Shown here: piece by piece, positions 1 through 64,000 of the stretch | Layout of the letters: each line of letters opens with the position of its first letter | Position numbering within the stretch: the first letter of the stretch is position 1 | Assembly: GCA_050950165.1 (NCBI GenBank) | Contig: JBMNHC010000001.1 | Span: 389,738 to 453,737, forward strand | Direction: 5' to 3' | Source of the DNA: Candidatus Dojkabacteria bacterium | GTDB taxonomy: Bacteria > Patescibacteriota > Dojkabacteria > SC72 | Length of the DNA stretch: 64,000 nucleotides | Translations under genes and position numbers: made by a program | The notes under the pieces: model-generated | Told to the model about the DNA's origin: nothing | Seen by the model: the letters and a program-made list of their open reading frames with translations, nothing else | Database searches by the model: none

Positions 1-3000
1 AGGAGAGAGAACTGTAATACTTGCTTTCTGATTTGTTATTCCTGATACAGAGAGAGCATATTTCTTATTATTTATACTTGTTGCCTCTGTAACCTTGGCT
101 GTTGTAATAACGCCGTCTTCTTTAATCTTAAATCCATTTGCAGCTAAGGTGTCATCTTTTAGAGGTTCAGAGAATGTTGCATGAAAGATGATAGGTTGTT
201 GATTAGTTGGATTTGACTGTTCAGTTGCTGGTACAATCGAAGTAATGTATGGAGGTGTAATATCAATTATTAATTGACCTGTAATCTCACTACTGTTTTG
301 AGTAGAATCCGTAGCAGTTATTGTTAAATTGTATGTATTTGTTGTAAGGCTATTAATGTCTCCTGCAGATACAGTCCAAGTACCATTTTGGTTGTTTGTT
401 GCATTGATTATCTGTCCAGTTTCTTCAATCTTAACTGTTACAGTAGCATCTTTATCATTAACCGTCCCTGTAAGTTCAGGAGATGGATTATTTGTACTTA
501 AATCCTCGTATCCTACAACAGGGGGAATTGTATCTTTTGTAAGGTTTTTTGTATCATCTCCCTTATTTCCAACATCATCTGTTTGTGATGCATAGACAAT
601 GACTGTTCCATCTGGTTGGGCTGATAGATCTAGTTCAGTACTCCAAGTACTATCAGCTAGACATTCTGTTGAATAAGATTGTTCTGTGACAACTATAGTA
701 ATATTACCATCTCCAGCGGTACATGTACCCCCTAGGGTATAGTGAGCTCTATTTGCTCTGTTTATCGGTGTTGTACTGGTAATTAATACTTTTGGTGCAA
801 TTCTATCAATAATATATCCTTCTTTAGTTTCAGTAATACTATTTCCTGCTTTGTCTGTTGCCTTTATAGTAAGATCACCAGATTCTATGATTGTTATAGT
901 ACAGTGTATGATATTGTGATCTCCAGCATCAGGAGTACATTCTAAATTCTCAGCCATTCCTGTTGAACTTGCAGCTATCTCAATACCACCAGGATGTATT
1001 TCAATATTATCTGTTACAGTAATTGTAGTATTAGTAATATTATCCTTTTTCTTCTTGGTAGGGGCATTGATAGTAATTACAGGGTCAACAGTATCAATTG
1101 TATACATGTGTGTCTCATATCCCGTAGCACCATTAGTTGTATCCTGAGCAGTCACCATTATCATACCACTGTTTTGAATACCTAAGATCTCGCAAGTAAC
1201 GGTAGTGTCATACGGTGCAGTAGTTTTGTTGTTTCTATCTGTACAAGTTCCAAGGGTAACACCATCAGATGCTGAGCCAGAGATAACAATGTTATCAATT
1301 TCATGTCCATCGATAGGGGCGGTAATGGTTACAGTTGTATCATCAATTGCTTGGTTACTAAGGATAGTAGGGGCATTGAATACTACATCTGGAGGGAAAA
1401 CAGTTTGTTTTAATGTAGCATTTCCTACTAGGTCATATGCAATAATTTTAACAGTATGTTGAGGTTCATGAGGGTCAAGGTGAAGAGTTCTTGTTATAAC
1501 TCCAGGTTCTGTATATATTATCTCATCAATAGTCTCAGTTGTTGAAACACCTTCCCCTTCGTTGTCTTTGATATATACTATTTCATATCTTGCTACACCA
1601 ACTGCATCAAAAGCTTCAAAACTAACAACTGGTCTGTGTAAACCATGTGTTGTAGTATCAACATTTGATGTAATGAAAGTAGGGCTAGTAGTATCAATGA
1701 CATATCCATCTTTGAAAGCTGTAGAGCTTAGACCAGAATCATCAGTAGCTTTAAGAACCAATTTACCAGAGGTATTGATAGTAATTGTACAGTTAAGTGT
1801 CAATTTAGTACCAGGAGAATCATTGATAAATGGGAAATTGTCTGATGTGCTAGAACCTGATTCTACTGTACAGGCAATGCCACTAGCTGTAGCTATACTA
1901 GAAGAATCCACCTCTACATTTTGTATTGTGTAGTAATCACTTACAGTAAAAGTAGTATCAGTAATTGGGGCATTTGACATCATAGTCTCCCCAGGAGTAA
2001 TTGTTATTTCAGGAGGAGAATCATCAACATCTAATACGGTTATTATAAAAATCTTCTCGCTGGAAAGGTCGGTAGCATCAGTTGCTCGGACTCTAATAGT
2101 GTATTTATTTTTATTATCTGGATCATTTTCTGGATCACCGTGACCTTGTGGATCTTCATAGTCAGGAGCTTGTGAGAATGATAGTAATCTAGTATCAGAA
2201 TTAAAAGTGAATTTTGAGTTATCTTCACTACCTTCACCAGGCACAAGAGAGTAGGTAATTGGAGGTCTTTCAGAGTCTGACGAAATAGTACCAACTTCTG
2301 TTGTATTTTCTTCGACTTCATAGTTATCTATTCTTAAATTTTGTGGTGGACATCTTTGACCGGCATCTGTAATATTCCAGCCATCCGTAGTCATTAGCTT
2401 ACTTCTTGCATCTCCTGCATAACAGTAGTAAACTCCCACTGCGCTAAAGGTTCGGTTTGGCTTTACAGTTTTTTTACTCCATGCATCTAGCAAATTATCA
2501 TAATTGTAGTATTGCATATTAGAAGCATTTAAGAATTGAGTAAAGTATTCAACTTTACCAACATCCCAATTAGATATGTCTTGATTAAACCCAGAAGCAC
2601 GATCAAACATACGCGCCATATTTGTAACATTTGTCGTATTCCAATTGCTACCAAACGGTTGATTGAAAACAGTAGCGTAATTAAACATACATGCCATACT
2701 TTGAACCTTAGTAGTATTCCAGTTTAGAGGCTTGCTCTCATCACCAGGCTCAGCGCCATTATTAAAAACATTAGCATTTTGAAACATATACGACATGTTT
2801 TCAACATTTGTTGTATCCCAATCACCGATATATTGATTAAAGCTTCTAGCTAGCCTAAACATATTTGACATGTTTTTTACACCTGCTGTATTCCATTTAG
2901 GGCCAAACGGTTGATTAAAATCTCTTGCTACAAACGCGGAATACATATTAGTAACCTCTGGTATTTCCCAATTTAAAGGAATATTACTACCACCCGCAAC

Positions 3001-4707
3001 GTCACCGTTATTAAAAACTATCGCTCCATTAAACAGATGCATCATACTTTTAACTTTTCTAGTATCCCAGTTATTAAGATTTTGATTGAAGGAACTAGCG
3101 CCCATAAACATACCCATCATGCCAGTTACATTGCTAGTATCCCAAGAGCCGATTTTTTGGTTAAATGCTCCAGCTTTATAAAACATATATGTCATGTCAC
3201 CAACATTTTTGGTATCCCAATTCATAGTATTATGACTTTCACCTGGTGCTTCACCATTATTAAAATTAGTGGCTTCATTAAACATATTTGACATGTCCGT
3301 AACATTGCCAGTTTGCCAACTACTAAGATTTTGATTAAACGCACTAGCATATCTAAACATTCTGAACATATTTTTAACTTTTGAAGTGTTCCAACTATTT
3401 AAAGAATTACTACTTCCGCCCGGCTCGTCACCATTATTAAAATTAGTGGCTTCATTAAACATATCTGACATATCCGTAACATTGCCTGTTTGCCAATTAC
3501 TCAGATTTTGATTAAACGCACTAGCCCCTCGAAATATATGTGCCATATTTTCAACATTTGCTGTATTCCAATTACCAATATCTTGATTAAAACTCTTGGC
3601 GTCTCTAAACGCATACCCCATATTTTTAACACTTGCTGTATTCCAATTATCGCCAAACGGTTGATTAAAAGCTTCAGCCCCATAAAACATATATATCATA
3701 TATTGAAGTTTTGCACTGCTCCAATTTATAGTGTTATGGCTTTCACCCGGTGCCTCACCGTTATTAAAAGCAGCAGCATTAAAAAACATACCACTCATAT
3801 ATCCAACATTTCCTGTATTCCAATCACCAATCTTTTGATTAAACGCACTAGCCCCTTGAAACATATATGTCATGTCACCAACATTTTTAGTATCCCAATT
3901 CATAGTGTTATGGCTTTCACCTGGTGCTTCGCCATTATTAAAATTAGTAGCTCCGTTAAACATGTAAGACATATTGGTAACCGCACCAGTATTCCACCCA
4001 CCAATGTATTGATTAAAGCTTCTAGCATCTCGGAACATAGAAGCCATATTTTTAACTTGGCTAGTATTCCACCCACCAATTGGAGAGTTAAAATTAGTAG
4101 CATCCTTAAACATGCTATTCATATTGGTTACATTGCTAGTAACCCAATTATTCATAGATGAATTACCAGTAAAATTTGTGGCACCTTCAAAAGCAGAACT
4201 CATATCAGTCACTGCTGATAAATCAGGAATATCACTAGCAGTTAGTTGCATATTTTTCATGCCTATAAAAGCTGATGCGAAACTTGACCAGGGAATAGTA
4301 CCCCATTGTTTGATTTCTTGAAGTTTAGCTCTTTCATCAGCAGCTAAATCAAGAGCATAGAAGTGGAGTGGGGCTGTTGACCTAACACAAATGTCATAGG
4401 TACCAGCCTCACCATAATCATAACTAACTCTATTACTAGAAACTGGTAGGAAATCGTCATTACAATACCAAGAGACTTCATATTCATCAGTGGCGTTTTT
4501 TAGAAAGTTTAGAGTAACTTTAGTTGACTCAGTAGCTCCCTCTACATTAGTTGTCCAACTAGTAACAAACAGATCAGAAGAGTAGGCATGGGTTGGAAAA
4601 TTCCTGTTTTTAATTAAAAAGATTGTAAAAACGATAACTAACAAAGGAGTAGTTAGTAAAAAGAATATTCTCTTCACATGTGAGTATCGGACAGTTCTCC
4701 CAATCAT
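1..4707 (-). CDS. Giant surface/adhesin-like protein with DUF285 (BspA-like, ~26-residue) repeats and Ig-like/Big domains; partial, C-terminus continues past the window start
   Basis: The minus-strand reading frame is open from the ATG at 4707-4705 to position 1. The N-terminus MIGRTVRYSHVKRIFFLLTTPLLVIVF is signal/TM-like and paralogous to the N-terminus of ORF 6264..9302. About 13 repeats of the pattern xxMFxxAxxFNQxIxxWxTxNVxxMxxMF follow, then Ig-like repeats (PPxxTIxxP). The start codon overlaps the TGA stop of the upstream ORF by 1 nt. This ORF is absent from the supplied track because it has no stop in the window. Confidence 0.8.
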   Translation of the reverse strand, partial: MIGRTVRYSHVKRIFFLLTTPLLVIVFTIFLIKNRNFPTHAYSSDLFVTSWTTNVEGATESTKVTLNFLKNATDEYEVSWYCNDDFLPVSSNRVSYDYGEAGTYDICVRSTAPLHFYALDLAADERAKLQEIKQWGTIPWSSFASAFIGMKNMQLTASDIPDLSAVTDMSSAFEGATNFTGNSSMNNWVTSNVTNMNSMFKDATNFNSPIGGWNTSQVKNMASMFRDARSFNQYIGGWNTGAVTNMSYMFNGATNFNNGEAPGESHNTMNWDTKNVGDMTYMFQGASAFNQKIGDWNTGNVGYMSGMFFNAAAFNNGEAPGESHNTINWSSAKLQYMIYMFYGAEAFNQPFGDNWNTASVKNMGYAFRDAKSFNQDIGNWNTANVENMAHIFRGASAFNQNLSNWQTGNVTDMSDMFNEATNFNNGDEPGGSSNSLNSWNTSKVKNMFRMFRYASAFNQNLSSWQTGNVTDMSNMFNEATNFNNGEAPGESHNTMNWDTKNVGDMTYMFYKAGAFNQKIGSWDTSNVTGMMGMFMGASSFNQNLNNWDTRKVKSMMHLFNGAIVFNNGDVAGGSNIPLNWEIPEVTNMYSAFVARDFNQPFGPKWNTAGVKNMSNMFRLARSFNQYIGDWDTTNVENMSYMFQNANVFNNGAEPGDESKPLNWNTTKVQSMACMFNYATVFNQPFGSNWNTTNVTNMARMFDRASGFNQDISNWDVGKVEYFTQFLNASNMQYYNYDNLLDAWSKKTVKPNRTFSAVGVYYCYAGDARSKLMTTDGWNITDAGQRCPPQNLRIDNYEVEENTTEVGTISSDSERPPITYSLVPGEGSEDNSKFTFNSDTRLLSFSQAPDYEDPQGHGDPENDPDNKNKYTIRVRATDATDLSSEKIFIITVLDVDDSPPEITITPGETMMSNAPITDTTFTVSDYYTIQNVEVDSSSIATASGIACTVESGSSTSDNFPFINDSPGTKLTLNCTITINTSGKLVLKATDDSGLSSTAFKDGYVIDTTSPTFITSNVDTTTHGLHRPVVSFEAFDAVGVARYEIVYIKDNEGEGVSTTETIDEIIYTEPGVITRTLHLDPHEPQHTVKIIAYDLVGNATLKQTVFPPDVVFNAPTILSNQAIDDTTVTITAPIDGHEIDNIVISGSASDGVTLGTCTDRNNKTTAPYDTTVTCEILGIQNSGMIMVTAQDTTNGATGYETHMYTIDTVDPVITINAPTKKKKDNITNTTITVTDNIEIHPGGIEIAASSTGMAENLECTPDAGDHNIIHCTITIIESGDLTIKATDKAGNSITETKEGYIIDRIAPKVLITSTTPINRANRAHYTLGGTCTAGDGNITIVVTEQSYSTECLADSTWSTELDLSAQPDGTVIVYASQTDDVGNKGDDTKNLTKDTIPPVVGYEDLSTNNPSPELTGTVNDKDATVTVKIEETGQIINATNNQNGTWTVSAGDINSLTTNTYNLTITATDSTQNSSEITGQLIIDITPPYITSIVPATEQSNPTNQQPIIFHATFSEPLKDDTLAANGFKIKEDGVITTAKVTEATSINNKKYALSVSGITNQKASITVLSP
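3183..3950. repeat. Near-identical intragenic DNA repeat units (~90-140 bp) inside the DUF285 repeat region of gene 1
   Basis: Segments 3183-3320 and 3861-3950 are nearly identical (catatatgtcatgtcaccaacattttt[g/a]gtatcccaattcatagt[a/g]ttatg[a/g]ctttcacctggtgcttc[a/g]ccattattaaaattagt...). Segments 3251-3350 and 3421-3520 are also nearly identical. Both pairs encode FNNGEAPGESHNTMNWDTKNVGDMTYMF-type units. Confidence 0.7.
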
Positions 4708-6065
4708 CACTCTCTCTTCTTCTCTTTATATATTTTATACCCTAGTAGTATTGCTAGTAGAACAATCAGTGCAATTAACCAGTAAACATAGTTTGGTGTA
4801 GTTACTTGTTCCAACTTTATATTAATCTCCATCTCTTCTTCTCCATCATTAATTAAGTTAATCTCTCTTTCTGATCTATACCCGTTGTATGAAATAACCA
4901 TTGTATGTAAACCAGTATCTAGATTTTCAAAATATACCTCTCCATTTTCATCAGTAATACCTGTTCTAATATCAGAGTGTATTTCAATAGTTGCACCTTT
5001 AATAGGTCTGTGTTGTTTGTCATATACCTTTACTCTTAAGTTCTTAGATTGAGTAGAAGAAGTAGGCTCTTTAACTGTATCTGAAGTATCGTCGGAAGTT
5101 TCTTCTTCCATCTGTTCTATTACAGAGGCGAAATATTTAGTAAATGGATTCCTTGGTTTTCGTATTACTGGTTGTGGGACTGGTGGTGTTATGACGGAGG
5201 GGGGAAGTACAAAGTACATTATACTATTATCCGTAAAGGTACTAGCCTCATTTAAATTACCAGCCATATCTGCAATTCTTCCAGCAGGTAAAATGAGTCT
5301 TACTGTTTCTCCAGATAGCATACCAGTTATAAATACTGTATATGTAGTATTATTAACCTTTACTATTTGAGATACCCTAGCTGTACTACTACCTAAAATA
5401 TCTAGCTCTCCCTTGTAGAAAGAAGTTACATTTACTGGTTCGGAGAAAACAGCTGTAAATTTTATTGGTTCTGTATGTGCAGGATCTGTTTGACCTTTTG
5501 CTTGATTAATTGTCACAGTTGGTGGAGTGGTATCGTATGTAACAGAGTTGTCGGTAAAGGTACATATGAGGTTGTCATTTCCAGCAAGGTCTGTAACTGA
5601 CCCTGCAGGTAGTCTTGCAACTACAGTATCTCCATCTGTTAAGTTATTTACTTCAATTTCATACCTTTTATCACCAATGTTTGTAATACTTTCTACTTGG
5701 GCAGTACTACTTCCTAAGAGTAGTACTTTCCCTTTTGTAAACGTAGCTTCATTAATAGTCTCGGAGAAAATAACTAAGAATTTTATAGAATCTTCATTAG
5801 TAGGATCACTTTGTGTTGGTGATTGATTAACAGAAACAGTTGGAGGAGCTGTGTCTTTCTTTAATGTTGCTTCTGCATTCCCTTCGTTTCCTACAGAATC
5901 TGTTTGTTTTACTGCTACAGGAATATCTCCATCAGGGTAGGTGGAAAGATCTAGAGGTAGGGTCCATCTATTTTCATTACATGTTGCTAAGTATGGTTGT
6001 GTAATCATGATGACAATTGGGTCTTTATCACCAGACGTGCATCCACCTGATAGTGTGTAGCTCAT
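4707..6065 (-). CDS. C-terminal fragment of the second giant DUF285 surface protein: Ig-like repeats, CarboxypepD_reg-like domain and a C-terminal TM anchor. Same frame as ORF 6264..9302.
   Basis: Supplied ORF. Repeated motifs TPPTVxxNQ...TxPIxFxxxFSE are Ig-like. The stretch LRVKVYDKQHRPIKGATIEIHSDIRTG...YNGYRSEREINL is a carboxypeptidase-regulatory-like fold. The hydrophobic tail YVYWLIALIVLLAILLGYKIYKEKKRE is a TM anchor. It is homologous to the corresponding region of gene 1..4707. Confidence 0.75.
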   Translation of the reverse strand: MSYTLSGGCTSGDKDPIVIMITQPYLATCNENRWTLPLDLSTYPDGDIPVAVKQTDSVGNEGNAEATLKKDTAPPTVSVNQSPTQSDPTNEDSIKFLVIFSETINEATFTKGKVLLLGSSTAQVESITNIGDKRYEIEVNNLTDGDTVVARLPAGSVTDLAGNDNLICTFTDNSVTYDTTPPTVTINQAKGQTDPAHTEPIKFTAVFSEPVNVTSFYKGELDILGSSTARVSQIVKVNNTTYTVFITGMLSGETVRLILPAGRIADMAGNLNEASTFTDNSIMYFVLPPSVITPPVPQPVIRKPRNPFTKYFASVIEQMEEETSDDTSDTVKEPTSSTQSKNLRVKVYDKQHRPIKGATIEIHSDIRTGITDENGEVYFENLDTGLHTMVISYNGYRSEREINLINDGEEEMEINIKLEQVTTPNYVYWLIALIVLLAILLGYKIYKEKKRE

Positions 6066-6263
6066 ATGATTGTTTAAGTTAACTTTTGCAGGAGAATCTA
6101 TTGATACTTCAGGTGCAATTTTGTCAACAAGAAAGTCATCTACGAACCCTGTGGCAGTGTTATCAGCTTTATCTTTAGCTTGAATGACTAGTTTACCCGA
6201 GCTTGTAATTGTTAGAGTACAATTTACTATGGACTTATTATTATCATCAGTATCACAGAGTAA

Positions 6264-9200
6264 TTAGTCATTCAATACATCAACAGTTGTATCTGAGTGT
6301 ATTGTGATATCGTCTGCAAAAAGATCAACCCCATCAGTAACTGTAATTGTGACATCAGTGATATCGCTGTTACTTGATTTGGTAGGTGCAGAGATAACTA
6401 TTTTTGGAGCCTCTGTGTCATGGAAATATTTTTGTAAATTCATCCCTTCATATATCTGTTCAGAGGCATCTTTTTCCTTAGCATGAACTTCAAGCATACC
6501 AGTCTCTTGAATACCGTGTATCTGGCATTCTACAGAAGTAATGTAAGGGAAAACTGGAGTCTCATCTATGTTGTCATCTTTATCTTTACAGTTGCGAAGC
6601 TGTGCTCCGGAAGCGGCTGCACCTCGGAGGTCAATATCAGTAATGATGTTGCCTGGAGTGGATGTAGTAATTTTTACAGTTGTATTATTGATAGGGTTTC
6701 TACTAATTATGGTAGGAGCAGTTATTTCAATTGTTGGTGGGAAATAGATTCTTCTGGATGTGTAGTTATCGGTATTGTCATACGCCTTAATTTCTATTGA
6801 ACGAGGAACCTGATGAGGATCTAAGTCGATCTCATCGTAGGAAAGTGTTCCTGGACGATCTTCAATTGAAATGATTGTGGCTTCCTCTGATACACCCTCT
6901 CCGTCATTATCTTTAAAGAAAATGATTTCATATCTCTGTATTCCTGTAGGGTCTTCAGCTTTAAAGGAAACACTTGGATTATCTATACTGTATGGTGTAG
7001 CAGTATTAACATTGGCTACAGTAAAGGTTGGACCAAATGTATCAATGATATATCCAGGCTCTTCAGCAGTAGTAGTGTAACCTGCTTCATCAGTAGCATA
7101 AAGGACTAAGCTACCAGAGGTGGTAATGGTGACCTTACATCTTATAGTTAAATGGTTTGTAGGGTCAGGTTCATCACATCTATATGGGAAATCTGGTGAT
7201 GATGTGTTTCTTACTCCCCAACACTGGATGCTATTAGGCTGAATGGCAGCAACACTTGATGTATGTAATCCTACTGATTTAATTGAGAATCTATCACTTA
7301 CTTCAAACTCTGTATCCGTTATATTCCCCTTGTTTTTCTTAATCCCTGGGTAAATTGTAATAACTGGTCCTACATCATCAATATCGTTGACGGTAATAAC
7401 GAAGACTGCTTCCGAGTACTGTTTAACTACATCAGTGACTCGTACTCTAATGGTATATTTGTTTCCATCTTCTGGATCAGCTGAACCTTGTGGGTCTTCA
7501 AAGTCAGGTGGTTGTGAGAATGCTAATAGTCCAGTAGATGAGTTAAGAGCAAATTTAAGATTGTCTTCACTTCCTTGCCCAGGAACAAGGGTGTAGATTA
7601 GAGATGAAGTCTCTTCGTCTTCTGCAGTGATAGTGCCTACCTCTGTTGTATTTTCATCAATCTCTGTGTAGTCCAAATCTATATTAAATGGAGGACAGTT
7701 TTGACCAGCATCATTGATAGTCCAAGTGTAAGTAGTACTTAACTTGTTCCTAGCTGTTCCTGCATTACAGTAGTAAACACCATCTGCACCGAATGTTAGA
7801 CCCAATTTGACATTTTGTTCACTCCAACTGTTCAATAGCCTGTCATAGTTATCTGATACTAGTCCAGAGTCGCTGAGAAAGAGATCAAAATTTGTAACAC
7901 CTCTAACATTCCAAGTTGATATGTCTTGATTGAATGCCTTTGCGTTGTTGAACAAAGAGCTCATATTACTAACCTTTGAGGTATCCCAATTTCCAATAGG
8001 TTGGTTAAATGAGGTTGCACCTTTAAACATATCTGACATAGAGGTAACTCCTGATGTCACCCAATTGTTAAGAGGTTGATTAAAAGCTACAGCTCCTTCA
8101 AATAGTTTGCTCATAGTATATACCTGAGATGTATTCCAACTGTTAAGTGGTTTGTTGAATGAAGAGGCACCTCTAAACATACTTGCCATATCTCTTAGTC
8201 TGTTAGTCTCCCAAGTACTAATATCTTGGTTAAACGAAGTAGCTAAAGAAAACATAGCTGTCATGTAAATAACCTTTGATACATCCCAATCACCAATTGG
8301 TTGATTGAAATTAGTAGCCCCAGCAAACATACCTGACATATTCGTTACATTTCCTGTTTTCCATTTCTTAATATCTTGGTTAAAAGCTGTTGCACTATAG
8401 AACATGTATCTCATGTTGTTGACATTTGAAGTATTCCATTCCCCTATGGGTTGATTAAAAGCATTGGTACTACCAAACATATATGACATATCTTCAACAT
8501 TTTTAGTATCCCAATTCTCAATATTTTGATTAAATGCTCTAGCTACATAGAACATACAATTCATATTTGTAACATTTCCAGTATTCCAACCCCCAATATT
8601 TCGATTAAATGATTGAGCGTTCCTAAACATTCTTGACATATCAGTTACATTGTCAGTATCCCAGCCACTAATGTCTGCATTGAATTTACCACTATTCTCA
8701 AACATACTTTTCATATTAGTCACATTGATGGTATCCCAAGAGTTCATAGAATTGTTTCCAGTAAAGTTTTGGAGACCACCGAAAGCACCAGACATATCTG
8801 TTACTCTTGACAGATCAGGTGCATCAGAAGCAGTTAACTGCATATTACCCATACCCCAGAAAGATGATGCAAAACTTGACCATGGAATGGTACCCCACTG
8901 TTTAATCTCTAATAGTTTTGCTCTTTCATTTGCAGATAAGCCTGTAGATTGGAAAGATATTGGATAGATAGTCTGTATACAAATTCTATAAGTACCGGGT
9001 GTTTGAAAGTCATGAACGACTTTGTCATAATAAATCACTTCATCAATAGAGCCATTACATTCCCAGTCAACTTCATAGCTACCTGTTGCTCCTGTTAACT
9101 GGAAGTTTAAGGTAACTGTTGAATCAGTTGGATCAGTTATATTAGTTTGCCATTCGGTTACGAATAGATTAGGGGCATAGGCATAGGTTTTAAAAGGATG

Positions 9201-9302
9201 TTTTTTAACAAGGAAGGTAGTAAACCCAGCAACTAGAAGAAGGGTAGTCAAGATTAAGAGAAATCTTTTTGTATATGAATGTTGGACAGTTTTTGTAATC
9301 AT
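6264..9302 (-). CDS. N-terminal 1012-aa portion of the second giant DUF285 surface protein, ending at an in-frame TAA; probably an interrupted gene or pseudogene
   Basis: Supplied ORF. It has an N-terminal signal/TM and about 14 DUF285-type repeats (FNQDISxWxTxNVTNMxxMF), then Ig-like domains. The 198 nt between its TAA (6264-6266) and the next ATG (6065) are stop-free in the same frame and encode sequence homologous to gene 1. Confidence 0.8.
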   Translation of the reverse strand: MITKTVQHSYTKRFLLILTTLLLVAGFTTFLVKKHPFKTYAYAPNLFVTEWQTNITDPTDSTVTLNFQLTGATGSYEVDWECNGSIDEVIYYDKVVHDFQTPGTYRICIQTIYPISFQSTGLSANERAKLLEIKQWGTIPWSSFASSFWGMGNMQLTASDAPDLSRVTDMSGAFGGLQNFTGNNSMNSWDTINVTNMKSMFENSGKFNADISGWDTDNVTDMSRMFRNAQSFNRNIGGWNTGNVTNMNCMFYVARAFNQNIENWDTKNVEDMSYMFGSTNAFNQPIGEWNTSNVNNMRYMFYSATAFNQDIKKWKTGNVTNMSGMFAGATNFNQPIGDWDVSKVIYMTAMFSLATSFNQDISTWETNRLRDMASMFRGASSFNKPLNSWNTSQVYTMSKLFEGAVAFNQPLNNWVTSGVTSMSDMFKGATSFNQPIGNWDTSKVSNMSSLFNNAKAFNQDISTWNVRGVTNFDLFLSDSGLVSDNYDRLLNSWSEQNVKLGLTFGADGVYYCNAGTARNKLSTTYTWTINDAGQNCPPFNIDLDYTEIDENTTEVGTITAEDEETSSLIYTLVPGQGSEDNLKFALNSSTGLLAFSQPPDFEDPQGSADPEDGNKYTIRVRVTDVVKQYSEAVFVITVNDIDDVGPVITIYPGIKKNKGNITDTEFEVSDRFSIKSVGLHTSSVAAIQPNSIQCWGVRNTSSPDFPYRCDEPDPTNHLTIRCKVTITTSGSLVLYATDEAGYTTTAEEPGYIIDTFGPTFTVANVNTATPYSIDNPSVSFKAEDPTGIQRYEIIFFKDNDGEGVSEEATIISIEDRPGTLSYDEIDLDPHQVPRSIEIKAYDNTDNYTSRRIYFPPTIEITAPTIISRNPINNTTVKITTSTPGNIITDIDLRGAAASGAQLRNCKDKDDNIDETPVFPYITSVECQIHGIQETGMLEVHAKEKDASEQIYEGMNLQKYFHDTEAPKIVISAPTKSSNSDITDVTITVTDGVDLFADDITIHSDTTVDVLND

Positions 9303-9554
9303 AATCTCAAAATGTTAGGTAATAGTATACTGATTTTATCTATCAATCTTCTACCTTCTTTATTGCATTAGAGTTTATATATTAAGCATTCTCTATACTT
9401 AATACCATAGTATATCTTTCGTTATTATTCAAGCCCAAATTTTAAGTTTTGGGTATACAACAAGAGAGTTGTCTAGTATGATTAAAGGTAATAGCAATGG
9501 AGAGGCGAGAATGTAGTAGTTTTCATCTCTATATCTAACTTTTTTATACCCCCT

Positions 9555-10829
9555 ATGAAAAAAGAAAAATCTCAAGAGTACATATTTCCAAAAAATTTCT
9601 ACTGGGGAGCTGCTACTGCTAGTCATCAAGTAGAGGGAAATAATTATAATGATTGGAGTGAATGGGAGAAATCAGAGAAAAGAATTAATGATTTAAAGAA
9701 GAGTGGATTACTTGATAAATATGGACAAGATAACTTCATATCAGGTAGAGGAGCAGACCATTACAACAAGTATAAGGAGGATTTTAAACTAGCAAAAGAA
9801 TTAGGTCATAATGCTACAAGATTTTCCATTGAATGGTCTAGGATAGAGCCAGAAGAAGGAAAGTTTGATCAAAAGGCAATTAATCACTACAAAGATGTTA
9901 TAAAGAGATTAAAAGAATTAGATATTGAACCATTTGTAACTCTTTGGCATTGGCCGATACCGATCTGGTTGAGGGATAAGGGGGGATTAAAATCATCTGA
10001 GATGCCAAAATACTTTGTTAGATATGCTAAGAAGGTAGTAGAGGCATTGGGAGATGATGTTAAGTTTTGGATTACACTTAATGAGCCATTGGTAAATACT
10101 TCAATCTCTTATATACAAGGGATATGGCCACCACAAAGAAAGAATCCTTTTGTTTTTCTTAAAGTTAATCTTAATTTACTAAAGAGTCATAAACTTACAT
10201 ATACTGCTATAAAGGAGATTAATCCAAAAGCTCAAGTAGGTATAGCGAAACATAATGCATATTTTAGTATCAAGGGTAATTATTTAATTAATAAGGGTAT
10301 TAAATCTCTTGTAGATGCTTTGTGGAATCATTTATGGTTACGGTGTATTAGAGATCATCAAGACTTTATTGGTCTAAATCACTATTTCCATCATAGGATT
10401 CTTTATGGCTTAGGTAAGAATGAGAGGAAAATTATTAACCATATGGGTTGGGAGATATATCCAACATCTCTCTATCACTGTCTTAAAGATTTAAAGAGGT
10501 ATAACAAGCCAATATATGTTACAGAGAATGGTTTAGCAGATGCTAAGGATGAGAAGAGAACATGGTTTATCTATGAAATGCTTAAAGGGGTTCATAAGGC
10601 AATAGAAGAGGGTGTTGATGTAAAAGGATATTTACATTGGTCTCTGATGGATAATTTTGAATGGGCTGATGGATATTGGCCAAGATTTGGTTTAATAGAG
10701 ATAGATTATGATACTCTTGAGAGGAGACCTAGAAAATCTGCATACTTTTACAGAGATATCTGTAAGAGTAATGGAATAACCTCATCAGTAGTAGAAAAGT
10801 ATAAAGAAGAGATAGAGAGATTTTCCTAA
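9555..10829 (+). CDS. Glycoside hydrolase family 1 beta-glucosidase/beta-galactosidase
   Basis: The N-terminal GH1 signature FPKNFYWGAATASHQVEG is present. The catalytic acid/base motif is ITLNEP and the nucleophile motif is YVTENG. The length of 424 aa is typical of GH1. Confidence 0.85.
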   Translation: MKKEKSQEYIFPKNFYWGAATASHQVEGNNYNDWSEWEKSEKRINDLKKSGLLDKYGQDNFISGRGADHYNKYKEDFKLAKELGHNATRFSIEWSRIEPEEGKFDQKAINHYKDVIKRLKELDIEPFVTLWHWPIPIWLRDKGGLKSSEMPKYFVRYAKKVVEALGDDVKFWITLNEPLVNTSISYIQGIWPPQRKNPFVFLKVNLNLLKSHKLTYTAIKEINPKAQVGIAKHNAYFSIKGNYLINKGIKSLVDALWNHLWLRCIRDHQDFIGLNHYFHHRILYGLGKNERKIINHMGWEIYPTSLYHCLKDLKRYNKPIYVTENGLADAKDEKRTWFIYEMLKGVHKAIEEGVDVKGYLHWSLMDNFEWADGYWPRFGLIEIDYDTLERRPRKSAYFYRDICKSNGITSSVVEKYKEEIERFS

Positions 10830-10922
10830 TACAATAAGGTAGAGGGGATAAATTTGCTTAGTGTAGCAATAAGACTTAAGTGTTGAGTACTTATCTCTAT
10901 ATCTTTGGGTTATGATTATATA

Positions 10923-12074
10923 TTACTCAAGCTTTTTATTACTACTCAATTCTAAAAATTCTTTGTAGTTATCAATATTAACAAGCTTGTATGTAGCATT
11001 AGGGTATTCTAACCAACTCTTAGGAGCCTTCCTATCTTTATCCCACTTAAATTCATATCCATCTAAATTATCTGCATACTTCTCTATATAGTCCACCTCT
11101 GCTCTGTCATATGTTCTCCAAAAGAATCTAGATACATATCTTCTAGTATATTCATTTAATTTCATCCTTTCTATAATTAGGAAGTTTTCCCACAATGCTC
11201 CTCTGTCATTTCTTTTACTTAATGGATTGAAATTGTTAATTAATGCATTTCTAATACCTAAGTCATAGAAATATATCTTGTTTTGTTTAGAAAGTACTTT
11301 TCTTTCATTAGTGTAGTATGGAGGTAATCGGAAGATAACATAGTTTTTTTCTAAAAGATCTATATATCTCTCTATTGTCTTGTAATCTAAACCTACAAGG
11401 TTACTAAGCTCTGTTAATGAAACTTCTGAACCTATCTGTAATGCTAATGCTGAGAGTAATTTATCTAAATATGAAGAATCTTTTACCTTCTCTAATGCTA
11501 ATATGTCTTTGTATAGGTAGCTTCTACTTATTTCTCTTAACAATCTCTCTTTCTCAGAAACACTACTTGTATATACTGCTGGGTACATACCGTATACCAA
11601 GAGTAGTTCTAATTCTTTATCTATAGCTAACGGGTGTTTTTCAGAGTATATTTCTCCAACAGAAAGAGGGTAGAGTTCATAAACATATTTCCTACCTGTT
11701 AATGGTTCTGATGTATTAGAAAGAAGATTAAGACTAGATGAACCAGTTGCAATGATCTGTTTTTCTTCTCCATAGTTATCTACAAGTAGTTTAAGTACAT
11801 TCCCTATCTCTTTAACCTTTTGAGCTTCATCTATAAATATGATTTTTTTGTCTGCTATGAAGTTGTTTAAGTATTCAAAATCTCTCTTATCTAAATTTTC
11901 TTTATCTTTTGGGTTATCGGCATTTAGAAACAAGACATTGTCATAGTCTTTTAATATATGGGTTGCTAGTGTTGTTTTACCAATTTGTCTAGGTCCAGAG
12001 ATGATAATAACCTTTCCTTTGAAGAAATCTCTCTTTATATTCTCTTCTATTGTTCTTTTTAGTCTGTATTTCAT
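10923..12074 (-). CDS. AAA+ superfamily ATPase with C-terminal DUF4143-like domain
   Basis: The Walker A motif is ISGPRQIGKTTL, with a Walker B-like IIFIDEAQ. The C-terminal region has the conserved architecture of the uncharacterised AAA_14/DUF4143 ATPases common in archaea and CPR. Confidence 0.7.
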   Translation of the reverse strand: MKYRLKRTIEENIKRDFFKGKVIIISGPRQIGKTTLATHILKDYDNVLFLNADNPKDKENLDKRDFEYLNNFIADKKIIFIDEAQKVKEIGNVLKLLVDNYGEEKQIIATGSSSLNLLSNTSEPLTGRKYVYELYPLSVGEIYSEKHPLAIDKELELLLVYGMYPAVYTSSVSEKERLLREISRSYLYKDILALEKVKDSSYLDKLLSALALQIGSEVSLTELSNLVGLDYKTIERYIDLLEKNYVIFRLPPYYTNERKVLSKQNKIYFYDLGIRNALINNFNPLSKRNDRGALWENFLIIERMKLNEYTRRYVSRFFWRTYDRAEVDYIEKYADNLDGYEFKWDKDRKAPKSWLEYPNATYKLVNIDNYKEFLELSSNKKLE

Positions 12075-12085
12075 TCCTGTTATTA

Positions 12086-12199
12086 GGCTTAATTTAAGGA
12101 ATTGGCTCCTTATTGTAGGCCCAATTTAAGGAATTGTCAAGTATTTTATGCCTAATTTAAGGAATCAACTACAAACATTATGCCTAATTTACGGAATTG
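12086..12199. repeat. Four direct iteron-like repeats (~19 bp, consensus GCYYAATTTAAGGAATTG) spaced ~32 bp apart, in the promoter region of the DUF4143 ATPase gene
   Basis: The copies are ggcttaatttaaggaattg (12086), ggcccaatttaaggaattg (12118), tgcctaatttaaggaatca (12149) and tgcctaatttacggaattg (12181). The period of about three helical turns matches phased protein-binding sites. Confidence 0.6.
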
Positions 12200-12248
12200 T
12201 TAGTGTGTAGAAAAGGATAGGTATATTTCTAAAGTTAAAAACAACTCT

Positions 12249-13022
12249 TTAACCAATATTCTTGAAGCTGACATCTAAATATTTAACTATATAATCAAAA
12301 AAAGAAGCCAAATTCTCCCTCTCTTTTCTAGGCACAAAAGGAGCTAAATCTTTTACAAAGTTCTTCTTGGAGAACAACTTTATCCTTTCTTCTAAAGTAT
12401 TTGAATCTATTTTCTTAATATCATAGTACTTAAGCTTCTTGGTAACCAAGTCATCATTAAACTTTGCTCCAAGCTCTAGTAATATCCATAAATCATATAG
12501 ATCTCTATGCTTTACCCTTGTCATTACAGCCCTTATCTTCTCTGCAAATATCTCATCTATACTTAAGGTATTTACAAAACTTTGGAAGATAACAGGATAC
12601 TCGGTTTTTAGAATACTTTGCTTTGGTTCTAAAACTTGTTCTCTAGTAGAGAAATCTAGTTTGATATATACCTTGCTCTTTAGAAAAGGAACCTCTGCTG
12701 TCAAAAGATATGTATATCCTATTATCGATTTCCTCTCCTTTATCTTAAAAGTATATATGTTTTCTAAATATTGAAAGAATGAGAGTATCTTCTCTTCGAA
12801 TTCTTCCTCTGGCATATTTACAGTGAAATCTAAATCCTCTGAAAATCTATGTCCTCCCCATATTAATCTGATTGCAGTGCCTCCCTTAAAAAAGATATTT
12901 TTAGAGAAATTTTGTTCATACAATTCTTTTAGAAAGAGTATCTGTACAAACTCTCTTACTACGACAGAGTTAGATATTTGAAATTTTTTTGATAGTTGTT
13001 TTACTTGTTGTTCTATTATCAT
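12249..13022 (-). CDS. AbiEii/AbiGii-family nucleotidyltransferase (type IV toxin-antitoxin / abortive infection toxin)
   Basis: The N-terminal motif FFKGGTAIRLIWGGHRFSEDLDF matches the nucleotidyltransferase motif of AbiEii/DUF1814 proteins. Size is 257 aa. The gene overlaps the upstream AbiEi-like gene by 4 nt (ATGA). Confidence 0.75.
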   Translation of the reverse strand: MIIEQQVKQLSKKFQISNSVVVREFVQILFLKELYEQNFSKNIFFKGGTAIRLIWGGHRFSEDLDFTVNMPEEEFEEKILSFFQYLENIYTFKIKERKSIIGYTYLLTAEVPFLKSKVYIKLDFSTREQVLEPKQSILKTEYPVIFQSFVNTLSIDEIFAEKIRAVMTRVKHRDLYDLWILLELGAKFNDDLVTKKLKYYDIKKIDSNTLEERIKLFSKKNFVKDLAPFVPRKERENLASFFDYIVKYLDVSFKNIG

Positions 13023-13609
13023 AGATATTGAGATATTAAAAGTTTAATTGATTTCCTAAGCCTCTTTGGTAGGAGGTATATATATTTTTCTACTTCCCTT
13101 TTTTTAATATTTGTATAGTCCATTTCATTTAGATACTCTGCATTTTTTTTCTTTAGGGCTATCATGTAGAGTTGATCAAAGAGAGCTTTTTCTGGATATG
13201 CCATGAGACAGTTACCTAGTTTGTAATATCCAGTATATATTTGCTTACTTATCTTCGTATATGTGTATGTTTTGCCCAATATTTCTTTACTTTTGCTTTT
13301 CTTTGTCGTAGCTGAAATAATTTCAAATGGAAACTGACTTAAAATTCCATGATAGTTAAGAGCAGTTTCAAAGGAGATGTATGATGGAGAGTAGAGGAAT
13401 TGAGATATTTCAAAGTCTGTGATATTTGAATCTGTTAGTATGTACTTACCTTTTTCTAAAGGAGTTATTACTTTTGTATCAATTAGTTTCTTTATTCTGT
13501 TTTCTAATGTTCTTTGAGTATTGATTCCTAAGATTTGTGATATATCTTTAGTAGTAAAGAGCTTTTTATCACTTTTAAGAAACAAATTTACAATGTTTAT
13601 CAGTTCCAT
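13019..13609 (-). CDS. AbiEi-family antitoxin/transcriptional regulator (winged HTH N-terminus)
   Basis: A 196-aa protein with an N-terminal HTH-like segment (TTKDISQILGINTQRTLENRIKKL) sits immediately upstream of, and is translationally coupled to, the AbiEii-like gene. Its own promoter carries a palindromic operator. Confidence 0.65.
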   Translation of the reverse strand: MELINIVNLFLKSDKKLFTTKDISQILGINTQRTLENRIKKLIDTKVITPLEKGKYILTDSNITDFEISQFLYSPSYISFETALNYHGILSQFPFEIISATTKKSKSKEILGKTYTYTKISKQIYTGYYKLGNCLMAYPEKALFDQLYMIALKKKNAEYLNEMDYTNIKKREVEKYIYLLPKRLRKSIKLLISQYL

Positions 13610-13657
13610 ATACCACCTATTTTAGGTGGTTTGTGGAAATATGTCAATGGGGGGGGG
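13610..13657 (-). promoter_or_regulatory. AbiEi promoter: -35 TTGACA, 17-nt spacer, -10 TAAAAT. A palindrome ACCACCT-aaaat-AGGTGGT overlaps the -10 and RBS, and a C9 (G9 on +) homopolymer lies just upstream of the -35.
   Basis: Minus-strand reading gives cccccccccATTGACAtatttccacaaaccaccTAAAATaggtggtaATG. The G9 run on the + strand is at 13649-13657. Confidence 0.6.
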
Positions 13658-13800
13658 AGGAGATTAATTTTGCGAAAAAATGAAGGCTGTACATATTGTT
13701 GCTCCTTTCTCCATTCCGTGATATACTCGCTCTGTTAGCAATTAATATTAGTCGTATGTCTATCCAGCTAACAGGAAGACATCACCAAAGGATTAACCCT

Positions 13801-15021
13801 ATGGCACAGACAAAAAAGCAAACAGAGAGTTCTGCTATGTACTCTCAAATAGATGAATTTCTTTCAGATAGCAAACATCAGATAAAGCAACTTGCAAGAG
13901 GAGATATTGTAGAAGGAGAAGTTGTAGATATTAACAATGGAATAATCATTGTAGATGTTGGGTATAAGTCTGAAGGAATAGTTGCAGGAAAAGAGCTTAA
14001 AAGTGATACATTAGATTGGACAACTCTAAAACAGGGAGACAAGATCTTAGTGTATGTTGTTAAACCTGAAGATGATAAAGGACAGTTAGTACTCTCAATT
14101 AGAAGAACACAGCAAGCAAGTGCATGGTTAGCATTAGAGAATGCTAAAAAGAACAATGATATCGTAGAAGCTGTAGTAGTAGAATCTAATAACGGGGGAT
14201 TAATTGTTGAGATAGGGAAAGGAATTAGAGGCTTTATCCCAACTTCTCAGCTAGATGCAACAAGGGTATATGCAGACGGTGTTAGACAGGTAGGTAAAGA
14301 TATCTCCTCTAGGGTACAGAAAAGACTTAACTCTTTAATAGGGGAGAGTATTAAAACTAGAATCATTGAATTAGATAGAGAGAAAAACAGAATAATTCTT
14401 TCAGAGAAAATGGTGACACAGGCAAGAGATTTAGAGAAGAGGGCACAGACCTTAAAGAAGGTAAAGGAAGGAGATGTACTTGAAGGAACAGTTAGTGGTA
14501 TTACCCCATTTGGTATCTTTGTTAATGCACAAGGTTTAGAAGGACTAGTGCACCTTTCTGAGCTTTCATGGGATAAAGTGGAAGATATTGGAGCAATATA
14601 TTCTGTAGGAGATAAAGTTGAGGTAATGGTAATAGGGTTGACAGATGGTGGAAAGAGAGTTGCATACAGTGTAAAAAGGTTACAGCAAGATCCATGGTCT
14701 ATGGCAATTTCTAAGTTTAAAGTCGGAGATATTGTAGATGGAGAGGTACAGAAGGTTGTTCCATACGGAGCATTTGTTAGAATTGGAGAGGGTCTAAATG
14801 GTCTAATTCATATCTCAGAGCTTTCAGACAAACTAGTTAAGAATCCTGAAGATATTGTAAAGACAGGTCAGAAGGTAAAGGTAAAAATTCTTTCAATATC
14901 TTCTACTGAAAGACACTTAGGATTAAGTCTTAAGGCAGCACAGACACCAGCACAGAAACAGCTAAGTGAGGAGCAACTCTCAGAGGCAATAGATGCTGCG
15001 ATAGATGCAGAGATAAAGTAA
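13801..15021 (+). CDS. rpsA: 30S ribosomal protein S1 (four S1 domains)
   Basis: S1-domain motifs recur (GDIVEGEVV..., GxV..I..fGaFV). The supplied ORF starts at 13696, but an extended -10 (TGaTATACT, 13719-13727) places the transcription start after 13696. The ATG at 13801 (MAQTKKQ) has AAAGGA upstream. Confidence 0.8.
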   Translation: MAQTKKQTESSAMYSQIDEFLSDSKHQIKQLARGDIVEGEVVDINNGIIIVDVGYKSEGIVAGKELKSDTLDWTTLKQGDKILVYVVKPEDDKGQLVLSIRRTQQASAWLALENAKKNNDIVEAVVVESNNGGLIVEIGKGIRGFIPTSQLDATRVYADGVRQVGKDISSRVQKRLNSLIGESIKTRIIELDREKNRIILSEKMVTQARDLEKRAQTLKKVKEGDVLEGTVSGITPFGIFVNAQGLEGLVHLSELSWDKVEDIGAIYSVGDKVEVMVIGLTDGGKRVAYSVKRLQQDPWSMAISKFKVGDIVDGEVQKVVPYGAFVRIGEGLNGLIHISELSDKLVKNPEDIVKTGQKVKVKILSISSTERHLGLSLKAAQTPAQKQLSEEQLSEAIDAAIDAEIK

Positions 15022-15033
15022 GAGATATTCTAA

Positions 15034-15059
15034 AGAGGGGTATTACTACCTCTCTTTTT
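15034..15059 (+). terminator. Rho-independent terminator after rpsA
   Basis: Hairpin agaggggta-ttac-tacctctct, followed by TTTTT. Confidence 0.6.
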
Positions 15060-15067
15060 GGTATAAT
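15059..15067 (+). promoter_or_regulatory. Extended -10 promoter TGGTATAAT for clpC, 5 nt upstream of the ATG (near-leaderless)
   Basis: The sequence tggtataatagggtATG is directly visible. Confidence 0.45.
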
Positions 15068-15072
15068 AGGGT

Positions 15073-17544
15073 ATGAAGAAAGCAATAAGTAATCACATAT
15101 TTTCTAGGTTAAGCCGTAATGCAAAAATATCCATTAGAAATGGAGCTACCATATCTGAGTATTTAAAGAGTAGTTCTGTTCAGCCAGAACATATATTGGT
15201 AGGAATACTTTTGAATGAAAATGCACTAGCTACTAAGATTGTTCTTTCAATGGGGCTTAATATTGAGGAGATATTAAGTACGATACTTAAGGGCTCTACA
15301 TTGGATATAGTGGCAGATAGTAGTTTGCCTAAAGAGGTTAAGTTTTCCAAAGATTCGCAGATAGTACTTAGAAAGGCCTTCGATTGGTCACAGAGATACT
15401 CCCATGTATATGTAGGAACAGAGCATTTAATGTTAGCACTTTTGGAATCTACGGACCTGTTTATAAAGGATTTGGCTAAGCACGGTTTTGAGATAAAGAG
15501 ATTTCAGAAACATCTAGCTGAATATGCTACATATCCATTAGGGATACTTGCTAAGCCAGAGATAACAGGACAGCAGGTTCAGAGAGGAAGTCTCTTGGGA
15601 GTAATAGGTAGAGACTTAGTAGCATTAGCAAAGGAGGGTAAACTTGATCCACTTGTAGGTAGAGAAGATGAATTAAACAATATGGTAAAGATACTTAGTC
15701 GTAGAAAGAAGAGTAATCCGATAATTGTGGGAGATGCAGGAGTAGGAAAGACTGTATTAGTAGAGGGTCTTGCTCAGATGATAGCGGATGGTACCGTACC
15801 TCCATCTTTAAGAGATATGAGAATAGTGTCACTAGATGTAGCTAGTATAATGGCAGGTAGTAAAATGAGAGGTGATGTAGAAGAGAAGGTTTTGGATATT
15901 GTAAATGAGGTAATAGAGTCTACAAATATAATTCTTTTCATAGACGAAATACATACAATTCTAACTTCTTCTCTTCCTGGGGGAAACTCTGAGATAGCGT
16001 CAATATTAAAGCCTGCTTTGCTAAGAGACAATTTTAGATGTATTGGAGCTACAACAACAGAAGAATATTCTGCATACTTTGAGAGTGATAATGCTTTGGC
16101 TAGAAGATTTCAAACAATATTTTTAGAGGAGCCTACAATAGAGGAAACGATTCAGATATTAAAGAATCTAAGACCCATTCTGGAAGCACATCATAGGATT
16201 AGAATAAGTGATGAGGCATTAGAGTTAGGGGTATCACTTTCTGATAGATATATTAGTGATAGATATCTACCAGATAAAGCGATAGATCTTTTAGATGAGG
16301 CTAGTGCTACTAAGAAGTTAAGTATAGATGGTAAATATGAGGAACTTTCATCTTTGGCTTCTAAGCTAAGAGGTATTCAAGGGGCTAAAGAAGAGTACAT
16401 CATTAAGGGTGATATGGAGTTAGCTGCCAAACTTAAAAAGGAAGAGATATCTCTTAAAAAGAAGATATCTACTTTAGAAAAGAAGAGAGCAGAGGCAAGA
16501 AAGAGAAAGAGTAGTGTGGTGAATATAGATGATATTAGAAAAGTGGTATCAGATTGGACAGGTATTCCTCTTAATACATTAGGCTCAAAAGAGAAGAGTA
16601 CTCTTCTTAAGTTAGATGAGAAGATTAATGAGTCTGTCATTGGGCAGAAAGAGGCAGTAGCAGGAGTTGTATCAGCAATTAAAAGAGCAAGAGTAGGAAT
16701 ATCTGATGAGAGTAGGCCTTGGGCATCATTTCTCTTTTTAGGACCTACAGGTGTTGGTAAGAGTGAGTTAGCAAAGGTTTTAGCAAAAGAACTTTTTGGT
16801 AATGAGGATAAATTAGTGCAGATAGATATGTCTGAGTTAATGGAGATGCACAGTGTTTCTAAATTGATAGGGTCTCCTCCTGGGTATATAGGGTATCAGC
16901 AAGGTGGTTGGTTGACAGAACAGGTTAGAAGAAATCCACATAGTGTGATACTTTTTGATGAGATAGAGAAGGCTCATCCAGATGTACTAAATATATTACT
17001 TCAGATTTTAGAGTATGGGCATCTAACAGATGGTAGGGGTAGGAAAGTAAATTTTAAGAATACAATAGTAATATTAACATCAAATATTGGGGCAGAAGCG
17101 ATAGGTAGAGATAGAGTGTTAGGGTTTTCTAGAACAAGAAACAAGGAGGAGAAGAAGAGTGCTGAACAAGCGTACTCTACAATGAAATCTGAGCTTCTTA
17201 AAGAGCTTAGAAAGACATTAAGGCCTGAGCTTCTAAATAGGTTAGATGATACTGTAATTTTTAGAGCATTAAGTACTAAAGATGCAAGAAAGATAGTAGA
17301 GATTTTGGTAGATGAGTTAAATGAAAGGATTGGTAATCAGGGATACAAGGTTTTGCTTTCTAAACCTCTTCTTTCATACATAGTTAAAGAAGGGTTTAGT
17401 CAAGAATATGGTGCTCGTCCACTAAGAAGGGTATTACAAGACAGGGTAGAGAGTAAGTTAGCCGACCATATCTTAAGAAAAGGTGATGAGGGAGGGGTAA
17501 TAAAGATGGATTTTAAGAAGAATCGTATAGTTATTAATTCTTAA
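15073..17544 (+). CDS. clpC: ATP-dependent Clp protease ATP-binding subunit ClpC (two AAA+ modules, Clp-N domain, LGF ClpP-docking loop)
   Basis: Clp-N repeats are present. Walker A motifs are GDAGVGKT (D1) and GPTGVGKS (D2). The middle domain is short and the LGF loop (RVLGFS) is present. Total length is 823 aa. Confidence 0.85.
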   Translation: MKKAISNHIFSRLSRNAKISIRNGATISEYLKSSSVQPEHILVGILLNENALATKIVLSMGLNIEEILSTILKGSTLDIVADSSLPKEVKFSKDSQIVLRKAFDWSQRYSHVYVGTEHLMLALLESTDLFIKDLAKHGFEIKRFQKHLAEYATYPLGILAKPEITGQQVQRGSLLGVIGRDLVALAKEGKLDPLVGREDELNNMVKILSRRKKSNPIIVGDAGVGKTVLVEGLAQMIADGTVPPSLRDMRIVSLDVASIMAGSKMRGDVEEKVLDIVNEVIESTNIILFIDEIHTILTSSLPGGNSEIASILKPALLRDNFRCIGATTTEEYSAYFESDNALARRFQTIFLEEPTIEETIQILKNLRPILEAHHRIRISDEALELGVSLSDRYISDRYLPDKAIDLLDEASATKKLSIDGKYEELSSLASKLRGIQGAKEEYIIKGDMELAAKLKKEEISLKKKISTLEKKRAEARKRKSSVVNIDDIRKVVSDWTGIPLNTLGSKEKSTLLKLDEKINESVIGQKEAVAGVVSAIKRARVGISDESRPWASFLFLGPTGVGKSELAKVLAKELFGNEDKLVQIDMSELMEMHSVSKLIGSPPGYIGYQQGGWLTEQVRRNPHSVILFDEIEKAHPDVLNILLQILEYGHLTDGRGRKVNFKNTIVILTSNIGAEAIGRDRVLGFSRTRNKEEKKSAEQAYSTMKSELLKELRKTLRPELLNRLDDTVIFRALSTKDARKIVEILVDELNERIGNQGYKVLLSKPLLSYIVKEGFSQEYGARPLRRVLQDRVESKLADHILRKGDEGGVIKMDFKKNRIVINS

Positions 17545-17560
17545 TTTAATATTTTTACTA

Positions 17561-18907
17561 ATGAGCTATATTTGTTCAGTATGTGCAACAGAATATCTTA
17601 AATGGTCAGGTAAATGTAATACATGTGGGCAGTGGGGTACCTTAGAAAAGATTGAAGAGAGTACTCAAGTAGTAGGTACATCTGTAAGTAAAACTAAAAA
17701 AGCAGACTATAAGGCTATTACCAAATATAGAGAGAAGGCCCCTAGTAAAAGAGGCGCGTCTAATCGTATTAGTTCAGGCTATTTAGAATTTGATAGAGTC
17801 TTGGGCGGTGGCTTTGTAGAGGGTAGTGTAGTTTTACTTAGTGGTGAGCCTGGAGTGGGCAAATCTACACTCTTGTTGCAGATAGCATTAAATCTTTCTT
17901 CTGATAAAAAGATTCTCTATGTATGTGGTGAAGAGTCTCCAACTCAACTTCTTTCTAGATTAGATAGGCTCTCTGGTAAGGGTGGTAAAGTAGAAAATAT
18001 CTTTGTTACTAGCGATGTGGTAGTAGAGAGCATATTTGCTCTTGTTGAGAAAGAGAGATTTGATCTTTTAATTGTGGACTCAATACAAAGTATGAGCTCG
18101 GAAACATCTAGAGGATATCCTGGGAGTATTAGCCAGGTTAGGGCATCAGGAGCAATATTGACTAGATTAGCAAAGTCAACGGGAATACCAACAATACTTG
18201 TAGGGCAGATAAATAAGGGGGGAGATATTGCAGGTCCTAAGATATTAGAACATATTGTAGACTGTGTACTCTACATTGAAGGTGGAGAGTTTAATCAGTA
18301 CAGGTTGTTAAGGGGTATGAAGAATAGGTTCGGCTCTACTAATGAGATAGGGGTTTTTGAGATGAGCTCTAGTGGATTGATGGAGGTAGGGAATCCTTCT
18401 TTGCTTTTCTTAGATAGCAAGTCCAATGTATCAGGTAGTGCAATAGGGGCTGTAATACAAGGTTCTAGAGTTGTATTTGTAGAGGTACAAGCACTAGTTG
18501 TAGAAAGGTCTGGAGAAGCAGGTCCGTTAAGAAGAGTCGCAAATGGTATTAAGAAGCCTCGTTTAGATATGCTTACTGCTGTTCTTTCTAGAAGAGGAGG
18601 GGTATTTTTAGGTGATAAGGATGTTTTTGTAAATGTAGTAGGAGGTATTAATATTTCTGATCCTGCAATAGATTTAGCAATATGTGCGGCTATTAAATCA
18701 GCAGTAAAAGATAATGTTTTAGATAGAGATTCTATATATTTCGGAGAGGTTGGTCTTACAGGAGAGATTCGTGGTACATGGGGATTGCAATCGGTTCTTT
18801 CAGAAGCATCAAGGGTAGGGTACAAGAGGATATATATAGGAGATACTCCTTTAAAAAGTGTACCAAAGATAAATGTGTCTGTAGTAAAGGGTATTAAGAA
18901 GTTATAA
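17561..18907 (+). CDS. radA: DNA repair protein RadA/Sms
   Basis: There is an N-terminal C4 zinc finger (CSVCATEY...CNTCGQWG), a RecA-like Walker A (GEPGVGKST), a KNRFG motif and a Lon-like C-terminal domain. The clpC-radA order matches Firmicutes-type synteny. Confidence 0.9.
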   Translation: MSYICSVCATEYLKWSGKCNTCGQWGTLEKIEESTQVVGTSVSKTKKADYKAITKYREKAPSKRGASNRISSGYLEFDRVLGGGFVEGSVVLLSGEPGVGKSTLLLQIALNLSSDKKILYVCGEESPTQLLSRLDRLSGKGGKVENIFVTSDVVVESIFALVEKERFDLLIVDSIQSMSSETSRGYPGSISQVRASGAILTRLAKSTGIPTILVGQINKGGDIAGPKILEHIVDCVLYIEGGEFNQYRLLRGMKNRFGSTNEIGVFEMSSSGLMEVGNPSLLFLDSKSNVSGSAIGAVIQGSRVVFVEVQALVVERSGEAGPLRRVANGIKKPRLDMLTAVLSRRGGVFLGDKDVFVNVVGGINISDPAIDLAICAAIKSAVKDNVLDRDSIYFGEVGLTGEIRGTWGLQSVLSEASRVGYKRIYIGDTPLKSVPKINVSVVKGIKKL

Positions 18908-19063
18908 TTTTTTTTGACAAATACCATCCACAAAACGCGTAAAGTTTTAAATATTTTTTACCAATCGTAACCTGTATTTTCCCAAAAGGAGAAAGATTGT
19001 TGTAAGAATGGGAGAATGTCTTGGTTGTCGAAAAGAGCTCTCACGTGGATATCTTTTATAGGC

Positions 19064-19093
19064 TTGACATACGATTGTCATAGGGGTTATAAT
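19064..19093 (+). promoter_or_regulatory. Strong sigma70-type promoter (TTGACA - 18 nt - TATAAT)
   Basis: TTGACA at 19064-19069 and TATAAT at 19088-19093. Confidence 0.6.
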
Positions 19094-19099
19094 ATCTCG

Positions 19100-19358
19100 T
19101 TCTTTAATATCTTATGTGGATATCTTACCTTTCTCCCTTTGTCTGGGGTGCCACGAACACATCTGGACAAAAGGAAAAGGGTAGGATACTCTTAGTTTCT
19201 CTCTCCCTGGGTTTGGTCTTAAAATAGTTCTGAACCTAAGGAAAGGGAGATTGAGGGAAGCATAAGTATGCTCTTCGATATTAGCCTTCTTTTGATTAAA
19301 AAGAAGGATAACACCGGGGTCGGTTGGGGCAGTACCGATCCCTCTTTTTTTTCTTTTT
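19100..19358 (+). ncRNA. Candidate small transcript (sRNA or mRNA for a 37-aa peptide) between radA and rho, bracketed by the consensus promoter and a strong intrinsic terminator
   Basis: No ORF of 50 aa or more lies on the + strand. The only candidate is a 37-aa ORF at 19118-19231 (MWISYLSPFVWGATNTSGQKEKGRILLVSLSLGLVLK) with no SD. The supplied minus-strand ORF 19112..19366 runs antisense through the terminator. Confidence 0.3.
19316..19358 (+). terminator. Rho-independent terminator (9-bp GC-rich stem plus U-run)
   Basis: GGGGTCGGT-tggggcagt-ACCGATCCC, followed by tcttttttttcttttt. Confidence 0.7.
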
Positions 19359-19367
19359 AATCTCATA

Positions 19368-19396
19368 TTGACTTCTTAAAATTCTTTGAATATACT
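19368..19396 (+). promoter_or_regulatory. rho promoter (TTGACT - 17 nt - TATACT)
   Basis: TTGACT at 19368-19373 and TATACT at 19391-19396, downstream of the terminator and upstream of the rho start. Confidence 0.5.
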
Positions 19397-19487
19397 GAAT
19401 AGTCAAATGGGTTAAATGCCCATCTATGTAATTTCCCAATTTATTCATATGGTAAACAAAACAAAGACTATAAAAGAGTACGAGAGT

Positions 19488-20714
19488 ATGACTCTTACTC
19501 AGCTTCGTAGTGAAGCAAAAGGATTAGGAATGGAAGACTTTATGGAGCTTCCTAAGAGAGAATTAATTATTGAAATATTGAAAAAGTCTACAGCAGATGA
19601 AGGCTTTGTATTTGTGGAAGGAATCTTAGAGATTCAAAAGGATGGATCTCACGGAGTATTAAGAACAGATGGATTGTTAGCAGGAGATAACGATGTATAT
19701 GTATCTGGTTCTCAGATTAAGAAATTTAGCCTAAGAAACGGTGATGAAGTTGCTGGACCTGCTAGATTACCAAAAGACAAGGAGAAGTACCTAAGCCTAC
19801 TTCGTGTAGACACTGTATATGGTAGACCAGCTGCAGAGGCAGCAAACAGACCTCAGTTCATGAAACTCACCCCAATATTTCCAAACAGACAGATCAAATT
19901 AGAGACTACTTCAGATGTTCTTTCGACAAGAATGATTGATTTACTTTCTCCAATTGGGTTCGGTCAAAGATCTATGATTGTATCTCCTCCTAAAGCAGGA
20001 AAGACATTCCTTCTTAAAGATATTGCTGCTGGAATTGCAACAAACCATCCTAAAGCAAAATTAATGGTTGTACTTGTTGGTGAAAGACCCGAAGAGGTTA
20101 CGGATATGAAGAGATTTGTAAAAGGAGAGGTATATGCTTCTAACTTTGACGAATTACCAGAGCATAACTGTAAAGTTGCAGAGATGGCACTACAGAAAGC
20201 TATGTGTATGGTAGAGTGGGGTGAAGATGTAATAATTTTGATGGATAGTATTACTAGACTTGCTCGTGCATACAATATTACTATGCCTACATCTGGTAAG
20301 ACTCTCTCTGGAGGTTTCGACCCTGTTGCTCTCTATCCTCCTAAGAAGTTCTTTGGTGCAGCTAGAAACTTTGAAGAGGGTGGTAGTTTAACAATAATTG
20401 CAACTGCACTTGTAGAAACAGGTAGTAGAATGGATGACTTGGTATACGAAGAGTTTAAAGGTACAGGAAATATGGAGTTACACTTAGATAGAAGTTTAGC
20501 AAACAAGAGAATATATCCCTCTATTGATGTAAATAAGTCTGGTACAAGAAATGAAGAATTACTGTTAGGTAAAGAAATACTTAACCAATCTTGGAGAATC
20601 AGGAGAATGTTAGAGATTTTAGATCAGAATGAGAATCCTACAGAAGTACTCGTCAGTCAGCTTAGAAAGAGCAAATCTAACGAAGAGTTTCTTGCAAACT
20701 TGCACGAAGCTTAA
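19488..20714 (+). CDS. rho: Transcription termination factor Rho
   Basis: The N-terminus [17 protein letters not shown] aligns with the Rho N-terminal domain. A cold-shock-like RNA-binding domain, Walker A (PPKAGKT) and RecA-like core follow. The start is uncertain: in-frame ATGs also lie at 19416 and 19449. Confidence 0.85.
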
Positions 20715-20738
20715 TTCTGGTATAATGGTAGAGTAGAT

Positions 20739-22091
20739 ATGACTGAAGATAAAGGTCGTGGACAAATCATCTCTGGATTGAGTTTTAAGGATCTTACAAA
20801 AGATTTAGATTTTTCAAAGCTAGAAGATCAAGAATTTATCTTTGTAGACGGAGAGATTAAGAGAGAGGCAAATTTAACTTGGGTTAAAAGAGTCTCTGAG
20901 TATCTTGTTAACCGTTTTAATACAAAGAGAGACCCTCTTGCTTTTACAATTGATCTTTTTGAATATCTAGCTTCAAGATTTAGGGTTCTTTGGGTAATAC
21001 TCTCTGTAATCTTTGATCTTTTGTATTCTAGATTTGATAAGGTAAAGGACGGAATTGTAAGAAGAATGTTCTGGGGAAGAGGATCATTTCTTAAGTATGT
21101 TGTTCAGATTGCTACAGTAGTATTAGCCTTTATACTAAGTATCTCATATATCTATAGGGCTCCCACTATTACAAGTGCAAGTGATGAGGAGCTAGATTAC
21201 ATCTCTGTTGCAGAAACGGATGTAATTGCTATCAATGCAACTGTTAATACCTTGGTTCCTAAGGATAGGCAGAAGAGGGGTATAGATAAATATATTGTGA
21301 TGAATGGTGACACATTAAGTAGTATTGCAGCAGCGTATGAGATATCTGTTGAAACTATCAAATGGGCAAATAATCTATCTTCTAGTTTAGTAAGACCGGG
21401 ACAGGAATTAGATATTCCTCTAACAGATGGAGTATTAATTAAAGTTGCAAAGGGAGAGACTCTTGCTTCTGTAGCTAAAAAGTATAACGGTAATGAGCAG
21501 GCCATTGCAGACTTTAACTGGTTAGACTATCCATTTACACTAACACAAGGACAAGAACTTTTCATTCCAGATGGTAGTATGCCATATGTAGCACCGAAGC
21601 CTACATATGCAGGTACACCTAGAACATATACATCTGGTTCTTACTCAGGTTCAAAGTATAGTGGGCCTGTAGATCCAAATGTTGGGAAGTTCTTAAGGTG
21701 GCCAGTTGCAAGTAAAACTGCAAAGATTTCTCAATACTACAAGGGTAGTAGGCATCAAGGTATAGATATTGCAGATCGTAACTTGCCAAACTTAGTTGCT
21801 GCTGCATCTGGGACAGTAATTTTTGCAGGTTGTGCTGGATATTGTCCTCCACTTGGGTCTGTATGGGGAGGTAGTGGGTATGCATGGTCAGTACATATTA
21901 ATCACGGTAATGGATATTCAACATGGTATGCACATATGATGAATATATATGTTAGAACTGGACAGAGTGTATCTGCAGGGCAAGCAATTGGGAAAATGGG
22001 TTCTACTGGTAGATCTACTGGTCCTCATGTACACTTTGAGTTAAGAAGGGGTTCAAGTGCTATTAATCCTCTACCATATGCTGCTTGGTAA
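20739..22091 (+). CDS. LysM-domain M23-family peptidoglycan metalloendopeptidase (membrane-anchored)
   Basis: There are two LysM repeats (YIVMNGDTLSSIAAAY..., IKVAKGETLASVAKKY...) and M23 motifs HQGIDIA and HVHFE. An extended -10 (tggtataat, 20718-20726) lies 12 nt upstream of the ATG. Confidence 0.8.
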   Translation: MTEDKGRGQIISGLSFKDLTKDLDFSKLEDQEFIFVDGEIKREANLTWVKRVSEYLVNRFNTKRDPLAFTIDLFEYLASRFRVLWVILSVIFDLLYSRFDKVKDGIVRRMFWGRGSFLKYVVQIATVVLAFILSISYIYRAPTITSASDEELDYISVAETDVIAINATVNTLVPKDRQKRGIDKYIVMNGDTLSSIAAAYEISVETIKWANNLSSSLVRPGQELDIPLTDGVLIKVAKGETLASVAKKYNGNEQAIADFNWLDYPFTLTQGQELFIPDGSMPYVAPKPTYAGTPRTYTSGSYSGSKYSGPVDPNVGKFLRWPVASKTAKISQYYKGSRHQGIDIADRNLPNLVAAASGTVIFAGCAGYCPPLGSVWGGSGYAWSVHINHGNGYSTWYAHMMNIYVRTGQSVSAGQAIGKMGSTGRSTGPHVHFELRRGSSAINPLPYAAW

Positions 22092-22114
22092 TTGTGGTAT
22101 AATCTTTGTGGTTA

Positions 22115-22187
22115 GGGCTCATAGTTTAGTTGGGAGAATATCGCATTCGCATTGCGAAGGTCGCCGGTTCAAATCCGGCTGAGTCCA
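22115..22187 (+). tRNA. tRNA-Ala (anticodon CGC)
   Basis: Manual cloverleaf: acceptor GGGCUCA/UGAGUCC carries the G3:U70 Ala identity pair. The anticodon loop is UUCGCAU, and the T-arm is GCCGG-UUCAAAU-CCGGC. No CCA is encoded. An extended -10 (tggtataat, 22095-22103) lies just upstream. Confidence 0.8.
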
Positions 22188-22212
22188 TCCCGCTAGCTTA
22201 TAGAGTAGGTCG

Positions 22213-22286
22213 GGGCCTGTAGCTCAGTTGGCTAGAGCACATCGCTGGCAGTGATGGGGTCAGGGGTTCAAATCCCCTCAGGTCCA
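22213..22286 (+). tRNA. tRNA-Ala (anticodon GGC)
   Basis: Acceptor GGGCCUG/CAGGUCC has G3:U70. The anticodon loop is CUGGCAG. The D-arm is GCUCAGUUGGCUAGAGC and the T-loop is UUCAAAU. The 3' trailer ATCCCGCTA is shared with the preceding tRNA. Confidence 0.8.
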
Positions 22287-22436
22287 TCCCGCTACCTGTA
22301 GTGTTATTGGGGAAGGGAGGGTTTTGTATCAAATTCTACTACATTCTTGTATATTAGATTCCGTTTTTCACGCTAATGTAAAACGGCTTTGTATTAAGGT
22401 TTTGCAAAATATCTCTTTTAGAGATAAAATACTTGA

Positions 22437-24875
22437 ATGGTACACAAGTATAATTACAAAGAGTTTGAGAGTAAGTGGCAGGAGAAATGGTTTAAAGAGA
22501 TGAAATATTCTCCTAAAGATTTACTTTTAGACAAGCCTAAATATTACCTTTTAACTGAATTCCCATATCCATCTGGTCCTGGTATGCATATTGGGCATGC
22601 TAGAAACTACTCTATGATGGATGCTGTAGCTAGATTAAGAAGAATGAAAGGCTTTAATGTGATGTATCCAATAGGGTGGGATGCTTTCGGACTTCCTACT
22701 GAAAACTACGCTATTAAAGTAAAAAAACCTCCTCAAGATATTACAAAAGAAAATATTAACCACTTCAGAAGACAGCTAAAGAGTTTAGGTATCTCCTTTG
22801 ATTGGAATAGGGAGGTGGATACTACAGATCCTGCATATTACAAATGGACGCAATGGATATTTCTAAAACTTTTTGAGAAAGGACTGGCTGTAAAGTCCGA
22901 AATGCCGATAAACTGGTGTCCGAAATGTAAGGTAGGGTGTGCAAATGAGGAAGTAATTGACTCAAAGCATGAAAGATGTGACACTTTGGTCGAAAAGAGA
23001 AATATTAATCAGTGGGTTCTAAAGATTACAGAATATGCAGATAGACTAGATGATGATTTAGATCTTGTAAACTACCCTGAGAGTGTTAAAGCTCTTCAGA
23101 GGAACTGGATAGATAGGAAGACTTGGTATGATATTGAGTATAAGGTTGAAAATAGTGATGAAATAGTCAAGGTTTCTACAACAAGACCCGATACTCAGTT
23201 TGGTTCAACCTTTGTTGTAATTGCTTTTGATCATGAGATTGTAAACAAGCTAAAGAGTATAATGCCTGAGGAGAACAGAGATGCAGTAGAAAGCTATGTA
23301 AAAGAAAATATACATAAGAGTGATGTAGAAAGAATAGCCGAAGAAAGAGAGAAGAGTGGCGTATTCACAGGCCTTTACTGCCTAAATAGCATTACAGACC
23401 AGAGACTGCCAATATATCTATCAAGCTTTGTATTAACAACAGTTGGTACAGGTATGGTAGTAGGAGTCCCAGCTCATGATAAAAGAGACTTCGAATTTGC
23501 ACTAAAGTTTGGAATTCCAATAAAGAGGGTAATAGAGGGACCGGAAGGAGATAGATCAGAGATTACTTCGGTAGATCTGGTATATGAAGATGAAGGCAAG
23601 GTATTTAATTCAGATTTCTTGGATGGTTTAAGTAGTGCAGATGCAAGAGTTAAGATGGGAGAATATATTGTAGAGAAAGGAATAGGAGCTGTTTTAACAA
23701 GGTATCATCTTAGAGATTGGATATTTTCTAGACAACACTACTGGGGAGAGCCAATCCCAATTGTACATTGTAAAAAATGTGGTATGGTACCTGTAGACGA
23801 GAAAGACCTGCCTATTAAACTACCAGAAGTAAAAGAGTATGAACCTACAGATACAGGTGAGTCTCCATTAGCAAACATCAAGGAGTGGGTAGAAACGAAA
23901 TGTCCGAAATGTGGAGGTGAAGGAAAGAGAGAAACCGACACTATGCCTAACTGGGCAGGCTCTAGTTGGTACTATCTTAGATATTGCGACCCTCACAATG
24001 ACAAAGAGTTTGTAAGTAGAGAAAAAAGTGATTACTGGATGCCAGTAGATCACTACGAAGGTGGACAAGAGCATATTACTCTCCATCTGCTCTACTCAAG
24101 GTTCTGGCACAAGGTGCTCTTTGATTTAGGATATGTTAGAGATGTAGAGCCATATCTTGCTCGTTCCATTCATGGAGTTGTACTAGGTGAAGGAGGAAGT
24201 AAAATGTCTAAGTCTTTAGGTAATGTAATTAGTCCAGATGGTTTAGTAGAGAAATATGGTGCAGATGTAACAAGAGCATACCTAATGTTTATGGGTCCAT
24301 ATGAGGGTAATGTAGAGTGGAGTACCCGTACAATTGAAGGGGTACGAAGATTTGTTGTTAAGTACTACTCTTTCCTTTTAGATATATGGGAGAGAAAGGT
24401 TGAAAGTAGTGATGAGAAAGTAAAAGTAGCAGTTAACAGATTGGTAGAGAAAATAGAGAAAGATATACTAGGCTTTGGGTTCAATACAGCAGTTGCTGCT
24501 CTTATGAAATTCTACAATGAGTTTAAGAAAGAGAGTTTCGATAAAGAAGATATAACTAAACTACTTATAGTAAGTGCTCCAATATTACCCCATATGGCAG
24601 AAGAGATATGGAGCAAAACTATAGGGTCTGATTCTTCTGTACACGATCAGCAGTGGCCAGAAATAAGTATGGAGGACTTAAAAGACGAAACTATTGAAAT
24701 TCCTGTTCAGATAAATGGAAAAGTTAGGGGTAAAATCTTAGTTTCAAAATCAGATACTCAAGAAGATGTAGAAAAGAGAGTCTACCAACAAGATACTCTA
24801 AGTTCTCTGTTATCAAAGGGGCAGATAAAGAAGTTTCTTTACATTCCTAACAGGATTGTAAGTATAGCGATGTAG
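22437..24875 (+). CDS. leuS: Leucyl-tRNA synthetase
   Basis: HIGH motif (PYPSGPGMHIGHARNY), KMSKS motif (SKMSKSLGNV) and LeuS-like editing and anticodon-binding regions, in 812 aa. Confidence 0.9.
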   Translation: MVHKYNYKEFESKWQEKWFKEMKYSPKDLLLDKPKYYLLTEFPYPSGPGMHIGHARNYSMMDAVARLRRMKGFNVMYPIGWDAFGLPTENYAIKVKKPPQDITKENINHFRRQLKSLGISFDWNREVDTTDPAYYKWTQWIFLKLFEKGLAVKSEMPINWCPKCKVGCANEEVIDSKHERCDTLVEKRNINQWVLKITEYADRLDDDLDLVNYPESVKALQRNWIDRKTWYDIEYKVENSDEIVKVSTTRPDTQFGSTFVVIAFDHEIVNKLKSIMPEENRDAVESYVKENIHKSDVERIAEEREKSGVFTGLYCLNSITDQRLPIYLSSFVLTTVGTGMVVGVPAHDKRDFEFALKFGIPIKRVIEGPEGDRSEITSVDLVYEDEGKVFNSDFLDGLSSADARVKMGEYIVEKGIGAVLTRYHLRDWIFSRQHYWGEPIPIVHCKKCGMVPVDEKDLPIKLPEVKEYEPTDTGESPLANIKEWVETKCPKCGGEGKRETDTMPNWAGSSWYYLRYCDPHNDKEFVSREKSDYWMPVDHYEGGQEHITLHLLYSRFWHKVLFDLGYVRDVEPYLARSIHGVVLGEGGSKMSKSLGNVISPDGLVEKYGADVTRAYLMFMGPYEGNVEWSTRTIEGVRRFVVKYYSFLLDIWERKVESSDEKVKVAVNRLVEKIEKDILGFGFNTAVAALMKFYNEFKKESFDKEDITKLLIVSAPILPHMAEEIWSKTIGSDSSVHDQQWPEISMEDLKDETIEIPVQINGKVRGKILVSKSDTQEDVEKRVYQQDTLSSLLSKGQIKKFLYIPNRIVSIAM

Positions 24876-24988
24876 TAATTTGTCGAGGATTTCTCTTTGA
24901 CAACTGTTCACATTTCTACTATTATTATCCCAAAACAGCAACCGTTAGAAAATACTGTTGTGTTGGGACAAAAACAACTAGTTAAAAC

Positions 24989-27900
24989 ATGTTAAAAACT
25001 TACTGCTCGAAAGTAGCAAAATTTGTATTCATTTTGTTGGTACTACCCTTCTTTTTTGCTACTTATAAAGTATATGCACAAACCTCTACAACTGTTAATT
25101 TCCAAGGAAAAATTGTTAGAAATGATACAGGTCATGAAGGATTAAACGTTACAACTGGAAACCCTGCCTGTGTCTTAGCTGGTCAAGACACATGTGATTT
25201 CCAAGTTAAATATTACTCAGCACAGAGTGCGGGAACACTCTATCTAACTGAAACATTTCTAAACAAGGAGATAGGAGATTACGGTGGAGTGTTTAATCTC
25301 TCTTTAGGCTCTGGAACAATGACTCCAGGCATTTACTCTACATTAGACCAAGTCATTAACAACTCTAATTCGGTATACATAGAGATCCTTTTCTCTCCTG
25401 CAGGTAATGAAACATATACAGAAACATTCTCAAGAATGCCACTTCAAGCAGCACCATATGCCATTAGATCTAAATATGCAGGGGTAGCACAAGGAGCATT
25501 TAAGTTTGAAAATGCAGCAAACGCTACTGGATATACAGGAAGTGATGGTATGGTTTACTACGATACTACAGATGGTGTATTGAAACTCTACTCAGGCGGA
25601 ACATGGGTCCCTCTTGCAACAGGCTCAAGTGGAAGTAATATCTGGCAAGGGGCAAGTATCTCATCATTTAGTCACTACCCATCTCAATTCTTAGAGACAA
25701 CAGGTATAGCTACATTAGCTAACTTCGGTGTAGATACAACAGAAAACAGAGCATGGGTACACGGTGCATCATCAAGAACAGGATTTTCAGTTTACTCTAA
25801 CTACAACGGTAGTACAGACTGGCCACTTGTGACATTTAAAGCAGATGCAAGTGGTTTTACTAGCTCAATATTACAATTAATCCAAGATGGAACTGGAAGT
25901 ATCTTAGAAGGATATCAAGGAAGTAACAAAGTATTCGATGTAGACAACAGAGGAGATATGCACCTTTCATCAGACGGTACACTCTATCTAGAACCTTTTA
26001 CATCTCTACCTAGCTCATCAGATCTCTATCCTGCCTCAGGAGAAGGTTGTCTTTACTCTGTGGGTGGAAACATATATTGGGATGGTGCATGTAATGGTAG
26101 TTCTCCAAAGATGCTTAATGCAACTGCTACATCTCTTTGGACAGATGCTGGAACATTTACCTACCTTACCTCTACTTCAGACAACTTAGTTCTTGGTGGT
26201 AGTACAGTAGCTACTGCAAGATTCTTCTTCGATATGACAGCAGCGAGTGGTAGATATTTTAAAGTGGATAATTATAATAACTCGGAGACTCTGTTTACAA
26301 TAGATAGTAGCGGAAATATTGGTATTGGAACTGCAAGTCCTACACACAAATTAGATATTGCAGGTACAAACTCTTCAATAGCTAATGCAACAGGAGATAT
26401 TACGATTACTCCTGCACAGAATTTAATAATTAGTAGTGGAAAAGTTGGGATAGGGACATCTACACCAAGTTCACTTCTTTCGATAGGTTCTTCAAGTCAA
26501 TTCCAGGTAGATGGTAGTGGAGATATTGTAAAGATAAAGGGATTAACTTACTCATGGCCTTCAGCACACACAACAAACGGAGTATTGGTAAATAATGGGA
26601 GTGGTACTCTCTCATGGTCAACAGTATCAGGACTGGGAGGAGTTACTGGTACAGGTAGTAGTGGACAGATAACGTTTTGGAATGGGACTTCAAGTATTAC
26701 AGGAGATAACGGTTTCTGGTGGGATAATACAAACAAGAGACTAGGTATTGGAACGAGTACTCCTCAAGCATCAATAGATATTGCAGGAGCAACATCAGAG
26801 ATATCTAATACGTATGGAAACATTTCAATACTACCATATCAATCACTAGTAGTTACAGGAGGTAGTACAGCTCCTACAGCTATGTGGGTATACAAGACAG
26901 GTAGTGCAACATCAGGAGATATTTTTGGACTTAGAATAGAGACAAACCAGACTGTAGCAGGAGCTCTAACAGTATTTGGAAACAGGATTGTAAATAGGGC
27001 CACTCATACTAGTGGTACATTGGCAGGATTACAAGCTAATAGTACACAGATACAGCTAGAGGGTAATGGTGGTACTACAAACTATGTAGAGGGTCTAACT
27101 TCTAATATAACTGTATCTACAGGAGCAATAGCTTCTAATGTACACCTATTAAGAATATTTTCACCAACTAACTCAGGAACAATTAATCACCTAAAGGGTA
27201 TTCTCATTAACAACATGAATGCAGGTTCTTCTTCTAACTACTCCATATATTCAGAGGGAGGTACTATGTATCATGCGGGTAATGTGGGGATAGGGACTAG
27301 TAGTCCTAGTGGACTTTTGGATGTATCTAATTCTTTTTATACAGGGACAGGAATAATTCTTGTCAGACCTCAGGATAGTAGTAATGAAGGTGGAGAAATA
27401 CGACTACTTGGAGCTGGTTCAAATGCCTCAGTTTTTATAGATAATTATGCAGGTATATTGAGAATTCTCCCATCAAGTGGAACTGTGGCAGTGGAAGTTG
27501 GTGGAACTGTTAATGCTCATAGTGTATTTTGGGGAGGAAGTGGGAGTAGAACAGAAGCAAGAGATGATATAGGGTTAAGAGGTGATGCAGGTGCACGAAG
27601 TGGCTTTTATGAAGCACATAATCCTTCTCCTGCAGCAAACTGGTATCCTGGAGCAACTGGCTGGCAACATTTCATTGATGTAAGACATAGTAATATTACT
27701 AATAACTATGCATTACAGATAGCAGGTTCTTTCTTTAATCAAGAATTATACTTCAGAAAAACAGCAAATAGTCCTACAACAGGATGGAACAAGTTTGTAT
27801 ATGCGGATAGTAATGGTAATGTTAGTATTGCCAATGCTGCCTCTGGTGCGACTCTTACTGTTGGTAGAGCAGCTGGACAGCCAAATATTAAATCATCTAC

Positions 27901-30355
27901 AGACTGGTTTATGATAGATTCAACATCTAATCCTGTATCTATTAATCACTATGTAGCTCAAAATGTTCTGTTAGCATATGGGGGAGGAAGGGTGGGTATT
28001 GGTATGAATGGTCCTAGTCAGAAGTTAGATGTAGCAGGAAGTATTCGTTCTACTGGTCATTTATTTTTAAATAGGGGAGACCCTACGATTTTCTTACAGG
28101 ACACAGACCATAGAAGTGCTATGGTTTATGCTAATAATAATACTTTTTATATCCTCCGAGGTAGTGGTGTAAATTCTACCACTTGGACTATGTACAATGG
28201 GCAGTGGCCACTTGAAATTAATCTAGAGAATAATGATGCTCTTTTTGGAGGTAAGATTACATCTATAGGTGATGTAGATGTATATAAATATATAACAATT
28301 AATAAACAAGCGAGTAATGCTTGGTTTTCTTTTAGACAATACTTTTCTTCAGGTACATATATAGAGGTTGATACTCCTGGAGGATATCGTGGTATCTCTA
28401 CTTTTGCTTCAAGTCAAAAGTATAAGAAAAATATAGAGGATTTAGAAATTGATAGTAATCTTATATATAGCTTACGACCTGTTAGTTTTAATTGGAAAAC
28501 AGATACAGATGATACACCAAAGACATTTGGTTTAATCGCTGAAGAAGTAGAACAACATATACCAGAGTTAGTTAGGTATAGAGAGAATGGAGAGATTCTT
28601 TCAGTTATATATGAGTTAATAAGCGTATTGAATATGAAAGAGTTGCAGAAACATGAGAGATATATAAAGGAGATTCAAGGGACTTTGGCATTTATTGGTA
28701 CTCCAGTTGGAAATACAAATATATTAGAACGTATAGAAAATCTAGAAAAAATATATAGTGGTAAAGAAGAAAATTATCAAGTAGAAGGTGTTGTAGTTAG
28801 AGGTTCTCTTGTTAGTATTAATACTACTACGCCATGGTCTGTTATTGCTGCTTACGAAGGAAAGGATTCTATTGTTGGTGTAGTTAGTACTAATCCAAGT
28901 GCAGTAATGGATGCAGATGGTGGGTTCCAGATAGGATATGCTACAAAACCAATTTATCAGGACGAGAAAGCTCCCATTGCTCTAGTAGGAACAGCTCCAA
29001 CTTTAGTTACCTCTTTAAATGGTCAGATTGAAATAGGAGACAGTATTGGTGTCTCTAGTTTAGCTGGATTTGGTGCGAAGATGACTCTAGCTGGGTATAC
29101 AGTAGGAAAAGCTTTAGAAAGATTAGATAGTAACAACTGTTCTTCAGTAAGTAATATCAATGCTATTAATTGGCCTGAAGATGACAGTAGGAATTCTCTA
29201 AAACCTTGTTATCTACTCCCTGACGGTACTGTTGTGGGTAAAATCATGGTTGCTATTCAACCATCTTGGTTCGATCCTAAAACCTTCGTGTCTATAGGCG
29301 AAGTCTCTTCCCCAGGCTGGTATAGAATATCTCAAAGTAATGAAAATAGTAGTGCTAATGTAAAAATATCTAACAGTACAGTAGGATCATTACAAAATAT
29401 TAATATGCTAATAGATAAGAATAACATTAATACACTCTCTAACTTTACATCAGGAAACTCTAACATTACTAAATCTAGACTAACAACTGTAGGAAATACT
29501 ACATATTTAGAAATATATATTGAAAATGTAAACAACAATATATTAACTGTTAAAGTAGAAGGCCAAGGATGGAGTGGAACAAACATATCTAAAGTAGAAG
29601 AAACATTTACAGTAAAAGAATACGCATTAGAAGGTGTGCTCCTAGGAGTAAGTGATACATTCTCTGTATCTAAAGAAGGAAGCCTACTAACCTCAATGGT
29701 AAATTCGGACATTGGTAATAGCGGAAGCAGATGGAACGATATATATACTAAGGGAACAATCAGACTAGGAAGTGGAAATAGCGAAGGAGGAATTAGATAC
29801 AATATTGAAAAACAGAGATTAGAATTCTCTAATGATGGAATCAATTGGATAGCTATGGGAGACCTAACATCTAACCTAGTAATATCTCCGGAGTATAGTG
29901 GAGCAATATTGTATGCTGACGGAAGTGATAATAGTGGTAGAATGACATCAGACGCATTAGAAGAGAATGGATCATTTACAAACTACTACGAGTGGAAATC
30001 AGATAGAGACACCCTACAAGACTATGACATATTAGTACGAATTGTATTACCAGATGACTTTGTTAGCTGGAATGAAAACGCAATATCTCTTAACTTCATG
30101 ACAGAAAACTCTGCATCAGTATCTAATAACAAAGTAGAAATGACACTAATAGATAGTAGTGGAACAGATGTAGAAGTAAAAGATGGAATAAGTAAATTAC
30201 CAGGAGTATGGGAGAGAATGACAATAAAGAGTGTAGACATTGATAAATGTCAAAGTGCAGGACAACTCTGTACCCTCAAACTCTCACTGTTTTCTAAAGA
30301 TAGCTACTACTCAAGAGTAGGAGATATTACTCTAAACTATAACAGAGGACTGTAG
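24989..30355 (+). CDS. Giant (1788 aa) secreted tail-fibre-like surface protein with an internal peptidase S74 (intramolecular chaperone) domain
   Basis: A signal peptide is followed by repeated V/IGIGTxxPxxxLDV/IAG motifs typical of phage tail-fibre-like proteins. At about nt 28411-28700 the stretch SSQKYKKNIEDLEIDSNLIYSLRPVSFNWKTD...FGLIAEEVEQHIPELV...ISVLNMKELQKHE matches the S74 chaperone-of-endosialidase consensus, with a Ser...Lys dyad at i/i+5. About 550 aa follow this domain. Confidence 0.7.
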   Translation: MLKTYCSKVAKFVFILLVLPFFFATYKVYAQTSTTVNFQGKIVRNDTGHEGLNVTTGNPACVLAGQDTCDFQVKYYSAQSAGTLYLTETFLNKEIGDYGGVFNLSLGSGTMTPGIYSTLDQVINNSNSVYIEILFSPAGNETYTETFSRMPLQAAPYAIRSKYAGVAQGAFKFENAANATGYTGSDGMVYYDTTDGVLKLYSGGTWVPLATGSSGSNIWQGASISSFSHYPSQFLETTGIATLANFGVDTTENRAWVHGASSRTGFSVYSNYNGSTDWPLVTFKADASGFTSSILQLIQDGTGSILEGYQGSNKVFDVDNRGDMHLSSDGTLYLEPFTSLPSSSDLYPASGEGCLYSVGGNIYWDGACNGSSPKMLNATATSLWTDAGTFTYLTSTSDNLVLGGSTVATARFFFDMTAASGRYFKVDNYNNSETLFTIDSSGNIGIGTASPTHKLDIAGTNSSIANATGDITITPAQNLIISSGKVGIGTSTPSSLLSIGSSSQFQVDGSGDIVKIKGLTYSWPSAHTTNGVLVNNGSGTLSWSTVSGLGGVTGTGSSGQITFWNGTSSITGDNGFWWDNTNKRLGIGTSTPQASIDIAGATSEISNTYGNISILPYQSLVVTGGSTAPTAMWVYKTGSATSGDIFGLRIETNQTVAGALTVFGNRIVNRATHTSGTLAGLQANSTQIQLEGNGGTTNYVEGLTSNITVSTGAIASNVHLLRIFSPTNSGTINHLKGILINNMNAGSSSNYSIYSEGGTMYHAGNVGIGTSSPSGLLDVSNSFYTGTGIILVRPQDSSNEGGEIRLLGAGSNASVFIDNYAGILRILPSSGTVAVEVGGTVNAHSVFWGGSGSRTEARDDIGLRGDAGARSGFYEAHNPSPAANWYPGATGWQHFIDVRHSNITNNYALQIAGSFFNQELYFRKTANSPTTGWNKFVYADSNGNVSIANAASGATLTVGRAAGQPNIKSSTDWFMIDSTSNPVSINHYVAQNVLLAYGGGRVGIGMNGPSQKLDVAGSIRSTGHLFLNRGDPTIFLQDTDHRSAMVYANNNTFYILRGSGVNSTTWTMYNGQWPLEINLENNDALFGGKITSIGDVDVYKYITINKQASNAWFSFRQYFSSGTYIEVDTPGGYRGISTFASSQKYKKNIEDLEIDSNLIYSLRPVSFNWKTDTDDTPKTFGLIAEEVEQHIPELVRYRENGEILSVIYELISVLNMKELQKHERYIKEIQGTLAFIGTPVGNTNILERIENLEKIYSGKEENYQVEGVVVRGSLVSINTTTPWSVIAAYEGKDSIVGVVSTNPSAVMDADGGFQIGYATKPIYQDEKAPIALVGTAPTLVTSLNGQIEIGDSIGVSSLAGFGAKMTLAGYTVGKALERLDSNNCSSVSNINAINWPEDDSRNSLKPCYLLPDGTVVGKIMVAIQPSWFDPKTFVSIGEVSSPGWYRISQSNENSSANVKISNSTVGSLQNINMLIDKNNINTLSNFTSGNSNITKSRLTTVGNTTYLEIYIENVNNNILTVKVEGQGWSGTNISKVEETFTVKEYALEGVLLGVSDTFSVSKEGSLLTSMVNSDIGNSGSRWNDIYTKGTIRLGSGNSEGGIRYNIEKQRLEFSNDGINWIAMGDLTSNLVISPEYSGAILYADGSDNSGRMTSDALEENGSFTNYYEWKSDRDTLQDYDILVRIVLPDDFVSWNENAISLNFMTENSASVSNNKVEMTLIDSSGTDVEVKDGISKLPGVWERMTIKSVDIDKCQSAGQLCTLKLSLFSKDSYYSRVGDITLNYNRGL

Positions 30356-30358
30356 TAA

Positions 30359-33148
30359 ATGAAAAAGAAAAAATTTAAGAAAGTACTCATATGTAGCGGG
30401 TACCTTTTTTTAGGTATTTTCTTTTTTGTACTAATCTTTATCTTAATAAACAAAACCCTCAGAAAAGAAAACGAAGATATCATAGGAGTAGCTGATAGTA
30501 ATACATATTTTAGAAATATTAACCCTAAATTTAGTATAGACTTTGTAGATGGAGAATATATTAGATTTGAAAGTGTAGGCTCATATAAAAACCCTTTTGA
30601 AGAGAAAAAAATATCTCTCTTTCAAAAAATAAAACAATATCTCCAATTTAAGAACAAAAGAGAAGGAATTGAGATAAAACTAGAATCAATATCATATGAC
30701 AAAGAAATAGAAGATATTACAGGAAAAGAATTCTTAGAATCAGAATTAAACAGAAGTATAGAACTAATAGATGGTAAAAAAATAATATCTAAAAACATAT
30801 ACAGAGGAATAGATATAGAGTATGAAGTAGTAAAAGGAAAAGGACTTAAAGAAGAAATAGTCCTAAGAGATATCCCAGAGTACAAAACAGTTTGTGAAAA
30901 GAAAGAATGTATATTACCTGCTAACAGATATATCTTTAAAATTACACTAGATGAAGGATTACAACTAAAAAGAAGTATTACTAATCTAAAAGAATACCCA
31001 GCAGGAACATATTATGTAGTAGATAAGAAAGGAAATTACTTCGTACACCTCTTACCAGAATTTGCAGTAGATGCGTTAGGAAATAAAACGAGTAACTTAG
31101 ATATTGTCATCGAACCTTTAGAGAAAAACAATGAATACCTCTATAAATTAACACTAGATGCACAATGGCTACTTAGTAATGAAAGGGCCTTCCCTGTAAG
31201 AATAGACCCCAGTATTGTGCATGACAGCCTGTTAGCTCTAGATTTAGGAACATATGACAGAGTAGCATCGGACCAAACATCAACAGTAAGATTAGATAGT
31301 GCACTTAGCGGAGAATATACCTCTTCAATTTTGGATCTTGGAAGTAATGCATCTCTTGATGATATTAGATGGAGTACTTTTGCTCAAGCAACAGGAGATA
31401 GATATATTCCCTTTTCTCAATTAAGAATCATCTTAGAAGAGAATCTCTCTAATATGGTTGTTGGAAAAGACAAACAAACAAAAACATTTAATATCCCATT
31501 AGAACAAAGCTCTTTCTTTACAATAGAGAGTTGGATATATCAAAGATATGTTGGTGAGTACAACTTAGAAAACATCTTTAGATCTTCTTTGGGTAATATA
31601 GTAGTTAGTGATGGTGTGTACGGTTTCCAAAATACAAATGGAAACATCTTTAAATTTAATATCCCTGTTAAATATAACGCTTGGGTACATCTTGCTGTAA
31701 TATTTGACTTAGAAGATAATCAACTCTCTCTATACATAGATGGTAAGGAAGAAAAAATATCTGTAGACTTTGCAAACAAAACAACCCTAACTCAAGTAAT
31801 CTTAGGAGGTACTAACAGTATCTATGGACATATTGATCTACTAAGAGCATACAGTAGACTACTAACAAGCTACGAAATAATATCTAACTCTCAATATACT
31901 GACCTTTTCCTTACATACAGAGAGAGTGAAAACGGAAAAGAGTGGAGAGATTGGAAGTACAGTTTAATACCAATACTCTCACCAGAGCTAAGAGAGAAAG
32001 AAATATATATCAAGACCGATAACAGTGTGATTAATGATGATACCGTCTTAACTTTTCTCTCTCAATCGGACAAAGCAGAGGAAGTATATATAAGTGGAAG
32101 CCCTATAGAGGCGGGAGTAGAAGATACTAATACTACTCTTTTAGACAAAACAAACAACACCTACACTATGGAAAATATCAAATATCTCGATCTATGGTTT
32201 AGCCCACAACAAAATGAGAACCTCTGCTTACTTAATATATCAAATTCCATTTTAGAAACTAATACAGACGGCAAAATACTACTTAAAACACCAAACAAAA
32301 CCCTCTTCTCCGAAGACTCATATATATTAGGTAAACAAAATCATATAGCAATAAAAGTAGAAAATACTAGATTAATATTCTTTCTCAATGGAAACAGAAC
32401 CAGTATAGAGATACCAAACTACCAATTACCCCCTGAAGGAAGTTATAGCATCTCTCAAAACTGTAGTAGTGGCTTAGGAGAAGCTACTGTAGAAAAAGTT
32501 AGAATATCCTCTGAAGAAAATATAGATGTGTATGAAGTAGCTAATATTGAAAACAGAAAATATATAACTACACCTACATTTAAAGCAACACTATCCAATC
32601 CTCTCTTTGCTGAAAACAAGAATATGTACCTCAAAGAAGAAACTAACTCATCCAACTATGTCCAAAACTTAAATGCAGAAGATATACTTGTGATAGAAGA
32701 AGGAGAGTATAAATTAGAAGGAAAAGTTGTACAAATAGATAAAGCAACAGGATTAGTAGAAGTAGAACAGTGGAGTGGGCAGTTCCCATCAACAGGCTTT
32801 ACTAATCAAGCGAGGATATATAAATGGCAAAGAGAATATATACCAGTAAAAAGATATATAGATAGTGATAGTAGTATCTTTTTGAATAGTAGAGATAATT
32901 TAGTTCTAAAAGACATACAGCTAATATCTTTTCCTAAAGAAGATAACTCTTTACTACCTATGAATAATCTTGAGACAGCATATCTACAATACAAATTTGT
33001 ATTCTTTTCAAAACTCCTAGGCTTAACACCGTATCTTTCTAGTGTTAATATTAACTATACAAACAGTAGGCCTGCGATGGAGCAGATAATGAGACATGGT
33101 AAATGGTTTAGTGATAAAGGAGAAGAGCCCTTCTGGTGGGCTAAATAA
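30359..33148 (+). CDS. Large membrane-anchored protein with a LamG/concanavalin-A-like lectin domain; hypothetical
   Basis: N-terminal TM (VLICSGYLFLGIFFFVLIFIL). A LamG-like segment lies around aa 380-500 (WVHLAVIFDLEDNQLSLYIDGKEE...DLLRAYSRLLTSYEI). The gene starts 3 nt after the stop of the giant upstream gene. Confidence 0.5.
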   Translation: MKKKKFKKVLICSGYLFLGIFFFVLIFILINKTLRKENEDIIGVADSNTYFRNINPKFSIDFVDGEYIRFESVGSYKNPFEEKKISLFQKIKQYLQFKNKREGIEIKLESISYDKEIEDITGKEFLESELNRSIELIDGKKIISKNIYRGIDIEYEVVKGKGLKEEIVLRDIPEYKTVCEKKECILPANRYIFKITLDEGLQLKRSITNLKEYPAGTYYVVDKKGNYFVHLLPEFAVDALGNKTSNLDIVIEPLEKNNEYLYKLTLDAQWLLSNERAFPVRIDPSIVHDSLLALDLGTYDRVASDQTSTVRLDSALSGEYTSSILDLGSNASLDDIRWSTFAQATGDRYIPFSQLRIILEENLSNMVVGKDKQTKTFNIPLEQSSFFTIESWIYQRYVGEYNLENIFRSSLGNIVVSDGVYGFQNTNGNIFKFNIPVKYNAWVHLAVIFDLEDNQLSLYIDGKEEKISVDFANKTTLTQVILGGTNSIYGHIDLLRAYSRLLTSYEIISNSQYTDLFLTYRESENGKEWRDWKYSLIPILSPELREKEIYIKTDNSVINDDTVLTFLSQSDKAEEVYISGSPIEAGVEDTNTTLLDKTNNTYTMENIKYLDLWFSPQQNENLCLLNISNSILETNTDGKILLKTPNKTLFSEDSYILGKQNHIAIKVENTRLIFFLNGNRTSIEIPNYQLPPEGSYSISQNCSSGLGEATVEKVRISSEENIDVYEVANIENRKYITTPTFKATLSNPLFAENKNMYLKEETNSSNYVQNLNAEDILVIEEGEYKLEGKVVQIDKATGLVEVEQWSGQFPSTGFTNQARIYKWQREYIPVKRYIDSDSSIFLNSRDNLVLKDIQLISFPKEDNSLLPMNNLETAYLQYKFVFFSKLLGLTPYLSSVNINYTNSRPAMEQIMRHGKWFSDKGEEPFWWAK

Positions 33149-33167
33149 CTTTTTAAAAATTTAAAAT

Positions 33168-33791
33168 ATGGGACTAAAAGAAGCCTTAGGAGATAACAAA
33201 AAATTTCTCTTCTTAGCTTTTGCTTTACTCATTGTTAGTGTAATAATGATGCTCTCTTTAAACTCTAATAAATATTCTCCCATAAGACCATTAGGAGAAA
33301 GCAAAAAAACATATACTGAACCAGAACAAGTTATGCAAGAAGGTGTGGATTACAGCATTACAATAAAGACATCAGTAGGAGATATCTATGTAGACCTCTA
33401 TGAAAGTAAAGCTCCTAAGAATGTAAATAGCCTTCTCTTTTTAATAGGTGAACGATACTACGAAGACCTTACGTTCCATAAAGTAATTAAAGACTTTGTA
33501 ATACAAGCAGGAGATACTGAAGGAGATGGAAGTGGAGATCCAGGATATACCGTTACTATGGAGAATACAAAAGAGCCTTTCTCAGACTATACACTTGGAA
33601 TGGCAAATGCATCTCAATTTTTCATAGTTCTTCCTAACTCCAACAAAGACGATTTTAATGGTAAGTTTAGTCCCATAGGGAGGGTAACATCAGGCTTCGC
33701 AGTAGTCAATGCAATATCAAAAGTAGAAGTATCCAAAAACTATAAGCCCAAAAACGACATTACCATTAACTCCATACAAATTACAGAATAA
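33168..33791 (+). CDS. Membrane-anchored cyclophilin-type peptidyl-prolyl cis-trans isomerase
   Basis: N-terminal TM. Cyclophilin motifs FHKVIKDFVIQAGD and GMANA...QFFIV are present. Confidence 0.8.
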   Translation: MGLKEALGDNKKFLFLAFALLIVSVIMMLSLNSNKYSPIRPLGESKKTYTEPEQVMQEGVDYSITIKTSVGDIYVDLYESKAPKNVNSLLFLIGERYYEDLTFHKVIKDFVIQAGDTEGDGSGDPGYTVTMENTKEPFSDYTLGMANASQFFIVLPNSNKDDFNGKFSPIGRVTSGFAVVNAISKVEVSKNYKPKNDITINSIQITE

Positions 33792-33851
33792 CTCTCTACA
33801 GGCTGTTGATATTCAGAATTTTTTCATATCTACCATCTACAATACTAGTAG

Positions 33852-34547
33852 ATGGAGTCTTCAGTAAGAACAAAAAATATCTTAACTCTCTTTGCATTCT
33901 TTACAATGGGCTTTACTGTGGGAGTGGGGCTGGTCAGTGTAGAGAAGGAGAATCTCTTAGTTCTGCTACATCAGTTTAGGGGGGAAAGAACCTTAGGCGT
34001 GGCTGTTGAGCAGGAAACGGAGGACGTTGAAGAAGAGAAAGAAGAAGTAGTGGAGCCAGAAGTAGATCTCTGTGCAGTAAGAGTAGATATTGCAGGGGCA
34101 GTGCAAAATCCGGGGGTTTACTGTTTGGAAAAGGATAGTGCTGTAGTGGATGCGGTACAGAAAGCTGGAGGGTTTACTAGGCAGGTAGCGAAAAAGTACG
34201 TAGGAATGAGAGTAAATCTAGCTTCTCTGCTAGTAGACAATGGAAAGGTGTACATACCGCTTGAGCAAGACTCCATCTGTCAACTACTAGAGTTTAAGCT
34301 TCCCAAAGAAGTAGAAGAGATAGTGCAGACGAAAAAAACTGAACAGCAAACAACAGATACCCCTAAGGAGTGTGTCAATATAAATAGTGGAAGTAAAAGC
34401 GAGCTAGAAACTCTACCTGGCGTAGGACCATCTACAGCACAGAAAATAATAGATAATAGGCCTTACAAAGCATTAGAAGATCTATTAAATGTTAGTGGAA
34501 TAGGGGAAGTGACATATGCAAAACTTAAAGAAAAGATATGTTTATAA
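33852..34547 (+). CDS. comEA: Competence protein ComEA (TM, SLBB and helix-hairpin-helix DNA-binding domain)
   Basis: N-terminal TM. SLBB-like segment VRVDIAGAVQNPGVYCL. Tandem HhH at the C-terminus (ELETLPGVGPSTAQKIIDNRPY...LLNVSGIGEVTYAKLKEKI). Confidence 0.8.
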   Translation: MESSVRTKNILTLFAFFTMGFTVGVGLVSVEKENLLVLLHQFRGERTLGVAVEQETEDVEEEKEEVVEPEVDLCAVRVDIAGAVQNPGVYCLEKDSAVVDAVQKAGGFTRQVAKKYVGMRVNLASLLVDNGKVYIPLEQDSICQLLEFKLPKEVEEIVQTKKTEQQTTDTPKECVNINSGSKSELETLPGVGPSTAQKIIDNRPYKALEDLLNVSGIGEVTYAKLKEKICL

Positions 34548-36067
34548 ATACAATAAAATATATATCTTGCAGAATATTAACACTAATACTGTTTTTCAAA
34601 GATGCTAAGATAGTTCCAATCTGTTTTACAATTCTGTTTTTACATATTTCAATCCAAACAAAGATAGAAAACGAAATATTTTCAAATTTCAATTTTAATT
34701 ACCAACTACTTTCCTCCAAAATCCCCATTCTCCTGTTTATCATCCCAATATTCCTTGTTTCACAGAAGGAAACCTCCATTGTTCACAATCTAGCAACATC
34801 TGCTCTTTTAGGTATAGCCATACTCTTTCTTGTTCTTTCTTCAATCTCTCTTACATATTCCCAATTTCTTTCCAAAAGAGAAAAATTCCAAGGTTTCATA
34901 GATAAAAATATCATCTTAGAAGGTAAAATACTCTCTACTGAGGATACAGATAAATATATACTGGGTAGTAGAGGAGATGAAGTAGGAAAGATACTCCTAA
35001 AATTTAATCAATTTACGACACTACATCCAGGAGTAGAGTGTAAAATACATGGTAAAGCTGTGGAACCTAAGAGTTTTGAAGATTTTGACTACAAAAAATA
35101 TCTTTACAGAAAAGGAATCTATGGAATATTAGAAGTTACTAAATATGAATGTAGTGAAAACACTTTTAATCTCTTAATCCTTAGATCAAAACTAGAAAGA
35201 ATAGTATTTAAGAACCTCTCCGAACCAGAATCCTCTCTGTTAATTGGAATCCTTGTTGGAAGTAAACAAGTATTTACAAAAGATTTTAACCTAGCATTAC
35301 AAAATTCAGGACTCTCTCATATAATCTCGGCCTCTGGATACAATGTTGCATTAGTAGCATCTATTGTAGATAGATCTTTTGGTAAAAATGGAAATAAGTT
35401 GGTAGCTTTAGTTAAAATATTCTTAATTTGGACCTTTGCAATCTTTGCAGGACTCTCATCATCACTTGTTAGAGCCTCTACAATGGCTACCATACATCTC
35501 TTTGTTCAACTTTTGGGCAGAGATATCTCTAGAGGCATCTCCATACTTCTTTGTGCTACAGTTTTAGTACTTCTTAACCCCTTCATACTCTATGATATCG
35601 GCTTCCTACTCTCATCTAGTGCTACTGTAGGACTAATATTCTTTCCTAAATGCTTCAATATTAAATCTGTATGGATTAAAGACTCTTTTCTACCTGTAAT
35701 TACATGTACAATATTTACTTTACCAGTCATCATATATTTCTTTAGTAAAATCTCCTTAGTTTCAATATTAACTAACCTCATCGCAATACCGATAGTTCAA
35801 TACACAGTAGGATTTGGAGTAGTAGTAATATTTTTAAATAGCATAAGCAATATATTTAGTTTTCTTTTCTTCATACCATATGTTCAACTTAACCTCTTTA
35901 GATATCTAGTAGAGATATCCTCTCTAATCCCATCTGTGGTGATAGAGTTTGACCCTAAGACTCTCTGCTTGATTATGTTTCTGAGCATATTTATCTTTAC
36001 TTTGTTAAAATATCCCATATCTAATGAAAATTACTACCTTAAAAAAGCTAAATCTCTCACTTCTTAA
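34538..36067 (+). CDS. comEC: ComEC/Rec2 DNA-uptake channel: N-terminal DUF4131 plus polytopic competence domain; lacks the C-terminal metallo-beta-lactamase domain
   Basis: Multiple TM helices and the conserved competence-domain segment LALQNSGLSHIISASGYNVALVASIV. The stop lies in an overlap with the next ORF. Confidence 0.75.
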   Translation: MFINTIKYISCRILTLILFFKDAKIVPICFTILFLHISIQTKIENEIFSNFNFNYQLLSSKIPILLFIIPIFLVSQKETSIVHNLATSALLGIAILFLVLSSISLTYSQFLSKREKFQGFIDKNIILEGKILSTEDTDKYILGSRGDEVGKILLKFNQFTTLHPGVECKIHGKAVEPKSFEDFDYKKYLYRKGIYGILEVTKYECSENTFNLLILRSKLERIVFKNLSEPESSLLIGILVGSKQVFTKDFNLALQNSGLSHIISASGYNVALVASIVDRSFGKNGNKLVALVKIFLIWTFAIFAGLSSSLVRASTMATIHLFVQLLGRDISRGISILLCATVLVLLNPFILYDIGFLLSSSATVGLIFFPKCFNIKSVWIKDSFLPVITCTIFTLPVIIYFFSKISLVSILTNLIAIPIVQYTVGFGVVVIFLNSISNIFSFLFFIPYVQLNLFRYLVEISSLIPSVVIEFDPKTLCLIMFLSIFIFTLLKYPISNENYYLKKAKSLTS

Positions 36068-36869
36068 CATATTACAATTTTCCCTTTGGGTAGTAATATT
36101 CTTGATATATCTCCTTAGTGTAAAACCTTCTGATACAGTAGTATTCTTTAATATTGGGCAAGGAGATGCAATTCTAATACAGGAAGGAGATATACAGTTA
36201 TTAGTAGATGGAGGTAATGGTAGAGAGATACTGTATGAACTACCTAAATATATGCCATTCTATGACAGACATATCGAATATATATTGCTAACTCATCCTC
36301 ACGATGATCATCTAGTAGGCCTATTAAATGTCGTACAGAGATATTCTGTAGGAGAGATTCTCTACTATCCAGTCTGCTACAACAACCCAAACTATAAGAC
36401 CCTGATATCTGGCAATACAAAAGAAAGAACAATTTCAGCTGGCGACGCTATAAGCCTAAATACATTAAAAATAAATATATTGTGGCCTAGAGCAGGGGAG
36501 TTAACAGAACAGAACTGCTTTAAGTCTTTTGATGGTAATATAAATAACGATTCTGTAGTACTAGAATTTGAGTTTTTAAACAAAAACTTCCTACTTATGG
36601 CAGATGCAGAGAAAAAAGTAGAAGACATTCTAGTTACAGAAAATATTCTAACCAAAAAATATGATATCCTTAAAGCAGGACATCACTGCTCTAAAACCTC
36701 CTCTAGTGAAACCTTCCTAAAAGCCATCTCTCCCAAGTATGCCATATGTTCAAGTGGAGAAGGGAATAAGTTTGGACACCCAAGTAGTGAAACTCTGCAA
36801 AATTTCTCCAACCTTTCTGTTCAATATCTGATAACATATGAAGAAGGAAACATACAGATTAAGCAGTAG
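36024..36869 (+). CDS. Metallo-beta-lactamase-fold protein corresponding to the ComEC C-terminal domain, on a separate ORF in the +1 frame
   Basis: Motifs GQGDAILIQ...LLVDGG, THPHDDHLVGL (HxHxDH) and KAGHHCS. It overlaps the comEC ORF by 44 nt, and an A6 run at 36041-36046 lies inside the overlap. Confidence 0.75.
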   Translation: MKITTLKKLNLSLLNILQFSLWVVIFLIYLLSVKPSDTVVFFNIGQGDAILIQEGDIQLLVDGGNGREILYELPKYMPFYDRHIEYILLTHPHDDHLVGLLNVVQRYSVGEILYYPVCYNNPNYKTLISGNTKERTISAGDAISLNTLKINILWPRAGELTEQNCFKSFDGNINNDSVVLEFEFLNKNFLLMADAEKKVEDILVTENILTKKYDILKAGHHCSKTSSSETFLKAISPKYAICSSGEGNKFGHPSSETLQNFSNLSVQYLITYEEGNIQIKQ

Positions 36870-36890
36870 ATATGGTAAAATTAGCTCTGA

Positions 36891-36964
36891 GTACTCGTAG
36901 CTCAATTGGATAGAGCATTGGTTTGCGGAACCAAAGGTTGACAGTTCGATTCTGTCCGAGTACG
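36891..36964 (+). tRNA. tRNA-Arg (anticodon GCG)
   Basis: Manual cloverleaf: acceptor GUACUCG/CGAGUAC, anticodon stem UUGGU/ACCAA, loop UUGCGGA with G37, T-arm GACAG-UUCGAUU-CUGUC, discriminator G. Confidence 0.7.
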
Positions 36965-36980
36965 TACTTAACAAAATGTG

Positions 36981-37054
<74 letters not shown>

Positions 37055-37078
37055 TTTGTAGTATACTTTGTAGATATA

Positions 37079-38865
37079 TGATTCAAATTAAAGAAGAAAT
37101 ATCAAAAAATCTTTTAGAAATACTAAAAGAACTAGGATCATCTCAAGACCAAGTAGTTGTAGAACTACCAGAGAATCTTCAATTTGGAGACCTTACCTCC
37201 AATATTGCTATGCAAATATCTAAAGAATTAAGAATCTCTCCACTCGAATTAGCAAAGGAAATATCTCAGAGATACCCTAAAGATGAATATGTAGAGAAAG
37301 TAGAAGTTGCAGGACCAGGCTTTCTAAACTTCTACCTTTCGGATAGATATCTAGTGGAGGATATAGAAGAGATCTGTTCTAAAGAGAAAAACCCTTTTCA
37401 GATAGATTTAAATATTGGACAGAGATATATGGTCGAATATACAGACCCTAACCCCTTTAAAATCTTCCATATAGGGCACCTCTATACCAATACAATAGGG
37501 GAAGCCTTTGCTCGACTCCTAGAGGCTCTAGGAGCCTCTGTATCCAGATCCAACTATCAAGGAGACGTAGGTTTACACGTTGCTAAAACAATGTACGGTT
37601 TAGAATTACTTTTTAATCAAGAAGAGATATCTTTTGAGGAACTAAGTAAAAGAAGTTTAATAGAAAAAGTAGAGTATTTAGGAGAAGCATATATATTAGG
37701 ATTCAATCACTACGATGACAAAAAAAGTGAAGAAGCAATCTCAAGAGTAAGAGATATTAACTACTACATATTCTCTCTTTACATTCCTACTTTAGAAAAG
37801 AAACCCTTCTTTGACGAATTCGATAATCTAGGAATGAAAGAATGGTATCTTAAAGGAAAAGATTGGTGTTTAGAATATTTCGAAAGAATTTACAGAAGAC
37901 TAGGTACCAAGTTCAACAACTATTATCTAGAAAGTGATATGAGTAATAAAGGGTTAAATCTTGTACTTGAGAATACCAAACCTAATGGCAAAGGCATATT
38001 CGAACAAGACCAAGGCTCTGTTATCTACAGAGCAGATGAATCTAAGGGATTACACACAAGAGTCTTTGTTAACAGTGATGGGCTTCCTACATATGAAGCA
38101 AAAGAGTTAGCCTTAGCTTTTCAAAAGTTTAATGATGAAGAACTCGATGAATCTATTACAATCACTGGAAACGAGCAAAGTGGTTACTTCAAAGTGGTTT
38201 TCGATGCCATCGAGCAATTACAACCTCAATTTGCTAAGAAGTCTAAACACTTCTCTCACGGTATGGTAAAGTTGCCTAATTCTCAAAAAATGTCTAGTAG
38301 AAAAGGAGAGATAATTGGTGGAGAATGGTTACTAAATGAAACAAGAGACGCTGTAAAAAAGTTAATGGAAGAGAGTAGCTCTGTAGTAGAAGGAGATATT
38401 GATGAAATTAGTGATAAGATTGCAGTAGCTGCAGTTAAATATTCCTTCTTAAAAGTATCTGTAGGTAAAGACCTAGTATTTGACTTGAATAAATCTATTA
38501 GCTTCGATGGCGATACAGGACCATACCTTCTCTATGTATATGCTAGGTGCAAATCTCTACTAGAAGGGCAAAGCTTTGACTGCTCAGGAAGTGATCTTAA
38601 TTTCAAAAACCCTCATATTAAAGACTTAGCCAGAGCTATTAGCAAGTACCGAGAGGTATTGCTAAGCTCTGCTCTTAATTACTCTCCAAATATACTATGC
38701 TCATATCTCTTCAATTTGGGGCAAGCATTTAACTCTCTTTATCAAAATGTAAGAATCTTAGACTCTCAAGAGAAAGAATCTCTCCTCTTACTTGTTAATG
38801 CTACTGCAGAGGTAATGAAGCATGGACTCTGCACACTAGGAATAGATGTTGTAGAGAGAATGTAG
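37079..38865 (+). CDS. argS: Arginyl-tRNA synthetase
   Basis: The N-terminal Arg_tRNA_synt_N region, HIGH-like PNPFKIFHIGHLYT, and class I catalytic and DALR-type anticodon-binding domains are present. The supplied ORF start (37027) lies inside the tRNA, so the first ATG after the tRNA (37079) is used. Confidence 0.85.
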
Positions 38866-38886
38866 TTAATTTCTCACTCTTAATCT

Positions 38887-39066
38887 ATGTTTTTTAAAAG
38901 ATATTGGATATTTTTCCTAGCAATATTTTACATATTTCTACCTACAGACCTAATACCAGATGCAATACCTTTTTTGGGTGGAGTAGATGACTCTTTACTA
39001 CTCATATTAGGATTAATTAAAAGGTATATAGAGTATAGGAAGGAGCAGAAAGAAGCCGGGGTGTAG
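38887..39066 (+). CDS. Small DUF1232/YkvA-like membrane protein (59 aa)
   Basis: MFFKRYWIFFLAIFYIFLPTDLIPDAIPFLGGVDDSLLLILGLIKRYIEYRKEQKEAGV contains the DUF1232 core DLIPDxIPxxGxxDD. It is not in the supplied track (under 60 aa). Its last 10 nt overlap the tRNA-Pro. Confidence 0.45.
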   Translation: MFFKRYWIFFLAIFYIFLPTDLIPDAIPFLGGVDDSLLLILGLIKRYIEYRKEQKEAGV

Positions 39067-39130
39067 TTCAGATGGCTAGAACGCTACGTTCGGGACGTAG
39101 AGGTCGCCTGTTCAAGTCAGGTCACCCCGA
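39057..39130 (+). tRNA. tRNA-Pro (anticodon CGG)
   Basis: Acceptor CGGGGUG/CACCCCG, D-arm GUUC-AGAUGGCUA-GAAC, anticodon stem CUACG/CGUAG, loop UUCGGGA with G37, T-arm GCCUG-UUCAAGU-CAGGU, discriminator A. Confidence 0.75.
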
Positions 39131-39359
39131 TATGTATAAGGGTCATATTTTTACCAAAACAAGTACAAAACTAGACATAGTATTCCGTATTTACGAACTC
39201 TCGCTTAAAAATACACAGAGCTGTGAAAGAATATTAAAGTAATTGTGTTATAGTGGTAATCCTAATCAGTGTGGAACATACTTAAAACTAAAGTTTAAAG
39301 TTGCAATCCTTCTGTATACAATATATACTTCTCCACCCTCTAATTTATTCTAAAATAGT

Positions 39360-39848
39360 ATGGAAGATTTAAACCAAAAGTTTAATTTTATAATAGTAGG
39401 AAATTCTACTGGTAAGAATAAATTTATCCAAGAACTATTCAATGAAGCCAATATACAGCCTACTATGATAGTAAAAGGAGAACATTGGCTTAGAACAATC
39501 TCTAGCGTACTAAAAACATACAAAGAGAGGAAACTACCTGTAATATTTCTTGACGAGAAATTTGGAGGAGACCAATTAGATACAGGCTCTTCAATATATG
39601 CAACCTTAATAGGACGAACAGATGATAAAGGAGGGATTCTTTTCCCCATATCCCCATTTAGAGAATTACAGTTGGAGAAATGGGCTGAGGAGGATGAGAA
39701 ATATAAAAGAGAAGAACAAGGTAAATGGTATATTGCAAAAGAACTAGATCCCTTCTTGGGCAATCTTACTATAGAGAACATTAAAGAGGTATGTAATACT
39801 TATCTAGAAGGAGAAAATGAGTATAGATTGGAGATAGAAAAAGAGTAA
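39360..39848 (+). CDS. Hypothetical protein (162 aa)
   Basis: The supplied + ORF has a protein-like composition. The overlapping minus ORF 39350..39781 is Ser/Leu-rich and looks like antisense. Confidence 0.45.
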   Translation: MEDLNQKFNFIIVGNSTGKNKFIQELFNEANIQPTMIVKGEHWLRTISSVLKTYKERKLPVIFLDEKFGGDQLDTGSSIYATLIGRTDDKGGILFPISPFRELQLEKWAEEDEKYKREEQGKWYIAKELDPFLGNLTIENIKEVCNTYLEGENEYRLEIEKE

Positions 39849-39922
39849 TCCCTCTATTGCGAAGCTACCCCCTTTGATATATCATAAAAAAATAAACGAA
39901 TAAGTTTAGTAACTACTGCCCA

Positions 39923-41293
39923 ATGGCTGTTCAGTTTAACTTTCTTGCTCCAAAGGGTTGGAAACCTAAGAATCCAGATAAAGACTACCTTATCACCTAC
40001 CTAGATATTGAATTAGCAGATGGAATAGGTGATGACAAGTTTAAAGATGCGGTTGCAAGTTGTGCAGCAGAGAGCTCTACTGGTACTTGGACAGAGGTTT
40101 TTGCTGGTAAAAATTCTGGTATTAAGATTGCAGAGAAACTGAAAGCAATTGCGTATGATTTAGATCCTAAAACTAAGACCTTTAAGATAGCCTACAAGAA
40201 AGAACTCTTTGAAGAAGGTAATATGGCAGGAATACTTGCTGGAGTAGCGGGTAATATCGATAGCATGAAGATGCTAAAAGCTTTTAGATTGATAGATATT
40301 AGGTTCCCTGAGAGTATAGTTAAGAGCTTTCCTGGTCCACAATTTGGGATATCAGGAGTTAGAGAGTTTCTAGATATTAAGAGTGGTCCCTTACTTTGTA
40401 CTGTACCTAAGCCTAAGGTAGGTAGAACTGCTAAAGAACAAGCAGAATTAGCTAAAATCCTCTTTACTGCAGGTGGTGGAGGATATCACGGTATTAAGGA
40501 CGATGAAAATCTAACAGATCTGTATTTTAATAGATTTAAGGAGAGATGTAAGAGAGTACATGCTGTAAGAAGAGATATTGAGAAGAAAAGTGGTAAGAAA
40601 AAATTCTACCTCTGTAACGTTACACATTCAGACCTTGATATTATGATGGATAGGGCAGAGATGATAGCAAATGAAGGTGGAAGGTGGATGATGTTGGATG
40701 TTGTTACAACAGGATTTAGTGCAGTACAAACGATGAGAAAATATAGTCCAGGGCTCGCTATTCATGCACATAGAGCTATGCACGGACTTCTAGACAGAGA
40801 GTCCGGTCCTGGTGTGTATGATAAAGGTGAGATATTAGATTTCTCTATGTCTATGGTCGTTATCGCAAAAATCATGAGACTACTAGGTGTAGACTCTCTA
40901 CATGGTGGAGCACCTAAGACAAAGATGGAGAACTACGGAGAGCCCAAATTAGTGCAAGAAACCTTACAATTGGATATTACACCAGAAGGTCCATTAACTT
41001 TAGGTCAGAATTGGTATGGTATGAAAGGTGTTTGGCATACAGCATCAGGAGGCTTACATGCAGGGACCGTAGGAGATTCAATTGTTCAACTTGGTGAGGA
41101 TATTATAATCCAGTCAGGAGGAGGTGTTTTAGGTCATCCATGGGGTATAGAGGCTGGTGTAGAAGCAATTGTACAAGCTACGAATATTGCAATGGAGAGA
41201 GGCGATATTAAGAAATGGATTCTTGATCATCCAGATTCAGCATTAGCTAAAGCTGCTGGACATTGGGGATTTGATCCTAGAATTGTCTATTAA
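39923..41293 (+). CDS. rbcL: RuBisCO large-subunit homologue, form II/III or III-like, with all catalytic residues conserved
   Basis: Motifs KPKVG (K175/K177 equivalents), GGGYHGIKDDEN (carbamylated-Lys KDDE), IHAHRAMHG, SGGLHAG and GGGVLGHPWG are all present, in 456 aa. Confidence 0.85.
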   Translation: MAVQFNFLAPKGWKPKNPDKDYLITYLDIELADGIGDDKFKDAVASCAAESSTGTWTEVFAGKNSGIKIAEKLKAIAYDLDPKTKTFKIAYKKELFEEGNMAGILAGVAGNIDSMKMLKAFRLIDIRFPESIVKSFPGPQFGISGVREFLDIKSGPLLCTVPKPKVGRTAKEQAELAKILFTAGGGGYHGIKDDENLTDLYFNRFKERCKRVHAVRRDIEKKSGKKKFYLCNVTHSDLDIMMDRAEMIANEGGRWMMLDVVTTGFSAVQTMRKYSPGLAIHAHRAMHGLLDRESGPGVYDKGEILDFSMSMVVIAKIMRLLGVDSLHGGAPKTKMENYGEPKLVQETLQLDITPEGPLTLGQNWYGMKGVWHTASGGLHAGTVGDSIVQLGEDIIIQSGGGVLGHPWGIEAGVEAIVQATNIAMERGDIKKWILDHPDSALAKAAGHWGFDPRIVY

Positions 41294-41321
41294 CCCAATA
41301 TTGATGTAAAATACTTGTACT

Positions 41322-42788
41322 ATGTCAAACAGAGGAATAACACCAAGAAATGAAAACTACTCTAAATGGTACTTAGATATTGTAGAAGCAGCGCAGCTAG
41401 CAGAGAACTCATCTGTTAGAGGTTGTATGGTAATTAAACCGTATGGGTTTGCAATATGGGAAAACATACAAAAAGAGCTAGATAGAAGAATTAAAGAAAG
41501 TGGAGTAAGTAATGCATATTTTCCTCTTTTCATACCTCTTTCATTTCTTTCTAAAGAAGCAGATCATGTAAAAGGCTTTGCAAAAGAGTGTGCAGTTGTC
41601 ACACATTACAGATTAAAAGAGTCAGATGATGGTAGTGGTGTTGTTGCAGATCCAGATGCTAAGTTAGAGGAGGAGCTAGTTGTTAGACCTACTTCTGAAA
41701 CCATAATGTACGACACATTTTCTAGATGGATATCCTCATGGCGAGATCTACCTCTTAAAATTAACCAGTGGGCAAATATTGTTAGATGGGAGAAAAGAAC
41801 TAGAGTATTTTTAAGAACATCAGAATTTTTGTGGCAAGAAGGTCATACAGTACACGCTACAGAGCAAGAAGCAAAAGCAGAAGTACTAAGAGCATTAAAT
41901 ATGTATGTAGACTTTGCTAAAGAAGTACTAGCATTAGATGTATATTCAGGCAAAAAGTCAGAATCTGAGAAATTTGCAGGTGCAGTAGATACATATGGAG
42001 TAGAAGCTCTAATGCAAGACGGTAAAGCACTCCAGTTTGGGACATCTCATGACCTTGGACAGAATTTTGCAAAGGTATTTAATATCTCTTTTACAGACAG
42101 TGATGGCGAAAGAAAACTTCCATGGCAGACAAGTTGGGGAGTCAGTACAAGAATGATGGGAGGAATAGTGATGACTCATAGTGATGATTCTGGATTAGTT
42201 CTTCCTCCTAGAATTGCCCCTATAAAAGTAGTAATAATTCCAATATACAAGGATGAAAATAAGGAAGAGATTTTAAAATACTCAAGAGAGATTTACGAGA
42301 GACTTTTGGCAACAAACAAGGATGTAAAATTAGACGATAGAGATTTTCTCTCTCCTGGATCTAAGTACAACGAGTGGGAGAAGAAGGGGATACCTCTTAG
42401 AGTAGAGGTTGGAGCTAGGGAGTTAGAGTCTAATGAGGTCTGTGTAGTCAGAAGAGATAATGGTGAGCGAAGTAATTTCTTGACAGAGAGAGTAGGTGAG
42501 GAAATAGCGATATTACTAGATAAAATGCAAGAAGATCTTCTTAAAAACTCTTCTGAAATGCTTAAGAACAAAACATCTCAACCTTCTTCTTACGATGAAT
42601 TTAAAGAGATTCTAAGTAACGAAAAGGGCTTCATTAAAGCCTTTTGGTGTGGTAGCAAGGAGTGCGAAGAGAGTATTAAATATGAGACTAAAGCTACTAC
42701 CAGATGCCTAGCAGAACAATCAGAAGGTAGATGTATATATTGTAATCAACCAGCCAAACAGAAATGGCTATTTGCAATATCATATTAG
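41322..42788 (+). CDS. proS: Prolyl-tRNA synthetase, archaeal/eukaryotic-type (class II) with C-terminal zinc-binding extension ending in Tyr
   Basis: Class II motifs are present. The C-terminus has CxxC...CxxC (CGSKECEE...CIYCNQ) and ends ...WLFAISY, matching the terminal Tyr characteristic of archaeal-type ProRS. Confidence 0.8.
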   Translation: MSNRGITPRNENYSKWYLDIVEAAQLAENSSVRGCMVIKPYGFAIWENIQKELDRRIKESGVSNAYFPLFIPLSFLSKEADHVKGFAKECAVVTHYRLKESDDGSGVVADPDAKLEEELVVRPTSETIMYDTFSRWISSWRDLPLKINQWANIVRWEKRTRVFLRTSEFLWQEGHTVHATEQEAKAEVLRALNMYVDFAKEVLALDVYSGKKSESEKFAGAVDTYGVEALMQDGKALQFGTSHDLGQNFAKVFNISFTDSDGERKLPWQTSWGVSTRMMGGIVMTHSDDSGLVLPPRIAPIKVVIIPIYKDENKEEILKYSREIYERLLATNKDVKLDDRDFLSPGSKYNEWEKKGIPLRVEVGARELESNEVCVVRRDNGERSNFLTERVGEEIAILLDKMQEDLLKNSSEMLKNKTSQPSSYDEFKEILSNEKGFIKAFWCGSKECEESIKYETKATTRCLAEQSEGRCIYCNQPAKQKWLFAISY

Positions 42789-43044
42789 TGAAACCATTGG
42801 CAATTTCGTAATTCCAAAATTCCTCGCTTTGTTTTCACTTGTTGAACTCTACAAAACAAAATATTGAACACCATCTCTGAAATACCCTATTAACAAAGTT
42901 TATAAAAACGTCATCAAAATGTATACTCTCATATTTCAGTCCTCTTGGGAAAGCTAGGTAGCAATTTAAACACAGAAGTTTCACTGTTGTAAGTTGTTAA
43001 TGATACAGGGTATAATAGAGAATAAAATATTAAAGACTATCGCT

Positions 43045-43470
43045 ATGGAGATAGAGAGAAGAGAGTCTTTAGATGAGAGGGAGAAAGAGTGCTTGGTGTA
43101 TAGTTACGAGATTGTAAGAGCTGCTATTCAGAATGGTTGGAGAATTAAAATATTTCAAAGAGATGTTAACTTAAAATATCTGTATTCAATACTCTTGGAT
43201 ATAGAGATTGATCCTGATGCATTTTTCTCCTTCAAAGAGTTTTCTTCTAGAGAGAATGTTTTTAGTGCATATGATTGGGCTAGGGAAGTTCAGAAAACAG
43301 CCTCCGAAAAGTATGGGCTAGAGTGTAGGAATCTTACCGAAGCACTTAGTACTTTAGATATTGCGTATAAGGAAGATAATGAACCTTGGGAAGTATTTTC
43401 TAATAAAGAATTAGTAGATGTGGAGATAGAGTGTAGTAATATGATAAAAAAGATATATTCTTTAGAGTAA
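43045..43470 (+). CDS. Hypothetical protein (141 aa from the proposed start)
   Basis: The supplied ORF begins at a TTG (42994). An extended -10 GGGTATAAT (43008-43016) lies inside that extension, so the ATG at 43045 (MEIERRESLDE...) is the more likely start. Confidence 0.4.
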   Translation: MEIERRESLDEREKECLVYSYEIVRAAIQNGWRIKIFQRDVNLKYLYSILLDIEIDPDAFFSFKEFSSRENVFSAYDWAREVQKTASEKYGLECRNLTEALSTLDIAYKEDNEPWEVFSNKELVDVEIECSNMIKKIYSLE

Positions 43471-46323
43471 TTTTTTCTTTAACCACTGACCAGTCCAACT
43501 ATTCTTGTTCTCGATGATATCCTCTACAGTACCCTGAGCAACTATCTCACCACCCCTGTCTCCTCCTTCTGGACCAAGATCAATAATCCAATCTGCGTAT
43601 CTAACGATATCTAAGTTGTGCTCAATGATAACAACTGTATTACCCTTAGAAACTAGTTTCTTAACTAAAGTTAACAACTTATCTATATCATAGAAGTGAA
43701 GTCCTGTAGTAGGTTCATCTAGAATGTATAGCGTATGTCCTCTAGTTTGTTTAGAAAGCTCCTTAGCTAACTTAATCCTCTGCGATTCTCCACCAGAGAG
43801 TGTAAGAGCAGATTGTCCAAGACAGATATATCCAAGCCCGACCTCTTGTAAAACTTTTAACTTGTTTCTTAAAATTGGAATATCCTTGAAGAATAGTAGG
43901 GCATTATCTACAGTCATTTCCAATATATCTGCAATATTTTTCCCTTTATAATCAATACTTAATGCATCACTATTATATCTTTTACCCTTACATTCATCAC
44001 AAAGGATATACATATCAGGTAAAAATTGCATTTCTACCTTAATCTGTCCATCTCCCTTACACTTCTCGCACCTTCCCCCCTTAATATTAAAGCTAAATCT
44101 ACCCGGTTTATACCCTCTTGCTCTAGCCTCCTGAGTTTGCGAAAAGATAGTCCTGATATATGTAAATAGCCCTGTATATGTAGCTGGATTAGACCTTGGA
44201 GTCTTTCCAATGGGTCTCTGATCAATTCCTATCACTTTATTAATATTATCTTGCCCTTCAATACCATCATACTCTCCCTCTATCTGTTTACCATGCATTT
44301 TAATGTTCATCAGAGCAGGATAGAGGGTATCGTTAATCAATGAGGATTTACCACTACCTGAAACACCAGTGATACAGGTTAGTGTATTGAGCGGAATACC
44401 AACATCTATATTTTTTAAGTTGTGAGTTCTTACTCCATTAATCTTAAGGATCTTTTTCTCAGGAGATATTAAAAATTTCTCCTCTTTTATATTCAGTCCT
44501 ACCCTAAGAGTTTTCTGCAAGTATTTGGCAGTCAGAGAGCCGCTTTGCTTAACCTTATTTATATCTCCCTCTACTACAACTTCTCCACCCTGATCTCCTG
44601 CTTTCGGCCCTATATCTACTATCCAATCTGCTCTGTTCATTGTCTCCTCATCATGCTCTACAACTATAACTGTATTACCACTATCTCTTAAAGATTCAAT
44701 GGATATCAGAAGCTTATCTATATCTCTAGGGTGGAGCCCGATTGAAGGCTCATCTAGGACATAGAGAACTCCTGAAAGCCCTGTCCCTATCTGCGAAGCT
44801 AAACGAATTCTTTGAGATTCACCACCTGAGAGAGTATTTGCTCTACGAGAGAGTGTAATATATGTTAATCCAACATTAGAGAGAAACTCTAATCTATTGT
44901 CTATCTCTTTTAATATCGGCTTAGCAATCTCTTTATCATTACCTTTTAAATTTAAGTTCTTTAAATATGTTTTTAATGTCTCTATATTCAAATTAGTCAT
45001 CTGAATAATGTTGTAATCTCCTACTGTTACACCAAGAGAGTAAGCCTTTAGCCTATTACCATGACACATATCACAAGTTCTTTCTGTCATGAACTTCTCA
45101 ATCTCAGCACGTCTAAATTCCGAATCTGTTTCTTTGTAAAGCCTTTTAAGCTCATCTACAACCCCTTCATATTGAGTATCATATATTCTCTCTCTACCAA
45201 ACCTATTTGTATATCTAATTCTGTACGACTCTTTTGCTCCCTTTGTAAAGAAAATGAGGTTGAAAATCTCCTCAGGATATTTTCCAATTGGAGTTTTAAA
45301 ATCAAAGTAATGTTCTTTAGCTACTGCATCTAGTACCCTTTTTGTCCAAGAATCCTTTGTAGTTTTATTCCCCCAAGGAAATATTCCTCCCTCATCGATT
45401 GTTAAATTAGGATTATATATCTTAGATATATCTATCTCGTTAAGAATTCCTAGTCCAGAGCACTTAGGGCATGCACCTTCAGGAGCATTAAATGAAAAGG
45501 AGGCAGGAGATATCTTAGGAAAGGAGAGCTCACATTTAAAACAGGTATTTTTCTCTGAAAAGAAGTACTCTTTATCCTCTATCTTTACTTTAATTTCTCC
45601 ATCACTAAGAGAAGCAGAAAGCTCTACAGAGTCAGTAAGTCTTTTTAAGAACGAACTTCTATCCTCCTTTAGCATTCGGCTTGTTAATCTGTCAACCAGT
45701 AGATCTATATGATGCTTAACATTAGAATTGATATTTAAATCTTCTACATCATCTAGGTGGTAGAGATTCCCATCAATTATTACTCTAGAAAAACCCTTAA
45801 GTTGTAATCTAGAGAGTAAACCCTTGTATTCTCCCTTTCTACCCTTAACAAGAGGCGCTAATATTTGAAATTTGTACTCCCCTTTGGATACTCTTTTTAC
45901 AATCTGTTTGACTATTTCCTGAATACTTTGTGAAGAAATTAGTGTTCCACAGTTTGGACAGTGTGCTTTCCCTATATGCCCAAACAACAATCTGAGGTAT
46001 CCGTAAATCTCTGTAATGGTACCTACCGTGGAACGAGGGTTCGTACTAGTAGTTTTTTGATCAATTGATATCGAAGGAGAGAGACCTGTGATTGAATCTA
46101 CATCTGGTTTATGCATTAAACCAAGAAACTGTCTTGCATATGAGGAGAGTGACTCAACATATCTTCTTTGCCCTTCAGCGTAGAGAGTATCGAAAGCTAG
46201 TGAAGATTTTCCACTACCTGAAACTCCCGTAAATACAATTAATTTGTTTTTTGGAAGATTAAGAGAGACATTTTTCAAGTTATGCTCTCTTGCTCCCTTA
46301 ATTTTTATATATTCTTGTTCCAT
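43462..46323 (-). CDS. uvrA: Excinuclease ABC subunit A
   Basis: Two ABC ATPase modules (GVSGSGKSSL twice, LSGGE signature motifs twice) and zinc fingers (CPNCG, CPKCSGLG, CEKCKGDG), in 953 aa. Confidence 0.9.
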   Translation of the reverse strand: MEQEYIKIKGAREHNLKNVSLNLPKNKLIVFTGVSGSGKSSLAFDTLYAEGQRRYVESLSSYARQFLGLMHKPDVDSITGLSPSISIDQKTTSTNPRSTVGTITEIYGYLRLLFGHIGKAHCPNCGTLISSQSIQEIVKQIVKRVSKGEYKFQILAPLVKGRKGEYKGLLSRLQLKGFSRVIIDGNLYHLDDVEDLNINSNVKHHIDLLVDRLTSRMLKEDRSSFLKRLTDSVELSASLSDGEIKVKIEDKEYFFSEKNTCFKCELSFPKISPASFSFNAPEGACPKCSGLGILNEIDISKIYNPNLTIDEGGIFPWGNKTTKDSWTKRVLDAVAKEHYFDFKTPIGKYPEEIFNLIFFTKGAKESYRIRYTNRFGRERIYDTQYEGVVDELKRLYKETDSEFRRAEIEKFMTERTCDMCHGNRLKAYSLGVTVGDYNIIQMTNLNIETLKTYLKNLNLKGNDKEIAKPILKEIDNRLEFLSNVGLTYITLSRRANTLSGGESQRIRLASQIGTGLSGVLYVLDEPSIGLHPRDIDKLLISIESLRDSGNTVIVVEHDEETMNRADWIVDIGPKAGDQGGEVVVEGDINKVKQSGSLTAKYLQKTLRVGLNIKEEKFLISPEKKILKINGVRTHNLKNIDVGIPLNTLTCITGVSGSGKSSLINDTLYPALMNIKMHGKQIEGEYDGIEGQDNINKVIGIDQRPIGKTPRSNPATYTGLFTYIRTIFSQTQEARARGYKPGRFSFNIKGGRCEKCKGDGQIKVEMQFLPDMYILCDECKGKRYNSDALSIDYKGKNIADILEMTVDNALLFFKDIPILRNKLKVLQEVGLGYICLGQSALTLSGGESQRIKLAKELSKQTRGHTLYILDEPTTGLHFYDIDKLLTLVKKLVSKGNTVVIIEHNLDIVRYADWIIDLGPEGGDRGGEIVAQGTVEDIIENKNSWTGQWLKKKLL

Positions 46324-46417
46324 GCAACCCTTATTATACCACTATATCTCCAAATTAAAGAATTCATACCATTATTTAACGATTAAGCCTTGGATGGTAT
46401 AATGGGGGCGGAAAAAT

Positions 46418-46491
46418 GCACCCGTAGCTCAATTGGATAGAGCAACGCACTCCTAACGCGTAGGTTACTGGTTCGATTCCGGTCGGGTGCG
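46418..46491 (+). tRNA. tRNA-Arg (anticodon CCU)
   Basis: Acceptor GCACCCG/CGGGUGC, anticodon loop CUCCUAA (U33, A37), T-arm ACUGG-UUCGAUU-CCGGU, discriminator G. An extended -10 tggtataat (46395-46403) lies upstream. There is an A31:C39 mismatch in the anticodon stem. Confidence 0.65.
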
Positions 46492-46507
46492 TATTAGGGT
46501 ATAATGT

Positions 46508-48127
46508 ATGGAAGATATGGCAAAGAAAGTAAAAGTAGAAGAATTAAAAGCCCCAGACAGAGTAGATGGTTATCCCGTACAAACCCCTATTTGGCTAAGG
46601 AGATTTTTAGAGATAGTTCCTGGCTTACTAGCTTGGTTTTTTATTCTCTCCCCCCTCATATTTACATTGATGGGATGGGAGAAAGTTCTTGTCTTTTATA
46701 TCTCTTTCCTAATCATTTACTGGGTATACAGAGGTATTAAGTTTGTTATAGGGATTGGTATTGGAGTGCATAGGATGCACGAGGCACAAGCTACCGACTT
46801 TATAAGTAAGATAAAAGAGGTAAATGAAGAGGAATTCAACAAGATTAACTACATATATCTCTGTCCTGTATATAAGGAGGGGATGGATGTACTAGATCCT
46901 TCATTTAAGGCATGGAGTAAAAGTGATGTAGGAGCAAACAAGATTCATGTTGTAGTTGCAATGGAAGAGAGAACAGCAGAGGATATACAGATTCCTAACT
47001 TTGAAATATTAAAAAAGAGATATGGTAAAAAATTTGCAAGTATGCAGTACTATATCCACCCTAAAGATATCGCAGGAGAAGCAACAGGAGTCAAAGGAGC
47101 AAATATTAACTGGGCAACAAGAAAGTATGTAGAGAAGTTGGAGTCTGAAGGAAAAGATATCTCTAAGTATCTTCTAATTACCTGTGATTGTGACTTACGA
47201 CCAGATCCTAAATATCTATCAGCAATTACTTATAAATACCTAACTGTAGAAAATCCTCAGAAGAAATATTTTACAAGTGCAGTATATACTTTAAACAACA
47301 ATATATGGAGAGTACCAACCTTAATACGAGTACAGTCCTTTATGCTAACTCTTGTAATGCTACATTTATGGACAACTGGTAAGTATGACTATTTACCATT
47401 TTTTAAACATACATTTAGTTTAAAAGAGACATTTTCTTCGTATGTAGTAAATTTGAAAACTTTGAAAGATATTCATTACTGGGATCCACAGTTGGGTATA
47501 GATGATTCTACATTCTTTTGGAATGCCCTTGTTAGATACAAAGGAGAGTTTCTTGGTGAAGAGGTATATATTCCAACCCATAGTGATGCTGTAGAGAATG
47601 AGACTTTGGTGAAATCGTACAAGTCATTCTACAAACAGCAACATAGATGGGGTTGGGGAGTAATTGTTTTTCCTACGACAGTTGCAGCATTACTGTATGA
47701 TAAAGAGATACCATTTTTTAAAAAAGTGTATGTTATTTTCGGTATGTATAGAACATATATCTTTTTTGCAACAGTAGTATATCTGATGACATTCGGTTTA
47801 AGTTTGTTAGGCCTTTTTAGTAAAGATTATCTATTTAGTTCTGCATCTTACAACCTTCCTAATGCAATGAGTTTCCTATTAACAATACTTCTCTTCTGTA
47901 ACATTTTTATTATCTATTACAGAAGGCAGATTATACCTGTACCTAAAGGTTGGAAGTGGTACAGACACCTATTTGATTTTGTAGAGGTAGCTCTAATCGC
48001 TGTACAGATGCTCTCCTTTGGATTTATTCCGTATATACAAGCATATACAGAGATGATGTTTGGTAAAGGCTTTAAGAAGAACTTCTATGCTACAGACAAA
48101 GTTAGAATGGAGAAGAAGAAGTCTTAG
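46508..48127 (+). CDS. Family 2 processive membrane glycosyltransferase (cellulose/chitin-synthase-like, QxxRW motif)
   Basis: N- and C-terminal TM clusters. DxD-like ITCDCDL and the Q(Q)HRW motif (KQQHRWGWG). A GGGTATAAT -10 (46497-46505) sits 2 nt upstream of the ATG; an alternative ATG is at 46517. Confidence 0.55.
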   Translation: MEDMAKKVKVEELKAPDRVDGYPVQTPIWLRRFLEIVPGLLAWFFILSPLIFTLMGWEKVLVFYISFLIIYWVYRGIKFVIGIGIGVHRMHEAQATDFISKIKEVNEEEFNKINYIYLCPVYKEGMDVLDPSFKAWSKSDVGANKIHVVVAMEERTAEDIQIPNFEILKKRYGKKFASMQYYIHPKDIAGEATGVKGANINWATRKYVEKLESEGKDISKYLLITCDCDLRPDPKYLSAITYKYLTVENPQKKYFTSAVYTLNNNIWRVPTLIRVQSFMLTLVMLHLWTTGKYDYLPFFKHTFSLKETFSSYVVNLKTLKDIHYWDPQLGIDDSTFFWNALVRYKGEFLGEEVYIPTHSDAVENETLVKSYKSFYKQQHRWGWGVIVFPTTVAALLYDKEIPFFKKVYVIFGMYRTYIFFATVVYLMTFGLSLLGLFSKDYLFSSASYNLPNAMSFLLTILLFCNIFIIYYRRQIIPVPKGWKWYRHLFDFVEVALIAVQMLSFGFIPYIQAYTEMMFGKGFKKNFYATDKVRMEKKKS

Positions 48128-49680
48128 TGTATTACATGTTTATCTATACTTATTGGCTCTAGTAAGTCAGTACTACCTACTGATACTGTATATATATATT
48201 CTCTAGAGGGACTTACTCCAAAATATCTGTACTTCTCTATCTCATCTAATACCTTAGTTTTGTTTTCACCCTCTTGATCAGAGATATACAGAGAGTTCTC
48301 TTCTGTATAGTAGATGTAAAGAGAATTAGATAACCAATTTATACTATCCGTGTTATTTACATTCTCTATCTTCTTAGATCCTATCTCTACATTAGGATCG
48401 TTGTCTGGATTTAGGAAAGTAAACACACCATATCCTATGTCATTCTTGTATATTAACTTAGTATTATCTGATGAAAACTTAACCAATTTAGATGAGTAGG
48501 GCGATATTAAATGATACCTTTTTGTCTTTATGTTATACCAGTATGAAGCTGTATCTGTTAGAATGAATACGCCTTGTCCCTCTTGACTAACTGTAATATC
48601 TACTATCGCTCCAACACTCCTTGTACTAGCAGTAGAGTTTGCAAACTCCATATATTTATTTGGAGAATCTTCCTCAATATACTTAGTTATATATTCCTTG
48701 TTCTTTTGAAAAAAGAGATCTTGTATTAATACCTTAGGATTCGATCCATCCATCTCCTCCTGTATTAAAACATATGCATAGACTCTCTCTGTTTCATTCT
48801 CCTTTGCAGTTTGTATAAGGTAGAAGTATCCCTGTTTGTCAGTACTCCATACATATTTCTTCCCTTTTTCTTTCTTAAGTAAGAGACTTCTACTTAATCT
48901 CTCTACATTAAAAGATATTAAGTCTAAATTTGATTCAAATATTAAATGCTTGCTATCCTTAGACCAAGATATTTCATATCCAGAGAAAGGAGAGATATCA
49001 ATGACCTTAGCCTGCTCAGCAGACACTATCCTAGTAGTATCTAAAATATATGTAGTAGCACTAGTCTCATTTTTAAGTAGTACATATTGACCGTTAGGAG
49101 AAGGTAGCAAAGAGAAAGTATTCTCTTCTGGCAAACTAGTGGTAAATATTACCTTAGGATTTGTACTTAGATCCCAGAATGTAGTATCTGTGTTGTATAT
49201 CCAAAGTTCATATGTAAAGAGAGTATCCTCTTCGTTGTGGGTAGAAGTTAGTATCAATATCCTGTTCTCTTCCTCATTTATCCAGCTATTTACATATCTT
49301 TTCCCCTCAAGTGAAGCAATATTAGAACTAACAATATTCTCTTTAATTAACCATGGATATACAGTAGTAGATTTCTCCTCCTTTATACTTACACTCTTTC
49401 TCCATTCAAAATATCTATCTTTTTTTACAGAGATATTGTATACTCCTACATTCAAACTAGCACTCTTTGGAGTTCTCCCCTTACTCTTGTCCTCTATGGT
49501 AAGGTTTGCTAGAAAAGGGTCAGATTCTACAGTAAGTACTCCCGTTTTTAATACCTGTTGATTAAGAGGATCTATTCTCCAACCATTAGCATAAAGATAT
49601 ATTAATACGGCTCCTGTATATACAATCAGAGTGCTTAGTATGGAAAGAATTTTTATCTTCTTTGAACTGTCCTTGTTCAT
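48124..49680 (-). CDS. Membrane-anchored PEGA-domain protein with beta-propeller-like C-terminal region
   Basis: N-terminal TM. PEGA-like segment GVLTVESDPFLANLTIEDKSKGRTP...GVYNISVKKDRYFEW. The remainder is a repetitive beta-rich region. Confidence 0.45.
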   Translation of the reverse strand: MNKDSSKKIKILSILSTLIVYTGAVLIYLYANGWRIDPLNQQVLKTGVLTVESDPFLANLTIEDKSKGRTPKSASLNVGVYNISVKKDRYFEWRKSVSIKEEKSTTVYPWLIKENIVSSNIASLEGKRYVNSWINEEENRILILTSTHNEEDTLFTYELWIYNTDTTFWDLSTNPKVIFTTSLPEENTFSLLPSPNGQYVLLKNETSATTYILDTTRIVSAEQAKVIDISPFSGYEISWSKDSKHLIFESNLDLISFNVERLSRSLLLKKEKGKKYVWSTDKQGYFYLIQTAKENETERVYAYVLIQEEMDGSNPKVLIQDLFFQKNKEYITKYIEEDSPNKYMEFANSTASTRSVGAIVDITVSQEGQGVFILTDTASYWYNIKTKRYHLISPYSSKLVKFSSDNTKLIYKNDIGYGVFTFLNPDNDPNVEIGSKKIENVNNTDSINWLSNSLYIYYTEENSLYISDQEGENKTKVLDEIEKYRYFGVSPSREYIYTVSVGSTDLLEPISIDKHVIH

Positions 49681-49752
49681 AGCGATTAAAGTATATCATA
49701 TATTCAAGTAAAGTAATTTACTCAAAACTTTTTGTAATGATATAATCAAGAC

Positions 49753-50769
49753 ATGTTAGGAAAGAAATTAGGTATCGATTTAGGTACTGCAAACTCAATA
49801 ATATTTGTTCAAGGTGAAGGTATTGCTTTTGTAGAACCTACTGTTGTTGCCATTGATACTAGTAATTACAAGGTAATAGCGGTAGGCTCCGATGCTAAGA
49901 GAATGATAGGTAAAACTCCAGATAGTATCATTGCAAGAAGACCGATGAGAAATGGTGTAATTGCAGATTCAAGAGTGACTGAGGCACTACTTAAATATTT
50001 TTTGAATAAAGCTTTAGGTAGAGCTAAGTTCTTTAAACCTGATGTGGTAATGAGTGTGCCTGCAGGTATTACAACTGTAGAGCAAAGAGCAGTAATTAAA
50101 GCGGCATCTAATGCAGGAGCAAGGCAAGTGACAATGCTTCCAGAACCTCTTCTGGCTTCTTTAGGTGCAGGATTGCCAATTGAAACATCTTCTGGAAATA
50201 TGATTGTTAACTTAGGGGGAGGTACTGCTGAGATAGCGGTTCTTTCTCTAGATGGTATTGTTGAATATGATTCACTTAGGATAGCGGGTGATGCTATCAA
50301 CGAGGCAATTATCAACTATATGCGTAAGAAAAAGGGAGTATTAATTGGAGAGCAAACAGCAGAGAACATTAAAATTAGAATTGGGTCTGCAATAGAGGTA
50401 AGTAATCCAAGGAGTATGGAGGTAAGGGGTAGGGATGTAGGTGCTGGATTACCTAAGGCAATTAATATTGATTCTAACGATATTGCATATGCAGTAAAGA
50501 GGCCTCTGTTGAGTATAATAAATAGTATAAAAGGGGTATTGGAGAAAACTCCTCCAGAACTTTCTGCTGATATAATGGATAGGGGAATGGTAATGAGTGG
50601 AGGGACTTCTAAGCTTAGGAATTTAGACAAGCTATTTACAAGAGCGATAGGGGTGCCTGCTCATGTTGCAGATGAGCCTATGTATTGCGTTGTGAAGGGA
50701 ACAGGTATAGCATTAGAGTTGATGGCTACAGGAGAGAGGGTGTTTACGTTTAATAAGGGTTTAAATTAA
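49753..50769 (+). CDS. mreB: Rod-shape-determining actin homologue MreB
   Basis: LGIDLGTANS, the phosphate-2 motif and GGGTAEIAV are present, in 338 aa. Confidence 0.9.
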   Translation: MLGKKLGIDLGTANSIIFVQGEGIAFVEPTVVAIDTSNYKVIAVGSDAKRMIGKTPDSIIARRPMRNGVIADSRVTEALLKYFLNKALGRAKFFKPDVVMSVPAGITTVEQRAVIKAASNAGARQVTMLPEPLLASLGAGLPIETSSGNMIVNLGGGTAEIAVLSLDGIVEYDSLRIAGDAINEAIINYMRKKKGVLIGEQTAENIKIRIGSAIEVSNPRSMEVRGRDVGAGLPKAINIDSNDIAYAVKRPLLSIINSIKGVLEKTPPELSADIMDRGMVMSGGTSKLRNLDKLFTRAIGVPAHVADEPMYCVVKGTGIALELMATGERVFTFNKGLN

Positions 50770-50781
50770 AAAAGAGTTTTA

Positions 50782-51948
50782 ATGGTTAATATTTTTTCTA
50801 GACCAAAAAAAACGTCAATGAGATTAGAGGAGGTTACTAAGCAGCTCTCACAGCTTAAGATTCCTCTTAGTTATGTATTTACACCGATTAATCTAAAGGT
50901 AGAGAAAGAGAAGTTTTTACAATCAGATACATATGAACCACAGTTTCAATACAGGGTTGTTAAGAATCATAATGAAGAGATATTAAAAAATCTTTCATCA
51001 CTAAAAGAGATTTCTGATGTAGATCCTAGAATTTCAGATTTTTACATTGAGTTAATTGAATCTAAGAGAGATTCTAGTGATTTAATGCATGCAGTGGGTA
51101 ATAATGATTTGGTATCAGAACTTTCGTACAAGAAATATGGTAAGCCATCTGCACCACTTTTTAGGAATGCTTCTAGGGTTTTGAGAGGTAAGGTAGATTC
51201 TTACAAGCTTGTAGATAGGAAGAGAGTTAAAGGAGAGGATTTATTAAAGTATGATGAGATTAAGGATGCATTTCTTGTTGTATTTAAATCTTTTGGATTA
51301 GATGATTGGAGTGTTGCTAAGTCAGGTAATATAGCGAAGGGTGGTGCTAAGGTAGGTATTAAGAGAAGGGAGGTGTTTTTAGATCCAGATATAGAGAGGA
51401 CAAAATTTAAGCTTAAGAAGACATTGGTTCATGAGGTTGGTACTCATGTATTGAGGGCTGTTAATGGTATGAATAGTGGTTTTGAGGCGCTTTCTAAGCC
51501 TACACTTCCTAGCTATTTAGATGTAGAGGAGGGTTTAGCTGCTTGGAATGAGTCTGAGATGGGTCTTTTAACTCTTCGTTCACTAAAGGAGAAGGCCGCT
51601 CTGTTATGGGCTGTGTATATAGGGGAGAGTCTTACTTTTAGAGAGTTGTATAATAGTTTACTGGGTATATTTCCAAAGTATACTGCTTTCTCTATTACAT
51701 ATAGAGTTAAGCGTGGACTAGGGGATACAAGTTATCATGGTATATTTGCAAAGGATGTTGTTTACTTCAGAGGTTTTAGAAGAGTAAAGAGAAGGTTAGA
51801 GAGAGATAAGTCTTTGTATGAGAAATTGTATGCAGGGAAGATTAATTTTAAACAGTGTGAGTGGGTAGATACTGGACTTATTCCTAAGGCAAAGATTGTT
51901 CCTAACAAAGATATGTGGGTTCGTATATTTAGAGACGCAGGTCTATAA
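50782..51948 (+). CDS. DUF1704/MATCAP-like putative zinc metallopeptidase
   Basis: HExxH motif TLVHEVGTHVLRA and a QEGLA-like motif VEEGLAAWNE, with a size (388 aa) typical of DUF1704 proteins. Confidence 0.5.
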   Translation: MVNIFSRPKKTSMRLEEVTKQLSQLKIPLSYVFTPINLKVEKEKFLQSDTYEPQFQYRVVKNHNEEILKNLSSLKEISDVDPRISDFYIELIESKRDSSDLMHAVGNNDLVSELSYKKYGKPSAPLFRNASRVLRGKVDSYKLVDRKRVKGEDLLKYDEIKDAFLVVFKSFGLDDWSVAKSGNIAKGGAKVGIKRREVFLDPDIERTKFKLKKTLVHEVGTHVLRAVNGMNSGFEALSKPTLPSYLDVEEGLAAWNESEMGLLTLRSLKEKAALLWAVYIGESLTFRELYNSLLGIFPKYTAFSITYRVKRGLGDTSYHGIFAKDVVYFRGFRRVKRRLERDKSLYEKLYAGKINFKQCEWVDTGLIPKAKIVPNKDMWVRIFRDAGL

Positions 51949-51981
51949 TAGGCTTATAGTTTTGAAGTTTCCCCCTTATTT

Positions 51982-51990
51982 TGGTATAAT
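51982..51990 (+). promoter_or_regulatory. Extended -10 promoter TGGTATAAT for gene 52031, followed by a consensus SD AAGGAGGT
   Basis: ttttggtataatt, about 40 nt upstream of AAGGAGGTttcaaATG. Confidence 0.45.
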
Positions 51991-52030
51991 TATATATATT
52001 GCACATTAACTATTATTAAGGAGGTTTCAA

Positions 52031-52342
52031 ATGCCAGAAGGATTCAAAACGGAAGATGTGTTGTCTGTTTATGTAGACAAATTACTTCCAGGTTCTTCAT
52101 ATGAAGGAATTATGCAACTCTTGGAGTTTATGTATGGGGGAGTATTCTCTCAAAAAGATATGAGTTACATAATTCATAAGTGTGGTGTTTCGTTAGCAAA
52201 ACAACACCCTTGGGTAAAGGAAATTAAAGTTCCTGAAAACTATTCAGACACACCCGCCCATCTTTGGATGGAGGATATTGTTAAGAAATATGGCGAGACT
52301 CATTCAGTCGAGCCTTTGAAAAAAGGAGAGATTATAAGTTAA
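52031..52342 (+). CDS. Hypothetical small protein (103 aa)
   Basis: Supplied ORF with a perfect SD (AAGGAGG) 6 nt upstream. Confidence 0.55.
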   Translation: MPEGFKTEDVLSVYVDKLLPGSSYEGIMQLLEFMYGGVFSQKDMSYIIHKCGVSLAKQHPWVKEIKVPENYSDTPAHLWMEDIVKKYGETHSVEPLKKGEIIS

Positions 52343-52349
52343 TAGTGCA

Positions 52350-52409
52350 AGAAGCCTAAGGCATATTTATTGTGTAATACAATTGTTAAAAGTATGTCTT
52401 AGGCCTTCT
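52350..52409. terminator. Long imperfect hairpin between convergent genes (putative bidirectional terminator)
   Basis: agaagcctaaggcata ... tatgtcttaggccttct forms a ~16-bp stem with a 1-nt bulge. Confidence 0.4.
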
Positions 52410-53364
52410 TATTCTTTTTAAAAGCAGTTATTATCTCTTTTGCAATATTATGAGCATTACCACCTGTTTTTTGCTCATACGCTTTAAATCCTGGATGTAA
52501 GCTAATCTCCTGTAGTAATGGCTTCTCATTTAAGTGCATAATATCTACTGCTAAGAAATCTGAATCTAACTTCTGTGCAACTTTGGTTGCTAATTCCAAT
52601 TCCTCCTTAGTAGGATTGTTGTATAGAGAGTATTTCCCTTTGCTTACAGTAATGAAACCTTCCTGTGCTTCTCTTACCCACCCTGTGATAAATTTACTAC
52701 CTTTTAAGAAGAGTCTCATATCCCTTGGTATATCTGCAAATTGCTGTATAAAAAACCTAGAGTGATTTAAATCTTTTAATACCTCTTGTCTTAGATCATC
52801 CTCGTTAGAAAGTTTAAATACATTCTTCTTTATCACCTCTTTACCATTAACACTCTCTAATCTATTAACCCCTGCATACTCTTTCATTATTAAAGGATAT
52901 GTCTCTAAAACATCTCTATGTGCTAGATAGTTTCCATCTGATCTAAAGTATGTATTGAAGTAGGGGATATCATTTAAAAAACAGAATATTGCTAAAGCTA
53001 TCTTGTTGTAGTAGGGAAGTTTTTTAATTGCACGACTATTCTGTACTAGTATATTACTATCCGGATTCTTTAAATTGTGATGATCTATGTAATCGATGAT
53101 GTATCTTTTATAGTGATACTCCATTTCATTATCTAAAGTATGACCTCTGAATATTATATGTGTATATTTCCTAATATCTTCTCTCTTGACCTTAATATTC
53201 ATCTCTCCATCTATGAATTCAAACTCTAACTCATCGTAGTATGCAAGAGAGTTAGGTATATTCTCTTTTGCTAACTCTTCTACTAATCTTAATGAAGCAC
53301 TTGGTATTCCATCCTTATTTCCTGTTTCTACTCTCTGTCTTTTATCTAGTATTAAGTAGTGCAT
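52399..53364 (-). CDS. RimK-like ATP-grasp ligase
   Basis: ATP-grasp C-terminal motifs are present (VDIMHLNEKPLLQEISLHPGF). Confidence 0.6.
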   Translation of the reverse strand: MHYLILDKRQRVETGNKDGIPSASLRLVEELAKENIPNSLAYYDELEFEFIDGEMNIKVKREDIRKYTHIIFRGHTLDNEMEYHYKRYIIDYIDHHNLKNPDSNILVQNSRAIKKLPYYNKIALAIFCFLNDIPYFNTYFRSDGNYLAHRDVLETYPLIMKEYAGVNRLESVNGKEVIKKNVFKLSNEDDLRQEVLKDLNHSRFFIQQFADIPRDMRLFLKGSKFITGWVREAQEGFITVSKGKYSLYNNPTKEELELATKVAQKLDSDFLAVDIMHLNEKPLLQEISLHPGFKAYEQKTGGNAHNIAKEIITAFKKNKKA

Positions 53365-53366
53365 AT

Positions 53367-55061
53367 TTATATTATTTTAATTTTATTTATTAACCTCATT
53401 CGTTTATACCCTTTCAATATCTGCATAAATTCTCTGTTTTTAGAGTTCTCTTTAGTAATGTAGAGAGTATGAATATGATCAAAACCTAAACCATGTTCAG
53501 AAACTTCTGACCAATCTCTGTAATGTAAAATGATTACATCTAGTGAGGCGTTACACTTAATTGCATCTAAAAGATTCTCTCTATCTACACCTTCATTAAT
53601 TAATAGTCTGTTAATGTAATATTTATCTCCAATTATCTCTCCTACAGACTCATGTTCTTGAATAACTCTTTTCTTTCTTAAAATTGTAGATATATCATCT
53701 CTGCTCTGTCCAATTAGTACATATTTTTTACAACTGTTTTGTTCTAGTAGAGCATCAATGAATTTCTCTGCTACATATTCTCTCTGCTTACCTTGAGTAG
53801 GGAAGAGATTAAGATATGCCTCTGGCATCATATTTATCTCTAATATTGCTCCATTTTCTTTAGTAAGAGGTTTAGAGATATCTTTACAAAGTATATCTAT
53901 ACCTAGTGCGAATATATGTAGGGATTGTGCAATACTTTCAACTATTAACCTAATCTCTTCTCCAACACTATCTGTAAAATCTTCTGTAGTTCCTCCTTGG
54001 CTCATACTAGCAATATTTCTTACAAATATCTGTTCATCTTTTTTAGGTATACTTTCTAGTGTAAGGTTCTTACTCTCTAGTAGGTTTATAAGGGGCTCAT
54101 CTATAACTATCGGTTTTAATATATGGGATGGATTAGTTATATCTCTTCTTGGATCTCTATTTGTTTCTTCTATTAATTCTTTGATAGTTTGTTTGCCATC
54201 TCCTACAATAAATGCAGGTACTCTCTTTGTAGCTATCTCTAACTTACCGTTGATTACAAGAAGTCTGTAATCTTCTCCTTGGACTTGTTCTTGCATCATT
54301 ATTTTAGCTTGCCATGAAGCTCTTACCTTACTATCTATTACCTTTTTTGCTATTGAGAATGCTCTCTTTGCTTCCTCTACAGTATTTATATTCACAGTCA
54401 CGCCCTTCCCACCAGTAAGACCAGTGGGTTTTATAACTACTGGCTTAGAGTAATCCTTGAAATTTTTATCTATATCCTTTTCACTCTCTAATATCTCCCA
54501 TTTTAGAGATGGTAGACCTAATCTCTCTATGAAAAGATTACTAGACCACTTGTCTTTCTGTATCTTATGAGCAAAATATGAATCTTTACTAGATACAATG
54601 GAAGCAGTAATATGGGAACCTTTCCCACATCCTAATGTATAGTATCTATTAAATACTCCTACATATCCTTTCTCTATTCCTTCTATTACTTCTTTACCGT
54701 GTATTGTAGGAGTTATTTCTAAATTTCTTCTCTGTGCAGCTTCAAGTATAGATATTGAAGACATGGATTTAACTCTTCTAGCAATTATTGTGTCATTGAT
54801 AAAGTCGAAAGCTTCTTTGTAGGTAATCTCTCTGTTATTAAGTTTCTGAATATATTCCTCTGCTTCTTTCCATATACTTAGAAGTTTAGATTTGATAGTG
54901 AGTTGAGCAGGAGAGAGAAGGTACTCTGTAATGAAGATGGGGTGGTATGATGCGATATGGTCTAGTAGTTTGGTAATATCTGAGAGATTATCTCCATCTA
55001 AAGGTATCTTGATAGTAGTAAATTGAGATTCTAGATTGATTCCGTGTAGTATTTTAGCCAT
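53367..55061 (-). CDS. Cyanophycin-synthetase-like ATP-grasp ligase: CphA-like N-domain plus G-domain, no Mur-ligase domain
   Basis: PVVIKPTGLTGGKGV, YRLLVINGKLEIATKRVPAFIVGDGKQTIKELIE and NRDPRRD resemble the CphA ATP-grasp module. A ~200-aa N-domain precedes it and an unknown ~150-aa tail follows. Confidence 0.55.
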   Translation of the reverse strand: MAKILHGINLESQFTTIKIPLDGDNLSDITKLLDHIASYHPIFITEYLLSPAQLTIKSKLLSIWKEAEEYIQKLNNREITYKEAFDFINDTIIARRVKSMSSISILEAAQRRNLEITPTIHGKEVIEGIEKGYVGVFNRYYTLGCGKGSHITASIVSSKDSYFAHKIQKDKWSSNLFIERLGLPSLKWEILESEKDIDKNFKDYSKPVVIKPTGLTGGKGVTVNINTVEEAKRAFSIAKKVIDSKVRASWQAKIMMQEQVQGEDYRLLVINGKLEIATKRVPAFIVGDGKQTIKELIEETNRDPRRDITNPSHILKPIVIDEPLINLLESKNLTLESIPKKDEQIFVRNIASMSQGGTTEDFTDSVGEEIRLIVESIAQSLHIFALGIDILCKDISKPLTKENGAILEINMMPEAYLNLFPTQGKQREYVAEKFIDALLEQNSCKKYVLIGQSRDDISTILRKKRVIQEHESVGEIIGDKYYINRLLINEGVDRENLLDAIKCNASLDVIILHYRDWSEVSEHGLGFDHIHTLYITKENSKNREFMQILKGYKRMRLINKIKII

Positions 55062-55077
55062 GTCTTTGTAGAAAAAA

Positions 55078-56055
55078 TTATATAGTTTTAATAATATATT
55101 CTAGTATAGGGATAGCTACTTTAACAGATTCTCCTTGATCTACTTTGTAGTGTAGTCTTAATCCTGGATTGTAGTTGATTTCATTTACTCCGCATTTACT
55201 AGGCTTAGTTATATCTTTAGCTATGATATCTACTCCTCCAAATTTAGCCCCTATAGCTTTTACTGCAGCAATGGCGATATCTTTATAGTAAGGGTGCACT
55301 AGAGTAGAGCACTCTTGTGTAGTACCTCCTGTAGTTAGATTACAGTTATACCTAAGTATTACCTCTTGATTATTATTAGGTATGGAGGATAGCTTTAGTC
55401 CTAACTCTGTTAGTCTAAGTTTAACTTCATTATCTATACTGATAGGTAGAAGCAAATTGGCCTTTCTCTCTCTATTTCTCTGTTCTATTAATTTCTTAAT
55501 ACTATCTTTTCCATTTCCCACTACAGAAGGAGCTTTCCTTTTTACTATACCTACAACTCTATCTCCTACAACTAGGAATCTATAGTTTTCGCCCTTTAGA
55601 AACTCTTCACCTAGTACCTTGTCTTGATCTTTTGTTTTAGATTTTCTATATGCCTCCTTATATGCCCTTACTACCTCTCTTCTGTTGTGAGGAAGTATAC
55701 TAACACCACTTCCACCTAACTGTTGAGATGGTTTAATTACTATATGCCTATACTTATTAAAAAAATCCAAAGCATCCTGCTTACTTCTTAGTACTACCTG
55801 TTTAGGAATAGGTATATTGGTAGAAGAGAGTACAGCATTAGTTAAATGTTTTCTTTTAGCAATTGTAGTACTAGTTGTATTGGTAAGTGGAGTTGCTGTA
55901 TTAATGATGAACCAATGTTTACCTTTATACTCAAATCTAGCCATTAGTGCATACTTTACTATCTCATATTTAATACCCAATATATCTGCAGCCTCAATGT
56001 AGTAAGCAAGATGTACATTACCTGCAATTTTTAGATATTCACTATATCTCTTCAT
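55078..56055 (-). CDS. Cyanophycin-synthetase-like ATP-grasp ligase (paralogue of 53367..55061)
   Basis: HIVIKPSQQLGGSGV and YRFLVVGDRVVGIVKRKAPSVVGNGKDSIKKLIE match the same CphA-like ATP-grasp pattern. Confidence 0.55.
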   Translation of the reverse strand: MKRYSEYLKIAGNVHLAYYIEAADILGIKYEIVKYALMARFEYKGKHWFIINTATPLTNTTSTTIAKRKHLTNAVLSSTNIPIPKQVVLRSKQDALDFFNKYRHIVIKPSQQLGGSGVSILPHNRREVVRAYKEAYRKSKTKDQDKVLGEEFLKGENYRFLVVGDRVVGIVKRKAPSVVGNGKDSIKKLIEQRNRERKANLLLPISIDNEVKLRLTELGLKLSSIPNNNQEVILRYNCNLTTGGTTQECSTLVHPYYKDIAIAAVKAIGAKFGGVDIIAKDITKPSKCGVNEINYNPGLRLHYKVDQGESVKVAIPILEYIIKTI

Positions 56056-56073
56056 ATATTGTTAAGTAAAATA

Positions 56074-57549
56074 TTAGAAAGTACCACTTGTATCTATTAG
56101 GTATCCTGAAAGATCAGACCTGCCAATTATTACAGGTTGAGGTATATCTTGTATATCTATAGAGATGAACTCGGTTATTCGTATTGTATCTGACATCTTT
56201 ATTACTATCTCAAATACAGGTCTAACCTTTATCTCTCCGTTCTCTACTATCTTTGCTAACCTCTTAATATCTTCATTCTTAGTAATCTCTTTCTCATGTT
56301 TATCTATATATTCCTGAGCATCTTTAAAGCTCTCAAACTTAGATGGAATATTAAATTTATTAAACTCCTTTGTTGCATTTAGATATCCAATACGGTTTGC
56401 AAGAGCAGAAGAGATTCTAGAAGTAAGAGTTCCTGTATCCATAAAAGCATTTACTATCTCTCTCTTTACATCCTTTCTCTTCTTTATCTTCTCTACATCT
56501 ACCCCTTTGTTGTATATTGAGATTTTTTCAGTAATATTTAAAACCTTTCTACCACTAATAGCTTCGATACTCTCTTCGATTTCACCTCCAAAAAGATTCT
56601 TTGATACCCTGATACCGTGTTTAATACTCTTAATCTTTAAATCTTGTACCTTTTCTAATCTCCATCTAAGTCCAGCTTGGTTAGCAACTTGAATACCCAG
56701 TCCTGGTCTAGCATTTATTTCGAATACAACAGGTCCTTTCTCTGCATCTATTGCAATATCCACCCCTATATATCCTAATTTACTAAATTTTTGACACTTA
56801 AGTGCAATCTCTAACATCTCATTCCAGTATGGTATCTGAATACCTTTTAGAGATTTGTTCTCTTGTAAATCTATTGTAGAGTCTATTAGTTTGTAAGTAT
56901 CTGTTCTAAATGCAGAAGCTGGCATATGCATAGAGTAGGTAGTAATTCCAGACTCCATATCTATACCTGTACATATTGCTCCAGAGTGTAAGTTTGCAGT
57001 ACCGTTAGACTTTTTAGTAGGAAGTCTTAGCATAGCCATAACAGGGACCTGATTAAAACAGATGATTCTAATATCTGGTACACCCTTGTATGAATACTGC
57101 TTAAGTAGGGGATCTGTTTTAATTCTCTCCTCTATTATCGCAATATCATTTTTATTACTCATGGAGAATCTTCCATCTAAGATATTCTCTATATGTAATA
57201 TGATGTCTTTTTTAGTCATAGTAGAACCATTTGGTCGTATCCAAGCCTCTTCTCCTTTTTTCTTACCAAAGAATATTACAATACCATTACCACCTGTTCC
57301 CTTGTTCGGTTTAATTACAAAACTTTTAGGTAAACTATCCCAGTCTAAGGATTTTAACTGTCGTTTAGTTCTAATTAACTTGTATACCTCTGGTGTTTGA
57401 ATTAGTTCTTTTTTAAGAACTCTCTTTGTTATTATCTTGTTGTCAGCTACAGCCTTAGCAGAAGGAGAGTTGTATCTCCTAATATATTCCTGGTTTCTTC
57501 TATTCAATCCAAGTATATGTTTATACTTCCTATTAATTAGAGATATCAT
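56074..57549 (-). CDS. Alpha-L-glutamate-ligase-like (sugar-transfer-associated) ATP-grasp fused to a C-terminal retropepsin-like DUF785 domain
   Basis: FVIKPNKGTGGNGI and VVFEINARPGL are ATP-grasp_ST-like. The C-terminal AFMDTGTLTSRIS carries a D-T-G-T retropepsin-type motif. Confidence 0.55.
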   Translation of the reverse strand: MISLINRKYKHILGLNRRNQEYIRRYNSPSAKAVADNKIITKRVLKKELIQTPEVYKLIRTKRQLKSLDWDSLPKSFVIKPNKGTGGNGIVIFFGKKKGEEAWIRPNGSTMTKKDIILHIENILDGRFSMSNKNDIAIIEERIKTDPLLKQYSYKGVPDIRIICFNQVPVMAMLRLPTKKSNGTANLHSGAICTGIDMESGITTYSMHMPASAFRTDTYKLIDSTIDLQENKSLKGIQIPYWNEMLEIALKCQKFSKLGYIGVDIAIDAEKGPVVFEINARPGLGIQVANQAGLRWRLEKVQDLKIKSIKHGIRVSKNLFGGEIEESIEAISGRKVLNITEKISIYNKGVDVEKIKKRKDVKREIVNAFMDTGTLTSRISSALANRIGYLNATKEFNKFNIPSKFESFKDAQEYIDKHEKEITKNEDIKRLAKIVENGEIKVRPVFEIVIKMSDTIRITEFISIDIQDIPQPVIIGRSDLSGYLIDTSGTF

Positions 57550-58198
57550 CTTTGTTTGAGATAGAAAATCTAAAGTAATCTTTTAATCTTAAACCTGTAA
57601 ACTGACCCAAAAGAATATTAAATATTGTTAAGAGAGGCAATATCCAAAGATTGTTTAAGAGATATCCCGACACTATCTCTCTAGTTATTACAAACCAACC
57701 TACAGTAGCAACTAGTATAGTTCCAAAAAGTGTAAGTAGAGATCCCTTAAATGATTTCTTTAGGTATTGTTTGATAAAGAAATCAGAAAGTGCAGCTATG
57801 GAGATAAATGCTAGAGGAGGTATATTTACCATATTGTCTAAACCTAGATTAAATCTATCAACTACAATAAAGAGAAGAAGTAGTACCATTGCTAGAATGG
57901 TATAGTTTGTTGCTATACGAGTAATGTAGTGCATTCTAATTTTACTTAATATTGAAAAAGAAAATATTGAAGTAAGAATTACTACCGAAGTTATAACTAA
58001 TCCATACTTTAATCCTGTATATGAGTAGGCTATAGCTAAGATAATTGGTGCATATATTCCGTATGTTTTAGAATCAAATATATATCTAGCTATACCAACT
58101 ATAGTGGCTAACACACATACCGCTATTAAAAGCTCTAGTACTTTTTCAGATACTCCGTTTTGTAATAACCACTCAGTTAATCTTGATGTTTCAAACAT
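57533..58198 (-). CDS. Polytopic (7TM-type) membrane protein partner of the ATP-grasp_ST ligase
   Basis: About six or seven hydrophobic helices. The stop overlaps the downstream ATP-grasp gene by 17 nt. The supplied ORF starts at a TTG (58213); the ATG at 58198 (MFETSRL) is the more likely start. Confidence 0.5.
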   Translation of the reverse strand: MFETSRLTEWLLQNGVSEKVLELLIAVCVLATIVGIARYIFDSKTYGIYAPIILAIAYSYTGLKYGLVITSVVILTSIFSFSILSKIRMHYITRIATNYTILAMVLLLLFIVVDRFNLGLDNMVNIPPLAFISIAALSDFFIKQYLKKSFKGSLLTLFGTILVATVGWFVITREIVSGYLLNNLWILPLLTIFNILLGQFTGLRLKDYFRFSISNKDDISN

Positions 58199-58348
58199 AT
58201 CTTTGGAATTCAAAAATTAGAACAGTTTCTAATATAATTATACTTTGTATCTATATATATTGTCGAATGTATAGAGTAATATATATTAATTATTAAAAAT
58301 TATATAAAAATGCAACTAAGAGTTTACACAAAACAACTGTAAGTTGGT

Positions 58349-58358
58349 GGTTGCAACC
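58349..58358. promoter_or_regulatory. Perfect 10-bp palindrome GGTTGCAACC in the divergent intergenic region (candidate operator)
   Basis: Directly visible, 48 nt upstream of the XRE-HTH gene. A second 6-4-6 palindrome TTAGAAcagtTTCTAA at 58217-58232 abuts a TATAAT. Confidence 0.4.
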
Positions 58359-58405
58359 TAAGTATTTGATTAATATTTAGCAATTAAATTTAATATATAT
58401 TTAAA

Positions 58406-59764
58406 ATGAGCTTTAGAAAAAACCTAGAGTATTTAAGGAAGAAAGCAAAACTCTCGCAAGAAGATTTAGCTTTCAAACTTGGTGTCTCAAGACAAGCTGT
58501 ATCTAAGTGGGAATCAGGTGCTGCATATCCTGAAACAGAAAAAATCATTACAATCTGTTCCCTCTTTGATTGTAACTTAGATGAGCTAATTAAAGAAGAT
58601 ATCTCTGAGTTAAGAAATGAAGAGACAAAGAGATATACATTTAATGATCTAGTTCATGCTATAGAAGATCTTGTTAAGAGAACATCTGAGATGTTTAGTA
58701 ATATGAGTATTAAGTCTGCTTTTAGATTTCTTTTTGAGTTAGGTATTTTAATCATCCTAATTTTAATGTTAAGAATTCCTTTTGAATATATTACGAATTT
58801 AGGAAATGGAATATTCTTTGCGATAGGGGGGACAGTAGGCAAGATATCTTTAGCCTTATGGAGATTTGTTATCGAGGTAGTGTATTTAATAAGTGCTGTA
58901 GTATCATTTGTATATATATACAAGATTAGATTTTTGGATAAGGTAGACTCTATTATCCCAGTAGAGAAAGATAAGAAAGAAGAGATTAAAAAGGAGGTTA
59001 AGGTAGTAAAGTATGATTTCGGAATTCTCTCTTTGTTAGGTAAGATGATACTTTTTTCTATTAAAGTATTCCTTCTTTTCTTTTCTGCTTTAATAGTTTT
59101 TTTGATGTTTATCTCTATTGTTTGTTTAGTAGTTGTAATATCTTGGATGTTTAGTAAGGTCTTTATCTTTAGTGCAATATTATTTTGTCTTACAGCTCTA
59201 CTATTAGCTGTACTTTTACTTTACGTTATTTACAACTTTATACTAAATAGAAGGAGTAAGTGGGAGAAGGTCTTTATATTTCTCTTAGTATCTATACTAG
59301 GGTTTGGTGTTAGTGTTGGAGTAGGGTTTTTGGAGATGAAAGAGTATACATTTACTACTAAGCAACAGGGATTTCTTGTCGAGGATAGAAAGGTGGAGAG
59401 TTTTAATATGCAAGATGATTTAATTTCGGCAGTAAACTATATATGGGGAGGTGATATACAATATGTAGAGGATGAGAAACTATCAGACAGTGTTGAAGTT
59501 ACAGCTATTTACTATGGAGATTTTGTAAAAAGAGAAGATGTTCGTATCGAGAAAGTAAATGGTAATCAAATTATCGCAACAGTAGATAGAATGGAAATTC
59601 CTCTATCTCCAGTATACAGAGTATTTTTAAGGGGTCTTAGGGATAAGGTTGTATATGTGGATTATCATAATCTTTTTGATATTCAGAGGATAGAGATACG
59701 ATCAAGTAAGGGGAATATAAAGAAGTTGGAGAAGAATTTTATAGATTTTAGGAACAATCTGTAA
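58406..59764 (+). CDS. Membrane-anchored XRE-family (Cro/C1-type) HTH transcriptional regulator with polytopic TM region and extracytoplasmic C-terminal domain
   Basis: The N-terminal HTH_3 segment is LSQEDLAFKLGVSRQAVSKWESG. At least four TM helices follow, then a ~150-aa C-terminal domain. Confidence 0.65.
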   Translation: MSFRKNLEYLRKKAKLSQEDLAFKLGVSRQAVSKWESGAAYPETEKIITICSLFDCNLDELIKEDISELRNEETKRYTFNDLVHAIEDLVKRTSEMFSNMSIKSAFRFLFELGILIILILMLRIPFEYITNLGNGIFFAIGGTVGKISLALWRFVIEVVYLISAVVSFVYIYKIRFLDKVDSIIPVEKDKKEEIKKEVKVVKYDFGILSLLGKMILFSIKVFLLFFSALIVFLMFISIVCLVVVISWMFSKVFIFSAILFCLTALLLAVLLLYVIYNFILNRRSKWEKVFIFLLVSILGFGVSVGVGFLEMKEYTFTTKQQGFLVEDRKVESFNMQDDLISAVNYIWGGDIQYVEDEKLSDSVEVTAIYYGDFVKREDVRIEKVNGNQIIATVDRMEIPLSPVYRVFLRGLRDKVVYVDYHNLFDIQRIEIRSSKGNIKKLEKNFIDFRNNL

Positions 59765-59782
59765 GTCATATTTAAAACAGAA

Positions 59783-59803
59783 AGACCACCTTTAAGGTGG
59801 TCT
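59783..59803. terminator. Bidirectional rho-independent terminator between the XRE gene (+) and rplL (-)
   Basis: AGACCACC-tttaa-GGTGGTCT, with T-rich runs on both sides. Confidence 0.65.
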
Positions 59804-59828
59804 TGTTCTAATAGCTTTAGTAAATATT

Positions 59829-60236
59829 TTACTCTAGCTCTACTGTTGCACCAGCTTCTTCAAATTTTGCTTTGAATTCTTCTGCTTCCTCTTTCTTTAC
59901 AGCTTCTTTAACTGTTTGAGGTGCACTATCTACAAGATCTTTAGCCTCTTTAAGACCTAACTCTGTAATCTCTCTTACAACTTTGATTACACCGATCTTG
60001 TTTGCTCCTGCATCCTTAAGAACAATGTTGAAGGAAGTTTTCTCTTCCTCTGCAGGTGCTGCCTCTGCTGGAGCTGCTGCTGCTACTGCAACAGGTGCTG
60101 CTGCACTTACTCCAAACTTATCCTCCATTACTTTAACAAGGTCTGCTAGTTCTAAAACGGTCATCTTCTCAACCATTTCTACAACTTTCTGAGCATTTGC
60201 TGTTAATGTAGGAAGTGTTTTTGCTTCGTCTGCCAT
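59829..60236 (-). CDS. rplL: 50S ribosomal protein L7/L12
   Basis: An Ala-rich hinge ([21 protein letters not shown]) and a conserved C-terminal domain. Confidence 0.9.
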
Positions 60237-60274
60237 TTTTGTAAGTTAAATAATTTAAATTAAAATATATCTAT

Positions 60275-60796
60275 TTAAGATTTACTCTCTGCGATACCTT
60301 TAAGTAGTACTGTTAGACTTCTAACATTGCCAGTAAGGGCATTTACAAAACCGGTAAGTGGAGCGTTCATAGTACCAACAAGTTTAGATAGTAATATCTC
60401 TTTAGAAGGGATTTCTGCTAATTGCATTACTCTTTCTGCACTTAGAAACTCTCCTTCATATACACCACTTCTGGGTTCTAAAAGTTCCGTTTCTTTCTGT
60501 ATTTCTTTAACTAATTTTGCAGGTGTAGTAGGGTCTTGGTCAAAGGTAATGATAGCGGTAGGGCCATCAAAGTCTTGTACTTGTACTGGTTGATTAGTAT
60601 CTTGTAAAGCTACTTTAAATATACTATTTTTTACTACAGTAAAGTTAGCATCTACATTCTTTAGTTCTATTTTTAGTCCTGTGACTGTAGATGTATCTAT
60701 TTTATCTGAGTTGACTAATAGATATCCTGCTTTATTCTTGATTAGGTCTTTATACTTTTTAAGTAGTTCTTCTTTTTGCAAACGACTTTTAGACAT
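60275..60796 (-). CDS. rplJ: 50S ribosomal protein L10
   Basis: An L10 fold starts at MSKSRLQKEELLKKYKDL. The supplied ORF (to 60919) carries a 41-aa N-terminal extension unlike L10, so the ATG at 60796 is used. Confidence 0.8.
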   Translation of the reverse strand: MSKSRLQKEELLKKYKDLIKNKAGYLLVNSDKIDTSTVTGLKIELKNVDANFTVVKNSIFKVALQDTNQPVQVQDFDGPTAIITFDQDPTTPAKLVKEIQKETELLEPRSGVYEGEFLSAERVMQLAEIPSKEILLSKLVGTMNAPLTGFVNALTGNVRSLTVLLKGIAESKS

Positions 60797-61010
60797 CGTA
60801 TGTATAGATTTAATTAATATTGTTGAATTATCATTTTCCTCACATGGATTTATCTTTGTACCATGTTTCTTAGGATAATTACTGAGGCTATTATATATGA
60901 ATGTTATGTGATTGGTCAAGGATTTATTAGAAGGGAACTATTTATATACTCTATTAAGAGATATATTTGAACTATATATAGCTCCCTTCTTAATCTAATC
61001 TACCGAGGTT

Positions 61011-61340
61011 TTACCACTCTTCATCTTCATATGAACAATCGGGTCTCTTTCCTCCCTTCTCTTTGTCACATCGTATTTTTATAAGGTAATATTTTCCTTT
61101 TTTTTGTAATGTAATAAAGGTTAGTCCCATTTTAGTCAGGAAAACGACTTTTCCATTTGGCTTCTGAAGGGTGCCATCGATCTCGTACTTTCTTCTTCCA
61201 TAGAGAAGGAGATTACCGGCAATTTTGATCTCCTTGCTTTTGTTTGTTTTTGTTTTCTTTAGTTCTAATAGTTCTGTTAGTTCTGTTAGTTCTGTTTCTT
61301 CGCAATCAACACAATATTGTTTATATGAACATTGGCACAT
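61011..61340 (-). CDS. Small Cys-rich hypothetical protein (109 aa) with an internal TEL tandem repeat
   Basis: The start is chosen at the internal ATG (MCQCSYKQYCVDCEE...) preceded by AAGGAGA. The ATG of the supplied ORF lies inside a TATAAT -10 box (61405-61410, minus strand). CxC/CxxC pairs are present. Confidence 0.45.
   Translation of the reverse strand: MCQCSYKQYCVDCEETELTELTELLELKKTKTNKSKEIKIAGNLLLYGRRKYEIDGTLQKPNGKVVFLTKMGLTFITLQKKGKYYLIKIRCDKEKGGKRPDCSYEDEEW
61261..61296. repeat. Four tandem units of a 9-bp repeat (agttctgtt; first unit agttctaat) in frame within CDS 61011..61340, encoding TELTELTEL
   Basis: Directly visible: agttctaat agttctgtt agttctgtt agttctgtt. Confidence 0.7.
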
Positions 61341-61440
61341 ACAATCTCCTTTTTTATTTTTAATGAACAATGTACAGGTCTCGGTAAACCTGTTAATGAG
61401 CCACATTATATATCTATAGGATTAAAAATATCAAGTTAAG

Positions 61441-61481
61441 AGAGAACAGCATATGATGTAGTAGATACAATCTACTGTTCT
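61441..61481 (-). terminator. Putative intrinsic terminator after small ORF 61529..61723
   Basis: Long imperfect hairpin (GAGAACAG...AGTAGAT-aca-ATCTACT...CTGTTCTC) followed on the minus strand by a U-rich tract. Confidence 0.4.
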
Positions 61482-61528
61482 CTCTTGTTTTACAAACTTA
61501 CTGGTTGATAGGCAATAATGAGATGATG

Positions 61529-61723
61529 TTAGACTCTTCTCTTCTTTCGAAGTGCTACTCGCGTTAGTATCTCTTTTCTCAAAGATGGGACTTCGGATGG
61601 TATCTCCTTTTCTATCTTTTTTTTAAATCTTTTTTGATATTTTTCACTGTCCTGTATTGCAGGACAGTCTGCTCCTTTACAAGTTCTTAAATAGCATACA
61701 CAGCATGGGTATGGTATTTCCAC
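61529..61723 (-). CDS. Small Cys-rich basic protein (64 aa), GTG start with a strong SD
   Basis: GAAGGAGGTtctgGTG precedes the start. The protein is MEIPYPCCVCYLRTCKGADCP...ALRKKRRV. It is inserted between rplA and rplJ. Confidence 0.4.
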   Translation of the reverse strand: MEIPYPCCVCYLRTCKGADCPAIQDSEKYQKRFKKKIEKEIPSEVPSLRKEILTRVALRKKRRV

Positions 61724-61814
61724 CAGAACCTCCTTCTTTTTTAAAGATCCAGTAAGTTTGTAGGCCTGTATTGTACTCTAAAATGTTTTTTGGGTAAAGA
61801 ATAAGTTAATAAAA

Positions 61815-61836
61815 AGACCTCCTTGTGGGGAGGTCT
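61815..61836 (-). terminator. Rho-independent terminator after rplA
   Basis: AGACCTCC-ttgtgg-GGAGGTCT, followed on the minus strand by UUUUAUUAACUUAUU. Confidence 0.6.
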
Positions 61837-61858
61837 GAATATTCAAAGATTAAAATTA

Positions 61859-62548
61859 TTACTCTGGTTTACTGTATGCTACTTTAAAGCTAGGACCCAT
61901 TGTTGGAGCAATATGCATTCTATCAAAAGCTTGGTTATATGTTTTACCTAATACATCTTCTACAGCAGATACTGCCGCATGTACATTCTCTACTAATTGA
62001 TTATCTTCCATATCTAGTTTACCTACTGGAATATGTATAACTCCTGATGCATCACAGGTAAATGTTTGTTTTCCTTTTTTATACTCTTGTACTGCCTTTG
62101 TAATATCCTCAGTAACAGTTCCATTTTTAGGATTTGGCATTAAACCCTTAGGACCTAATTCTTTTCCTAATATTGCAATCTTTGGCATTACAGAAGGAGT
62201 TGCAATTACAACATCAAATTCAATTTTATTTGCTTTAATATCCTTAACTAGAGAATCCAATCCTACGAAATCTGCTCCTGCATCCTTAGCCTCCTTCTCT
62301 TTATCTGGAGTAGTAAGTACTACAATCTTTATATCCTTAGTAGTGCTAGAGTGGGGTAGTGAGAGTGCACCTTTGATAGATTTAGGATCTCTATCCTTTG
62401 GTACCTTAATATCAAAGTGTACTTCTAATGTACCGATGAATTTACTGTATGATGCTTTCTTAGCAGCTTTAACAGCATCCTCTACAGTGTAAGAGATACT
62501 CCTATCTAAATCTTTAGCTACTTTTATGTATTTTCTTCCTCTTTTCAT
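61859..62548 (-). CDS. rplA: 50S ribosomal protein L1
   Basis: A conserved L1 fold in 229 aa. Confidence 0.9.
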   Translation of the reverse strand: MKRGRKYIKVAKDLDRSISYTVEDAVKAAKKASYSKFIGTLEVHFDIKVPKDRDPKSIKGALSLPHSSTTKDIKIVVLTTPDKEKEAKDAGADFVGLDSLVKDIKANKIEFDVVIATPSVMPKIAILGKELGPKGLMPNPKNGTVTEDITKAVQEYKKGKQTFTCDASGVIHIPVGKLDMEDNQLVENVHAAVSAVEDVLGKTYNQAFDRMHIAPTMGPSFKVAYSKPE

Positions 62549-62567
62549 TCTTTAATATGGTTATACA

Positions 62568-62993
62568 TTATATCTCAGTTTCTACACCCATCTGTCTTGC
62601 AGTTCCTACTACTATCTTTGCTGCTTGATCTGGATCTGATGTATTTAAATCTGGCATTTTAATCTCTACAATTCTTTGAATCTGTTCTTTAGAGAGCTTC
62701 CCAACCTTCTCTAAGTTAGGTCTTGCTGAACCTTTATTAATCTTCATCTCTCTTCTGATTAATTCTGATGTAGGAGGAGTCTTAGTTATGAATTCAAAGG
62801 ATCTATCTTCATATATCGTTATTATTACAGGTGTTAAAATACCATTTCCCTCTCTAGTTTGCTCGTTAAATTGTGTACAAAAATCTTGAGTAGAGATTCC
62901 GTATGGAGCTAGAGCAGGTCCAATTGGAGGTGCAGGAGTTGCTTGTCCTGCTGGTATTGTAATCTTAATTATCTTTTTTATTTCTTTTGCCAT
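62568..62993 (-). CDS. rplK: 50S ribosomal protein L11
   Basis: The conserved L11 N-terminal region (PAGQATPAPPIGPALA) in 141 aa. Confidence 0.9.
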   Translation of the reverse strand: MAKEIKKIIKITIPAGQATPAPPIGPALAPYGISTQDFCTQFNEQTREGNGILTPVIITIYEDRSFEFITKTPPTSELIRREMKINKGSARPNLEKVGKLSKEQIQRIVEIKMPDLNTSDPDQAAKIVVGTARQMGVETEI

Positions 62994-63012
62994 ATCTAGT
63001 TATTCAAATATA

Positions 63013-63564
63013 TTAAAGTTTATTAACTTGAGAGAAATCTAGTTCTACTGGAGCCTCTCTACCTAAGAAAGAGATGAGGACTTTTATCTTTCCCTTAGTA
63101 TTATCTATATGTTCTACACTACCAATGAAACCAGCAAATGCTCCATCAACGATTTTAACAGCCTCACCAACACTAAATGAGCTCTGATATGAAGGTTGTT
63201 CTACCTCCATGAACTTCATGATGGCTTTTACCTCTGCTTCTGGTAATGGTCTTGGATATCTATCTGTTTTAACAAATCCTCTTACACCTTCCGTATTCTT
63301 TACAATATCCCATGTATGTTCATTTAACTCCATCTTAATTAATACATACCCAGGAAAAAGTTTATCCTCTTTTACATCTTGTTTACCTTTCTTAACAAAG
63401 ATTTTCTTCTGAACAGGAATCAAAAGCTCTTCAATCTTGTCTTGTAATCCAGTTGCCTCTATTCTCTGTTGTAATTCTTTTTTTATACTATTCTCATATC
63501 CAGTTCTGATATTTAAAACATACCATTTTGCCTTTGGATTTGATTTTTTTACTTCCTTAGCCAT
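63013..63564 (-). CDS. nusG: Transcription termination/antitermination factor NusG
   Basis: An NGN domain and a KOW motif (GEAVKIVDGAFAGFIGSV). Confidence 0.9.
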   Translation of the reverse strand: MAKEVKKSNPKAKWYVLNIRTGYENSIKKELQQRIEATGLQDKIEELLIPVQKKIFVKKGKQDVKEDKLFPGYVLIKMELNEHTWDIVKNTEGVRGFVKTDRYPRPLPEAEVKAIMKFMEVEQPSYQSSFSVGEAVKIVDGAFAGFIGSVEHIDNTKGKIKVLISFLGREAPVELDFSQVNKL

Positions 63565-63571
63565 TCCTAAG

Positions 63572-63781
63572 TTAAAAATTTAATATTAAATTACTTACTA
63601 CTTCTTTATCACCTCCTAACCATAGGTCTCTTAGCCAGAAAAATACCATATCTATACCTAGAATTAGTAAAGCGATTATACCACAAAGAACAACAGTATA
63701 TATGGTTAATCGTGCCAATTGAGATATGGTTGGCCACTCTGTTTGTTTAAGTTCAGTTATTATATTTCTAATAATTTTCAT
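63572..63781 (-). CDS. secE: Preprotein translocase subunit SecE
   Basis: A single TM helix with the conserved WPT motif (TEWPTISQL), in the canonical position upstream of nusG. Confidence 0.8.
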   Translation of the reverse strand: MKIIRNIITELKQTEWPTISQLARLTIYTVVLCGIIALLILGIDMVFFWLRDLWLGGDKEVVSNLILNF

Positions 63782-63796
63782 AATTGTATATATCTA

Positions 63797-63869
63797 CAGG
63801 CCCACTCCGACTCGAACGGAGAACTATGGTTTTGGAGACCACTGTTTTACCAATTGAAACTATGGGCCC
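63797..63869 (-). tRNA. tRNA-Trp (anticodon CCA)
   Basis: The reverse complement reads GGGCCCAUAGUUUCAAUUGGUAAAACAGUGGUCUCCAAAACCAUAGUUCUCCGUUCGAGUCGGAGUGGGCCUG. The anticodon loop is CUCCAAA and the discriminator is G73. Its position upstream of secE is canonical. The supplied + ORF 63719..63982 is spurious. Confidence 0.8.
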
Positions 63870-63885
63870 TTATTTATAAAACAGC

Positions 63886-64000
63886 TTATTTAACTTTAGT
63901 CTCCTTATGTAATGTATGTTTTTTGCATAGAGGACAGTATCTGTTTCTCTCTATCTTTTCTTTAACATTTTTAGTTTTGTAAAAAGTACCATTTATACTC
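63886..64000 (-). CDS. rpmG: 50S ribosomal protein L33 (C-terminal part; gene continues past the window end)
   Basis: The reverse-complement translation is ...[30 protein letters not shown], matching the L33 C-terminus (YCPxCxKHTxHKETK). Confidence 0.6.

Follow-up and report, generated by a model that had tools for sequence, protein, structure and literature searches.

Point nonsense mutations in an LRR surface protein are known from Listeria monocytogenes, where truncation alleles of inlA lose the anchor and leave the N-terminal binding domain translatable; such alleles have turned up repeatedly in many sequenced isolates, and their phenotypes have been measured. For PARCEL genes, whose BspA-like/DUF285 proteins resemble the one described here, the defining trait is palindromic nucleotide repeats in which the reverse strand encodes a similar repeat, and horizontal exchange has been reported (Roske et al. 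2010, PMC2996958). The present locus lies in a 64,000-nucleotide stretch of a Candidatus Dojkabacteria genome (the window) and carries two large DUF285 surface-protein genes in tandem, one of which is interrupted by an in-frame stop (Table 1).

Both parts of the interrupted gene share one reading frame in the ORF listing, and translation of the whole gene gave 1532 codons with a single internal stop and a terminal TGA. This bears out the initial annotation, which had described two ORFs separated only by TAA and 66 sense codons. The bridging codons begin LLCDTDDNNKSIVNCTLTITSSGKLVIQAKDKADN and run up to an ATG at 6065..6063. At the base composition of the window, 66 stop-free codons would occur by chance with P of about 0.009, and 518 with P of about 1e-16. 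Put together, the parts give a protein of about 1530 residues (1012 + 1 + 518), so that the ~1480 aa first proposed was slightly low. For annotation, this means that the 1012-aa protein at NCBI, named 'BspA family leucine-rich repeat surface protein' and assigned to a Candidatus Dojkabacteria MAG, and the next ORF are pieces of one roughly 1530-codon gene.

The DUF285, Ig-like (Big_3_3, Big_12) and CarboxypepD_reg domains named in the initial annotation were recovered by Pfam. DUF285 matched the upstream ORF in four stretches with E = 3.8e-128 and 420.8 bits, the cut-off (gathering score) being 25 bits. Inspection of the translation also showed membrane-targeting sequences at both ends, an N-terminal hydrophobic stretch and a C-terminal TM segment with a basic tail. 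The former is a putative signal peptide or membrane anchor; its cleavage is uncertain because Pro comes after the AYA motif.

Table 1. Features of the interrupted gene and its tandem paralogue (window coordinates)
Feature	Position	Strand	Basis or detail
Tandem paralogue, DUF285 + Ig-like	1..4707	-	Open for 1569 codons up to window edge
Whole interrupted gene, BspA/DUF285 surface protein	4707..9302	-	1012 codons, TAA, 518 codons, TGA
Upstream ORF, 1012 aa	6264..9302	-	NCBI MGI6423370.1
N-terminal hydrophobic segment, residues about 13-32, RFLLILTTLLLVAGFTTFLV	9207..9266	-	Translation, by inspection
DUF285 (BspA-like / PARCEL) repeat region, residues about 125-480	7863..8930	-	PF03382
Cadherin-like domain, residues 547-638	7389..7664	-	PF00028, E = 6e-4; weak, below Pfam cut-off
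Ig-like beta-sandwich cut by the stop, codons about 965-1060	6123..6410	-	AlphaFold2 model
Premature stop TAA, codon 1013	6264..6266	-	CAA (Gln) in nearest alleles
Bridging stop-free codons (66), rest of interrupted Ig-like domain	6066..6263	-	Translation; alignment to P0001
Downstream ORF from first ATG, 452 aa	4707..6065	-	Pfam; translation
Big_3_3	5652..5969	-	Pfam
Big_12	5241..5534	-	Pfam
CarboxypepD_reg	4812..5039	-	Pfam
C-terminal TM, then basic tail	4737..4790	-	Translation, by inspection

Read through its stop, the gene is colinear, and gapless at the junction, with uninterrupted BspA/DUF285 proteins of 1421-1538 aa from other Candidatus Dojkabacteria, and at least 16 homologues of 1355-1598 aa cross the junction without interruption. 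The product is colinear with, and 88% identical in amino acid sequence to, one of the nearest relatives (P0001, 1538 aa). P0001 and two further nearest alleles (P0051, P0052), which come from contigs of about two dozen sample assemblies, all read VLNNQLLC with codon CAA at the stop site. Comparison of orthologous loci, which the initial annotation had suggested as a check, gave CAA where the window has TAA (loci L002 and L006). The altered base on the plus strand is 6266, which is A in the window and G in the relatives; judged from the aligned codons, the stop arose by one C>T transition that turned CAA (Gln) into TAA. Every one of the 17 aligned sequences carries a sense residue in the stop column; this column is variable, precedes an invariant Cys by three residues and corresponds to a variable loop of the protein. 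The view that this is one surface-protein gene with a single nonsense codon is thus upheld by the uninterrupted homologues and by the CAA alleles.

The sequence around and beyond the stop shows little sign of age. Window and P0001 differ in only 14 codons across codons 838-1049, and the first 36 residues after the stop are identical between them, with three synonymous differences only. No second stop or frameshift was found in the 518 downstream codons, where 4% of possible single-base changes would create a stop, and dN/dS was 0.20 downstream as against 0.24 upstream, with no relaxed selection seen. Either the lesion is young, therefore, or selection still acts on the region; continued function, too, would give a pairwise dN/dS of 0.20. 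An attempt to polarise the substitutions to the window branch with P0002 and P0007 as outgroups was dropped since the gene is mosaic: for much of its length, P0001 is nearer to the 'outgroup' than to the window. We consider an ordinary young truncated allele or pseudogene, produced by a recent CAA to TAA nonsense mutation, to be the best account of the gene, with a probability of roughly 0.75. Recent pseudogenisation or truncation is in this way the favoured one among the causes that the initial annotation had listed.

As the initial annotation had stated, the tandem paralogue is intact, at least in the part within the window. The peptide bridging the two ORFs aligns contiguously with paralogue residues 1255-1383 (42% identity over 129 aa, E = 9e-31), again as claimed. 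The ATG of the paralogue (4707..4705) shares one base with the natural stop of the interrupted gene (TGA, 4709..4707) in the overlap TGATG, so that translational coupling of the paralogue is likely; orthologous loci L002 and L006 have the same start/stop layout. The dS values of the adhesin pair are 0.3-0.55, compared with 1.5-2.0 for flanking housekeeping genes, and the pair is mosaic. Being less diverged than its flanks as well as mosaic, the pair gives indications of horizontal exchange between lineages.

A young truncation would have the following consequences. The intact gene would encode a giant cell-surface protein, probably an adhesin, with, from the N-terminus on, a targeting segment, a DUF285 head, a cadherin-like/Ig-like stalk, CarboxypepD_reg and, at the C-terminus, a membrane anchor. 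Ribosomes would be expected to terminate at codon 1013 and release a 1012-residue product that would retain the targeting segment and repeat head and break off halfway through an Ig-like domain; missing from it would be the distal stalk, CarboxypepD_reg and the C-terminal anchor. Beyond the stop, the 518 codons would most likely go untranslated, having had too little time so far to decay. Premature termination 1.55 kb upstream of the paralogue is also a proposed trigger of polarity: because the paralogue ATG overlaps the natural stop and the window has a gene for Rho (19416..20714), polarity could lower expression of the paralogue.

The stop seems unlikely to be an artefact of the consensus or of sequencing, or a minority polymorphism in a population whose dominant allele is intact (CAA). 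The initial annotation had raised assembly error, and this became less likely on finding that a Logan contig assembled from SRR31061296 matches with 100% identity across 5602 bp, TAA included, with agreement at the consensus level only: both sources (NCBI MAG and Logan contig) are consensus sequences, probably from one project and possibly from the same reads. The same strain is also present in SRR31061295. Besides this base-for-base match, the Logan contig is continuous across the stop site, and neither a homopolymer nor a tandem repeat lies close to the lesion, which is a substitution in non-repetitive sequence. What keeps an artefact or polymorphism in view is the lack of decay downstream and the rarity of the allele, which was found in one assembly only, in a lineage known from one project. 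Searches by junction pattern gave no other copy in GTDB representatives or JGI metagenomes; the only entries in a 15-billion-protein collection were those from NCBI and Logan; the 452-aa ORF and the neighbouring GH1 protein had no exact match; and no literature mention of run SRR31061296 or protein MGI6423370.1 was found.

It is doubtful that the mutation has split the gene into two functional ones, encoding a DUF285 protein anchored at its N-terminus and, separately, a C-terminal protein translated from ATG 6065. In support of such a split, the downstream frame is unbroken and has the dN/dS given above. Neither a Shine-Dalgarno sequence nor an internal promoter-like site was found upstream of ATG 6065, a weak test in a genome that apparently makes little or no use of Shine-Dalgarno sequences; because of this scarcity, the missing motif is compatible with initiation there. 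Against a split, the minus strand from 6065 to 7350 has no promoter-like site, and no relative is divided at this site. The 452-aa product, moreover, has no N-terminal hydrophobic segment or export signal in its translation, so its Ig-like and CarboxypepD_reg domains would be unable to reach the surface. When the orthologous segment of P0001 was modelled with AlphaFold2 (mean pLDDT 87, and >90 in the interrupted Ig-like domain), the stop, model position 88, fell in the middle of that domain, three of seven strands preceding it (42-46, 56-64, 74-76) and four coming after (90-93, 100-107, 111-118, 124-134). The break would thus fall within a domain rather than at a domain boundary, and ATG 6065 would lie inside the next domain. 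The independent, cell-anchored C-terminal fragment proposed in the initial annotation is accordingly disfavored, as it has no promoter-like site, no export signal and a start inside an Ig-like domain.

We likewise regard it as improbable that the truncation is adaptive, i.e., that a nonsense allele following horizontal acquisition retunes the surface-protein pair and is not simply decay. If it were, a doubly anchored giant adhesin would become a short DUF285 head, N-terminally anchored or shed, and Rho polarity on the coupled paralogue could help, e.g., in phage escape or altered host attachment. In a weaker variant, low-level UAA read-through may yield short and long isoforms.

Programmed read-through or local recoding of TAA, giving full-length protein at a regulated level, is very improbable. 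Although an in-frame stop, a frame preserved beyond it and a variable loop that would accept any inserted residue would suit this reading, no relative shares the stop; TAA is the main stop codon, ending 27 of the 35 genes in the window; and none of the seven window tRNAs reads UAA (none has a UUA anticodon). The stop stands in the strong context TAA-T, regarded from E. coli studies as the most efficient for termination, and the 151 nt around and after it fold no better than shuffled sequences (z = -0.51), arguing against a stimulatory RNA structure. Read-through, which the initial annotation had listed, thus fares poorly. The same stop-codon usage and the lack of a matching tRNA among those in the window lead us to reject an alternative code or genome-wide recoding, and a phase-variable contingency gene is disfavored by the lesion being a base substitution with no simple-sequence repeat at the site (no slippage-prone tandem repeat was found in 5900..6600). 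Nor are in-frame stops systematic in the window: the two other same-frame neighbour pairs split by one TAA, Rho with an M23 peptidase and MreB with MATCAP, are unrelated genes. Taken together, a mid-domain stop in a variable loop and a TAA-T context, with no RNA structure, repeat or promoter and with TAA the usual stop, argues against read-through, recoding, phase variation and clean fission.

Taken as a young truncation, the premature-stop allele by itself matters very little, being one more in a large, fast-evolving surface-protein gene of a MAG. Of possibly wider bearing is the suggestion that cassettes of surface-protein genes pass between deeply diverged lineages of Dojkabacteria, which are putative episymbionts; if so, the truncated allele would record one moment of turnover at a locus of this kind.

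Among known systems, the BspA-like/DUF285 PARCEL proteins are alike in the DUF285 match, the membrane-targeting segments, the NCBI name and the evidence of horizontal exchange. They differ in that the present repeats stand at the head of a very long Ig-like stalk that has CarboxypepD_reg and a C-terminal TM segment, in a Patescibacteria genome. DUF285 gave no match on the antisense ORFs 3490..4161, 8650..8967 and 1562..1933, a search made at the level of translated ORFs. The modelled stalk resembles the tandem beta-sandwich extender domains of Salmonella SiiE and Marinomonas MpIBP: Foldseek matched a stalk segment to 4p99 and 2yn3 with E = 1e-6 to 5e-6, a likeness in fold only, with about 16% sequence identity and low global TM-scores (0.33-0.44). 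Unlike SiiE and MpIBP, the protein has no RTX or type I secretion signature and is apparently anchored by terminal TM segments. Compared with Listeria inlA and its truncation alleles in many isolates, the locus offers just one allele, from one uncultured lineage; by analogy with inlA, the nonsense codon would remove a C-terminal anchoring region and leave an N-terminal LRR-type part translatable.

The interrupted adhesin comprises two minus-strand ORFs in the ORF listing of the window, 6264..9302 (1012 aa) and 4707..6065 (452 aa), each opening with ATG. Translation of 4707..9302 (minus strand) in a single frame gave 1532 codons, ending in TGA, with codon 1013 as the sole internal stop (...GTA TTG AAT GAC TAA TTA CTC TGT GAT..., minus strand). 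In random sequence of the window's base composition, the probability of a stop-free run is about 0.009 for 66 codons and about 1e-16 for 518. The upstream part matched Pfam DUF285 (E = 3.8e-128) and, weakly, a cadherin-like domain; the downstream part matched Big_3_3, Big_12, and CarboxypepD_reg. At NCBI, a protein identical to the 1012-aa product is recorded as MGI6423370.1 ('MAG: BspA family leucine-rich repeat surface protein [Candidatus Dojkabacteria bacterium]'), on a 724,554-bp contig. Single-frame translation and colinear intact relatives thus bear out the initial annotation's reading of the ORFs as one gene with a single in-frame TAA; only its size estimate of ~1480 residues needs correction, to about 1530 on reconstruction.

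Coordinates of features at and around the interrupted gene
Feature	Position	Strand	Remark
Premature stop TAA	6266..6264	-	from sequence
Bridge, 66 sense codons	6263..6066	-	between TAA and ATG at 6065
Paralogue start ATG	4707..4705	-	overlaps the interrupted gene's TGA, 4709..4707 (TGATG)
Rho gene	19416..20714		

The tandem paralogue is open for 1569 codons, up to the window edge, with Pfam matches to DUF285 and Big_13. As had been claimed, the bridging peptide aligned with a contiguous paralogue region (residues 1255-1383, 42% identity, E = 9e-31). The ATG/stop overlap of the adhesin pair is conserved in L002 and L006, homologous loci in other assemblies.

A homologue search using the non-DUF285 part across the junction as query returned 49 proteins; the best 16 are 1355-1585 aa long, and 11 of these cover 99-100% of the query and are therefore uninterrupted across the junction. 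The best homologue, P0001 (1538 aa), is 87% identical, and ...DTTVDVLNNQLLCDTDDNNKS... is the junction sequence in P0051 (1534 aa) and P0052 (1538 aa) too, both from the same cluster. The contigs carrying these intact alleles come from about two dozen sample assemblies. Comparison of the orthologous locus in relatives, as earlier proposed, revealed no stop: where the window has TAA, the codon alignment shows CAA (Gln) for both L002 and L006, and one C>T transition separates the two codons. Among 17 aligned sequences the residue at this position varies (Q, D, P, K, N, G), with a sense residue in every case and an invariant Cys three residues further on. In two more homologues of the adhesin, frameshifts split the gene into 2 to 4 pieces (L010 3483..7833, L011 5186..9868); their ENA contigs are low in coverage (6x and 2.3x, respectively), and the cause may be either repeated pseudogenisation or faulty assembly.

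An AlphaFold2 model of the 280-residue orthologous segment of P0001 (residues 928-1207), with the 17-sequence alignment as input, had a mean pLDDT of 87, and >90 throughout the domain holding the stop. The predicted beta-sandwich has strands at 42-46, 56-64, and 74-76, then 90-93, 100-107, 111-118, and 124-134. In this predicted fold the break is not at a domain boundary, because the stop (model position 88) is between strands 3 and 4 and the first ATG past it (position 155) is already within the next domain, shortly ahead of that domain's first long strand (157-162).

Relative to P0001, dN/dS was 0.24 upstream of the stop and 0.20 downstream. Just 14 codons differ in codons 838-1049, and the 36 codons past the stop hold three differences, all synonymous. 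No second stop or frameshift was found in the 518 downstream codons, where 4% of possible single-base changes would make a stop. We infer that the mutation is recent even on the scale of a few per cent neutral divergence. Changes were not polarisable onto the window's branch because the gene is mosaic: over much of its length the intended outgroups are nearer P0001 than the window is.

That the TAA reflects a consensus error or a polymorphism seems rather improbable. The stop is seen in consensus assemblies, and this lineage's allele occurred nowhere else in the searched sequence collections, but a 5602-bp contig of run SRR31061296 in the Logan assembly collection is 100% identical to window 4892..10493, TAA included, and the change is a base substitution with non-repetitive sequence around it. 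Run SRR31061295 also contains the strain, matching another part of the window at 100% identity for 3.6 kb.

Programmed read-through, suggested earlier, fails the tests applied: a 151-nt stretch spanning the stop and the sequence beyond it folded no more stably than shuffled sequences did (z = -0.51), the base following the TAA is T, and relatives have no stop there. Nor does gene fission, or the independently expressed C-terminal fragment formerly envisaged, fit a stop in mid-domain, the lack of promoter-like sites on the minus strand from 6065 to 7350 (fewer in the region than in shuffles), and a 452-aa translation with no N-terminal hydrophobic segment. No SD motif precedes the ATG at 6065, a weak test because the genome has almost no SD motifs anywhere. 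Recoding was rejected since TAA ends 27 of the 35 window genes (TAG 6, TGA 2) and none of the seven window tRNAs has a UUA anticodon; phase variation, since there are no tandem repeats in 5900..6600; and systematic in-frame stops, since the sole other one-stop same-frame ORF pairs are unrelated neighbours (Rho/M23 peptidase; MreB/MATCAP).

Window-wide, almost every gene lacks an SD motif; in several, a TATAAT or TGnTATAAT box precedes the ATG by only 2-12 nt (examples lie upstream of 15073, 43462(-), 46508, and 49753). Boxes this near the ATG suggest leaderless or very short-leader mRNAs.

The analyses show one gene with one C>T nonsense change that lies in mid-domain, is absent from relatives, and is accompanied by no secondary decay. 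The giant DUF285 surface-protein gene is thus present as a real, though ordinary, nonsense-mutated allele (truncated or nascent pseudogene). Translation would stop at codon 1013, giving a 1012-residue protein that would keep the targeting segment and DUF285 head and be without the distal stalk, CarboxypepD_reg domain, and C-terminal anchor. Because the paralogue ATG overlaps the natural stop and Rho is encoded in the window, the long untranslated stretch could lower paralogue expression via polarity. The allele itself is of low interest; the better lead is the locus's horizontal mobility.

Cassette comparison (window 1..9302 vs 13696..20714; loci L002, L005, and L009) gave, for window vs L002, saturated dS of 1.5-2.0 in the flanking Rho, RadA, ClpB, and S1 genes (53-83% amino acid identity), but 0.30 in the interrupted adhesin (95-99% nucleotide identity over codons 719-1050) and 0.55 in the paralogue. 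L002 vs L009 showed the same contrast (adhesins 0.49 and 0.74, flanks 1.5-2.1). P0001 and the homologous protein P0002 share 100% nucleotide identity in codons 1306-1531 (about 225 codons) but only 59-77% in codons 779-1065. Since the adhesins are far less diverged than their flanks and identity is patchwork, sequence comparison indicates a mosaic surface-protein cassette, with probable recent horizontal exchange or recombination between deeply diverged Dojkabacteria.

Within the adhesin, window 6900..6930 (codons 792-816) has eight clustered nonsynonymous differences from P0001, mostly G/A and charge-changing (E/D/G in the window vs K/N/R), in a segment otherwise 95-99% identical; this may be a diversifying patch. 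Between the adhesin and S1 genes, 9555..13609 holds a GH1 glycosidase, an AAA_14/DUF4143 ATPase, an AbiEii toxin gene (12249..13022) and, adjacent upstream of the latter, a 196-aa ORF without Pfam match (13019..13609). As S1 directly abuts the adhesin in L002-L004, this region looks like an insertion or rearrangement beside the cassette.

Elsewhere, ComEC (34538..36869, plus strand) comprises two ORFs in different frames with a 44-nt overlap, DUF4131 + Competence (509 aa) and Lactamase_B (281 aa). A Logan contig from SRR31061295 has precisely this split, which is therefore natural or a genuine frameshift, not one assembly's error. At 24989..33148 (plus strand), a 1788-aa protein with an internal Peptidase_S74 (endosialidase chaperone) domain (residues 1141-1196) ends TAG TAA, followed at once by the same-frame ATG of a 929-aa Laminin_G_3 protein; these are a further giant surface or tail-fibre-like pair.

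Its Pfam DUF285 match places the interrupted protein among the DUF285/BspA-like ('PARCEL') surface proteins (PMC2996958). The likeness of its stalk to SiiE/MpIBP-type Ig-like extenders is one of fold alone; Foldseek matched the modelled segment to MpIBP (4p99) and SiiE (2yn3) with E = 1e-6 to 5e-6. LRR surface proteins with premature-stop alleles are known, e.g., Listeria inlA, and the truncation in the window may be likened to such alleles by analogy.

Follow-up and report, generated by a model that had tools for sequence, protein, structure and literature searches.

Sequence comparison of the 64-kb stretch of DNA analysed here (hereafter the window) indicated that a 2.8-kb cassette, located on the minus strand at positions 10919-13698, has been horizontally exchanged: it contains three genes, abiEi, abiEii and a PDC-S01 ATPase gene, together with their regulatory DNA. 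The locus as a whole is best explained, and probably correctly so, by an exchanged cassette made up of an autorepressed AbiE pair and a separate PDC-S01 module, with a C9 tract that is specific to the lineage. It would represent a defence cassette with two independent modules, AbiE and PDC-S01, in the genome of an uncultured, Dojkabacteria-like (Patescibacteria/CPR) bacterium. The sequence features listed in an initial annotation of this DNA were all found in place.

The three minus-strand ORFs, at 13019-13609 (196 aa), 12249-13022 (257 aa) and 10923-12074 (383 aa), are flanked by two plus-strand genes, a GH1 gene (9555-10829) and rpsA, the ATG of which is at 13801. The cassette showed 92.6% nucleotide identity to loci L003-L008, where the flanking genes are not the same. 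Compared with locus L095 in steps of 150 nt, the identity within the cassette was 90-98%, bar 73% in the repeat-bearing intergenic region 12101-12250; outside the cassette it was 62-82% across rpsA and its spacer to abiEi, and 68-77% in the other aligned backbone genes. The step in identity between the window and L095 was located at approximately 13600-13700, and the same difference was found for the proteins: 74-77% identity for rpsA versus 94-97% for the cassette proteins. The cassette exemplifies recent exchange of defence genes among CPR species at one rpsA-adjacent locus.

The assignment of the first two genes to AbiEi and AbiEii, proposed in the initial annotation, was confirmed. The product of abiEi (13019-13609, minus strand), the antitoxin, matched the PADLOC AbiEi model with an E-value of 4.7e-25, residues 14-194 aligning with model positions 12-197 of 199. 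Its AF2 model (pLDDT 84) has the secondary-structure order H-S-H-H-S-S, in agreement with the published winged helix-turn-helix topology, and in the Foldseek search the top match was 6y8q, the AbiEi of S. agalactiae (E 6.9e-6), with 1zel (Rv2827c) in third place. The protein scored below the curated cut-offs of NCBIfam TAA_AbiEi (43, cut-off 150) and Pfam AbiEi_4 (19.1 bits, cut-off 25), and no PDB relative was found by sequence in a search with the family profile; its assignment to AbiEi is therefore based on the PADLOC models and the fold. The Pfam searches suggested earlier for this pair were thus clear for the toxin and fell short for the antitoxin.

The product of abiEii (12249-13022, minus strand), a predicted DUF1814 nucleotidyltransferase toxin, matched PF08843 (110.6 bits, cut-off 22.5; 1.5e-31) and PADLOC AbiEii (2.1e-39). 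All four catalytic motifs, compared by eye with those in PMC3985639 and in the preprint 10.64898/2026.01.19.700257, were identified: motif I is G47-G48; motif II is R59-F-S61-E-D63-L-D65, in which S61 occupies the position of the phospho-acceptor T65; motif III is K163..R170; and motif IV is R173-D-L-Y-D177. Motifs I and II are joined by a loop two residues shorter than that in S. agalactiae. The abiEi stop codon and the abiEii start codon share the sequence ATGA, a 4-nt overlap that bears out the coupled bicistronic layout described before, and the antitoxin-first order of the pair is kept in nearly all of 79 related loci. Both genes would be co-transcribed from one consensus sigma-70-type promoter, and abiEii would be translated through termination-reinitiation at the ATGA overlap. 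The toxin, with its catalytic motifs intact, would be kept inactive by AbiEi; according to the model now proposed for the homologue in S. agalactiae, auto-phosphorylation of the toxin, at the residue equivalent to S61, is induced by the antitoxin. The AbiE pair of this cassette is of the ordinary toxin-antitoxin (abortive-infection) type and adds little new in kind.

The promoter of the abiE pair, P1 (13619-13647, minus strand), was recovered by a promoter scan in the form first read: a -35 TTGACA (13647-13642), a 17-nt spacer and a -10 TAAAAT (13624-13619). It was one of only two minus-strand sites with 11/12 matches in the scanned region 10700-13900. The abiEi ATG is located 9 nt after the -10, and the -35, the -10, the dyad centre (see below) and the ATG are in gap-free register in 70 of 90 loci, the proteins of which are 36-100% identical. 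Of the ORFs in the 64-kb window that encode 60 aa or more, abiEi alone has a consensus promoter in such a register. Because the ATG is only 9 nt past the -10, the abiE mRNA is probably leaderless or nearly so, as judged from this spacing. The sequence AGGTGG, previously read as a Shine-Dalgarno site, was rejected in that role: it lies between the -10 and the start codon and is therefore not usable as such on the P1 transcript. It belongs instead to the operator. Across the loci the bases separating the -10 from the ATG change in the manner of the right operator arm, with no conserved purine run.

The palindrome noted at the promoter is real (no match was expected by chance) and larger than described: the 7-5-7 repeat is the core of a 16-3-16 inverted repeat centred on the -10, with 16-nt arms at 13604-13619 and 13623-13638, complementary at 14/16 positions and separated by a 3-nt gap. 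The inverted repeat and its conservation in the family define the AbiEi operator (13600-13642, minus strand), a dyad centred at 13621, whose arms TTCCACAAACCACCTA and TAGGTGGTATATGGAA are separated by 3 bp; the consensus for the family reaches from the final base of the -35 to codon 3. Among 61 unique loci the mean Watson-Crick complementarity at the dyad centre was 0.72, compared with 0.18-0.36 at other centres and 0.593 (sd 0.008) after column shuffling. In the inner arms, positions -19 to -16 covary with their partners at -8 to -5, with compensatory changes at four pair positions.

Residues 36 and 37 of AbiEi, in helix 3, the recognition helix, were also found to covary with operator bases. 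E36 occurs with C at -19 in 23/23 loci and F or Y with T in 34/35, counts that ignore phylogeny, so that the split between E/C and F,Y/T could reflect one ancient event. Among loci with the helix RT[LF]E[ND], N37 occurs with ACCACC in 7/7 and D37 with ACCACG in 11/13; the helix RT[FY]YR pairs with ACTGT, and ATFFS mostly with ACTC[TC] or ACTAT. Autorepression of AbiEi at this promoter, as the initial annotation had supposed, is well supported by these sequence data and by analogy, because the register is conserved family-wide, the arms covary, residues 36 and 37 track the operator bases and the design matches the S. agalactiae operator. By that analogy, two AbiEi molecules would occupy the two arms of a dyad of approximately 43 bp, from the -35 edge across the -10 into codon 3, and residues 36 and 37, with which the recognition helix begins, would read the inner half-site ACCACC. 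Bound AbiEi would block RNA polymerase and keep expression low. The link between residues 36/37 and the operator bases could serve to predict or re-engineer AbiEi specificity.

The third gene (10923-12074, minus strand) was confirmed as a DUF4143 AAA ATPase by matches to PF13173 AAA_14 (8e-33, residues 20-142) and PF13635 DUF4143 (2.4e-35, residues 189-344). It also matched over its full length the PADLOC PDC-S01 model PDLC04789 (3.5e-143). Its AF2 model (pLDDT 86) gave Apaf-1, PAB2304, CED-4, RuvB and RFC as best fold matches; together with the Pfam and PADLOC results it points to a P-loop ATPase of STAND-like type that carries a winged-helix domain and, at the C-terminus, a PD-(D/E)XK nuclease-like domain. 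A nuclease-type site was recognized by inspection: a helix with E296/E302, followed by D328 and E341-F-K343 on successive strands. The residues E296/E302, D328 and E341-x-K343 are invariant in 28 homologues. The protein is accordingly listed here as a candidate PDC-S01 defence ATPase with a predicted nuclease. PDC-S01 itself is a putative single-gene defence candidate, with validation pending (PMC12988326).

A repeat search of the region upstream of the ATPase gene identified four direct repeats (iterons) of approximately 24 bp, with the consensus AAyTCCkTAAATTAGGCmTAAwAT (12079-12198, minus strand). Their cores are located at 12087-12095, 12119-12127, 12150-12158 and 12182-12190, spaced by 32, 31 and 32 bp. 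The 12-mer AATTTAAGGAAT, with at most one mismatch allowed, occurs four times in the array and once elsewhere in the 64 kb. The promoter scan found a second promoter, P2 (12112-12140, minus strand; 11/12 matches), with TTGACA at 12140-12135, a 17-nt spacer and TACAAT at 12117-12112; repeat unit 3 occupies the P2 spacer and unit 4 lies within the 37 nt that separate the -10 from the ATG. The position equivalent to P2 is conserved in L003, L095, L097, L099, L101, L103 and L105, and the same units, in the same 32-bp phase, are found upstream of 63-97%-identical ATPase homologues in unrelated contexts. Neither the repeats nor P2 had been described in the initial annotation.

P2, embedded in four repeats with a 32-bp period, would most likely be controlled through these sites by the winged-helix domain of the ATPase itself, a suggestion that we put forward tentatively. 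That the 24-bp array is a conserved cis element of PDC-S01, bound by an ATPase oligomer through the winged helix, is a prediction that is possible but still doubtful. The papers retrieved contain no description of PDC-S01 regulation or of a phased repeat array. If the prediction were true, PDC-S01 would be an ATPase-nuclease that binds DNA sequence-specifically and autoregulates through phased sites. The repeats are the less expected result of this analysis: PDC-S01 has been reported as the fourth most common prokaryotic candidate defence system, still without a mechanism, and protein binding to the array would give this abundant uncharacterised family a testable DNA-binding activity and a direct experimental handle.

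The repeats might instead be bound by a conserved host factor or be leftovers of promoter duplication, an explanation that we also regard as possible though doubtful. The core AAATTAGGC is nearly invariant across the 63-97%-identical homologues, as would be expected for a shared host factor, and each unit ends in a -10-like TAAwAT. In addition, STAND winged-helix domains are usually regulatory rather than DNA-reading, which weakens the idea of self-binding. Against this explanation, the repeats move with the gene into unrelated contexts, retain the 32-bp phase even over gaps of 65 and 97 bp, and have a -35 at the correct distance for unit 3 only. Distant homologues (44-47% identity) carry different repeats yet keep a similar period of 32-33 bp, as judged by eye, which argues for a binder encoded in cis. 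A related question is whether the ATPase-nuclease acts together with AbiE, for example as sensor or effector, in a three-component system. The unity of the three genes, implied in the initial annotation, is weak. In close relatives they are adjacent and move as a single block with 92-93% identity in three lineages; no terminator-like site was found between abiEii and the ATPase gene, so that read-through may occur, and another 7 of 79 loci have a DUF4143 ATPase in the vicinity of an AbiE pair. The arrangement does not extend further: L001-L010 and L095 are the only loci in which the ATPase gene immediately follows AbiE, and beyond this close lineage the ATPase gene is never fixed downstream of abiEii, its orientation being variable in the seven other loci. 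Solitary homologues with 63-87% identity are located between housekeeping genes, in an rml operon, beside a tRNA-Thr gene and by a malic enzyme gene, with no AbiE but with the same repeats. The published AbiE cases are two-gene systems (PMC3985639) and PDC-S01 is catalogued as a single gene (PMC12988326). Joint action of the three genes is therefore improbable; the ATPase, with its own consensus promoter and repeat array, is a module independent of AbiE.

Two other readings concern the DNA upstream of abiEi. The inverted repeat could act as an RNA hairpin masking the start codon and a Shine-Dalgarno site, with AGGTGG as the ribosome-binding site, since AGGTGG is similar to the Shine-Dalgarno core and the arms are able to pair, provided that both are transcribed. 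The P1 transcript would contain the right arm only, no further minus-strand promoter-like site was found in 13650-13900, and AGGTGG, which ends 3 nt before the ATG, is too close to it. Homologues read GACAGT, AGAGT, ACGTGG or CCTAAT at this place, following the left arm and not an anti-Shine-Dalgarno sequence, and there was no match to an Rfam family. A hairpin is thus hardly credible, and the repeat is read as the AbiEi operator. The C9 tract (G9 on the plus strand; 13649-13657 by homopolymer count, minus strand), one base upstream of the -35, had been put forward as a slipped-strand switch. By gain or loss of C residues, such a switch could tune how strongly abiE is expressed, or shift the balance of the two divergent promoters, abiE and rpsA. 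The tract is statistically unusual, as no other run of G or C in the 64 kb exceeds 6 (approximately 0.05 such runs expected under a first-order model), and it is long enough to slip (about 8 or more). Its length has changed in evolution, being CC in L095, C6TT in another sister lineage (eight loci, invariant) and C9 here, in otherwise near-identical promoters; the metagenome contig of L001 breaks within the tract, and at the unrelated locus L054 a G9 followed by A and a -35 hexamer precedes a DUF4143 ATPase gene. Since the tract lies between an A/T-rich stretch and the -35, its length determines how far apart these are, and a change in length would alter this distance only: because the tract is upstream of the -35, slippage leaves the -35/-10 spacing and the reading frames unaltered. 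Also, a near-consensus promoter should need no activator, the tract is altogether absent from most family members, and the break in L001 could equally stem from the cassette boundary at the same place. No length variation was seen among the two full-length copies of the lineage (the window and L002, both C9) or the eight C6 sister loci. A contingency switch is consequently quite unlikely, and this part of the initial annotation was not upheld; the tract is a homopolymer expansion peculiar to this lineage, located where the exchanged block ends, and is not a required part of the promoter.

The C9 tract resembles known promoter homopolymer phase switches, e.g. those of Neisseria porA/opc and Bordetella fim, in that a promoter region contains a G/C homopolymer of nine. 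In the Neisseria and Bordetella switches the tract either separates the -35 from the -10 or lies between the core promoter and an activator site. The C9 tract, in contrast, is upstream of the -35 of a consensus promoter that appears activator-independent, and showed no length polymorphism among the few copies compared. The ATPase shares with STAND NTPases of the Apaf-1/CED-4/MalT fold the order of nucleotide-binding, helical and winged-helix domains in the model, a likeness of fold only, and, as in STAND NTPases with nuclease effectors, such as the Avs-type antiviral STANDs, a nuclease-type domain is present on the same polypeptide. Unlike these proteins, it is much smaller, only 383 aa, with no repeat-type sensor domain and with the nuclease domain at the C-terminus. 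No protein-level difference was found from PDC-S01 (AAA_14 plus DUF4143, COG1373), in which the ATPase is likewise fused to a domain of the PD-(D/E)XK superfamily (PMC12988326, PMC3424549).

AbiEi has the same antitoxin fold as M. tuberculosis Rv2827c (Rv2827c/Rv2826c; 1zel), which autoregulates through 23-bp inverted repeats overlapping its promoter (PMC7319586). Rv2827c is a larger protein that acts on two repeat pairs with 13-bp gaps and with negative cooperativity, whereas one pair with a 3-bp gap is present here. The closest parallel is the AbiE system of S. agalactiae V/R 2603 (Dy et al. 2014, PMC3985639; Beck et al. 2020, PMC7319586; 6y8q), in which AbiEi binds and represses PabiE, a promoter with two 23-bp inverted repeats 3 bp apart and TAAAAT at the dyad, and the genes have a 4-nt overlap. 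The two systems differ in sequence (approximately 15% identity) and in their half-sites. The arms here begin at the last base of the -35 and the dyad centre is within the -10, whereas the S. agalactiae arms contain the -35 and the centre is just before the -10. The start codon here is in the right arm, 9 nt past the -10, apparently with no leader or ribosome-binding site; in S. agalactiae the abiE transcript begins with a leader of 26 nt that includes a ribosome-binding site, and the leaderless layout is for this reason an extrapolation. Shared by both are the antitoxin-first order with the 4-nt overlap, a DUF1814 toxin with motifs I-IV, an AbiEi composed of a winged helix-turn-helix and a C-terminal domain with 6y8q as best fold match, the 17-nt spacer, the TAAAAT -10 and a pair of long inverted repeats with a 3-bp gap, the dyad of which is located at the -10. 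A large AbiE branch in CPR bacteria and Chloroflexota thus appears to retain the Streptococcus-type design of autorepression, reduced to a leaderless form in which the start codon is located inside the operator.

Three minus-strand genes lie between the plus-strand GH1 gene (9555-10829) and, on the opposite side, plus-strand rpsA (ATG at 13801): abiEi (13019-13609, 196 aa), abiEii (12249-13022, 257 aa), which overlaps abiEi at an ATGA, and an ATPase gene (10923-12074, 383 aa). The promoter, palindrome and C9 run listed by the initial annotation were all present in their places. Its AbiEii call was borne out by matches to PF08843 (1.5e-31) and to the PADLOC AbiEii model (2.1e-39). The protein keeps all four motifs (G47-G48; R59..D63-x-D65; K163..R170; R173-DLY-D177) on which toxicity depends in S. 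agalactiae, as mutagenesis showed, and its S61 is the serine counterpart of the auto-phosphorylated T65 (PMC3985639; preprint 10.64898/2026.01.19.700257).

The product of abiEi was matched full-length by the PADLOC AbiEi model at 4.7e-25; its Pfam and NCBIfam matches were weak (AbiEi_4, 19.1 bits against a cut-off of 25; NCBIfam, 43 bits against 150). Since no sequence-level relative of AbiEi or of the ATPase was found in the PDB, a fold search was needed for both. The AlphaFold model of AbiEi (pLDDT 84) has the published winged-helix order H-S-H-H-S-S, and its best match was S. agalactiae AbiEi (6y8q, E 6.9e-6), followed by M. tuberculosis Rv2827c (1zel), in agreement with the proposed identity. 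By comparison, the AbiE identity is strongly supported.

The third gene had been annotated as a DUF4143 AAA ATPase, and AAA_14 and DUF4143 domains were indeed found, together with a match at 3.5e-143 to PDC-S01, a very common PADLOC candidate defence system that is not validated (PMC12988326). The model of the protein (pLDDT 86) is similar to ATPases of the STAND and clamp-loader types (Apaf-1, PAB2304, CED-4, RuvB, RFC, MalT). The E..D..ExK set in its C-terminal domain (E296/E302, D328, E341, K343) is invariant and fits the published assignment of DUF4143 to PD-(D/E)XK (PMC3424549).

A second consensus promoter, P2, lies between abiEii and the ATPase gene on the minus strand (TTGACA 12140-12135; 17 nt; TACAAT 12117-12112), inside an array of four direct repeats, each about 24 bp long (12079-12198, minus strand, consensus AAyTCCkTAAATTAGGCmTAAwAT). 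The repeat cores, AAATTAGGC, are located 116, 84, 53 and 21 nt before the ATPase ATG; unit 3 occupies the P2 spacer and unit 4 lies between the -10 and the ATG. ATPase homologues of 63-87% identity at unrelated sites all have these units, placed at -53/-21 or at -48/-16; in some, a further, distal pair is present at -145/-113 or at -177/-145, and the ATPase gene of the close relative L095 has five units. Two to five units were found around the ATPase promoter in the window and in the comparison loci L003, L095, L097, L099, L101, L103 and L105, and in the loci examined the repeats are kept wherever the PDC-S01 ATPase gene sits. The unit spacings, also where a gap of 65 or 97 bp intervenes, all follow a period of about 32 bp, close to three turns of the helix. 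More distant homologues (44-47%) have, as judged by eye, two operator-like inverted repeats of other sequence about 32-33 bp apart; the regions upstream of still more distant ones (26-36% identity) were scanned automatically for repeats of at least 9 nt. The simplest explanation may be that the repeats are sites for the winged-helix domain of the ATPase itself. No description of PDC-S01 phased repeats was found in the literature searched, and they are the only element here that might lead somewhere new.

A small upstream ORF following the ATPase -10 occurs in some homologues; this candidate was dropped, being absent from the window. An antisense promoter-like site on the plus strand (12268-12295, CTGACA-16-TATAAT, 11/12) is aimed into the 3' end of abiEii and may be due to chance, the region having fewer promoter-like sites than shuffled controls.

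The ATPase gene directly follows abiEii only in the close relatives L001-L010 and L095. Near AbiE, ATPase homologues occurred in 7 of 79 other loci, in mixed orientations. Homologues of 63-87% identity were found alone between rmlB and rmlA, beside a tRNA-Thr gene and after a malic enzyme gene; relatives of the ATPase on viral contigs numbered only three. We read the ATPase as a separate single-gene module with which its repeats travel, a neighbour of AbiE and not its partner. In two genomes (loci L099-L102) a homologue of 75-77% identity lies in the same orientation between the rmlB-like and rmlA-like genes of a dTDP-rhamnose operon, the next gene beginning 15-20 nt past its stop codon. In L097 a tRNA-Thr(tgt) gene (5165-5241, opposite strand) starts 25 nt past the stop of an 87% identical homologue, which suggests that the homologue was inserted next to a tRNA gene there. 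For the window such integration was rejected, no tRNA gene being adjacent to the cassette.

The cassette, comprising the three genes and their regulatory DNA, was compared with L095 per 150 nt. Nucleotide identity was 90-98% from the abiE promoter through the ATPase, except for the repeat-bearing intergenic stretch 12101-12250 (73%); rpsA and the rpsA-abiEi spacer gave 62-82% and other aligned backbone genes 68-77%. Against loci of the L003-L008 type the cassette was 92.6% identical overall. The cassette proteins share 94-97% identity, versus 74-77% for the rpsA product. In the L003 lineage, radical-SAM and ABC-type ATPase genes separate rpsA from the cassette, and the downstream neighbours also differ. 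Because identity is high in the cassette and low in rpsA, the spacer and the backbone, and because the neighbours differ, the comparison indicates that the cassette (about 10919-13698) has been exchanged recently among related species at the locus beside rpsA. A blastn search of plasmid and phage collections with the 2.8 kb cassette gave no matches.

The two inserted genes of L003-L010 (438 aa, radical-SAM; 516 aa with two ABC_tran domains; about 859-3727 in L003) may form a further pair of accessory or defence genes at this variable spot. With L001, a contig 98.9% identical to the window, homology ends at 9375 (window 6264-9375). Where the window encodes a 1012-aa surface-type protein rich in repeats, L001 instead has genes of 442 and 715 aa, and a second variable spot thus adjoins the GH1 gene. 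In many CPR loci, among them L042, L056, L065, L074 and L085, two to three divergent AbiEi/AbiEii pairs stand next to one another, in some cases accompanied by DUF4143 ATPases; AbiE appears to have multiplied in these small genomes.

The C9 run (13649-13657, minus strand) is the sole G or C run longer than 6 in the 64 kb, where about 0.05 would be expected, and had been proposed as a slipped-strand switch. Such a switch received no support. The run lies upstream of the -35, so that a change in its length affects neither hexamer spacing nor frame. When three lineages with near-identical promoters were aligned, the window and L002 had CTCCT-C9-A, the eight sister loci L003-L010, from different samples, had CTCC-CCCC-TT, a C6 run, and L095 had TTCC only. 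Because the lineages differ here and their promoters hardly do, the tract is, judging from the alignment, a recent lineage-specific expansion, dispensable for the promoter. Both complete copies of the window lineage have nine C; the contig of L001 breaks off within the tract, an ambiguous break since the edge of the exchanged block falls at the same place. More copies of the window lineage were sought to measure C-tract length: exact look-ups of AbiEi, rpsA and AbiEii each led to no contigs beyond the same one or two, and a metagenome pattern scan gave six loci, none of the window lineage. One oddity that speaks for a functional switch is L054, an unrelated Elusimicrobia MAG, in which a G9 run (3043-3051), an A and TTGACT stand directly before a DUF4143 ATPase promoter; we consider such a role for the C tract improbable. 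The tract-A-hexamer arrangement of L054 matches C9-A-TTGACA of the window, and the region upstream of its ATPase also has 12-nt tandem repeats of the CCATGGGATAAA and CCCATGACCATG types. In the window the tract lies 42 nt from the likely rpsA promoter, that is, between two divergent promoters.

The abiE promoter, P1, is an 11/12 match on the minus strand (-35 TTGACA 13647-13642; 17-nt spacer; -10 TAAAAT 13624-13619). The palindrome ACCACCT/AGGTGGT, with none expected by chance, is the centre of a larger 16-3-16 inverted repeat, TTCCACAAACCACCTA-AAA-TAGGTGGTATATGGAA (13638-13604). We compared 79 loci with AbiEi homologues of 36-67% identity (Patescibacteria, Chloroflexota and others) and the close relatives. 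Counting from the abiEi ATG, 70 of 90 loci share a gap-free register: TTGACA at -38 to -33, TAnAAT at -15 to -10 and the ATG 9 nt on. Mean Watson-Crick complementarity about -12 was 0.72 in 61 unique sequences and 0.18-0.36 about all other centres tried; with right-arm columns shuffled among sequences it was 0.593 (sd 0.008). The pairs -19 to -16 and -8 to -5 occur in the complementary forms ACCACC/GGTGGT, ACCACG/CGTGGT, ACTGTC/GACAGT and ACTCT/AGAGT, and the outer arms (ACGTTTCC.../...GGAAACGT), which extend into codons 1-3, are conserved.

The best protein column was residue 36 for bases -19 to -17 and residue 37 for -16 (z up to 31); both open the predicted helix 32-44, the recognition helix of the AbiEi winged helix. 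In counts uncorrected for ancestry, C at -19 accompanied E36 in 23/23 loci and T accompanied F or Y in 34/35. In the loci whose helix reads RT[LF]E[ND], likewise uncorrected for shared ancestry, N37 occurred with ACCACC in 7/7 and D37 with ACCACG in 11/13. Several separate co-changes are included in these counts.

The last base of the -10 is 9 nt from the abiEi ATG, so close that the P1 transcript would carry at most a few leader bases, and no further minus-strand promoter-like site was found upstream of P1 (13650-13900). AGGTGG had been labelled a Shine-Dalgarno sequence, wrongly: besides the 9-nt spacing, it ends 3 nt from the ATG, and its positions in homologues vary in step with the left operator arm. 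The promoter-ATG spacing thus points to a leaderless start of abiEi. A genome-wide leaderless habit was rejected: of all ORFs in the 64 kb that reach 60 aa, abiEi alone has a consensus promoter in this register, and the likely rpsA promoter (13699-13727, plus strand; TTGCTC, 17 nt, TATACT, with a TG extended -10) places its -10 about 75 nt before the ATG, versus 9 nt for abiEi. A search for known RNA elements in 10700-13900 gave one sub-threshold chance match.

The S. agalactiae abiE operator is a pair of 23-bp inverted repeats, separated by 3 bp and with TAAAAT placed at the dyad, and AbiEi binds it cooperatively and represses its own expression (PMC3985639, PMC7319586). Since the layout in the window mirrors this experimentally defined operator, autorepression by AbiEi through inverted repeats in its own promoter, as suggested by the initial annotation, is well supported by comparison, in line with the shared register, the covariation of the arms and the tracking of bases by residues 36 and 37. 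The leader of the S. agalactiae transcript is 26 nt long and contains a ribosome-binding site, in contrast to the predicted leaderless start of abiEi in the window; the operator element, as the AbiE part itself, is of a known kind.

Follow-up and report, generated by a model that had tools for sequence, protein, structure and literature searches.

A structured non-coding RNA family with a boxA-like 5' end, encoded between radA and rho in Dojkabacteria

The spacer between radA and rho in a genome of the candidate phylum Dojkabacteria holds a non-coding RNA unit of ~255 nt, running from about position 19099 to 19350–19358 of the window (the whole 64,000-nt stretch of DNA analysed here). We conclude with high confidence that this unit is a separate gene with its own consensus promoter and that it encodes a structured non-coding RNA of a new family. 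The family is absent from Rfam 15 and is distributed throughout the Dojkabacteria (WS6). From 5' to 3', the RNA consists of a boxA-like element (GUUCUUUAAUA) at the very 5' end, the single-stranded UGUGGAUAU, one or two hairpin modules, two small covarying hairpins around UUCGAU, a 27-nt hairpin and a U-run (Table 1). The fuller statement that joins this new gene to boxA/Nus-protected transcription and to a trans-acting role with a putative partner seems to us evenly poised between right and wrong, and the predicted trans-acting mechanism, judged on its own, is put forward more tentatively than that.

A promoter-to-terminator unit upstream of rho

The near-consensus promoter that a sequence-only reading had placed at the head of this unit (P1) in fact matches the consensus at every position. 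No other perfect TTGACA-N18-TATAAT occurs within the 64-kb window, where 0.15 would be expected by chance, and 72 of 76 homologous loci have a TTGACA/TATAAT- or TATACT-type promoter in the equivalent position. Judging from these promoter sequences, the RNA would be expressed from P1. At the other end, the strong intrinsic terminator described earlier is also present: GGGGTCGGT (19316–19324) pairs with ACCGATCCC (19334–19342) to form a stem of nine pairs, one of them G.U, around a 9-nt loop, and TCTTTTTTTTCTTTTT follows. At least six U are found among the nine nucleotides 3' of this hairpin (H5) in 87% of 150 unique host copies.

The separate rho promoter (P2) that the same reading had noted is kept in 74 of the 76 homologous loci as TTGACW-17-TATACT, 9–35 nt after H5. 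The unit is not simply a long rho 5' leader: P2 lies in between in these loci, and rho is absent downstream of the RNA in 11 of 173 loci. A riboswitch was rejected on similar grounds, with P2 separating the RNA from rho and no Rfam aptamer matching. The rho 5' UTR is itself conserved, which is unusual here, as most genes of the genome have neither leaders nor Shine–Dalgarno (SD) sequences. Pairing between GGGAAR of the RNA and UUUCCC of this 5' UTR was considered and dropped; 6 bp can form in the core clade, but the pairing is lost in the divergent clade though UUUCCC stays. There is one copy of the RNA in the window and one per fetched locus, which argues against a repeated or mobile element (MITE).

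Table 1 Features of the radA–rho spacer in window coordinates
Feature	Position	Strand	Remarks
TATAGGC element abutting the -35 hexamer	19057–19063	+	TAT(A/G)GGN directly 5' of TTGACA in relatives' promoters too
P1, promoter of the RNA, TTGACA-18-TATAAT	19064–19093	+	12/12 consensus; unique in window
boxA-like element, GTTCTTTAATA	19099–19109	+	0 mismatches to the published consensus GYTCTTTAANA (NusB/NusE)
UGUGGAUAU, near-invariant, single-stranded	19115–19123	+	>90% conserved columns in alignment A1; unpaired in consensus fold
Hairpin H1 (module 1)	19121–19188; core 19135–19174, CCCTTTGTCTGG...CTGGACAAAAGG	+	Core from motif scan
Hairpin H2 (module 2)	19189–19257; core 19205–19241, CCCTGGGTTTGG...CTGAACCTAAGG	+	MFE fold, motif scan, module statistics
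Small hairpin H3	19259–19272	+	A-U to G-C exchange at one pair in 31/72 sequences
Conserved junction UUCGAU	19274–19279	+	CGA nearly invariant in alignment A1
Hairpin H4	19285–19307	+	Double changes in 5/5 tested pairs
Hairpin H5, GGGGUCGGUUGGGGCAGUACCGAUCCC	19316–19342	+	Hardly any variation in stem or loop
U-run of the intrinsic terminator, TCTTTTTTTTCTTTTT	19343–19358	+	
P2, rho promoter, TTGACT-17-TATACT	19368–19396	+	Neighbour, outside the RNA
Conserved rho 5' UTR with hairpin GGGU..GCCC, UAAUUUCCC	19403–19448	+	Sequences aligned by eye

Helices supported by covariation

A transcript of 264 nt folds at -99.1 kcal/mol (z = -5.8 versus shuffles). When homologous regions were compared, a check that the sequence-only reading had proposed, the helices were found to covary: 96.7% of cells are paired, versus about 46% (42–51%) with the partners slid. 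Double changes occur in 21 pairs, and none of 500 shuffles reaches the observed values by any measure. Hairpin H1 contributes 24 pairs, 13 of them with double changes, and is 98.6% paired, while H2 is variable or lost in some clades of alignment A1.

H1 and H2 are the window's two copies of a single hairpin module, CC[C]NNN-GYYUGG...CUGRRY-N'N'N'[N]GG, which folds into a 12+12-nt helix that has an unpaired C and is closed by a tandem U.G/G.U step. Across 137 unique modules, 10.98 of the 12 flank positions are paired, compared with 6.90 ± 0.13 when partners are permuted. The RNAs carry zero, one or two modules depending on the locus, a variability that would be expected of binding modules. Farther 3', UCGAU also precedes the penultimate hairpin in divergent lineages and in the phage L201.

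Two additional pairings did not hold up. A long-range interaction suggested by RNAalifold between the purine tract 5' of H3 and the U/C tail scored no better in duplex energy than permuted partners (-7.60 versus -7.44 ± 0.15). A helix that would close the structure by joining the 5' leader to the H4/H5 junction gave a weak excess (-4.0 versus -3.5) in inconsistent registers and is not claimed.

Coding potential and known RNA families

The sequence-only reading had left open an independent small RNA or a tiny hydrophobic peptide. The former is supported, because the promoter, the terminator and the separate rho promoter are conserved, the helices covary and the RNA occurs without rho in some lineages; the latter is refuted, because its 37-aa open reading frame (ORF) is broken in most relatives. 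This plus-strand ORF (19114–19227) exists and has no SD sequence, as had been stated, and so does the 84-aa minus-strand ORF (19112–19366), which is not conserved; nor are two further ORFs, left unlisted by that reading, of 59 aa (19016–19195) and 30 aa (19268–19360). That the region encodes the 37-aa peptide or some other small protein would be in keeping with the ATG start of the ORF in the window, but in most relatives the frame meets a stop at codon 5, the start codon is variable, and indels in alignment A1 are not in multiples of three. Conservation is instead at the nucleotide level, including changes that preserve G.U pairs, and across 72 relatives the median length of the longest ORF is 34 aa (plus strand) or 24 aa (minus strand). 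We therefore give a protein product practically no credence.

No Rfam 15 family matched at any threshold in the covariance-model search that had been recommended, and the earlier failure to recognize 6S, SRP, tmRNA or RNase P RNA by eye was borne out by the lack of any Rfam or ARAGORN match. For SRP RNA, neither the helix-8 motif (GNAR loop, AGCA side of the symmetric loop) nor a covariance-model match was found; for RNase P RNA, the same applies to CR-I and CR-V (the P4 strands) and the corresponding model, and a regular-expression scan of all loci placed no signature motif of either class inside the RNA. The tRNA-like ends and tag ORF of tmRNA were not found, nor an ARAGORN or Rfam match, and tmRNA is present separately in relatives' loci. 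A very divergent housekeeping RNA, most plausibly 6S RNA, could share the strong promoter, the high conservation and the single copy found per fetched locus as well as in the window, and 6S RNA is hard to detect across phyla, with covariance models often missing it. We nevertheless consider this explanation highly improbable, given that no lineage yields an Rfam match even at E ≤ 10 or E ≤ 1 and that the RNA folds into several hairpins in succession instead of one rod with a central bubble.

Several local likenesses were also rejected. UGUGGAUAU matches a DnaA box at 8 of 9 positions, but there are 10 such hits in the window against 21 expected, with no cluster; dnaA and dnaN were not found among the 38 large ORFs scanned, and GC skew in the window follows gene orientation, which argues against reading UGUGGAUAU as a marker of oriC. 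Mimicry of the 23S GTPase-associated centre by H1 amounts to a likeness of only a few bases, and the Dojkabacteria 23S centre is normal.

A boxA-like element at the transcript 5' end

We predict that GTTCTTTAATA is an rRNA-type boxA anti-termination signal and a NusB/NusE site. Overall, boxA with at most two mismatches is present in 63 of 105 unique leaders compared with ~6 in shuffles (~tenfold), always 5–10 nt past the -10 element, and it is single-stranded in the consensus fold. Because the motif is short and its one-mismatch matches are not enriched window-wide (29 versus 21.6 expected), the argument rests on position and conservation. By-eye comparison revealed ATCTTTAATCTTTGA-type elements resembling boxA upstream of 23S in six Dojkabacteria loci, and in L082 and L112 such an element lies between the 16S/tRNA genes and 23S. 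The window also encodes nusG. Elements of the boxA type have been reported upstream of other untranslated RNAs, namely CRISPR arrays (Stringer et al. 2020).

The element is weak or absent where the RNA is located away from rho (L088, L097 and L110) and also in the minimal form that consists of H5 only (L081 and L174). A rho-linked role in cis fits this pattern of loss at least as well.

Distribution in hosts and phages

The RNA was found in all 75 related Dojkabacteria species loci with enough upstream DNA. In 162 of 173 loci, which span deep lineages, rho follows it immediately. Upstream, radA is absent in 9 of 157; where radA is gone, the RNA still precedes rho (L087, L091, L101, L106 and L126). 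Some of the loci without rho adjoin tmRNA genes. Three lineages have an unrelated small ORF downstream of the RNA, and the small ORF in rho-free loci looks, by eye, like a ribbon-helix-helix protein. A literature search on the sequence and on small RNAs of Dojkabacteria or the candidate phyla radiation (CPR) found nothing relevant.

The RNA, whole or reduced to its 3' part, also occurs on four phage contigs. In L202, the whole RNA with its promoter precedes a replication-initiator gene; in L201, only the 3' part of the gene is present, ahead of a RecE-like exonuclease; in L117, the element precedes the small terminase subunit; and L187 has H5 alone. These copies sit at operon heads and have weak U-runs, which also favours a role in cis. 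Phages are known to carry full or partial copies of other host RNAs as well, and in this respect the copies are also in line with our main explanation. A relaxed H5-loop pattern gave 85 matches in viral contigs, nearly all of them chance occurrences in high-GC coding DNA. The sequence-only reading had overlooked these phage copies, along with the 5' boxA, the repetition of the hairpin module and the fact that the 'terminator' hairpin, loop included, is nearly invariant.

The main rival to a trans-acting RNA is a cis-acting read-through cassette (processive antitermination or attenuation) for rho or phage operons. Here P1 would constitutively give a short terminated RNA, while RNA polymerase modified by boxA and the Nus complex, possibly aided by H1 or H5 acting on the polymerase, would read through H5 into rho and beyond; phages would use the same cassette at the heads of their operons. 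The unit would then function in the manner of the lambda PR'-6S RNA-tR' unit, nut sites or HK022 put RNA. This is consistent with a boxA that opens the transcript and degenerates where rho is not downstream, with the position of the RNA directly upstream of rho even in loci that have lost radA, and with the poor U-runs of the phage copies ahead of the initiator, exonuclease and terminase genes. It is harder to reconcile with the separate conserved rho promoter between H5 and rho, the canonical strong terminators of host copies and the three lineages in which an unrelated small ORF lies downstream. Inspection by eye of the window and of relatives' sequences showed no alternative pairing that would free the H5 arms from the terminator. 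Moreover, rrn-type Nus complexes are known mainly for acting against Rho rather than against intrinsic terminators. We regard this rival as unlikely, although it is a serious one.

The near-invariant 3' hairpin

The 27-nt consensus of H5, GGGGUCGGUYGGGGCAGURCCGAUCCC, has two variable positions across deep Dojkabacteria lineages. It is invariant at 25 of 27 positions in 72 species that were found through Rho and not via the RNA, and it is present in 119 further metagenome loci. In the same loci, identity falls to 49–57% for RadA and 51–54% for LeuRS while H5 stays 25/27 invariant. Resemblances to SRP helix 8, a T-box sequence, 16S helix 45 or a tRNA-Ala-type acceptor stem were noticed by eye and set aside, as none had model support.

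Taken alone, the invariance of H5 is compatible with a role at the RNA level or at the DNA level and does not separate the two. H5 might be conserved as a DNA site, such as a phage attachment site or an operator of the adjacent promoters, with the RNA being secondary: it is a 9-N9-9 imperfect palindrome that never covaries, and the phage contigs with H5 alone (L187) or the 3' part only (L201) recall attP sites for RNA genes. However, the spacer (the loop) is as invariant as the arms, and the G.U pair between the arms would not match in DNA, nor in the opposite strand. H5 and the rho -35 hexamer are separated by anything between 9 and 35 nt, which leaves no helical phasing. No integrase was found in the subset of ORFs inspected near H5 in the phage loci, with L201 and L202 covered in part, and L202 has the whole RNA including its promoter. 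We judge a DNA site to be very improbable.

Proposed mechanism

Our best guess is an abundant protein-binding RNA, made in an rRNA-like and Rho-proof manner, whose last hairpin is its terminator. RNA polymerase would start at or near G19099, and the nascent boxA would recruit NusB/NusE (S10) and, via these, the Nus complex, much as happens on rRNA operons and at CRISPR arrays. The complex would prevent Rho from cutting short a transcript that is untranslated and opens with C/U-rich, G-poor strands, and RNA folding may benefit as well. H5 and the U-run would then end the transcript, shielding the rho promoter 25 nt downstream. The released RNA, probably stable and abundant, would work in trans on a conserved partner, as its scaffold or decoy. 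Candidate binding sites are the hairpin module in its repeated copies and the H5 stem-loop with its invariant sequence; candidate partners are RNA polymerase and the factors for transcription elongation or termination.

Another proposal, which we think doubtful, is a new transcription-control RNA of Dojkabacteria and their phages, in which boxA, the module and H5 act on the elongation complex or on Rho, either by rendering RNA polymerase termination-resistant in cis (put- or nut-like) or by sequestering a termination or antitermination factor in trans. If true, this would make the radA–rho spacer a control point for Rho levels in a lineage nearly without mRNA leaders.

A pure decoy is a further alternative, in which the exposed 5' boxA and C/U-rich strands titrate NusB/S10 or Rho and so tune termination and anti-termination globally, the location beside rho reflecting that link. 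The consensus promoter suggests a high copy number, boxA is single-stranded in the consensus fold, the variable number of modules recalls sponge RNAs such as CsrB, and a phage would presumably benefit from blunted host Rho. But the C/U-rich strands are base-paired in covariation-supported helices, and the most conserved part, H5, is G-rich and is not known to bind Nus factors or Rho. With the case being purely inferential, we hold titration to be improbable.

Significance and comparison with known systems

The RNA probably has a core place in gene expression within the Dojkabacteria lineage, because it is more conserved than the essential proteins around it, has the best promoter in 64 kb, bears a boxA signal otherwise reserved for rRNA and CRISPR arrays, and is copied by phages. 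To our knowledge, candidate-phyla bacteria, with their tiny genomes, have almost no described regulatory RNAs. The family adds an RNA missed by current annotation pipelines, and it offers an entry point to transcription termination in not-yet-cultured organisms through boxA with NusB/S10 and H5 with its candidate partner.

Like the orphan RNA classes raiA, OLE, ROOL and HEARO, the Dojkabacteria RNA is lineage-restricted and defined by conservation and covariation alone; those classes are in Rfam, whereas it matches no Rfam 15 model, and none of those classes is known to begin with boxA. With CsrB/RsmZ-type sponges it shares a short conserved hairpin module in variable copy number (0–2), but here a 12+12-nt helix, with its unpaired C and tandem G.U, takes the place of GGA loops, and there are two copies at most. 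The strong promoter, the length of ~200–260 nt and the very high conservation within a lineage are also seen in 6S RNA and other housekeeping small RNAs that bind RNA polymerase or its factors, from which our RNA differs in lacking the rod with a central bubble and any Rfam match.

Similar in layout are the lambda PR'-6S RNA-tR' unit, the lambda nut sites and the HK022 put RNA. In these cassettes, too, a strong constitutive promoter drives a short structured RNA that runs to a terminator just ahead of genes, and further likenesses are the phage copies at operon heads and the combination of boxA with hairpins. In Dojkabacteria, by contrast, the downstream host gene has its own promoter, there is no sequence similarity, read-through is a proposal, and we know of no N-like or Q-like factor.

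The boxA elements of rRNA leaders and spacers and of CRISPR arrays offer a further parallel, as there too a bacterium that has Rho makes a structured, untranslated transcript with an 11-nt GYUCUUUAANA-type sequence close to its 5' end, and a related sequence is present upstream of 23S in Dojkabacteria itself. What sets the Dojkabacteria RNA apart is that its boxA, the candidate NusB/NusE site, is at or a few nucleotides from +1, and that the RNA is only ~255 nt long and ends at an intrinsic terminator.

A conserved transcription unit between radA and rho

In this part of the Candidatus Dojkabacteria (WS6, Patescibacteria) genome, where the GC content of the window is 35%, the + strand carries rpsA, clpC, radA, a spacer, rho, a LysM/M23 peptidase gene, tRNAs and leuS, and the RNA, whose sequence occurs only once in the window, lies within the spacer. 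The sequence-only reading had proposed an orphan unit with its own promoter and terminator, and each part was recovered: a perfect TTGACA-18-TATAAT promoter (P1), which is the sole perfect match in 64 kb against a chance expectation of 0.15, a 9-bp terminator hairpin (H5) followed by UCU8CU5, and a separate TTGACT-17-TATACT promoter (P2) 5' of rho.

Features of the window
Feature	Position	Strand	Remark
radA	17561-18907	+	gene 5' of spacer
radA-rho spacer	540 nt	+	contains the RNA
P1	19064-19093	+	promoter of the RNA
boxA-like element	19099-19109	+	transcript 5' end, GTTCTTTAATA
H1	19121-19188	+	module copy 1
H2	19189-19257	+	module copy 2
H5	19316-19342	+	3' terminator hairpin
P2	19368-19396	+	promoter of rho
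rho 5'UTR	19403-19448	+	conserved, ~47 nt
rho	ATG 19449, end 20714	+	gene 3' of spacer
AbiEii-type nucleotidyltransferase toxin	12249-13022	-	
DUF4143/AAA_14 ATPase and toxin pair	10923-13609	-	
Two very large proteins	24989-33148		1788 and 929 aa
RuBisCO large-subunit homologue	39923-41293		
nusG-rplK-rplA-(insert)-rplJ-rplL	59829-63564	-	rplA-rplJ gap ~1 kb
Second promoter and boxA-like arrangement	61340-61440	-	copies at 61401-61391 and 61368-61358

To sample relatives, we used 80 loci retrieved via Rho (one per species, Rho 80-96% identical to that of the window), the closest of which are all labeled as Dojkabacteria, WS6 or Patescibacteria MAGs. The unit was detected by nhmmer in 75 of the 80, each time directly 5' of rho, with too little upstream DNA in the remaining 5. 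With the window counted, 72 of the 76 loci have a TTGACA-type promoter 5' of the RNA, and 74 of the 76 have a TTGACW-17-TATACT promoter in the interval from the terminal hairpin to rho. The whole neighborhood is syntenic in these relatives (clpC-radA-RNA-rho-M23-leuS), and adjacency to rho within the Rho-sampled set alone therefore says little. Locus L048 carries a partial second copy of the 5' half of the RNA (5438-5561) with a run of N between the copies, which is most likely a scaffolding artifact rather than a duplication.

The rho 5'UTR contains a hairpin (GGGU..GCCC) and then UAAUUUCCC 10-20 nt 5' of the ATG, which points to an element that would separately control the translation or stability of rho. 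Unlike rho, most other genes in the window have no leader. Judging from the sequence, many mRNAs of this genome appear to be leaderless, since few genes have a Shine-Dalgarno sequence and many carry a TATAAT-like hexamer just 5-15 nt 5' of the start codon (genes at 15073, 20739, 46323(-), 46508, 49680(-), 49753, 62548(-) and others).

Elsewhere in the window, the AbiEii-type toxin gene adjoins a 196-aa ORF without a family match, and together with the neighboring ATPase this region looks like a small defense or toxin-antitoxin island, located just before a strand switch at ~13.65 kb. The two very large proteins contain an endosialidase-chaperone (S74) domain and a laminin-G/concanavalin-like domain, and are probably surface or adhesion proteins. 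RuBisCO large-subunit homologues like the one found here have been described for some candidate-phyla bacteria.

A structured non-coding RNA of a new family

The 264 nt from the -10 element through the U-run have a folding energy of -99.1 kcal/mol (z = -5.8), and the opposite strand folds more weakly by 20 kcal/mol, as expected if G.U pairs matter. Four helices were predicted by RNAalifold in an alignment of 72 sequences, and comparison among relatives supported them: 96.7% of pairs are standard, versus 42-51% with partners slid by 1-3 columns, 21 pairs change on both sides, and double-change cells number 231 versus 72 +/- 11 in shuffles. On every pairing measure, the observed value was reached by 0 of 500 shuffles. 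Covariation was found at 13 pairs of H1 and in all five tested pairs of H4, while H3 exchanges A-U for G-C in 31 sequences.

The rival explanation of a gene for a tiny peptide, also raised in the sequence-only reading, did not survive: in most species the frame of the 37-aa ORF meets a stop at its fifth codon, and relatives start it with ATG, GTG, TTG or CTG. The longest ORF in the unit has a median of 34 aa on the + strand and 24 aa on the - strand, and the 84-aa antisense ORF of the window lies at the extreme of this distribution.

The RNA matched no known family, in agreement with the earlier failure to recognize 6S, SRP, tmRNA or RNase P by eye. Searching the window against Rfam 15 at gathering thresholds returned tRNAs only, and the spacer alone at E <= 10 gave chance-level matches (23-26 bits versus gathering scores of 56-93); divergent homologues had no Rfam match at gathering thresholds or E <= 1. 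ARAGORN found neither tRNA nor tmRNA in the RNA, with a genuine tmRNA present elsewhere in the same loci of relatives, and neither the SRP helix-8 nor the RNase P CR-I/CR-V signatures occur within it. A very divergent 6S RNA is a further rival, which we consider very unlikely; the fold is a row of hairpins as opposed to the single rod of 6S. No family or paper describing the RNA was found in Rfam or the literature searched. We conclude that this is very probably a gene in its own right for a structured ncRNA that belongs to a new family.

Two features that had escaped the sequence-only reading are a repeated module and a near-invariant 3' hairpin. The module, shared by H1 and H2, follows the pattern CC[C]NNN-G-Y-Y-U-G-G ... 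C-U-G-R-R-Y-N'N'N'[N]GG, always with one C unpaired, and its apical part is closed by a tandem U.G/G.U step. NNN and N'N'N' covary (TTT/AAA, AGA/TCT, AGG/CCT, TAG/CTA), and across 137 unique modules the 12-nt flanks pair at 10.98 of 12 positions versus 6.90 +/- 0.13 with permuted partners. The window has exactly two copies, both within the RNA (zero in shuffles), and relatives have 0, 1 or 2. H5 reads GGGGUCGGUYGGGGCAGURCCGAUCCC, with 25 of 27 positions constant, including the loop, across 72 species sampled via Rho and not via the RNA; in the same loci, RadA identity falls to 49-57% and LeuRS to 51-54%. H5 must have a role beyond termination, because terminators need no such sequence constraint.

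A boxA-like 5' end

boxA is where NusB/NusE bind in the rRNA antitermination complex. A further feature beyond the earlier reading is an element of this type at the 5' end of the transcript, with zero mismatches to the consensus GYTCTTTAANA (Baniulyte et al., PMC5725501). At most two mismatches are found in 63 of the 105 unique leaders taken from all loci fetched, compared with ~6 expected from shuffled leaders, and the boxA-like start always lies 5-10 nt 3' of the -10. Six Dojkabacteria loci carry a similar ATCTTTAATCTTTGA(T/A)AG in the stretch 5' of 23S; in two of these (L082, L112) this stretch sits between the 16S/tRNA genes and 23S. In L082 and L112, 16S, tRNAs, 23S and 5S lie a few kb 5' of clpC-radA-RNA-rho on the same strand, as do the 23S 3' end and 5S in L104.

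A second promoter immediately followed by boxA-like copies is present in the ribosomal protein cluster of the window: TTGATA-N17-TATATAAT, then GCTCATTAACA and GTTCATTAAAA, with the AAGGAG-ATG of a Cys-rich ORF (~110 aa by eye) 3' of them, between rplA and rplJ. An overlapping 131-aa ORF had no Pfam match, and Rfam identified no L10 leader in the rplA-rplJ gap.

Distribution in Dojkabacteria and on phage-like contigs

Searching metagenome contigs once for a relaxed form of the H5 pattern yielded at least 120 loci, and 119 of the matches listed carry the RNA; L156, also listed, was rejected as a high-GC chance match. Many listed loci are far more distant (Rho 61-68% identical, RadA ~40%). The named close Rho homologues of one distant locus (L183) are again Dojkabacteria/WS6, which establishes the family for Dojkabacteria as a whole and for no wider group. 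Distant RNAs are shorter (130-190 nt). Their promoter is retained and has TATAGG ahead of both the -35 and the -10; boxA is usually retained too, as are a single module (typically CCCAGAGUCUGGUUCGCGUACA...ACUGGACUCUYGG), the UCGAU junction, a hairpin that varies and H5. In a minimal form (L081, L174) H5 directly follows the promoter.

Counting every host locus with enough flank, rho lies downstream in 162 of 173 and radA upstream in 148 of 157. Three loci (L085, L123, L149) have radA upstream and, in place of rho, a small ORF that by eye looks like a ribbon-helix-helix protein; four (L087, L091, L101, L106) have rho without radA; and in L126 the 3' end of 16S rRNA directly precedes the RNA in place of radA. 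Neither gene adjoins the RNA in L088, L097, L110 and L172, the first three of which are near a tmRNA gene. Both this last group and the minimal form have a degenerate or missing boxA. In the divergent lineages of L101 and L106, Rho has a long, low-complexity N-terminal extension of 150-200 residues ahead of the usual N-terminal domain.

The element is also present on four phage-like contigs. L202 (RecT, exonuclease, replication initiator) has the RNA in full, from the promoter through the module to H5, lacking the U-run, in the divergent early region 5' of the replication gene. L201 (O-like initiator, RecE-like exonuclease) has UUCGAU, a hairpin and H5 5' of the exonuclease, and L117 a module-like hairpin fused to H5 ~350 nt 5' of the small terminase subunit. 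L187, a putative phage contig, has convergent genes with nothing but H5 of the element between them. A role of H5 at the DNA level, as an att or operator site, is a rival explanation that we consider very unlikely. Phage copies have 4-6 U among the nine nucleotides that follow H5, compared with at least 6 in 87% of 150 unique host copies. A viral contig of 35% GC (L249, ~6950-7060) has the inner part of H5, GUCGGUUGGGGCAGUACCGAU, nested within a longer hairpin (GAACUCAAG...CUUGAGUUC), which from its sequence may be a further phage-borne relative of the 3' hairpin.

These placements bear on the strongest rival, a cis-acting cassette in which Nus-modified polymerase passes through H5 into rho or phage operons. 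Near-universal placement 5' of rho, the loss of boxA in loci that have no rho 3' of the RNA, and phage copies that head operons with weak U-runs all favor it. The conserved promoter that rho has of its own, the strength of the host terminators and the unrelated gene that follows the RNA in some lineages argue against it, and we regard it as unlikely.

Proposed mechanism and comparison with known systems

Together, these data show a separate gene, conserved and non-coding, whose promoter fits the consensus and whose structured RNA has a boxA-like 5' end, hairpins that resemble binding modules and a terminator hairpin under sequence constraint. An independent small RNA was one of the two possibilities raised in the sequence-only reading. 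How it acts is more tentative. We consider a trans-acting RNA-protein complex plausible, at somewhat less than even probability: the modules and H5 of the released RNA would engage a conserved partner in trans. H5 and the U-run would release the ~255-nt RNA and shield the rho promoter 25 nt downstream. Rho prefers C/U-rich, G-poor RNA, and the first strands to emerge (UCUUACCUUUCUCCCUUUGUCU, UUUCUCUCUCCCU) are of this kind; an untranslated RNA beside rho would thus benefit from protection, since these strands suit Rho and the organism has Rho. A decoy for Nus factors or Rho is a rival explanation of the RNA that we consider unlikely.

The family is new and its combination of features unusual: a small RNA starting with boxA, a wobble-closed module in variable copy number, a terminal hairpin of rRNA-grade conservation and phage-borne copies. 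Its immediate impact is limited by a putative function and by the uncultured state of the host organisms. On polymerase transcribing the RNA gene, boxA would assemble NusB/S10 and the Nus complex, as on rRNA. boxA has also been reported to precede CRISPR arrays, a further class of long RNA that is not translated (Stringer et al., 2020), and the RNA shares a boxA-like element with these arrays and with rRNA operons.

Follow-up and report, generated by a model that had tools for sequence, protein, structure and literature searches.

Organization of the locus

The window is the whole 64,000-nt stretch of Dojkabacteria DNA that was analysed; its fibre-precursor gene, the encoded domains and two neighbouring genes are listed in Table 1. 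[quoted passage not shown] The gene order is M23 peptidase, LeuRS, fibre, LamG protein, cyclophilin and ComEA, and the rest of the window holds housekeeping genes. The neighbourhood described in the first-pass annotation (a LamG membrane protein directly downstream of the fibre gene, then a membrane cyclophilin, ComEA and ComEC) was found in full. A protein identical to the precursor is on record from a 9.4-kb Logan contig (run SRR31061295), possibly of the same source as the window.

Table 1. Features of the fibre gene and of the genes downstream of it (nucleotide positions refer to the window).
Feature	Residues	Position	Strand	Remarks
Fibre-precursor ORF	1788 aa	24989..30355	+	ATG start
Sec-type signal peptide	1-30	24989..25078	+	Read from sequence; predicted cut between VYA and QT
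N-terminal beta-rich domain	~28-140	25070..25408	+	Weak likeness to the N-domain of Bdellovibrio MAT fibres
Fibre shaft	~141-1140	25409..28408	+	Five [VIL]G[IV]G[TM]xxPxxx[LI] motifs
Peptidase_S74 intramolecular chaperone	1141-1260	28409..28768	+	Catalytic Ser1141 and Lys1146; predicted scissile bond between Ala1140 and Ser1141
Module A, phi29-gp12-type (Peptidase_G2-like) autochaperone fold	1261-1435	28769..29293	+	Cys-containing insert; AF2 model, Foldseek, profile A6
Module B1, beta-sandwich	~1439-1550	29303..29638	+	Starts PGWYRIS; AF2 model residues 1-111; kept in orthologues
Module B2, short fibre-like stretch, then C-terminal ~155-aa beta-sandwich	~1551-1788	29639..30352	+	Stretch reads IGNSGSRWNDIYTKG...; AF2
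LamG gene, Laminin_G_3	929 aa	30359..33148	+	Starts 3 nt after the fibre stop; N-terminal membrane anchor; possible partner
Cyclophilin PPIase		33168..33791	+	N-terminal hydrophobic anchor; kept in the cluster; followed by ComEA and ComEC

The locus is syntenic in 16 Dojkabacteria/Patescibacteria genomes. The syntenic loci (L002 and L006-L021) all come from Patescibacteria MAGs, the titles of which name Dojkabacteria (7), 'uncultured Candidatus Saccharibacteria' (8) and 'Patescibacteria group' (one). The LamG gene follows the fibre gene in 15 of the 16 loci L006-L021, the exception being L008, where the sequence ends ~100 nt past the fibre stop; L002 and L023 have it too, and L022 lacks it. 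Gene order alone suggests the roles considered here for the LamG protein and for the cyclophilin, the latter as a possible folding helper.

Associations of S74, G2-like, Collar and Gp34 modules are typical of phage fibres, and the L002 orthologue is broken by a frameshift. Both points count towards a tail fibre of a prophage, phage or contractile injection system, or towards an artefact of assembly or gene fusion joining two genes, which is nevertheless extremely improbable. All genomes examined have the gene in the interval from LeuRS to ComEA, the window ORFs that were scanned include no phage genes, and a signal peptide is present. One continuous architecture is common to 15 separate assemblies, and module A is in frame and was modelled with high confidence. 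Synteny and the neighbouring genes led to the rejection of a prophage origin, and the architecture shared by the 15 assemblies to that of gene fusion or misassembly. Judged by its sequence context, the fibre gene is cellular and non-phage.

Signal peptide, N-terminal domain and shaft

The signal peptide is the sole hydrophobic stretch of the precursor with a Kyte-Doolittle value >1.6, and its layout is the same in orthologues. The domain behind it was matched by NCBIfam NF053851 (Bdello_MAT_N) with E 4.6e-5 at 23 bits (range for this protein 19-23 bits), against a curated cut-off of 60 bits. NF053851 was the top or second match in 8/9 orthologous N-termini. Every score was below the cut-off (16.5-24 bits in those 7 of 8 orthologues that match).

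The 'many' V/IGIGTxxP...LD motifs noticed earlier in the shaft amount to five (aa 444, 486, 585, 766 and 1002), compared with an expectation of 0.0015 in shuffled sequence. A PHROG tail-fibre match is located at aa 430-474. Past aa ~624 the shaft is hypervariable between orthologues; identity to the L007 protein is 72% over aa 1-624 and just 28% over aa 444-1015.

An internal S74 chaperone domain

The S74 domain proposed from the sequence was matched by Pfam PF13884 (Peptidase_S74) at aa 1141-1196 (nt 28409-28576) with E 7.6e-11 and 42.6 bits (cut-off 22), and the match spans all 58 positions of the model. The full domain extends to about aa 1260, as judged by alignment with S74 proteins that end in the domain. 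The helical C-terminal half is present as well: over aa 1197-1260 the protein aligns with the helical tails found in such C-terminal S74 proteins and in 6F45 and 7DC3. A phmmer search of aa 1101-1788 against PDB sequences returned nothing useful.

The Ser-(x4)-Lys dyad had been described as conserved, and this was borne out. Ser1141 and Lys1146 ('FA-SSQKYK-KNI') do not vary across the 15 aligned S74 domains (A1), and profile matches place both residues on the SDxxxK motif of chaperones of this family with solved structures: SDRRIK (6F45), SDERLK (8JOV), SGIEYK (T5 pb1, 8HQZ) and SDERHK (3GUD). MYRF (7DC3) was matched by profile A1 at E 4.9e-8 and also aligned at the dyad, where the deposited chain reads ADLRAK.

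The chaperone is not the extreme C-terminus of the protein, nor would it be the sole part released: 528 residues follow the domain and 592 the Pfam match (about 550 by the first estimate), and the same holds in 7 orthologous genomes. Relatives that keep a post-S74 extension comprise the 7 species genomes and P0002-4, P0035, P0040, P0162 and P0165. Among the closest S74 representatives, 135/149 end <=60 aa past their last S74 domain. P0163 and P0164 are proteins with 2-3 S74 domains and lengths up to 7,103 aa. The internal position had been presented as a departure from characterised fibres. This stands insofar as phage fibres end in S74. It is not unprecedented, as an internal copy is present in MYRF (PMC3742443, PMC8326128) and in roughly a sixth of the closest S74 relatives.

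Module A: a second, degenerate chaperone

The post-S74 extension is modular and consists of module A followed by module B. The AF2 model of module A has a pLDDT of 89.4. In Foldseek searches its first-ranked PDB match was 3GQH (prob 1.0, E 3.7e-3, TM 0.41/0.47) and its first-ranked BFVD match a 'Preneck appendage protein' (E 6.9e-7); the related capsid-decoration fold (DUF2190) scores as well. A diverse module-A profile (A6) matched 3GQH, 6QZ9 and 3SUC with E 6e-4 to 5e-3, aligned on DFAEYF, and a profile of close homologues alone (A3) matched no solved structure.

Profile A6 places the D-x-A-E motif of the family on D692-F-A-E695 of gp12. The chain of 3GQH begins at D692, and 3SUC has Gln for E695. 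Module A reads G1258-K-E-E1261 at this position, so that Glu is kept and the cleavage-site Asp is lost. Against Pfam, no family matched module A at E<=10, PF11962 included. PF11962 matched 2/17 close module-A homologues (best E 1.5e-4), and P0129 and P0158 carry it. Going by the predicted fold, module A is a gp12-type autochaperone in degenerate form. The first-pass annotation had missed that a chaperone of another family (phi29 gp12 / Peptidase_G2-like) opens the extension.

The closest relatives of module A (55-63% identity) are domains at the C-terminus of other fibres, and two come from contigs that carry an Omnitrophota label. Derivation from a sister Dojkabacteria fibre allele was rejected, as the Dojkabacteria alleles are 45-48% identical.

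Module B

B1 was modelled by AF2 with a pLDDT of about 76-91 per 10-residue block, and the last ~130 residues of B2 with >90. Foldseek matches of the whole module-B model (aa 1439-1788) were CBM61 (2XOM, E 7e-5), CBM11, CBM15, PP2 lectin and the K2-2 tailspike C-terminus. Alignment length suggests that the CBM-like match probably lies on the terminal B2 sandwich. In the models, module B holds two beta-sandwiches, at least one of them CBM/lectin-like. B2 also terminates other fibres (P0036, P0039 and P0040); in P0036 it ends the fibre directly, without a chaperone. Our best guess is that module B forms a trimeric cap that binds glycans or serves as a partner in assembly, possibly together with the LamG membrane protein conserved beside it.

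CBM-like domains can attach to wall polymers of the cell that makes them, and module B is conserved together with the adjacent membrane-anchored LamG gene. Both facts would fit a polarity like that of MYRF: the precursor would be tethered to the cell surface through module B, perhaps with the LamG membrane protein, and on cutting by S74 its N-terminal fibre would be released into the medium. It is the region C-terminal to the ICA domain that acts as the anchor in MYRF (PMC3742443). Here, however, no transmembrane segment was found by hydropathy after S74, and outside the signal peptide no 19-residue window exceeds a Kyte-Doolittle value of 1.13; a MYRF-like membrane anchor was rejected on this ground. 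Furthermore, the conserved N-terminal domain is similar to the N-domain found after the signal peptide in MAT fibres, which are predator fibres located at the surface, and L022 has S74-then-B2 without a LamG gene. Shedding of the fibre is accordingly regarded as improbable.

Exchange of chaperones between orthologues

The slot immediately before module B is occupied by S74 in 7 orthologous genomes and by a G2-like domain in 8, and none carries both; among the orthologues examined, only the window protein has the two together. The first-pass annotation had missed this replacement of one by the other. S-x4-K is present in all 7 S74-then-B orthologues, and D-x-[AS]-E is intact in 6/8 G2-like-then-B orthologues. 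Because L006, L020, P0001 and the window protein's own module A are without the cleavage-site Asp, some G2-like junctions may not cleave.

Identity between the L008 and L009 proteins is 90% for the first 680 aa and 89% for module B. Their central shafts and chaperones cannot be aligned, and the chaperones belong to different families. As read from these alignments, the N-terminus and module B are conserved, and shaft and chaperone are exchanged together as one cassette.

Proposed self-cleavage of the precursor

Taking these features together, the Dojkabacteria fibre gene probably encodes a chromosomal, vertically inherited and self-cleaving surface-fibre precursor, with a build resembling that of phage tail fibres and Bdellovibrio MAT adhesins. 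Its processing is predicted from the conserved residues and from the precedents of Bd3182 and MYRF. Following Sec export, which the sequence indicates, the signal peptide would be removed. The internal S74 would then trimerise and template folding of the upstream shaft, as the family does in phage fibres. With its residues intact, the Ser1141/Lys1146 dyad would cut the chain between Ala1140 and Ser1141. This position is predicted because Bd3182 of the Bdellovibrio MAT fibres, the mature tip of which was traced to A781, self-cleaves at its catalytic S782 (PMC10769870).

The first product would be a ~1110-aa fibre (aa 31-1140) with the variable region just upstream of the cut as its distal end. 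Known S74 fibres bind ligands at the region directly upstream of the cut. The second product, a fragment of 648 aa, would comprise S74, the G2-type chaperone in degenerate form and a pair of beta-sandwich domains, of which at least one is lectin-like. In Dojkabacteria generally, the conserved feature would be an autoproteolytic chaperone, S74 or G2-like interchangeably, placed after the variable shaft and before the conserved module B. The window protein would be a recombinant with both, its G2-like copy being without the cleavage-site Asp. The structures are monomer models, and the shaft, S74 and module B are putatively trimeric. It counts against cleavage that, were module B the receptor-binding tip, its removal would seem wasteful.

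The lectin/CBM-like folds of module B are typical of fibre tips, B2 ends P0036 without a chaperone, and L006, L020, P0001 and the window protein have a degenerate form of the G2-like cleavage motif. S74 and lectin-like heads are also alternative C-termini in phage fibres (PMC12143355). These observations speak for a single chain, in which S74 at its internal position (in sister species, the G2-like domain) serves trimerisation and folding without cleaving and module B is the distal ligand-binding tip. Such a structural role would not, however, require the dyad, which is kept in 37/39 internal S74 copies and in 7/7 S74-then-B fibres. Module B is among the most conserved parts and the shaft is hypervariable, whereas a tip that determines specificity would be expected to show the reverse, and the internal S74 of MYRF does cleave (PMC3742443). 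A purely structural S74 is therefore considered rather unlikely. Sequence conservation favours self-cleavage, for the dyad is retained no less strictly in internal S74 copies than in terminal ones (146/150).

More tentatively, and at somewhat less than even chances, the fibres of Dojkabacteria, and probably of others, are self-splitting polyproteins with S74 or a gp12/G2-type domain as an exchangeable junction. The Sec-exported precursor would give rise to a variable adhesive fibre and a conserved trimeric lectin-like module, which would act separately. If so, module B would either sit as a detachable cap over the receptor-binding tip or work together with the LamG membrane protein, and the multi-S74 proteins P0163 and P0164 would be the extreme case, with several fibres freed from one polypeptide.

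Implications

CPR bacteria live attached to other cells, and to our knowledge almost nothing is known of how they attach. The fibre gene is a conserved core-locus candidate for this attachment, with its hypervariable cassette placed where known S74 fibres bind ligands. For fibre folding, it is of interest that two unrelated self-cleaving chaperones replace each other internally, can occur in tandem, and keep their catalytic residues in internal copies. This suggests that bacteria use autoproteolytic chaperones as processing junctions, beyond disposable C-terminal caps. We know of no characterised protein with an internal S74 other than MYRF until now. In full-text literature searches, no description was found of internal or tandem chaperone domains in bacterial fibres, nor of such fibres in Patescibacteria.

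Comparison with known systems

The autochaperone of the phi29 gp12 pre-neck appendage (MEROPS/Pfam Peptidase_G2, PF11962; 3GQH, 3SUC) is the best PDB and viral match of module A, with D-x-A-E aligned to D692-F-A-E695, where the cleaved fragment 3GQH begins. Module A differs in being internal, in following a helix and not a beta-helix, in having Gly for Asp and in an extra ~35-residue Cys-containing loop. The phage chaperone domains of K1F endosialidase, T5 pb1 (8HQZ), S16 gp37 (6F45) and GA-1 gp12 (3GUD) share with the window S74 the family, the Ser/Lys dyad and the position after a shaft. In phages, however, the domain is the extreme C-terminus and is discarded, whereas the window S74 is internal.

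MYRF (PMC3742443, PMC8326128; PDB 7DC3) likewise has an internal S74/ICA domain with a long C-terminal region, and cleaves itself in a trimerisation-dependent manner, thereby freeing an N-terminal trimer from the C-terminal part. It is a eukaryotic ER-membrane transcription factor with a transmembrane helix after the ICA; the window protein is bacterial and extracytoplasmic, without such a helix, and its S74 is followed by a second chaperone and by beta-sandwich (CBM/lectin-like) domains.

The S74 subgroup of Bdellovibrio MAT fibres (Bd3182, PMC10769870) also consists of cellular proteins in which a signal peptide leads straight into a beta-rich domain of ~110-130 aa; they have a long shaft with recurring G-x-x-x-P-x-x-x-L loop motifs, and an S74 with S-x4-K. 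Their build is mosaic and recombining, and the organism lives on other cells. In contrast to the window protein with its 528 residues beyond S74, MAT S74 proteins end in this domain. The N-domain of the window protein and its orthologues scores 16.5-24 bits against the cut-off of 60, the motif spacing is one residue off (VGIGTxxP here, V-G-G/N-pi-x-x-P in MAT), and the host is a monoderm-type CPR bacterium, not a predator of deltaproteobacterial type. Layout and domain position agree between the two; in the window protein the C-terminus is conserved and the middle variable, whereas in MAT fibres the C-terminal part is variable.

Reading frame and S74 domain

The reading frame of the fibre precursor proposed in the first-pass annotation was confirmed (see table), with Peptidase_S74 as the only family found by Pfam. 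The S74 region was aligned with 14 S74 domains from the homology search, and a profile was built from the alignment. Ser1141 and Lys1146, described earlier as the conserved dyad, were invariant across the alignment, and their profile columns coincided with the SDxxxK motifs of solved S74 domains. The profile matched the phage S16 distal fibre (6F45, E 1.6e-15), the MYRF ICA domain (7DC3, E 4.9e-8), 8JOV (E 5.4e-8), T5 pb1 (8HQZ, E 7.1e-7) and the GA-1 appendage (3GUD, E 1.6e-3). Set against C-terminal S74 proteins, the complete domain extends to about aa 1260, which leaves 528 residues after it, close to the 'about 550' first given. The fibre motif occurred five times (0.0015 expected in shuffled sequence), and the genes around the fibre were as first described. 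The first interpretation, of an internal S74 chaperone domain in a fibre-like protein, is supported and extended.

Features of the window and of compared proteins
Feature	Position	Strand	Details
Fibre precursor ORF	nt 24989-30355	+	1788 aa, ATG start
Peptidase_S74 (PF13884)	aa 1141-1196		E 7.6e-11, 42.6 bits (cut-off 22), full model length
Module A	aa 1261-1435
Module B	aa 1439-1788
Region of module-A junction	aa 1236-1264 (nt ~28694-28780)
ComEC, DUF4131 + Competence ORF	nt 34538-36067	+
ComEC, metallo-beta-lactamase ORF	nt 36024-36869	+
Likely surface protein, DUF285	nt 6264-9302	-	1012 aa, four DUF285 matches
Likely surface protein, second	nt 4707-6065	-	452 aa, Big_3_3 + Big_12 + CarboxypepD_reg
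Split fibre orthologue (GCA_900174595.1, FWPV01011917.1)	L002:5860-6000		777 + 742 aa
P0163, S74 copies	aa 580-697, 1142-1256, 1693-1806		1818 aa
P0164, S74 copies			7103 aa, three copies about 2350 aa apart
P0194, G2-like / S74	aa 579-700 / 845-955		1178 aa, then 223 more residues

Occurrence of internal S74 domains

An exhaustive S74-domain search matched 14,776 representative proteins. Among the best 149 of these, the last S74 lay ≤60 residues from the C-terminus in 135 and was followed by more than 150 residues in 8; about 17 contained two or three S74 domains per chain. Ser and Lys were retained in 37/39 internal copies versus 146/150 terminal copies. From these counts and this retention, internal S74 is a minority but recurrent architecture with maintained catalytic residues. 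Proteins with several S74 domains (P0163, P0164, P0168, P0169, P0173, P0177, P0191 and others) had long fibre-like stretches between the copies, kept Ser/Lys in nearly all of them, and look like polyproteins of several fibres.

Genomic setting

Housekeeping genes (S1, Clp ATPase, RadA-like protein, Rho, M23/LysM peptidase, LeuRS, ArgRS, UvrA and tRNAs) fill the window (GC ~35%). With the C-terminal module as query, 16 loci were recovered from species-representative genomes, all Patescibacteria MAGs (by title 7 Candidatus Dojkabacteria, 8 'uncultured Candidatus Saccharibacteria' and 1 'Patescibacteria group'). In 16/16 the genes stood in an identical order (M23, LeuRS, fibre, LamG protein, cyclophilin, ComEA). 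The fibre gene belongs to the cellular core genes and not to a phage. A phage origin was effectively excluded by the synteny of the core locus and the housekeeping neighbours, and an artefact by the architecture shared among 15 assemblies.

The order was also identical in L002, a GenBank metagenome contig in which the fibre gene is called as two. The downstream frame extends upstream as fibre-like sequence, so the two calls belong to a single frameshifted gene, which either contains a sequencing error or is a pseudogene. ComEC is split in the window into two ORFs overlapping by 44 nt; L022, the locus of the more distant relative P0040, shows the same split, which is therefore probably genuine for this lineage. 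Two further likely surface-protein genes lie on the minus strand of the window (table).

Modules downstream of S74

The modules of the extension were delimited by homology mapping. Module A showed ~55-63% identity to near-C-terminal domains of many fibre-like proteins without S74, some carrying Collar or Gp34_trimer domains. Its N-terminal ~130 residues form a widespread domain, which usually ends 10-12 residues short of the C-terminus and opens with a G-G-D-[YFL]-A-E motif. Three lines identify module A as a phi29 gp12 (Peptidase_G2-type) autochaperone: PF11962 matches some members of the domain; a diverse profile matches the gp12 structures 3GQH/3GQK, 6QZ9 and 3SUC (E 6e-4 to 5e-3); and in structure searches with a confident AlphaFold model (pLDDT 89.4), 3GQH ranked first in the PDB and a 'preneck appendage protein' first among viral proteins (E 6.9e-7). 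The family motif aligns with gp12 D692-F-A-E695; the 3GQH chain, a C-terminal fragment, starts at D692, and 3SUC has Gln at position 695. Unlike gp12, the window protein (G1258-K-E-E1261) has lost the cleavage-site Asp and retains only the Glu.

Module A is an in-frame insertion, since it is missing from L007 (Dojkabacteria HGW-1, 1633 aa), the nearest relative of the window protein; its own nearest relatives were not among the Dojkabacteria alleles. Compared with L007 and L009, the insertion begins after '...GTPVGN'. In L009 the S74 tail reads 'ELEKIYNAEEENYNI', to which the inserted 'NLEKIYSGKEENYQV' is similar; the inserted stretch also overlaps with 'DLAENYQI', the chaperone motif. This likeness and overlap suggest that a crossover inside the ENY microhomology may have removed the Asp.

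The model of module B shows a beta-sandwich (B1), then a stretch not modellable as a monomer and, after a short fibre-like segment, a second beta-sandwich at the C-terminus, this one with pLDDT above 90. When the whole model was searched, the aligned sandwich not being specified, its best PDB matches were carbohydrate-binding modules and lectins (CBM61, E 7e-5; CBM11; CBM15; PP2 lectin) and a tailspike C-terminus. In an alternative reading that is rather unlikely, S74 would be a structural node only and would not cleave, and module B would form the tip. Conservation of module B goes together with linkage to the LamG gene, found behind the fibre in orthologous loci wherever the sequence reaches far enough, and also in L002 and L023 (locus of P0036), but not in L022. 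A tip that determines specificity ought to be variable; the conservation and LamG linkage of module B point instead to a conserved role, for which cap, assembly module or separate lectin are speculative choices.

The L022 fibre is short, at 583 aa, and consists of S74, a coiled coil and B2; cyclophilin-ComEA-ComEC-MBL-ArgRS come directly after it, without a LamG gene. In L023 a B2-terminated fibre precedes a multi-LamG protein of >2320 aa. The terminal beta-sandwich of module B, with its final 'VRVGDITLNYN' signature, also occurred outside CPR in P0041, a small Bacteroidota protein (Tenacibaculum aiptasiae, 253 aa).

Exchange of chaperones among orthologues

The comparison covered 15 informative orthologues of the fibre, with lengths from 1583 to more than 3031 aa. 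S74 occupied the slot directly before module B in 7 genomes, each time with S-x4-K, and a G2-like domain occupied it in 8, with D-x-[AS]-E intact in 6/8; both together were found there in 0/15, and the combination S74 + A + B in the window protein only. Identity between L007 and the window protein was 72% over the N-terminal 624 aa, ~28% in the shaft, 78-84% in the S74 region and 64% in module B. L008 and L009, two Dojkabacteria MAGs, shared 90% identity across their N-terminal 680 aa and 89% in module B, with unalignable central shaft and chaperone (G2-like in L008, S74 in L009). This is a clean cassette exchange: both ends of the gene are conserved, and the central cassette, which ends at the chaperone, can be swapped. 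An autoproteolytic chaperone is conserved in position between variable shaft and conserved module B, and two chaperone families interchange at this slot. The reverse chaperone order was seen in P0194 (table).

Proposed processing and comparison with known systems

The domains of the window protein are identified and its S74 catalytic residues are intact. After export and trimerisation the chain would be cut between Ala1140 and Ser1141, a position modelled on Bd3182, whose mature tip was traced to A781 with self-cleavage at S782 (PMC10769870); the predicted products are a fibre of 1110 aa and a fragment of 648 aa. The predicted cut marks the end of the hypervariable region, which fits a mature fibre with its specificity upstream; at the corresponding position the fibres of K1F, T5 and Bd3182 present the surface that binds the ligand (PMC10769870).

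A full-text literature search found no published description of internal S74 in bacteria; the precedent that has been characterised is MYRF (PMC3742443, PMC8326128). A Sec-type signal peptide was predicted from sequence, and a scan of the whole protein found no further hydrophobic segment outside it. Polarity as in MYRF, with the precursor anchored by module B and the fibre shed, is less likely than the non-cleaving node.

S74 chaperone, gp12-type chaperone, fibre shaft and lectin-like domain are known parts; their arrangement, the interchange at an internal junction and the fact that they are conserved in a core locus of CPR bacteria are apparently undescribed. MAT proteins, the surface fibres of a predator, combine signal peptide, conserved N-domain and trimeric shaft (PMC10769870). 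In the window protein the ~110 residues that come next to the signal peptide weakly matched the NCBIfam Bdellovibrio MAT N-domain (23 bits, cut-off 60), as seen in 8/9 orthologous N-termini. Given signal peptide and weak match, the window protein is called a distant analogue, perhaps a relative, of MAT fibres in a CPR bacterium. In 13/21 MAT proteins S74 is terminal and shown to self-cleave (PMC10769870), whereas in the window protein it is internal.
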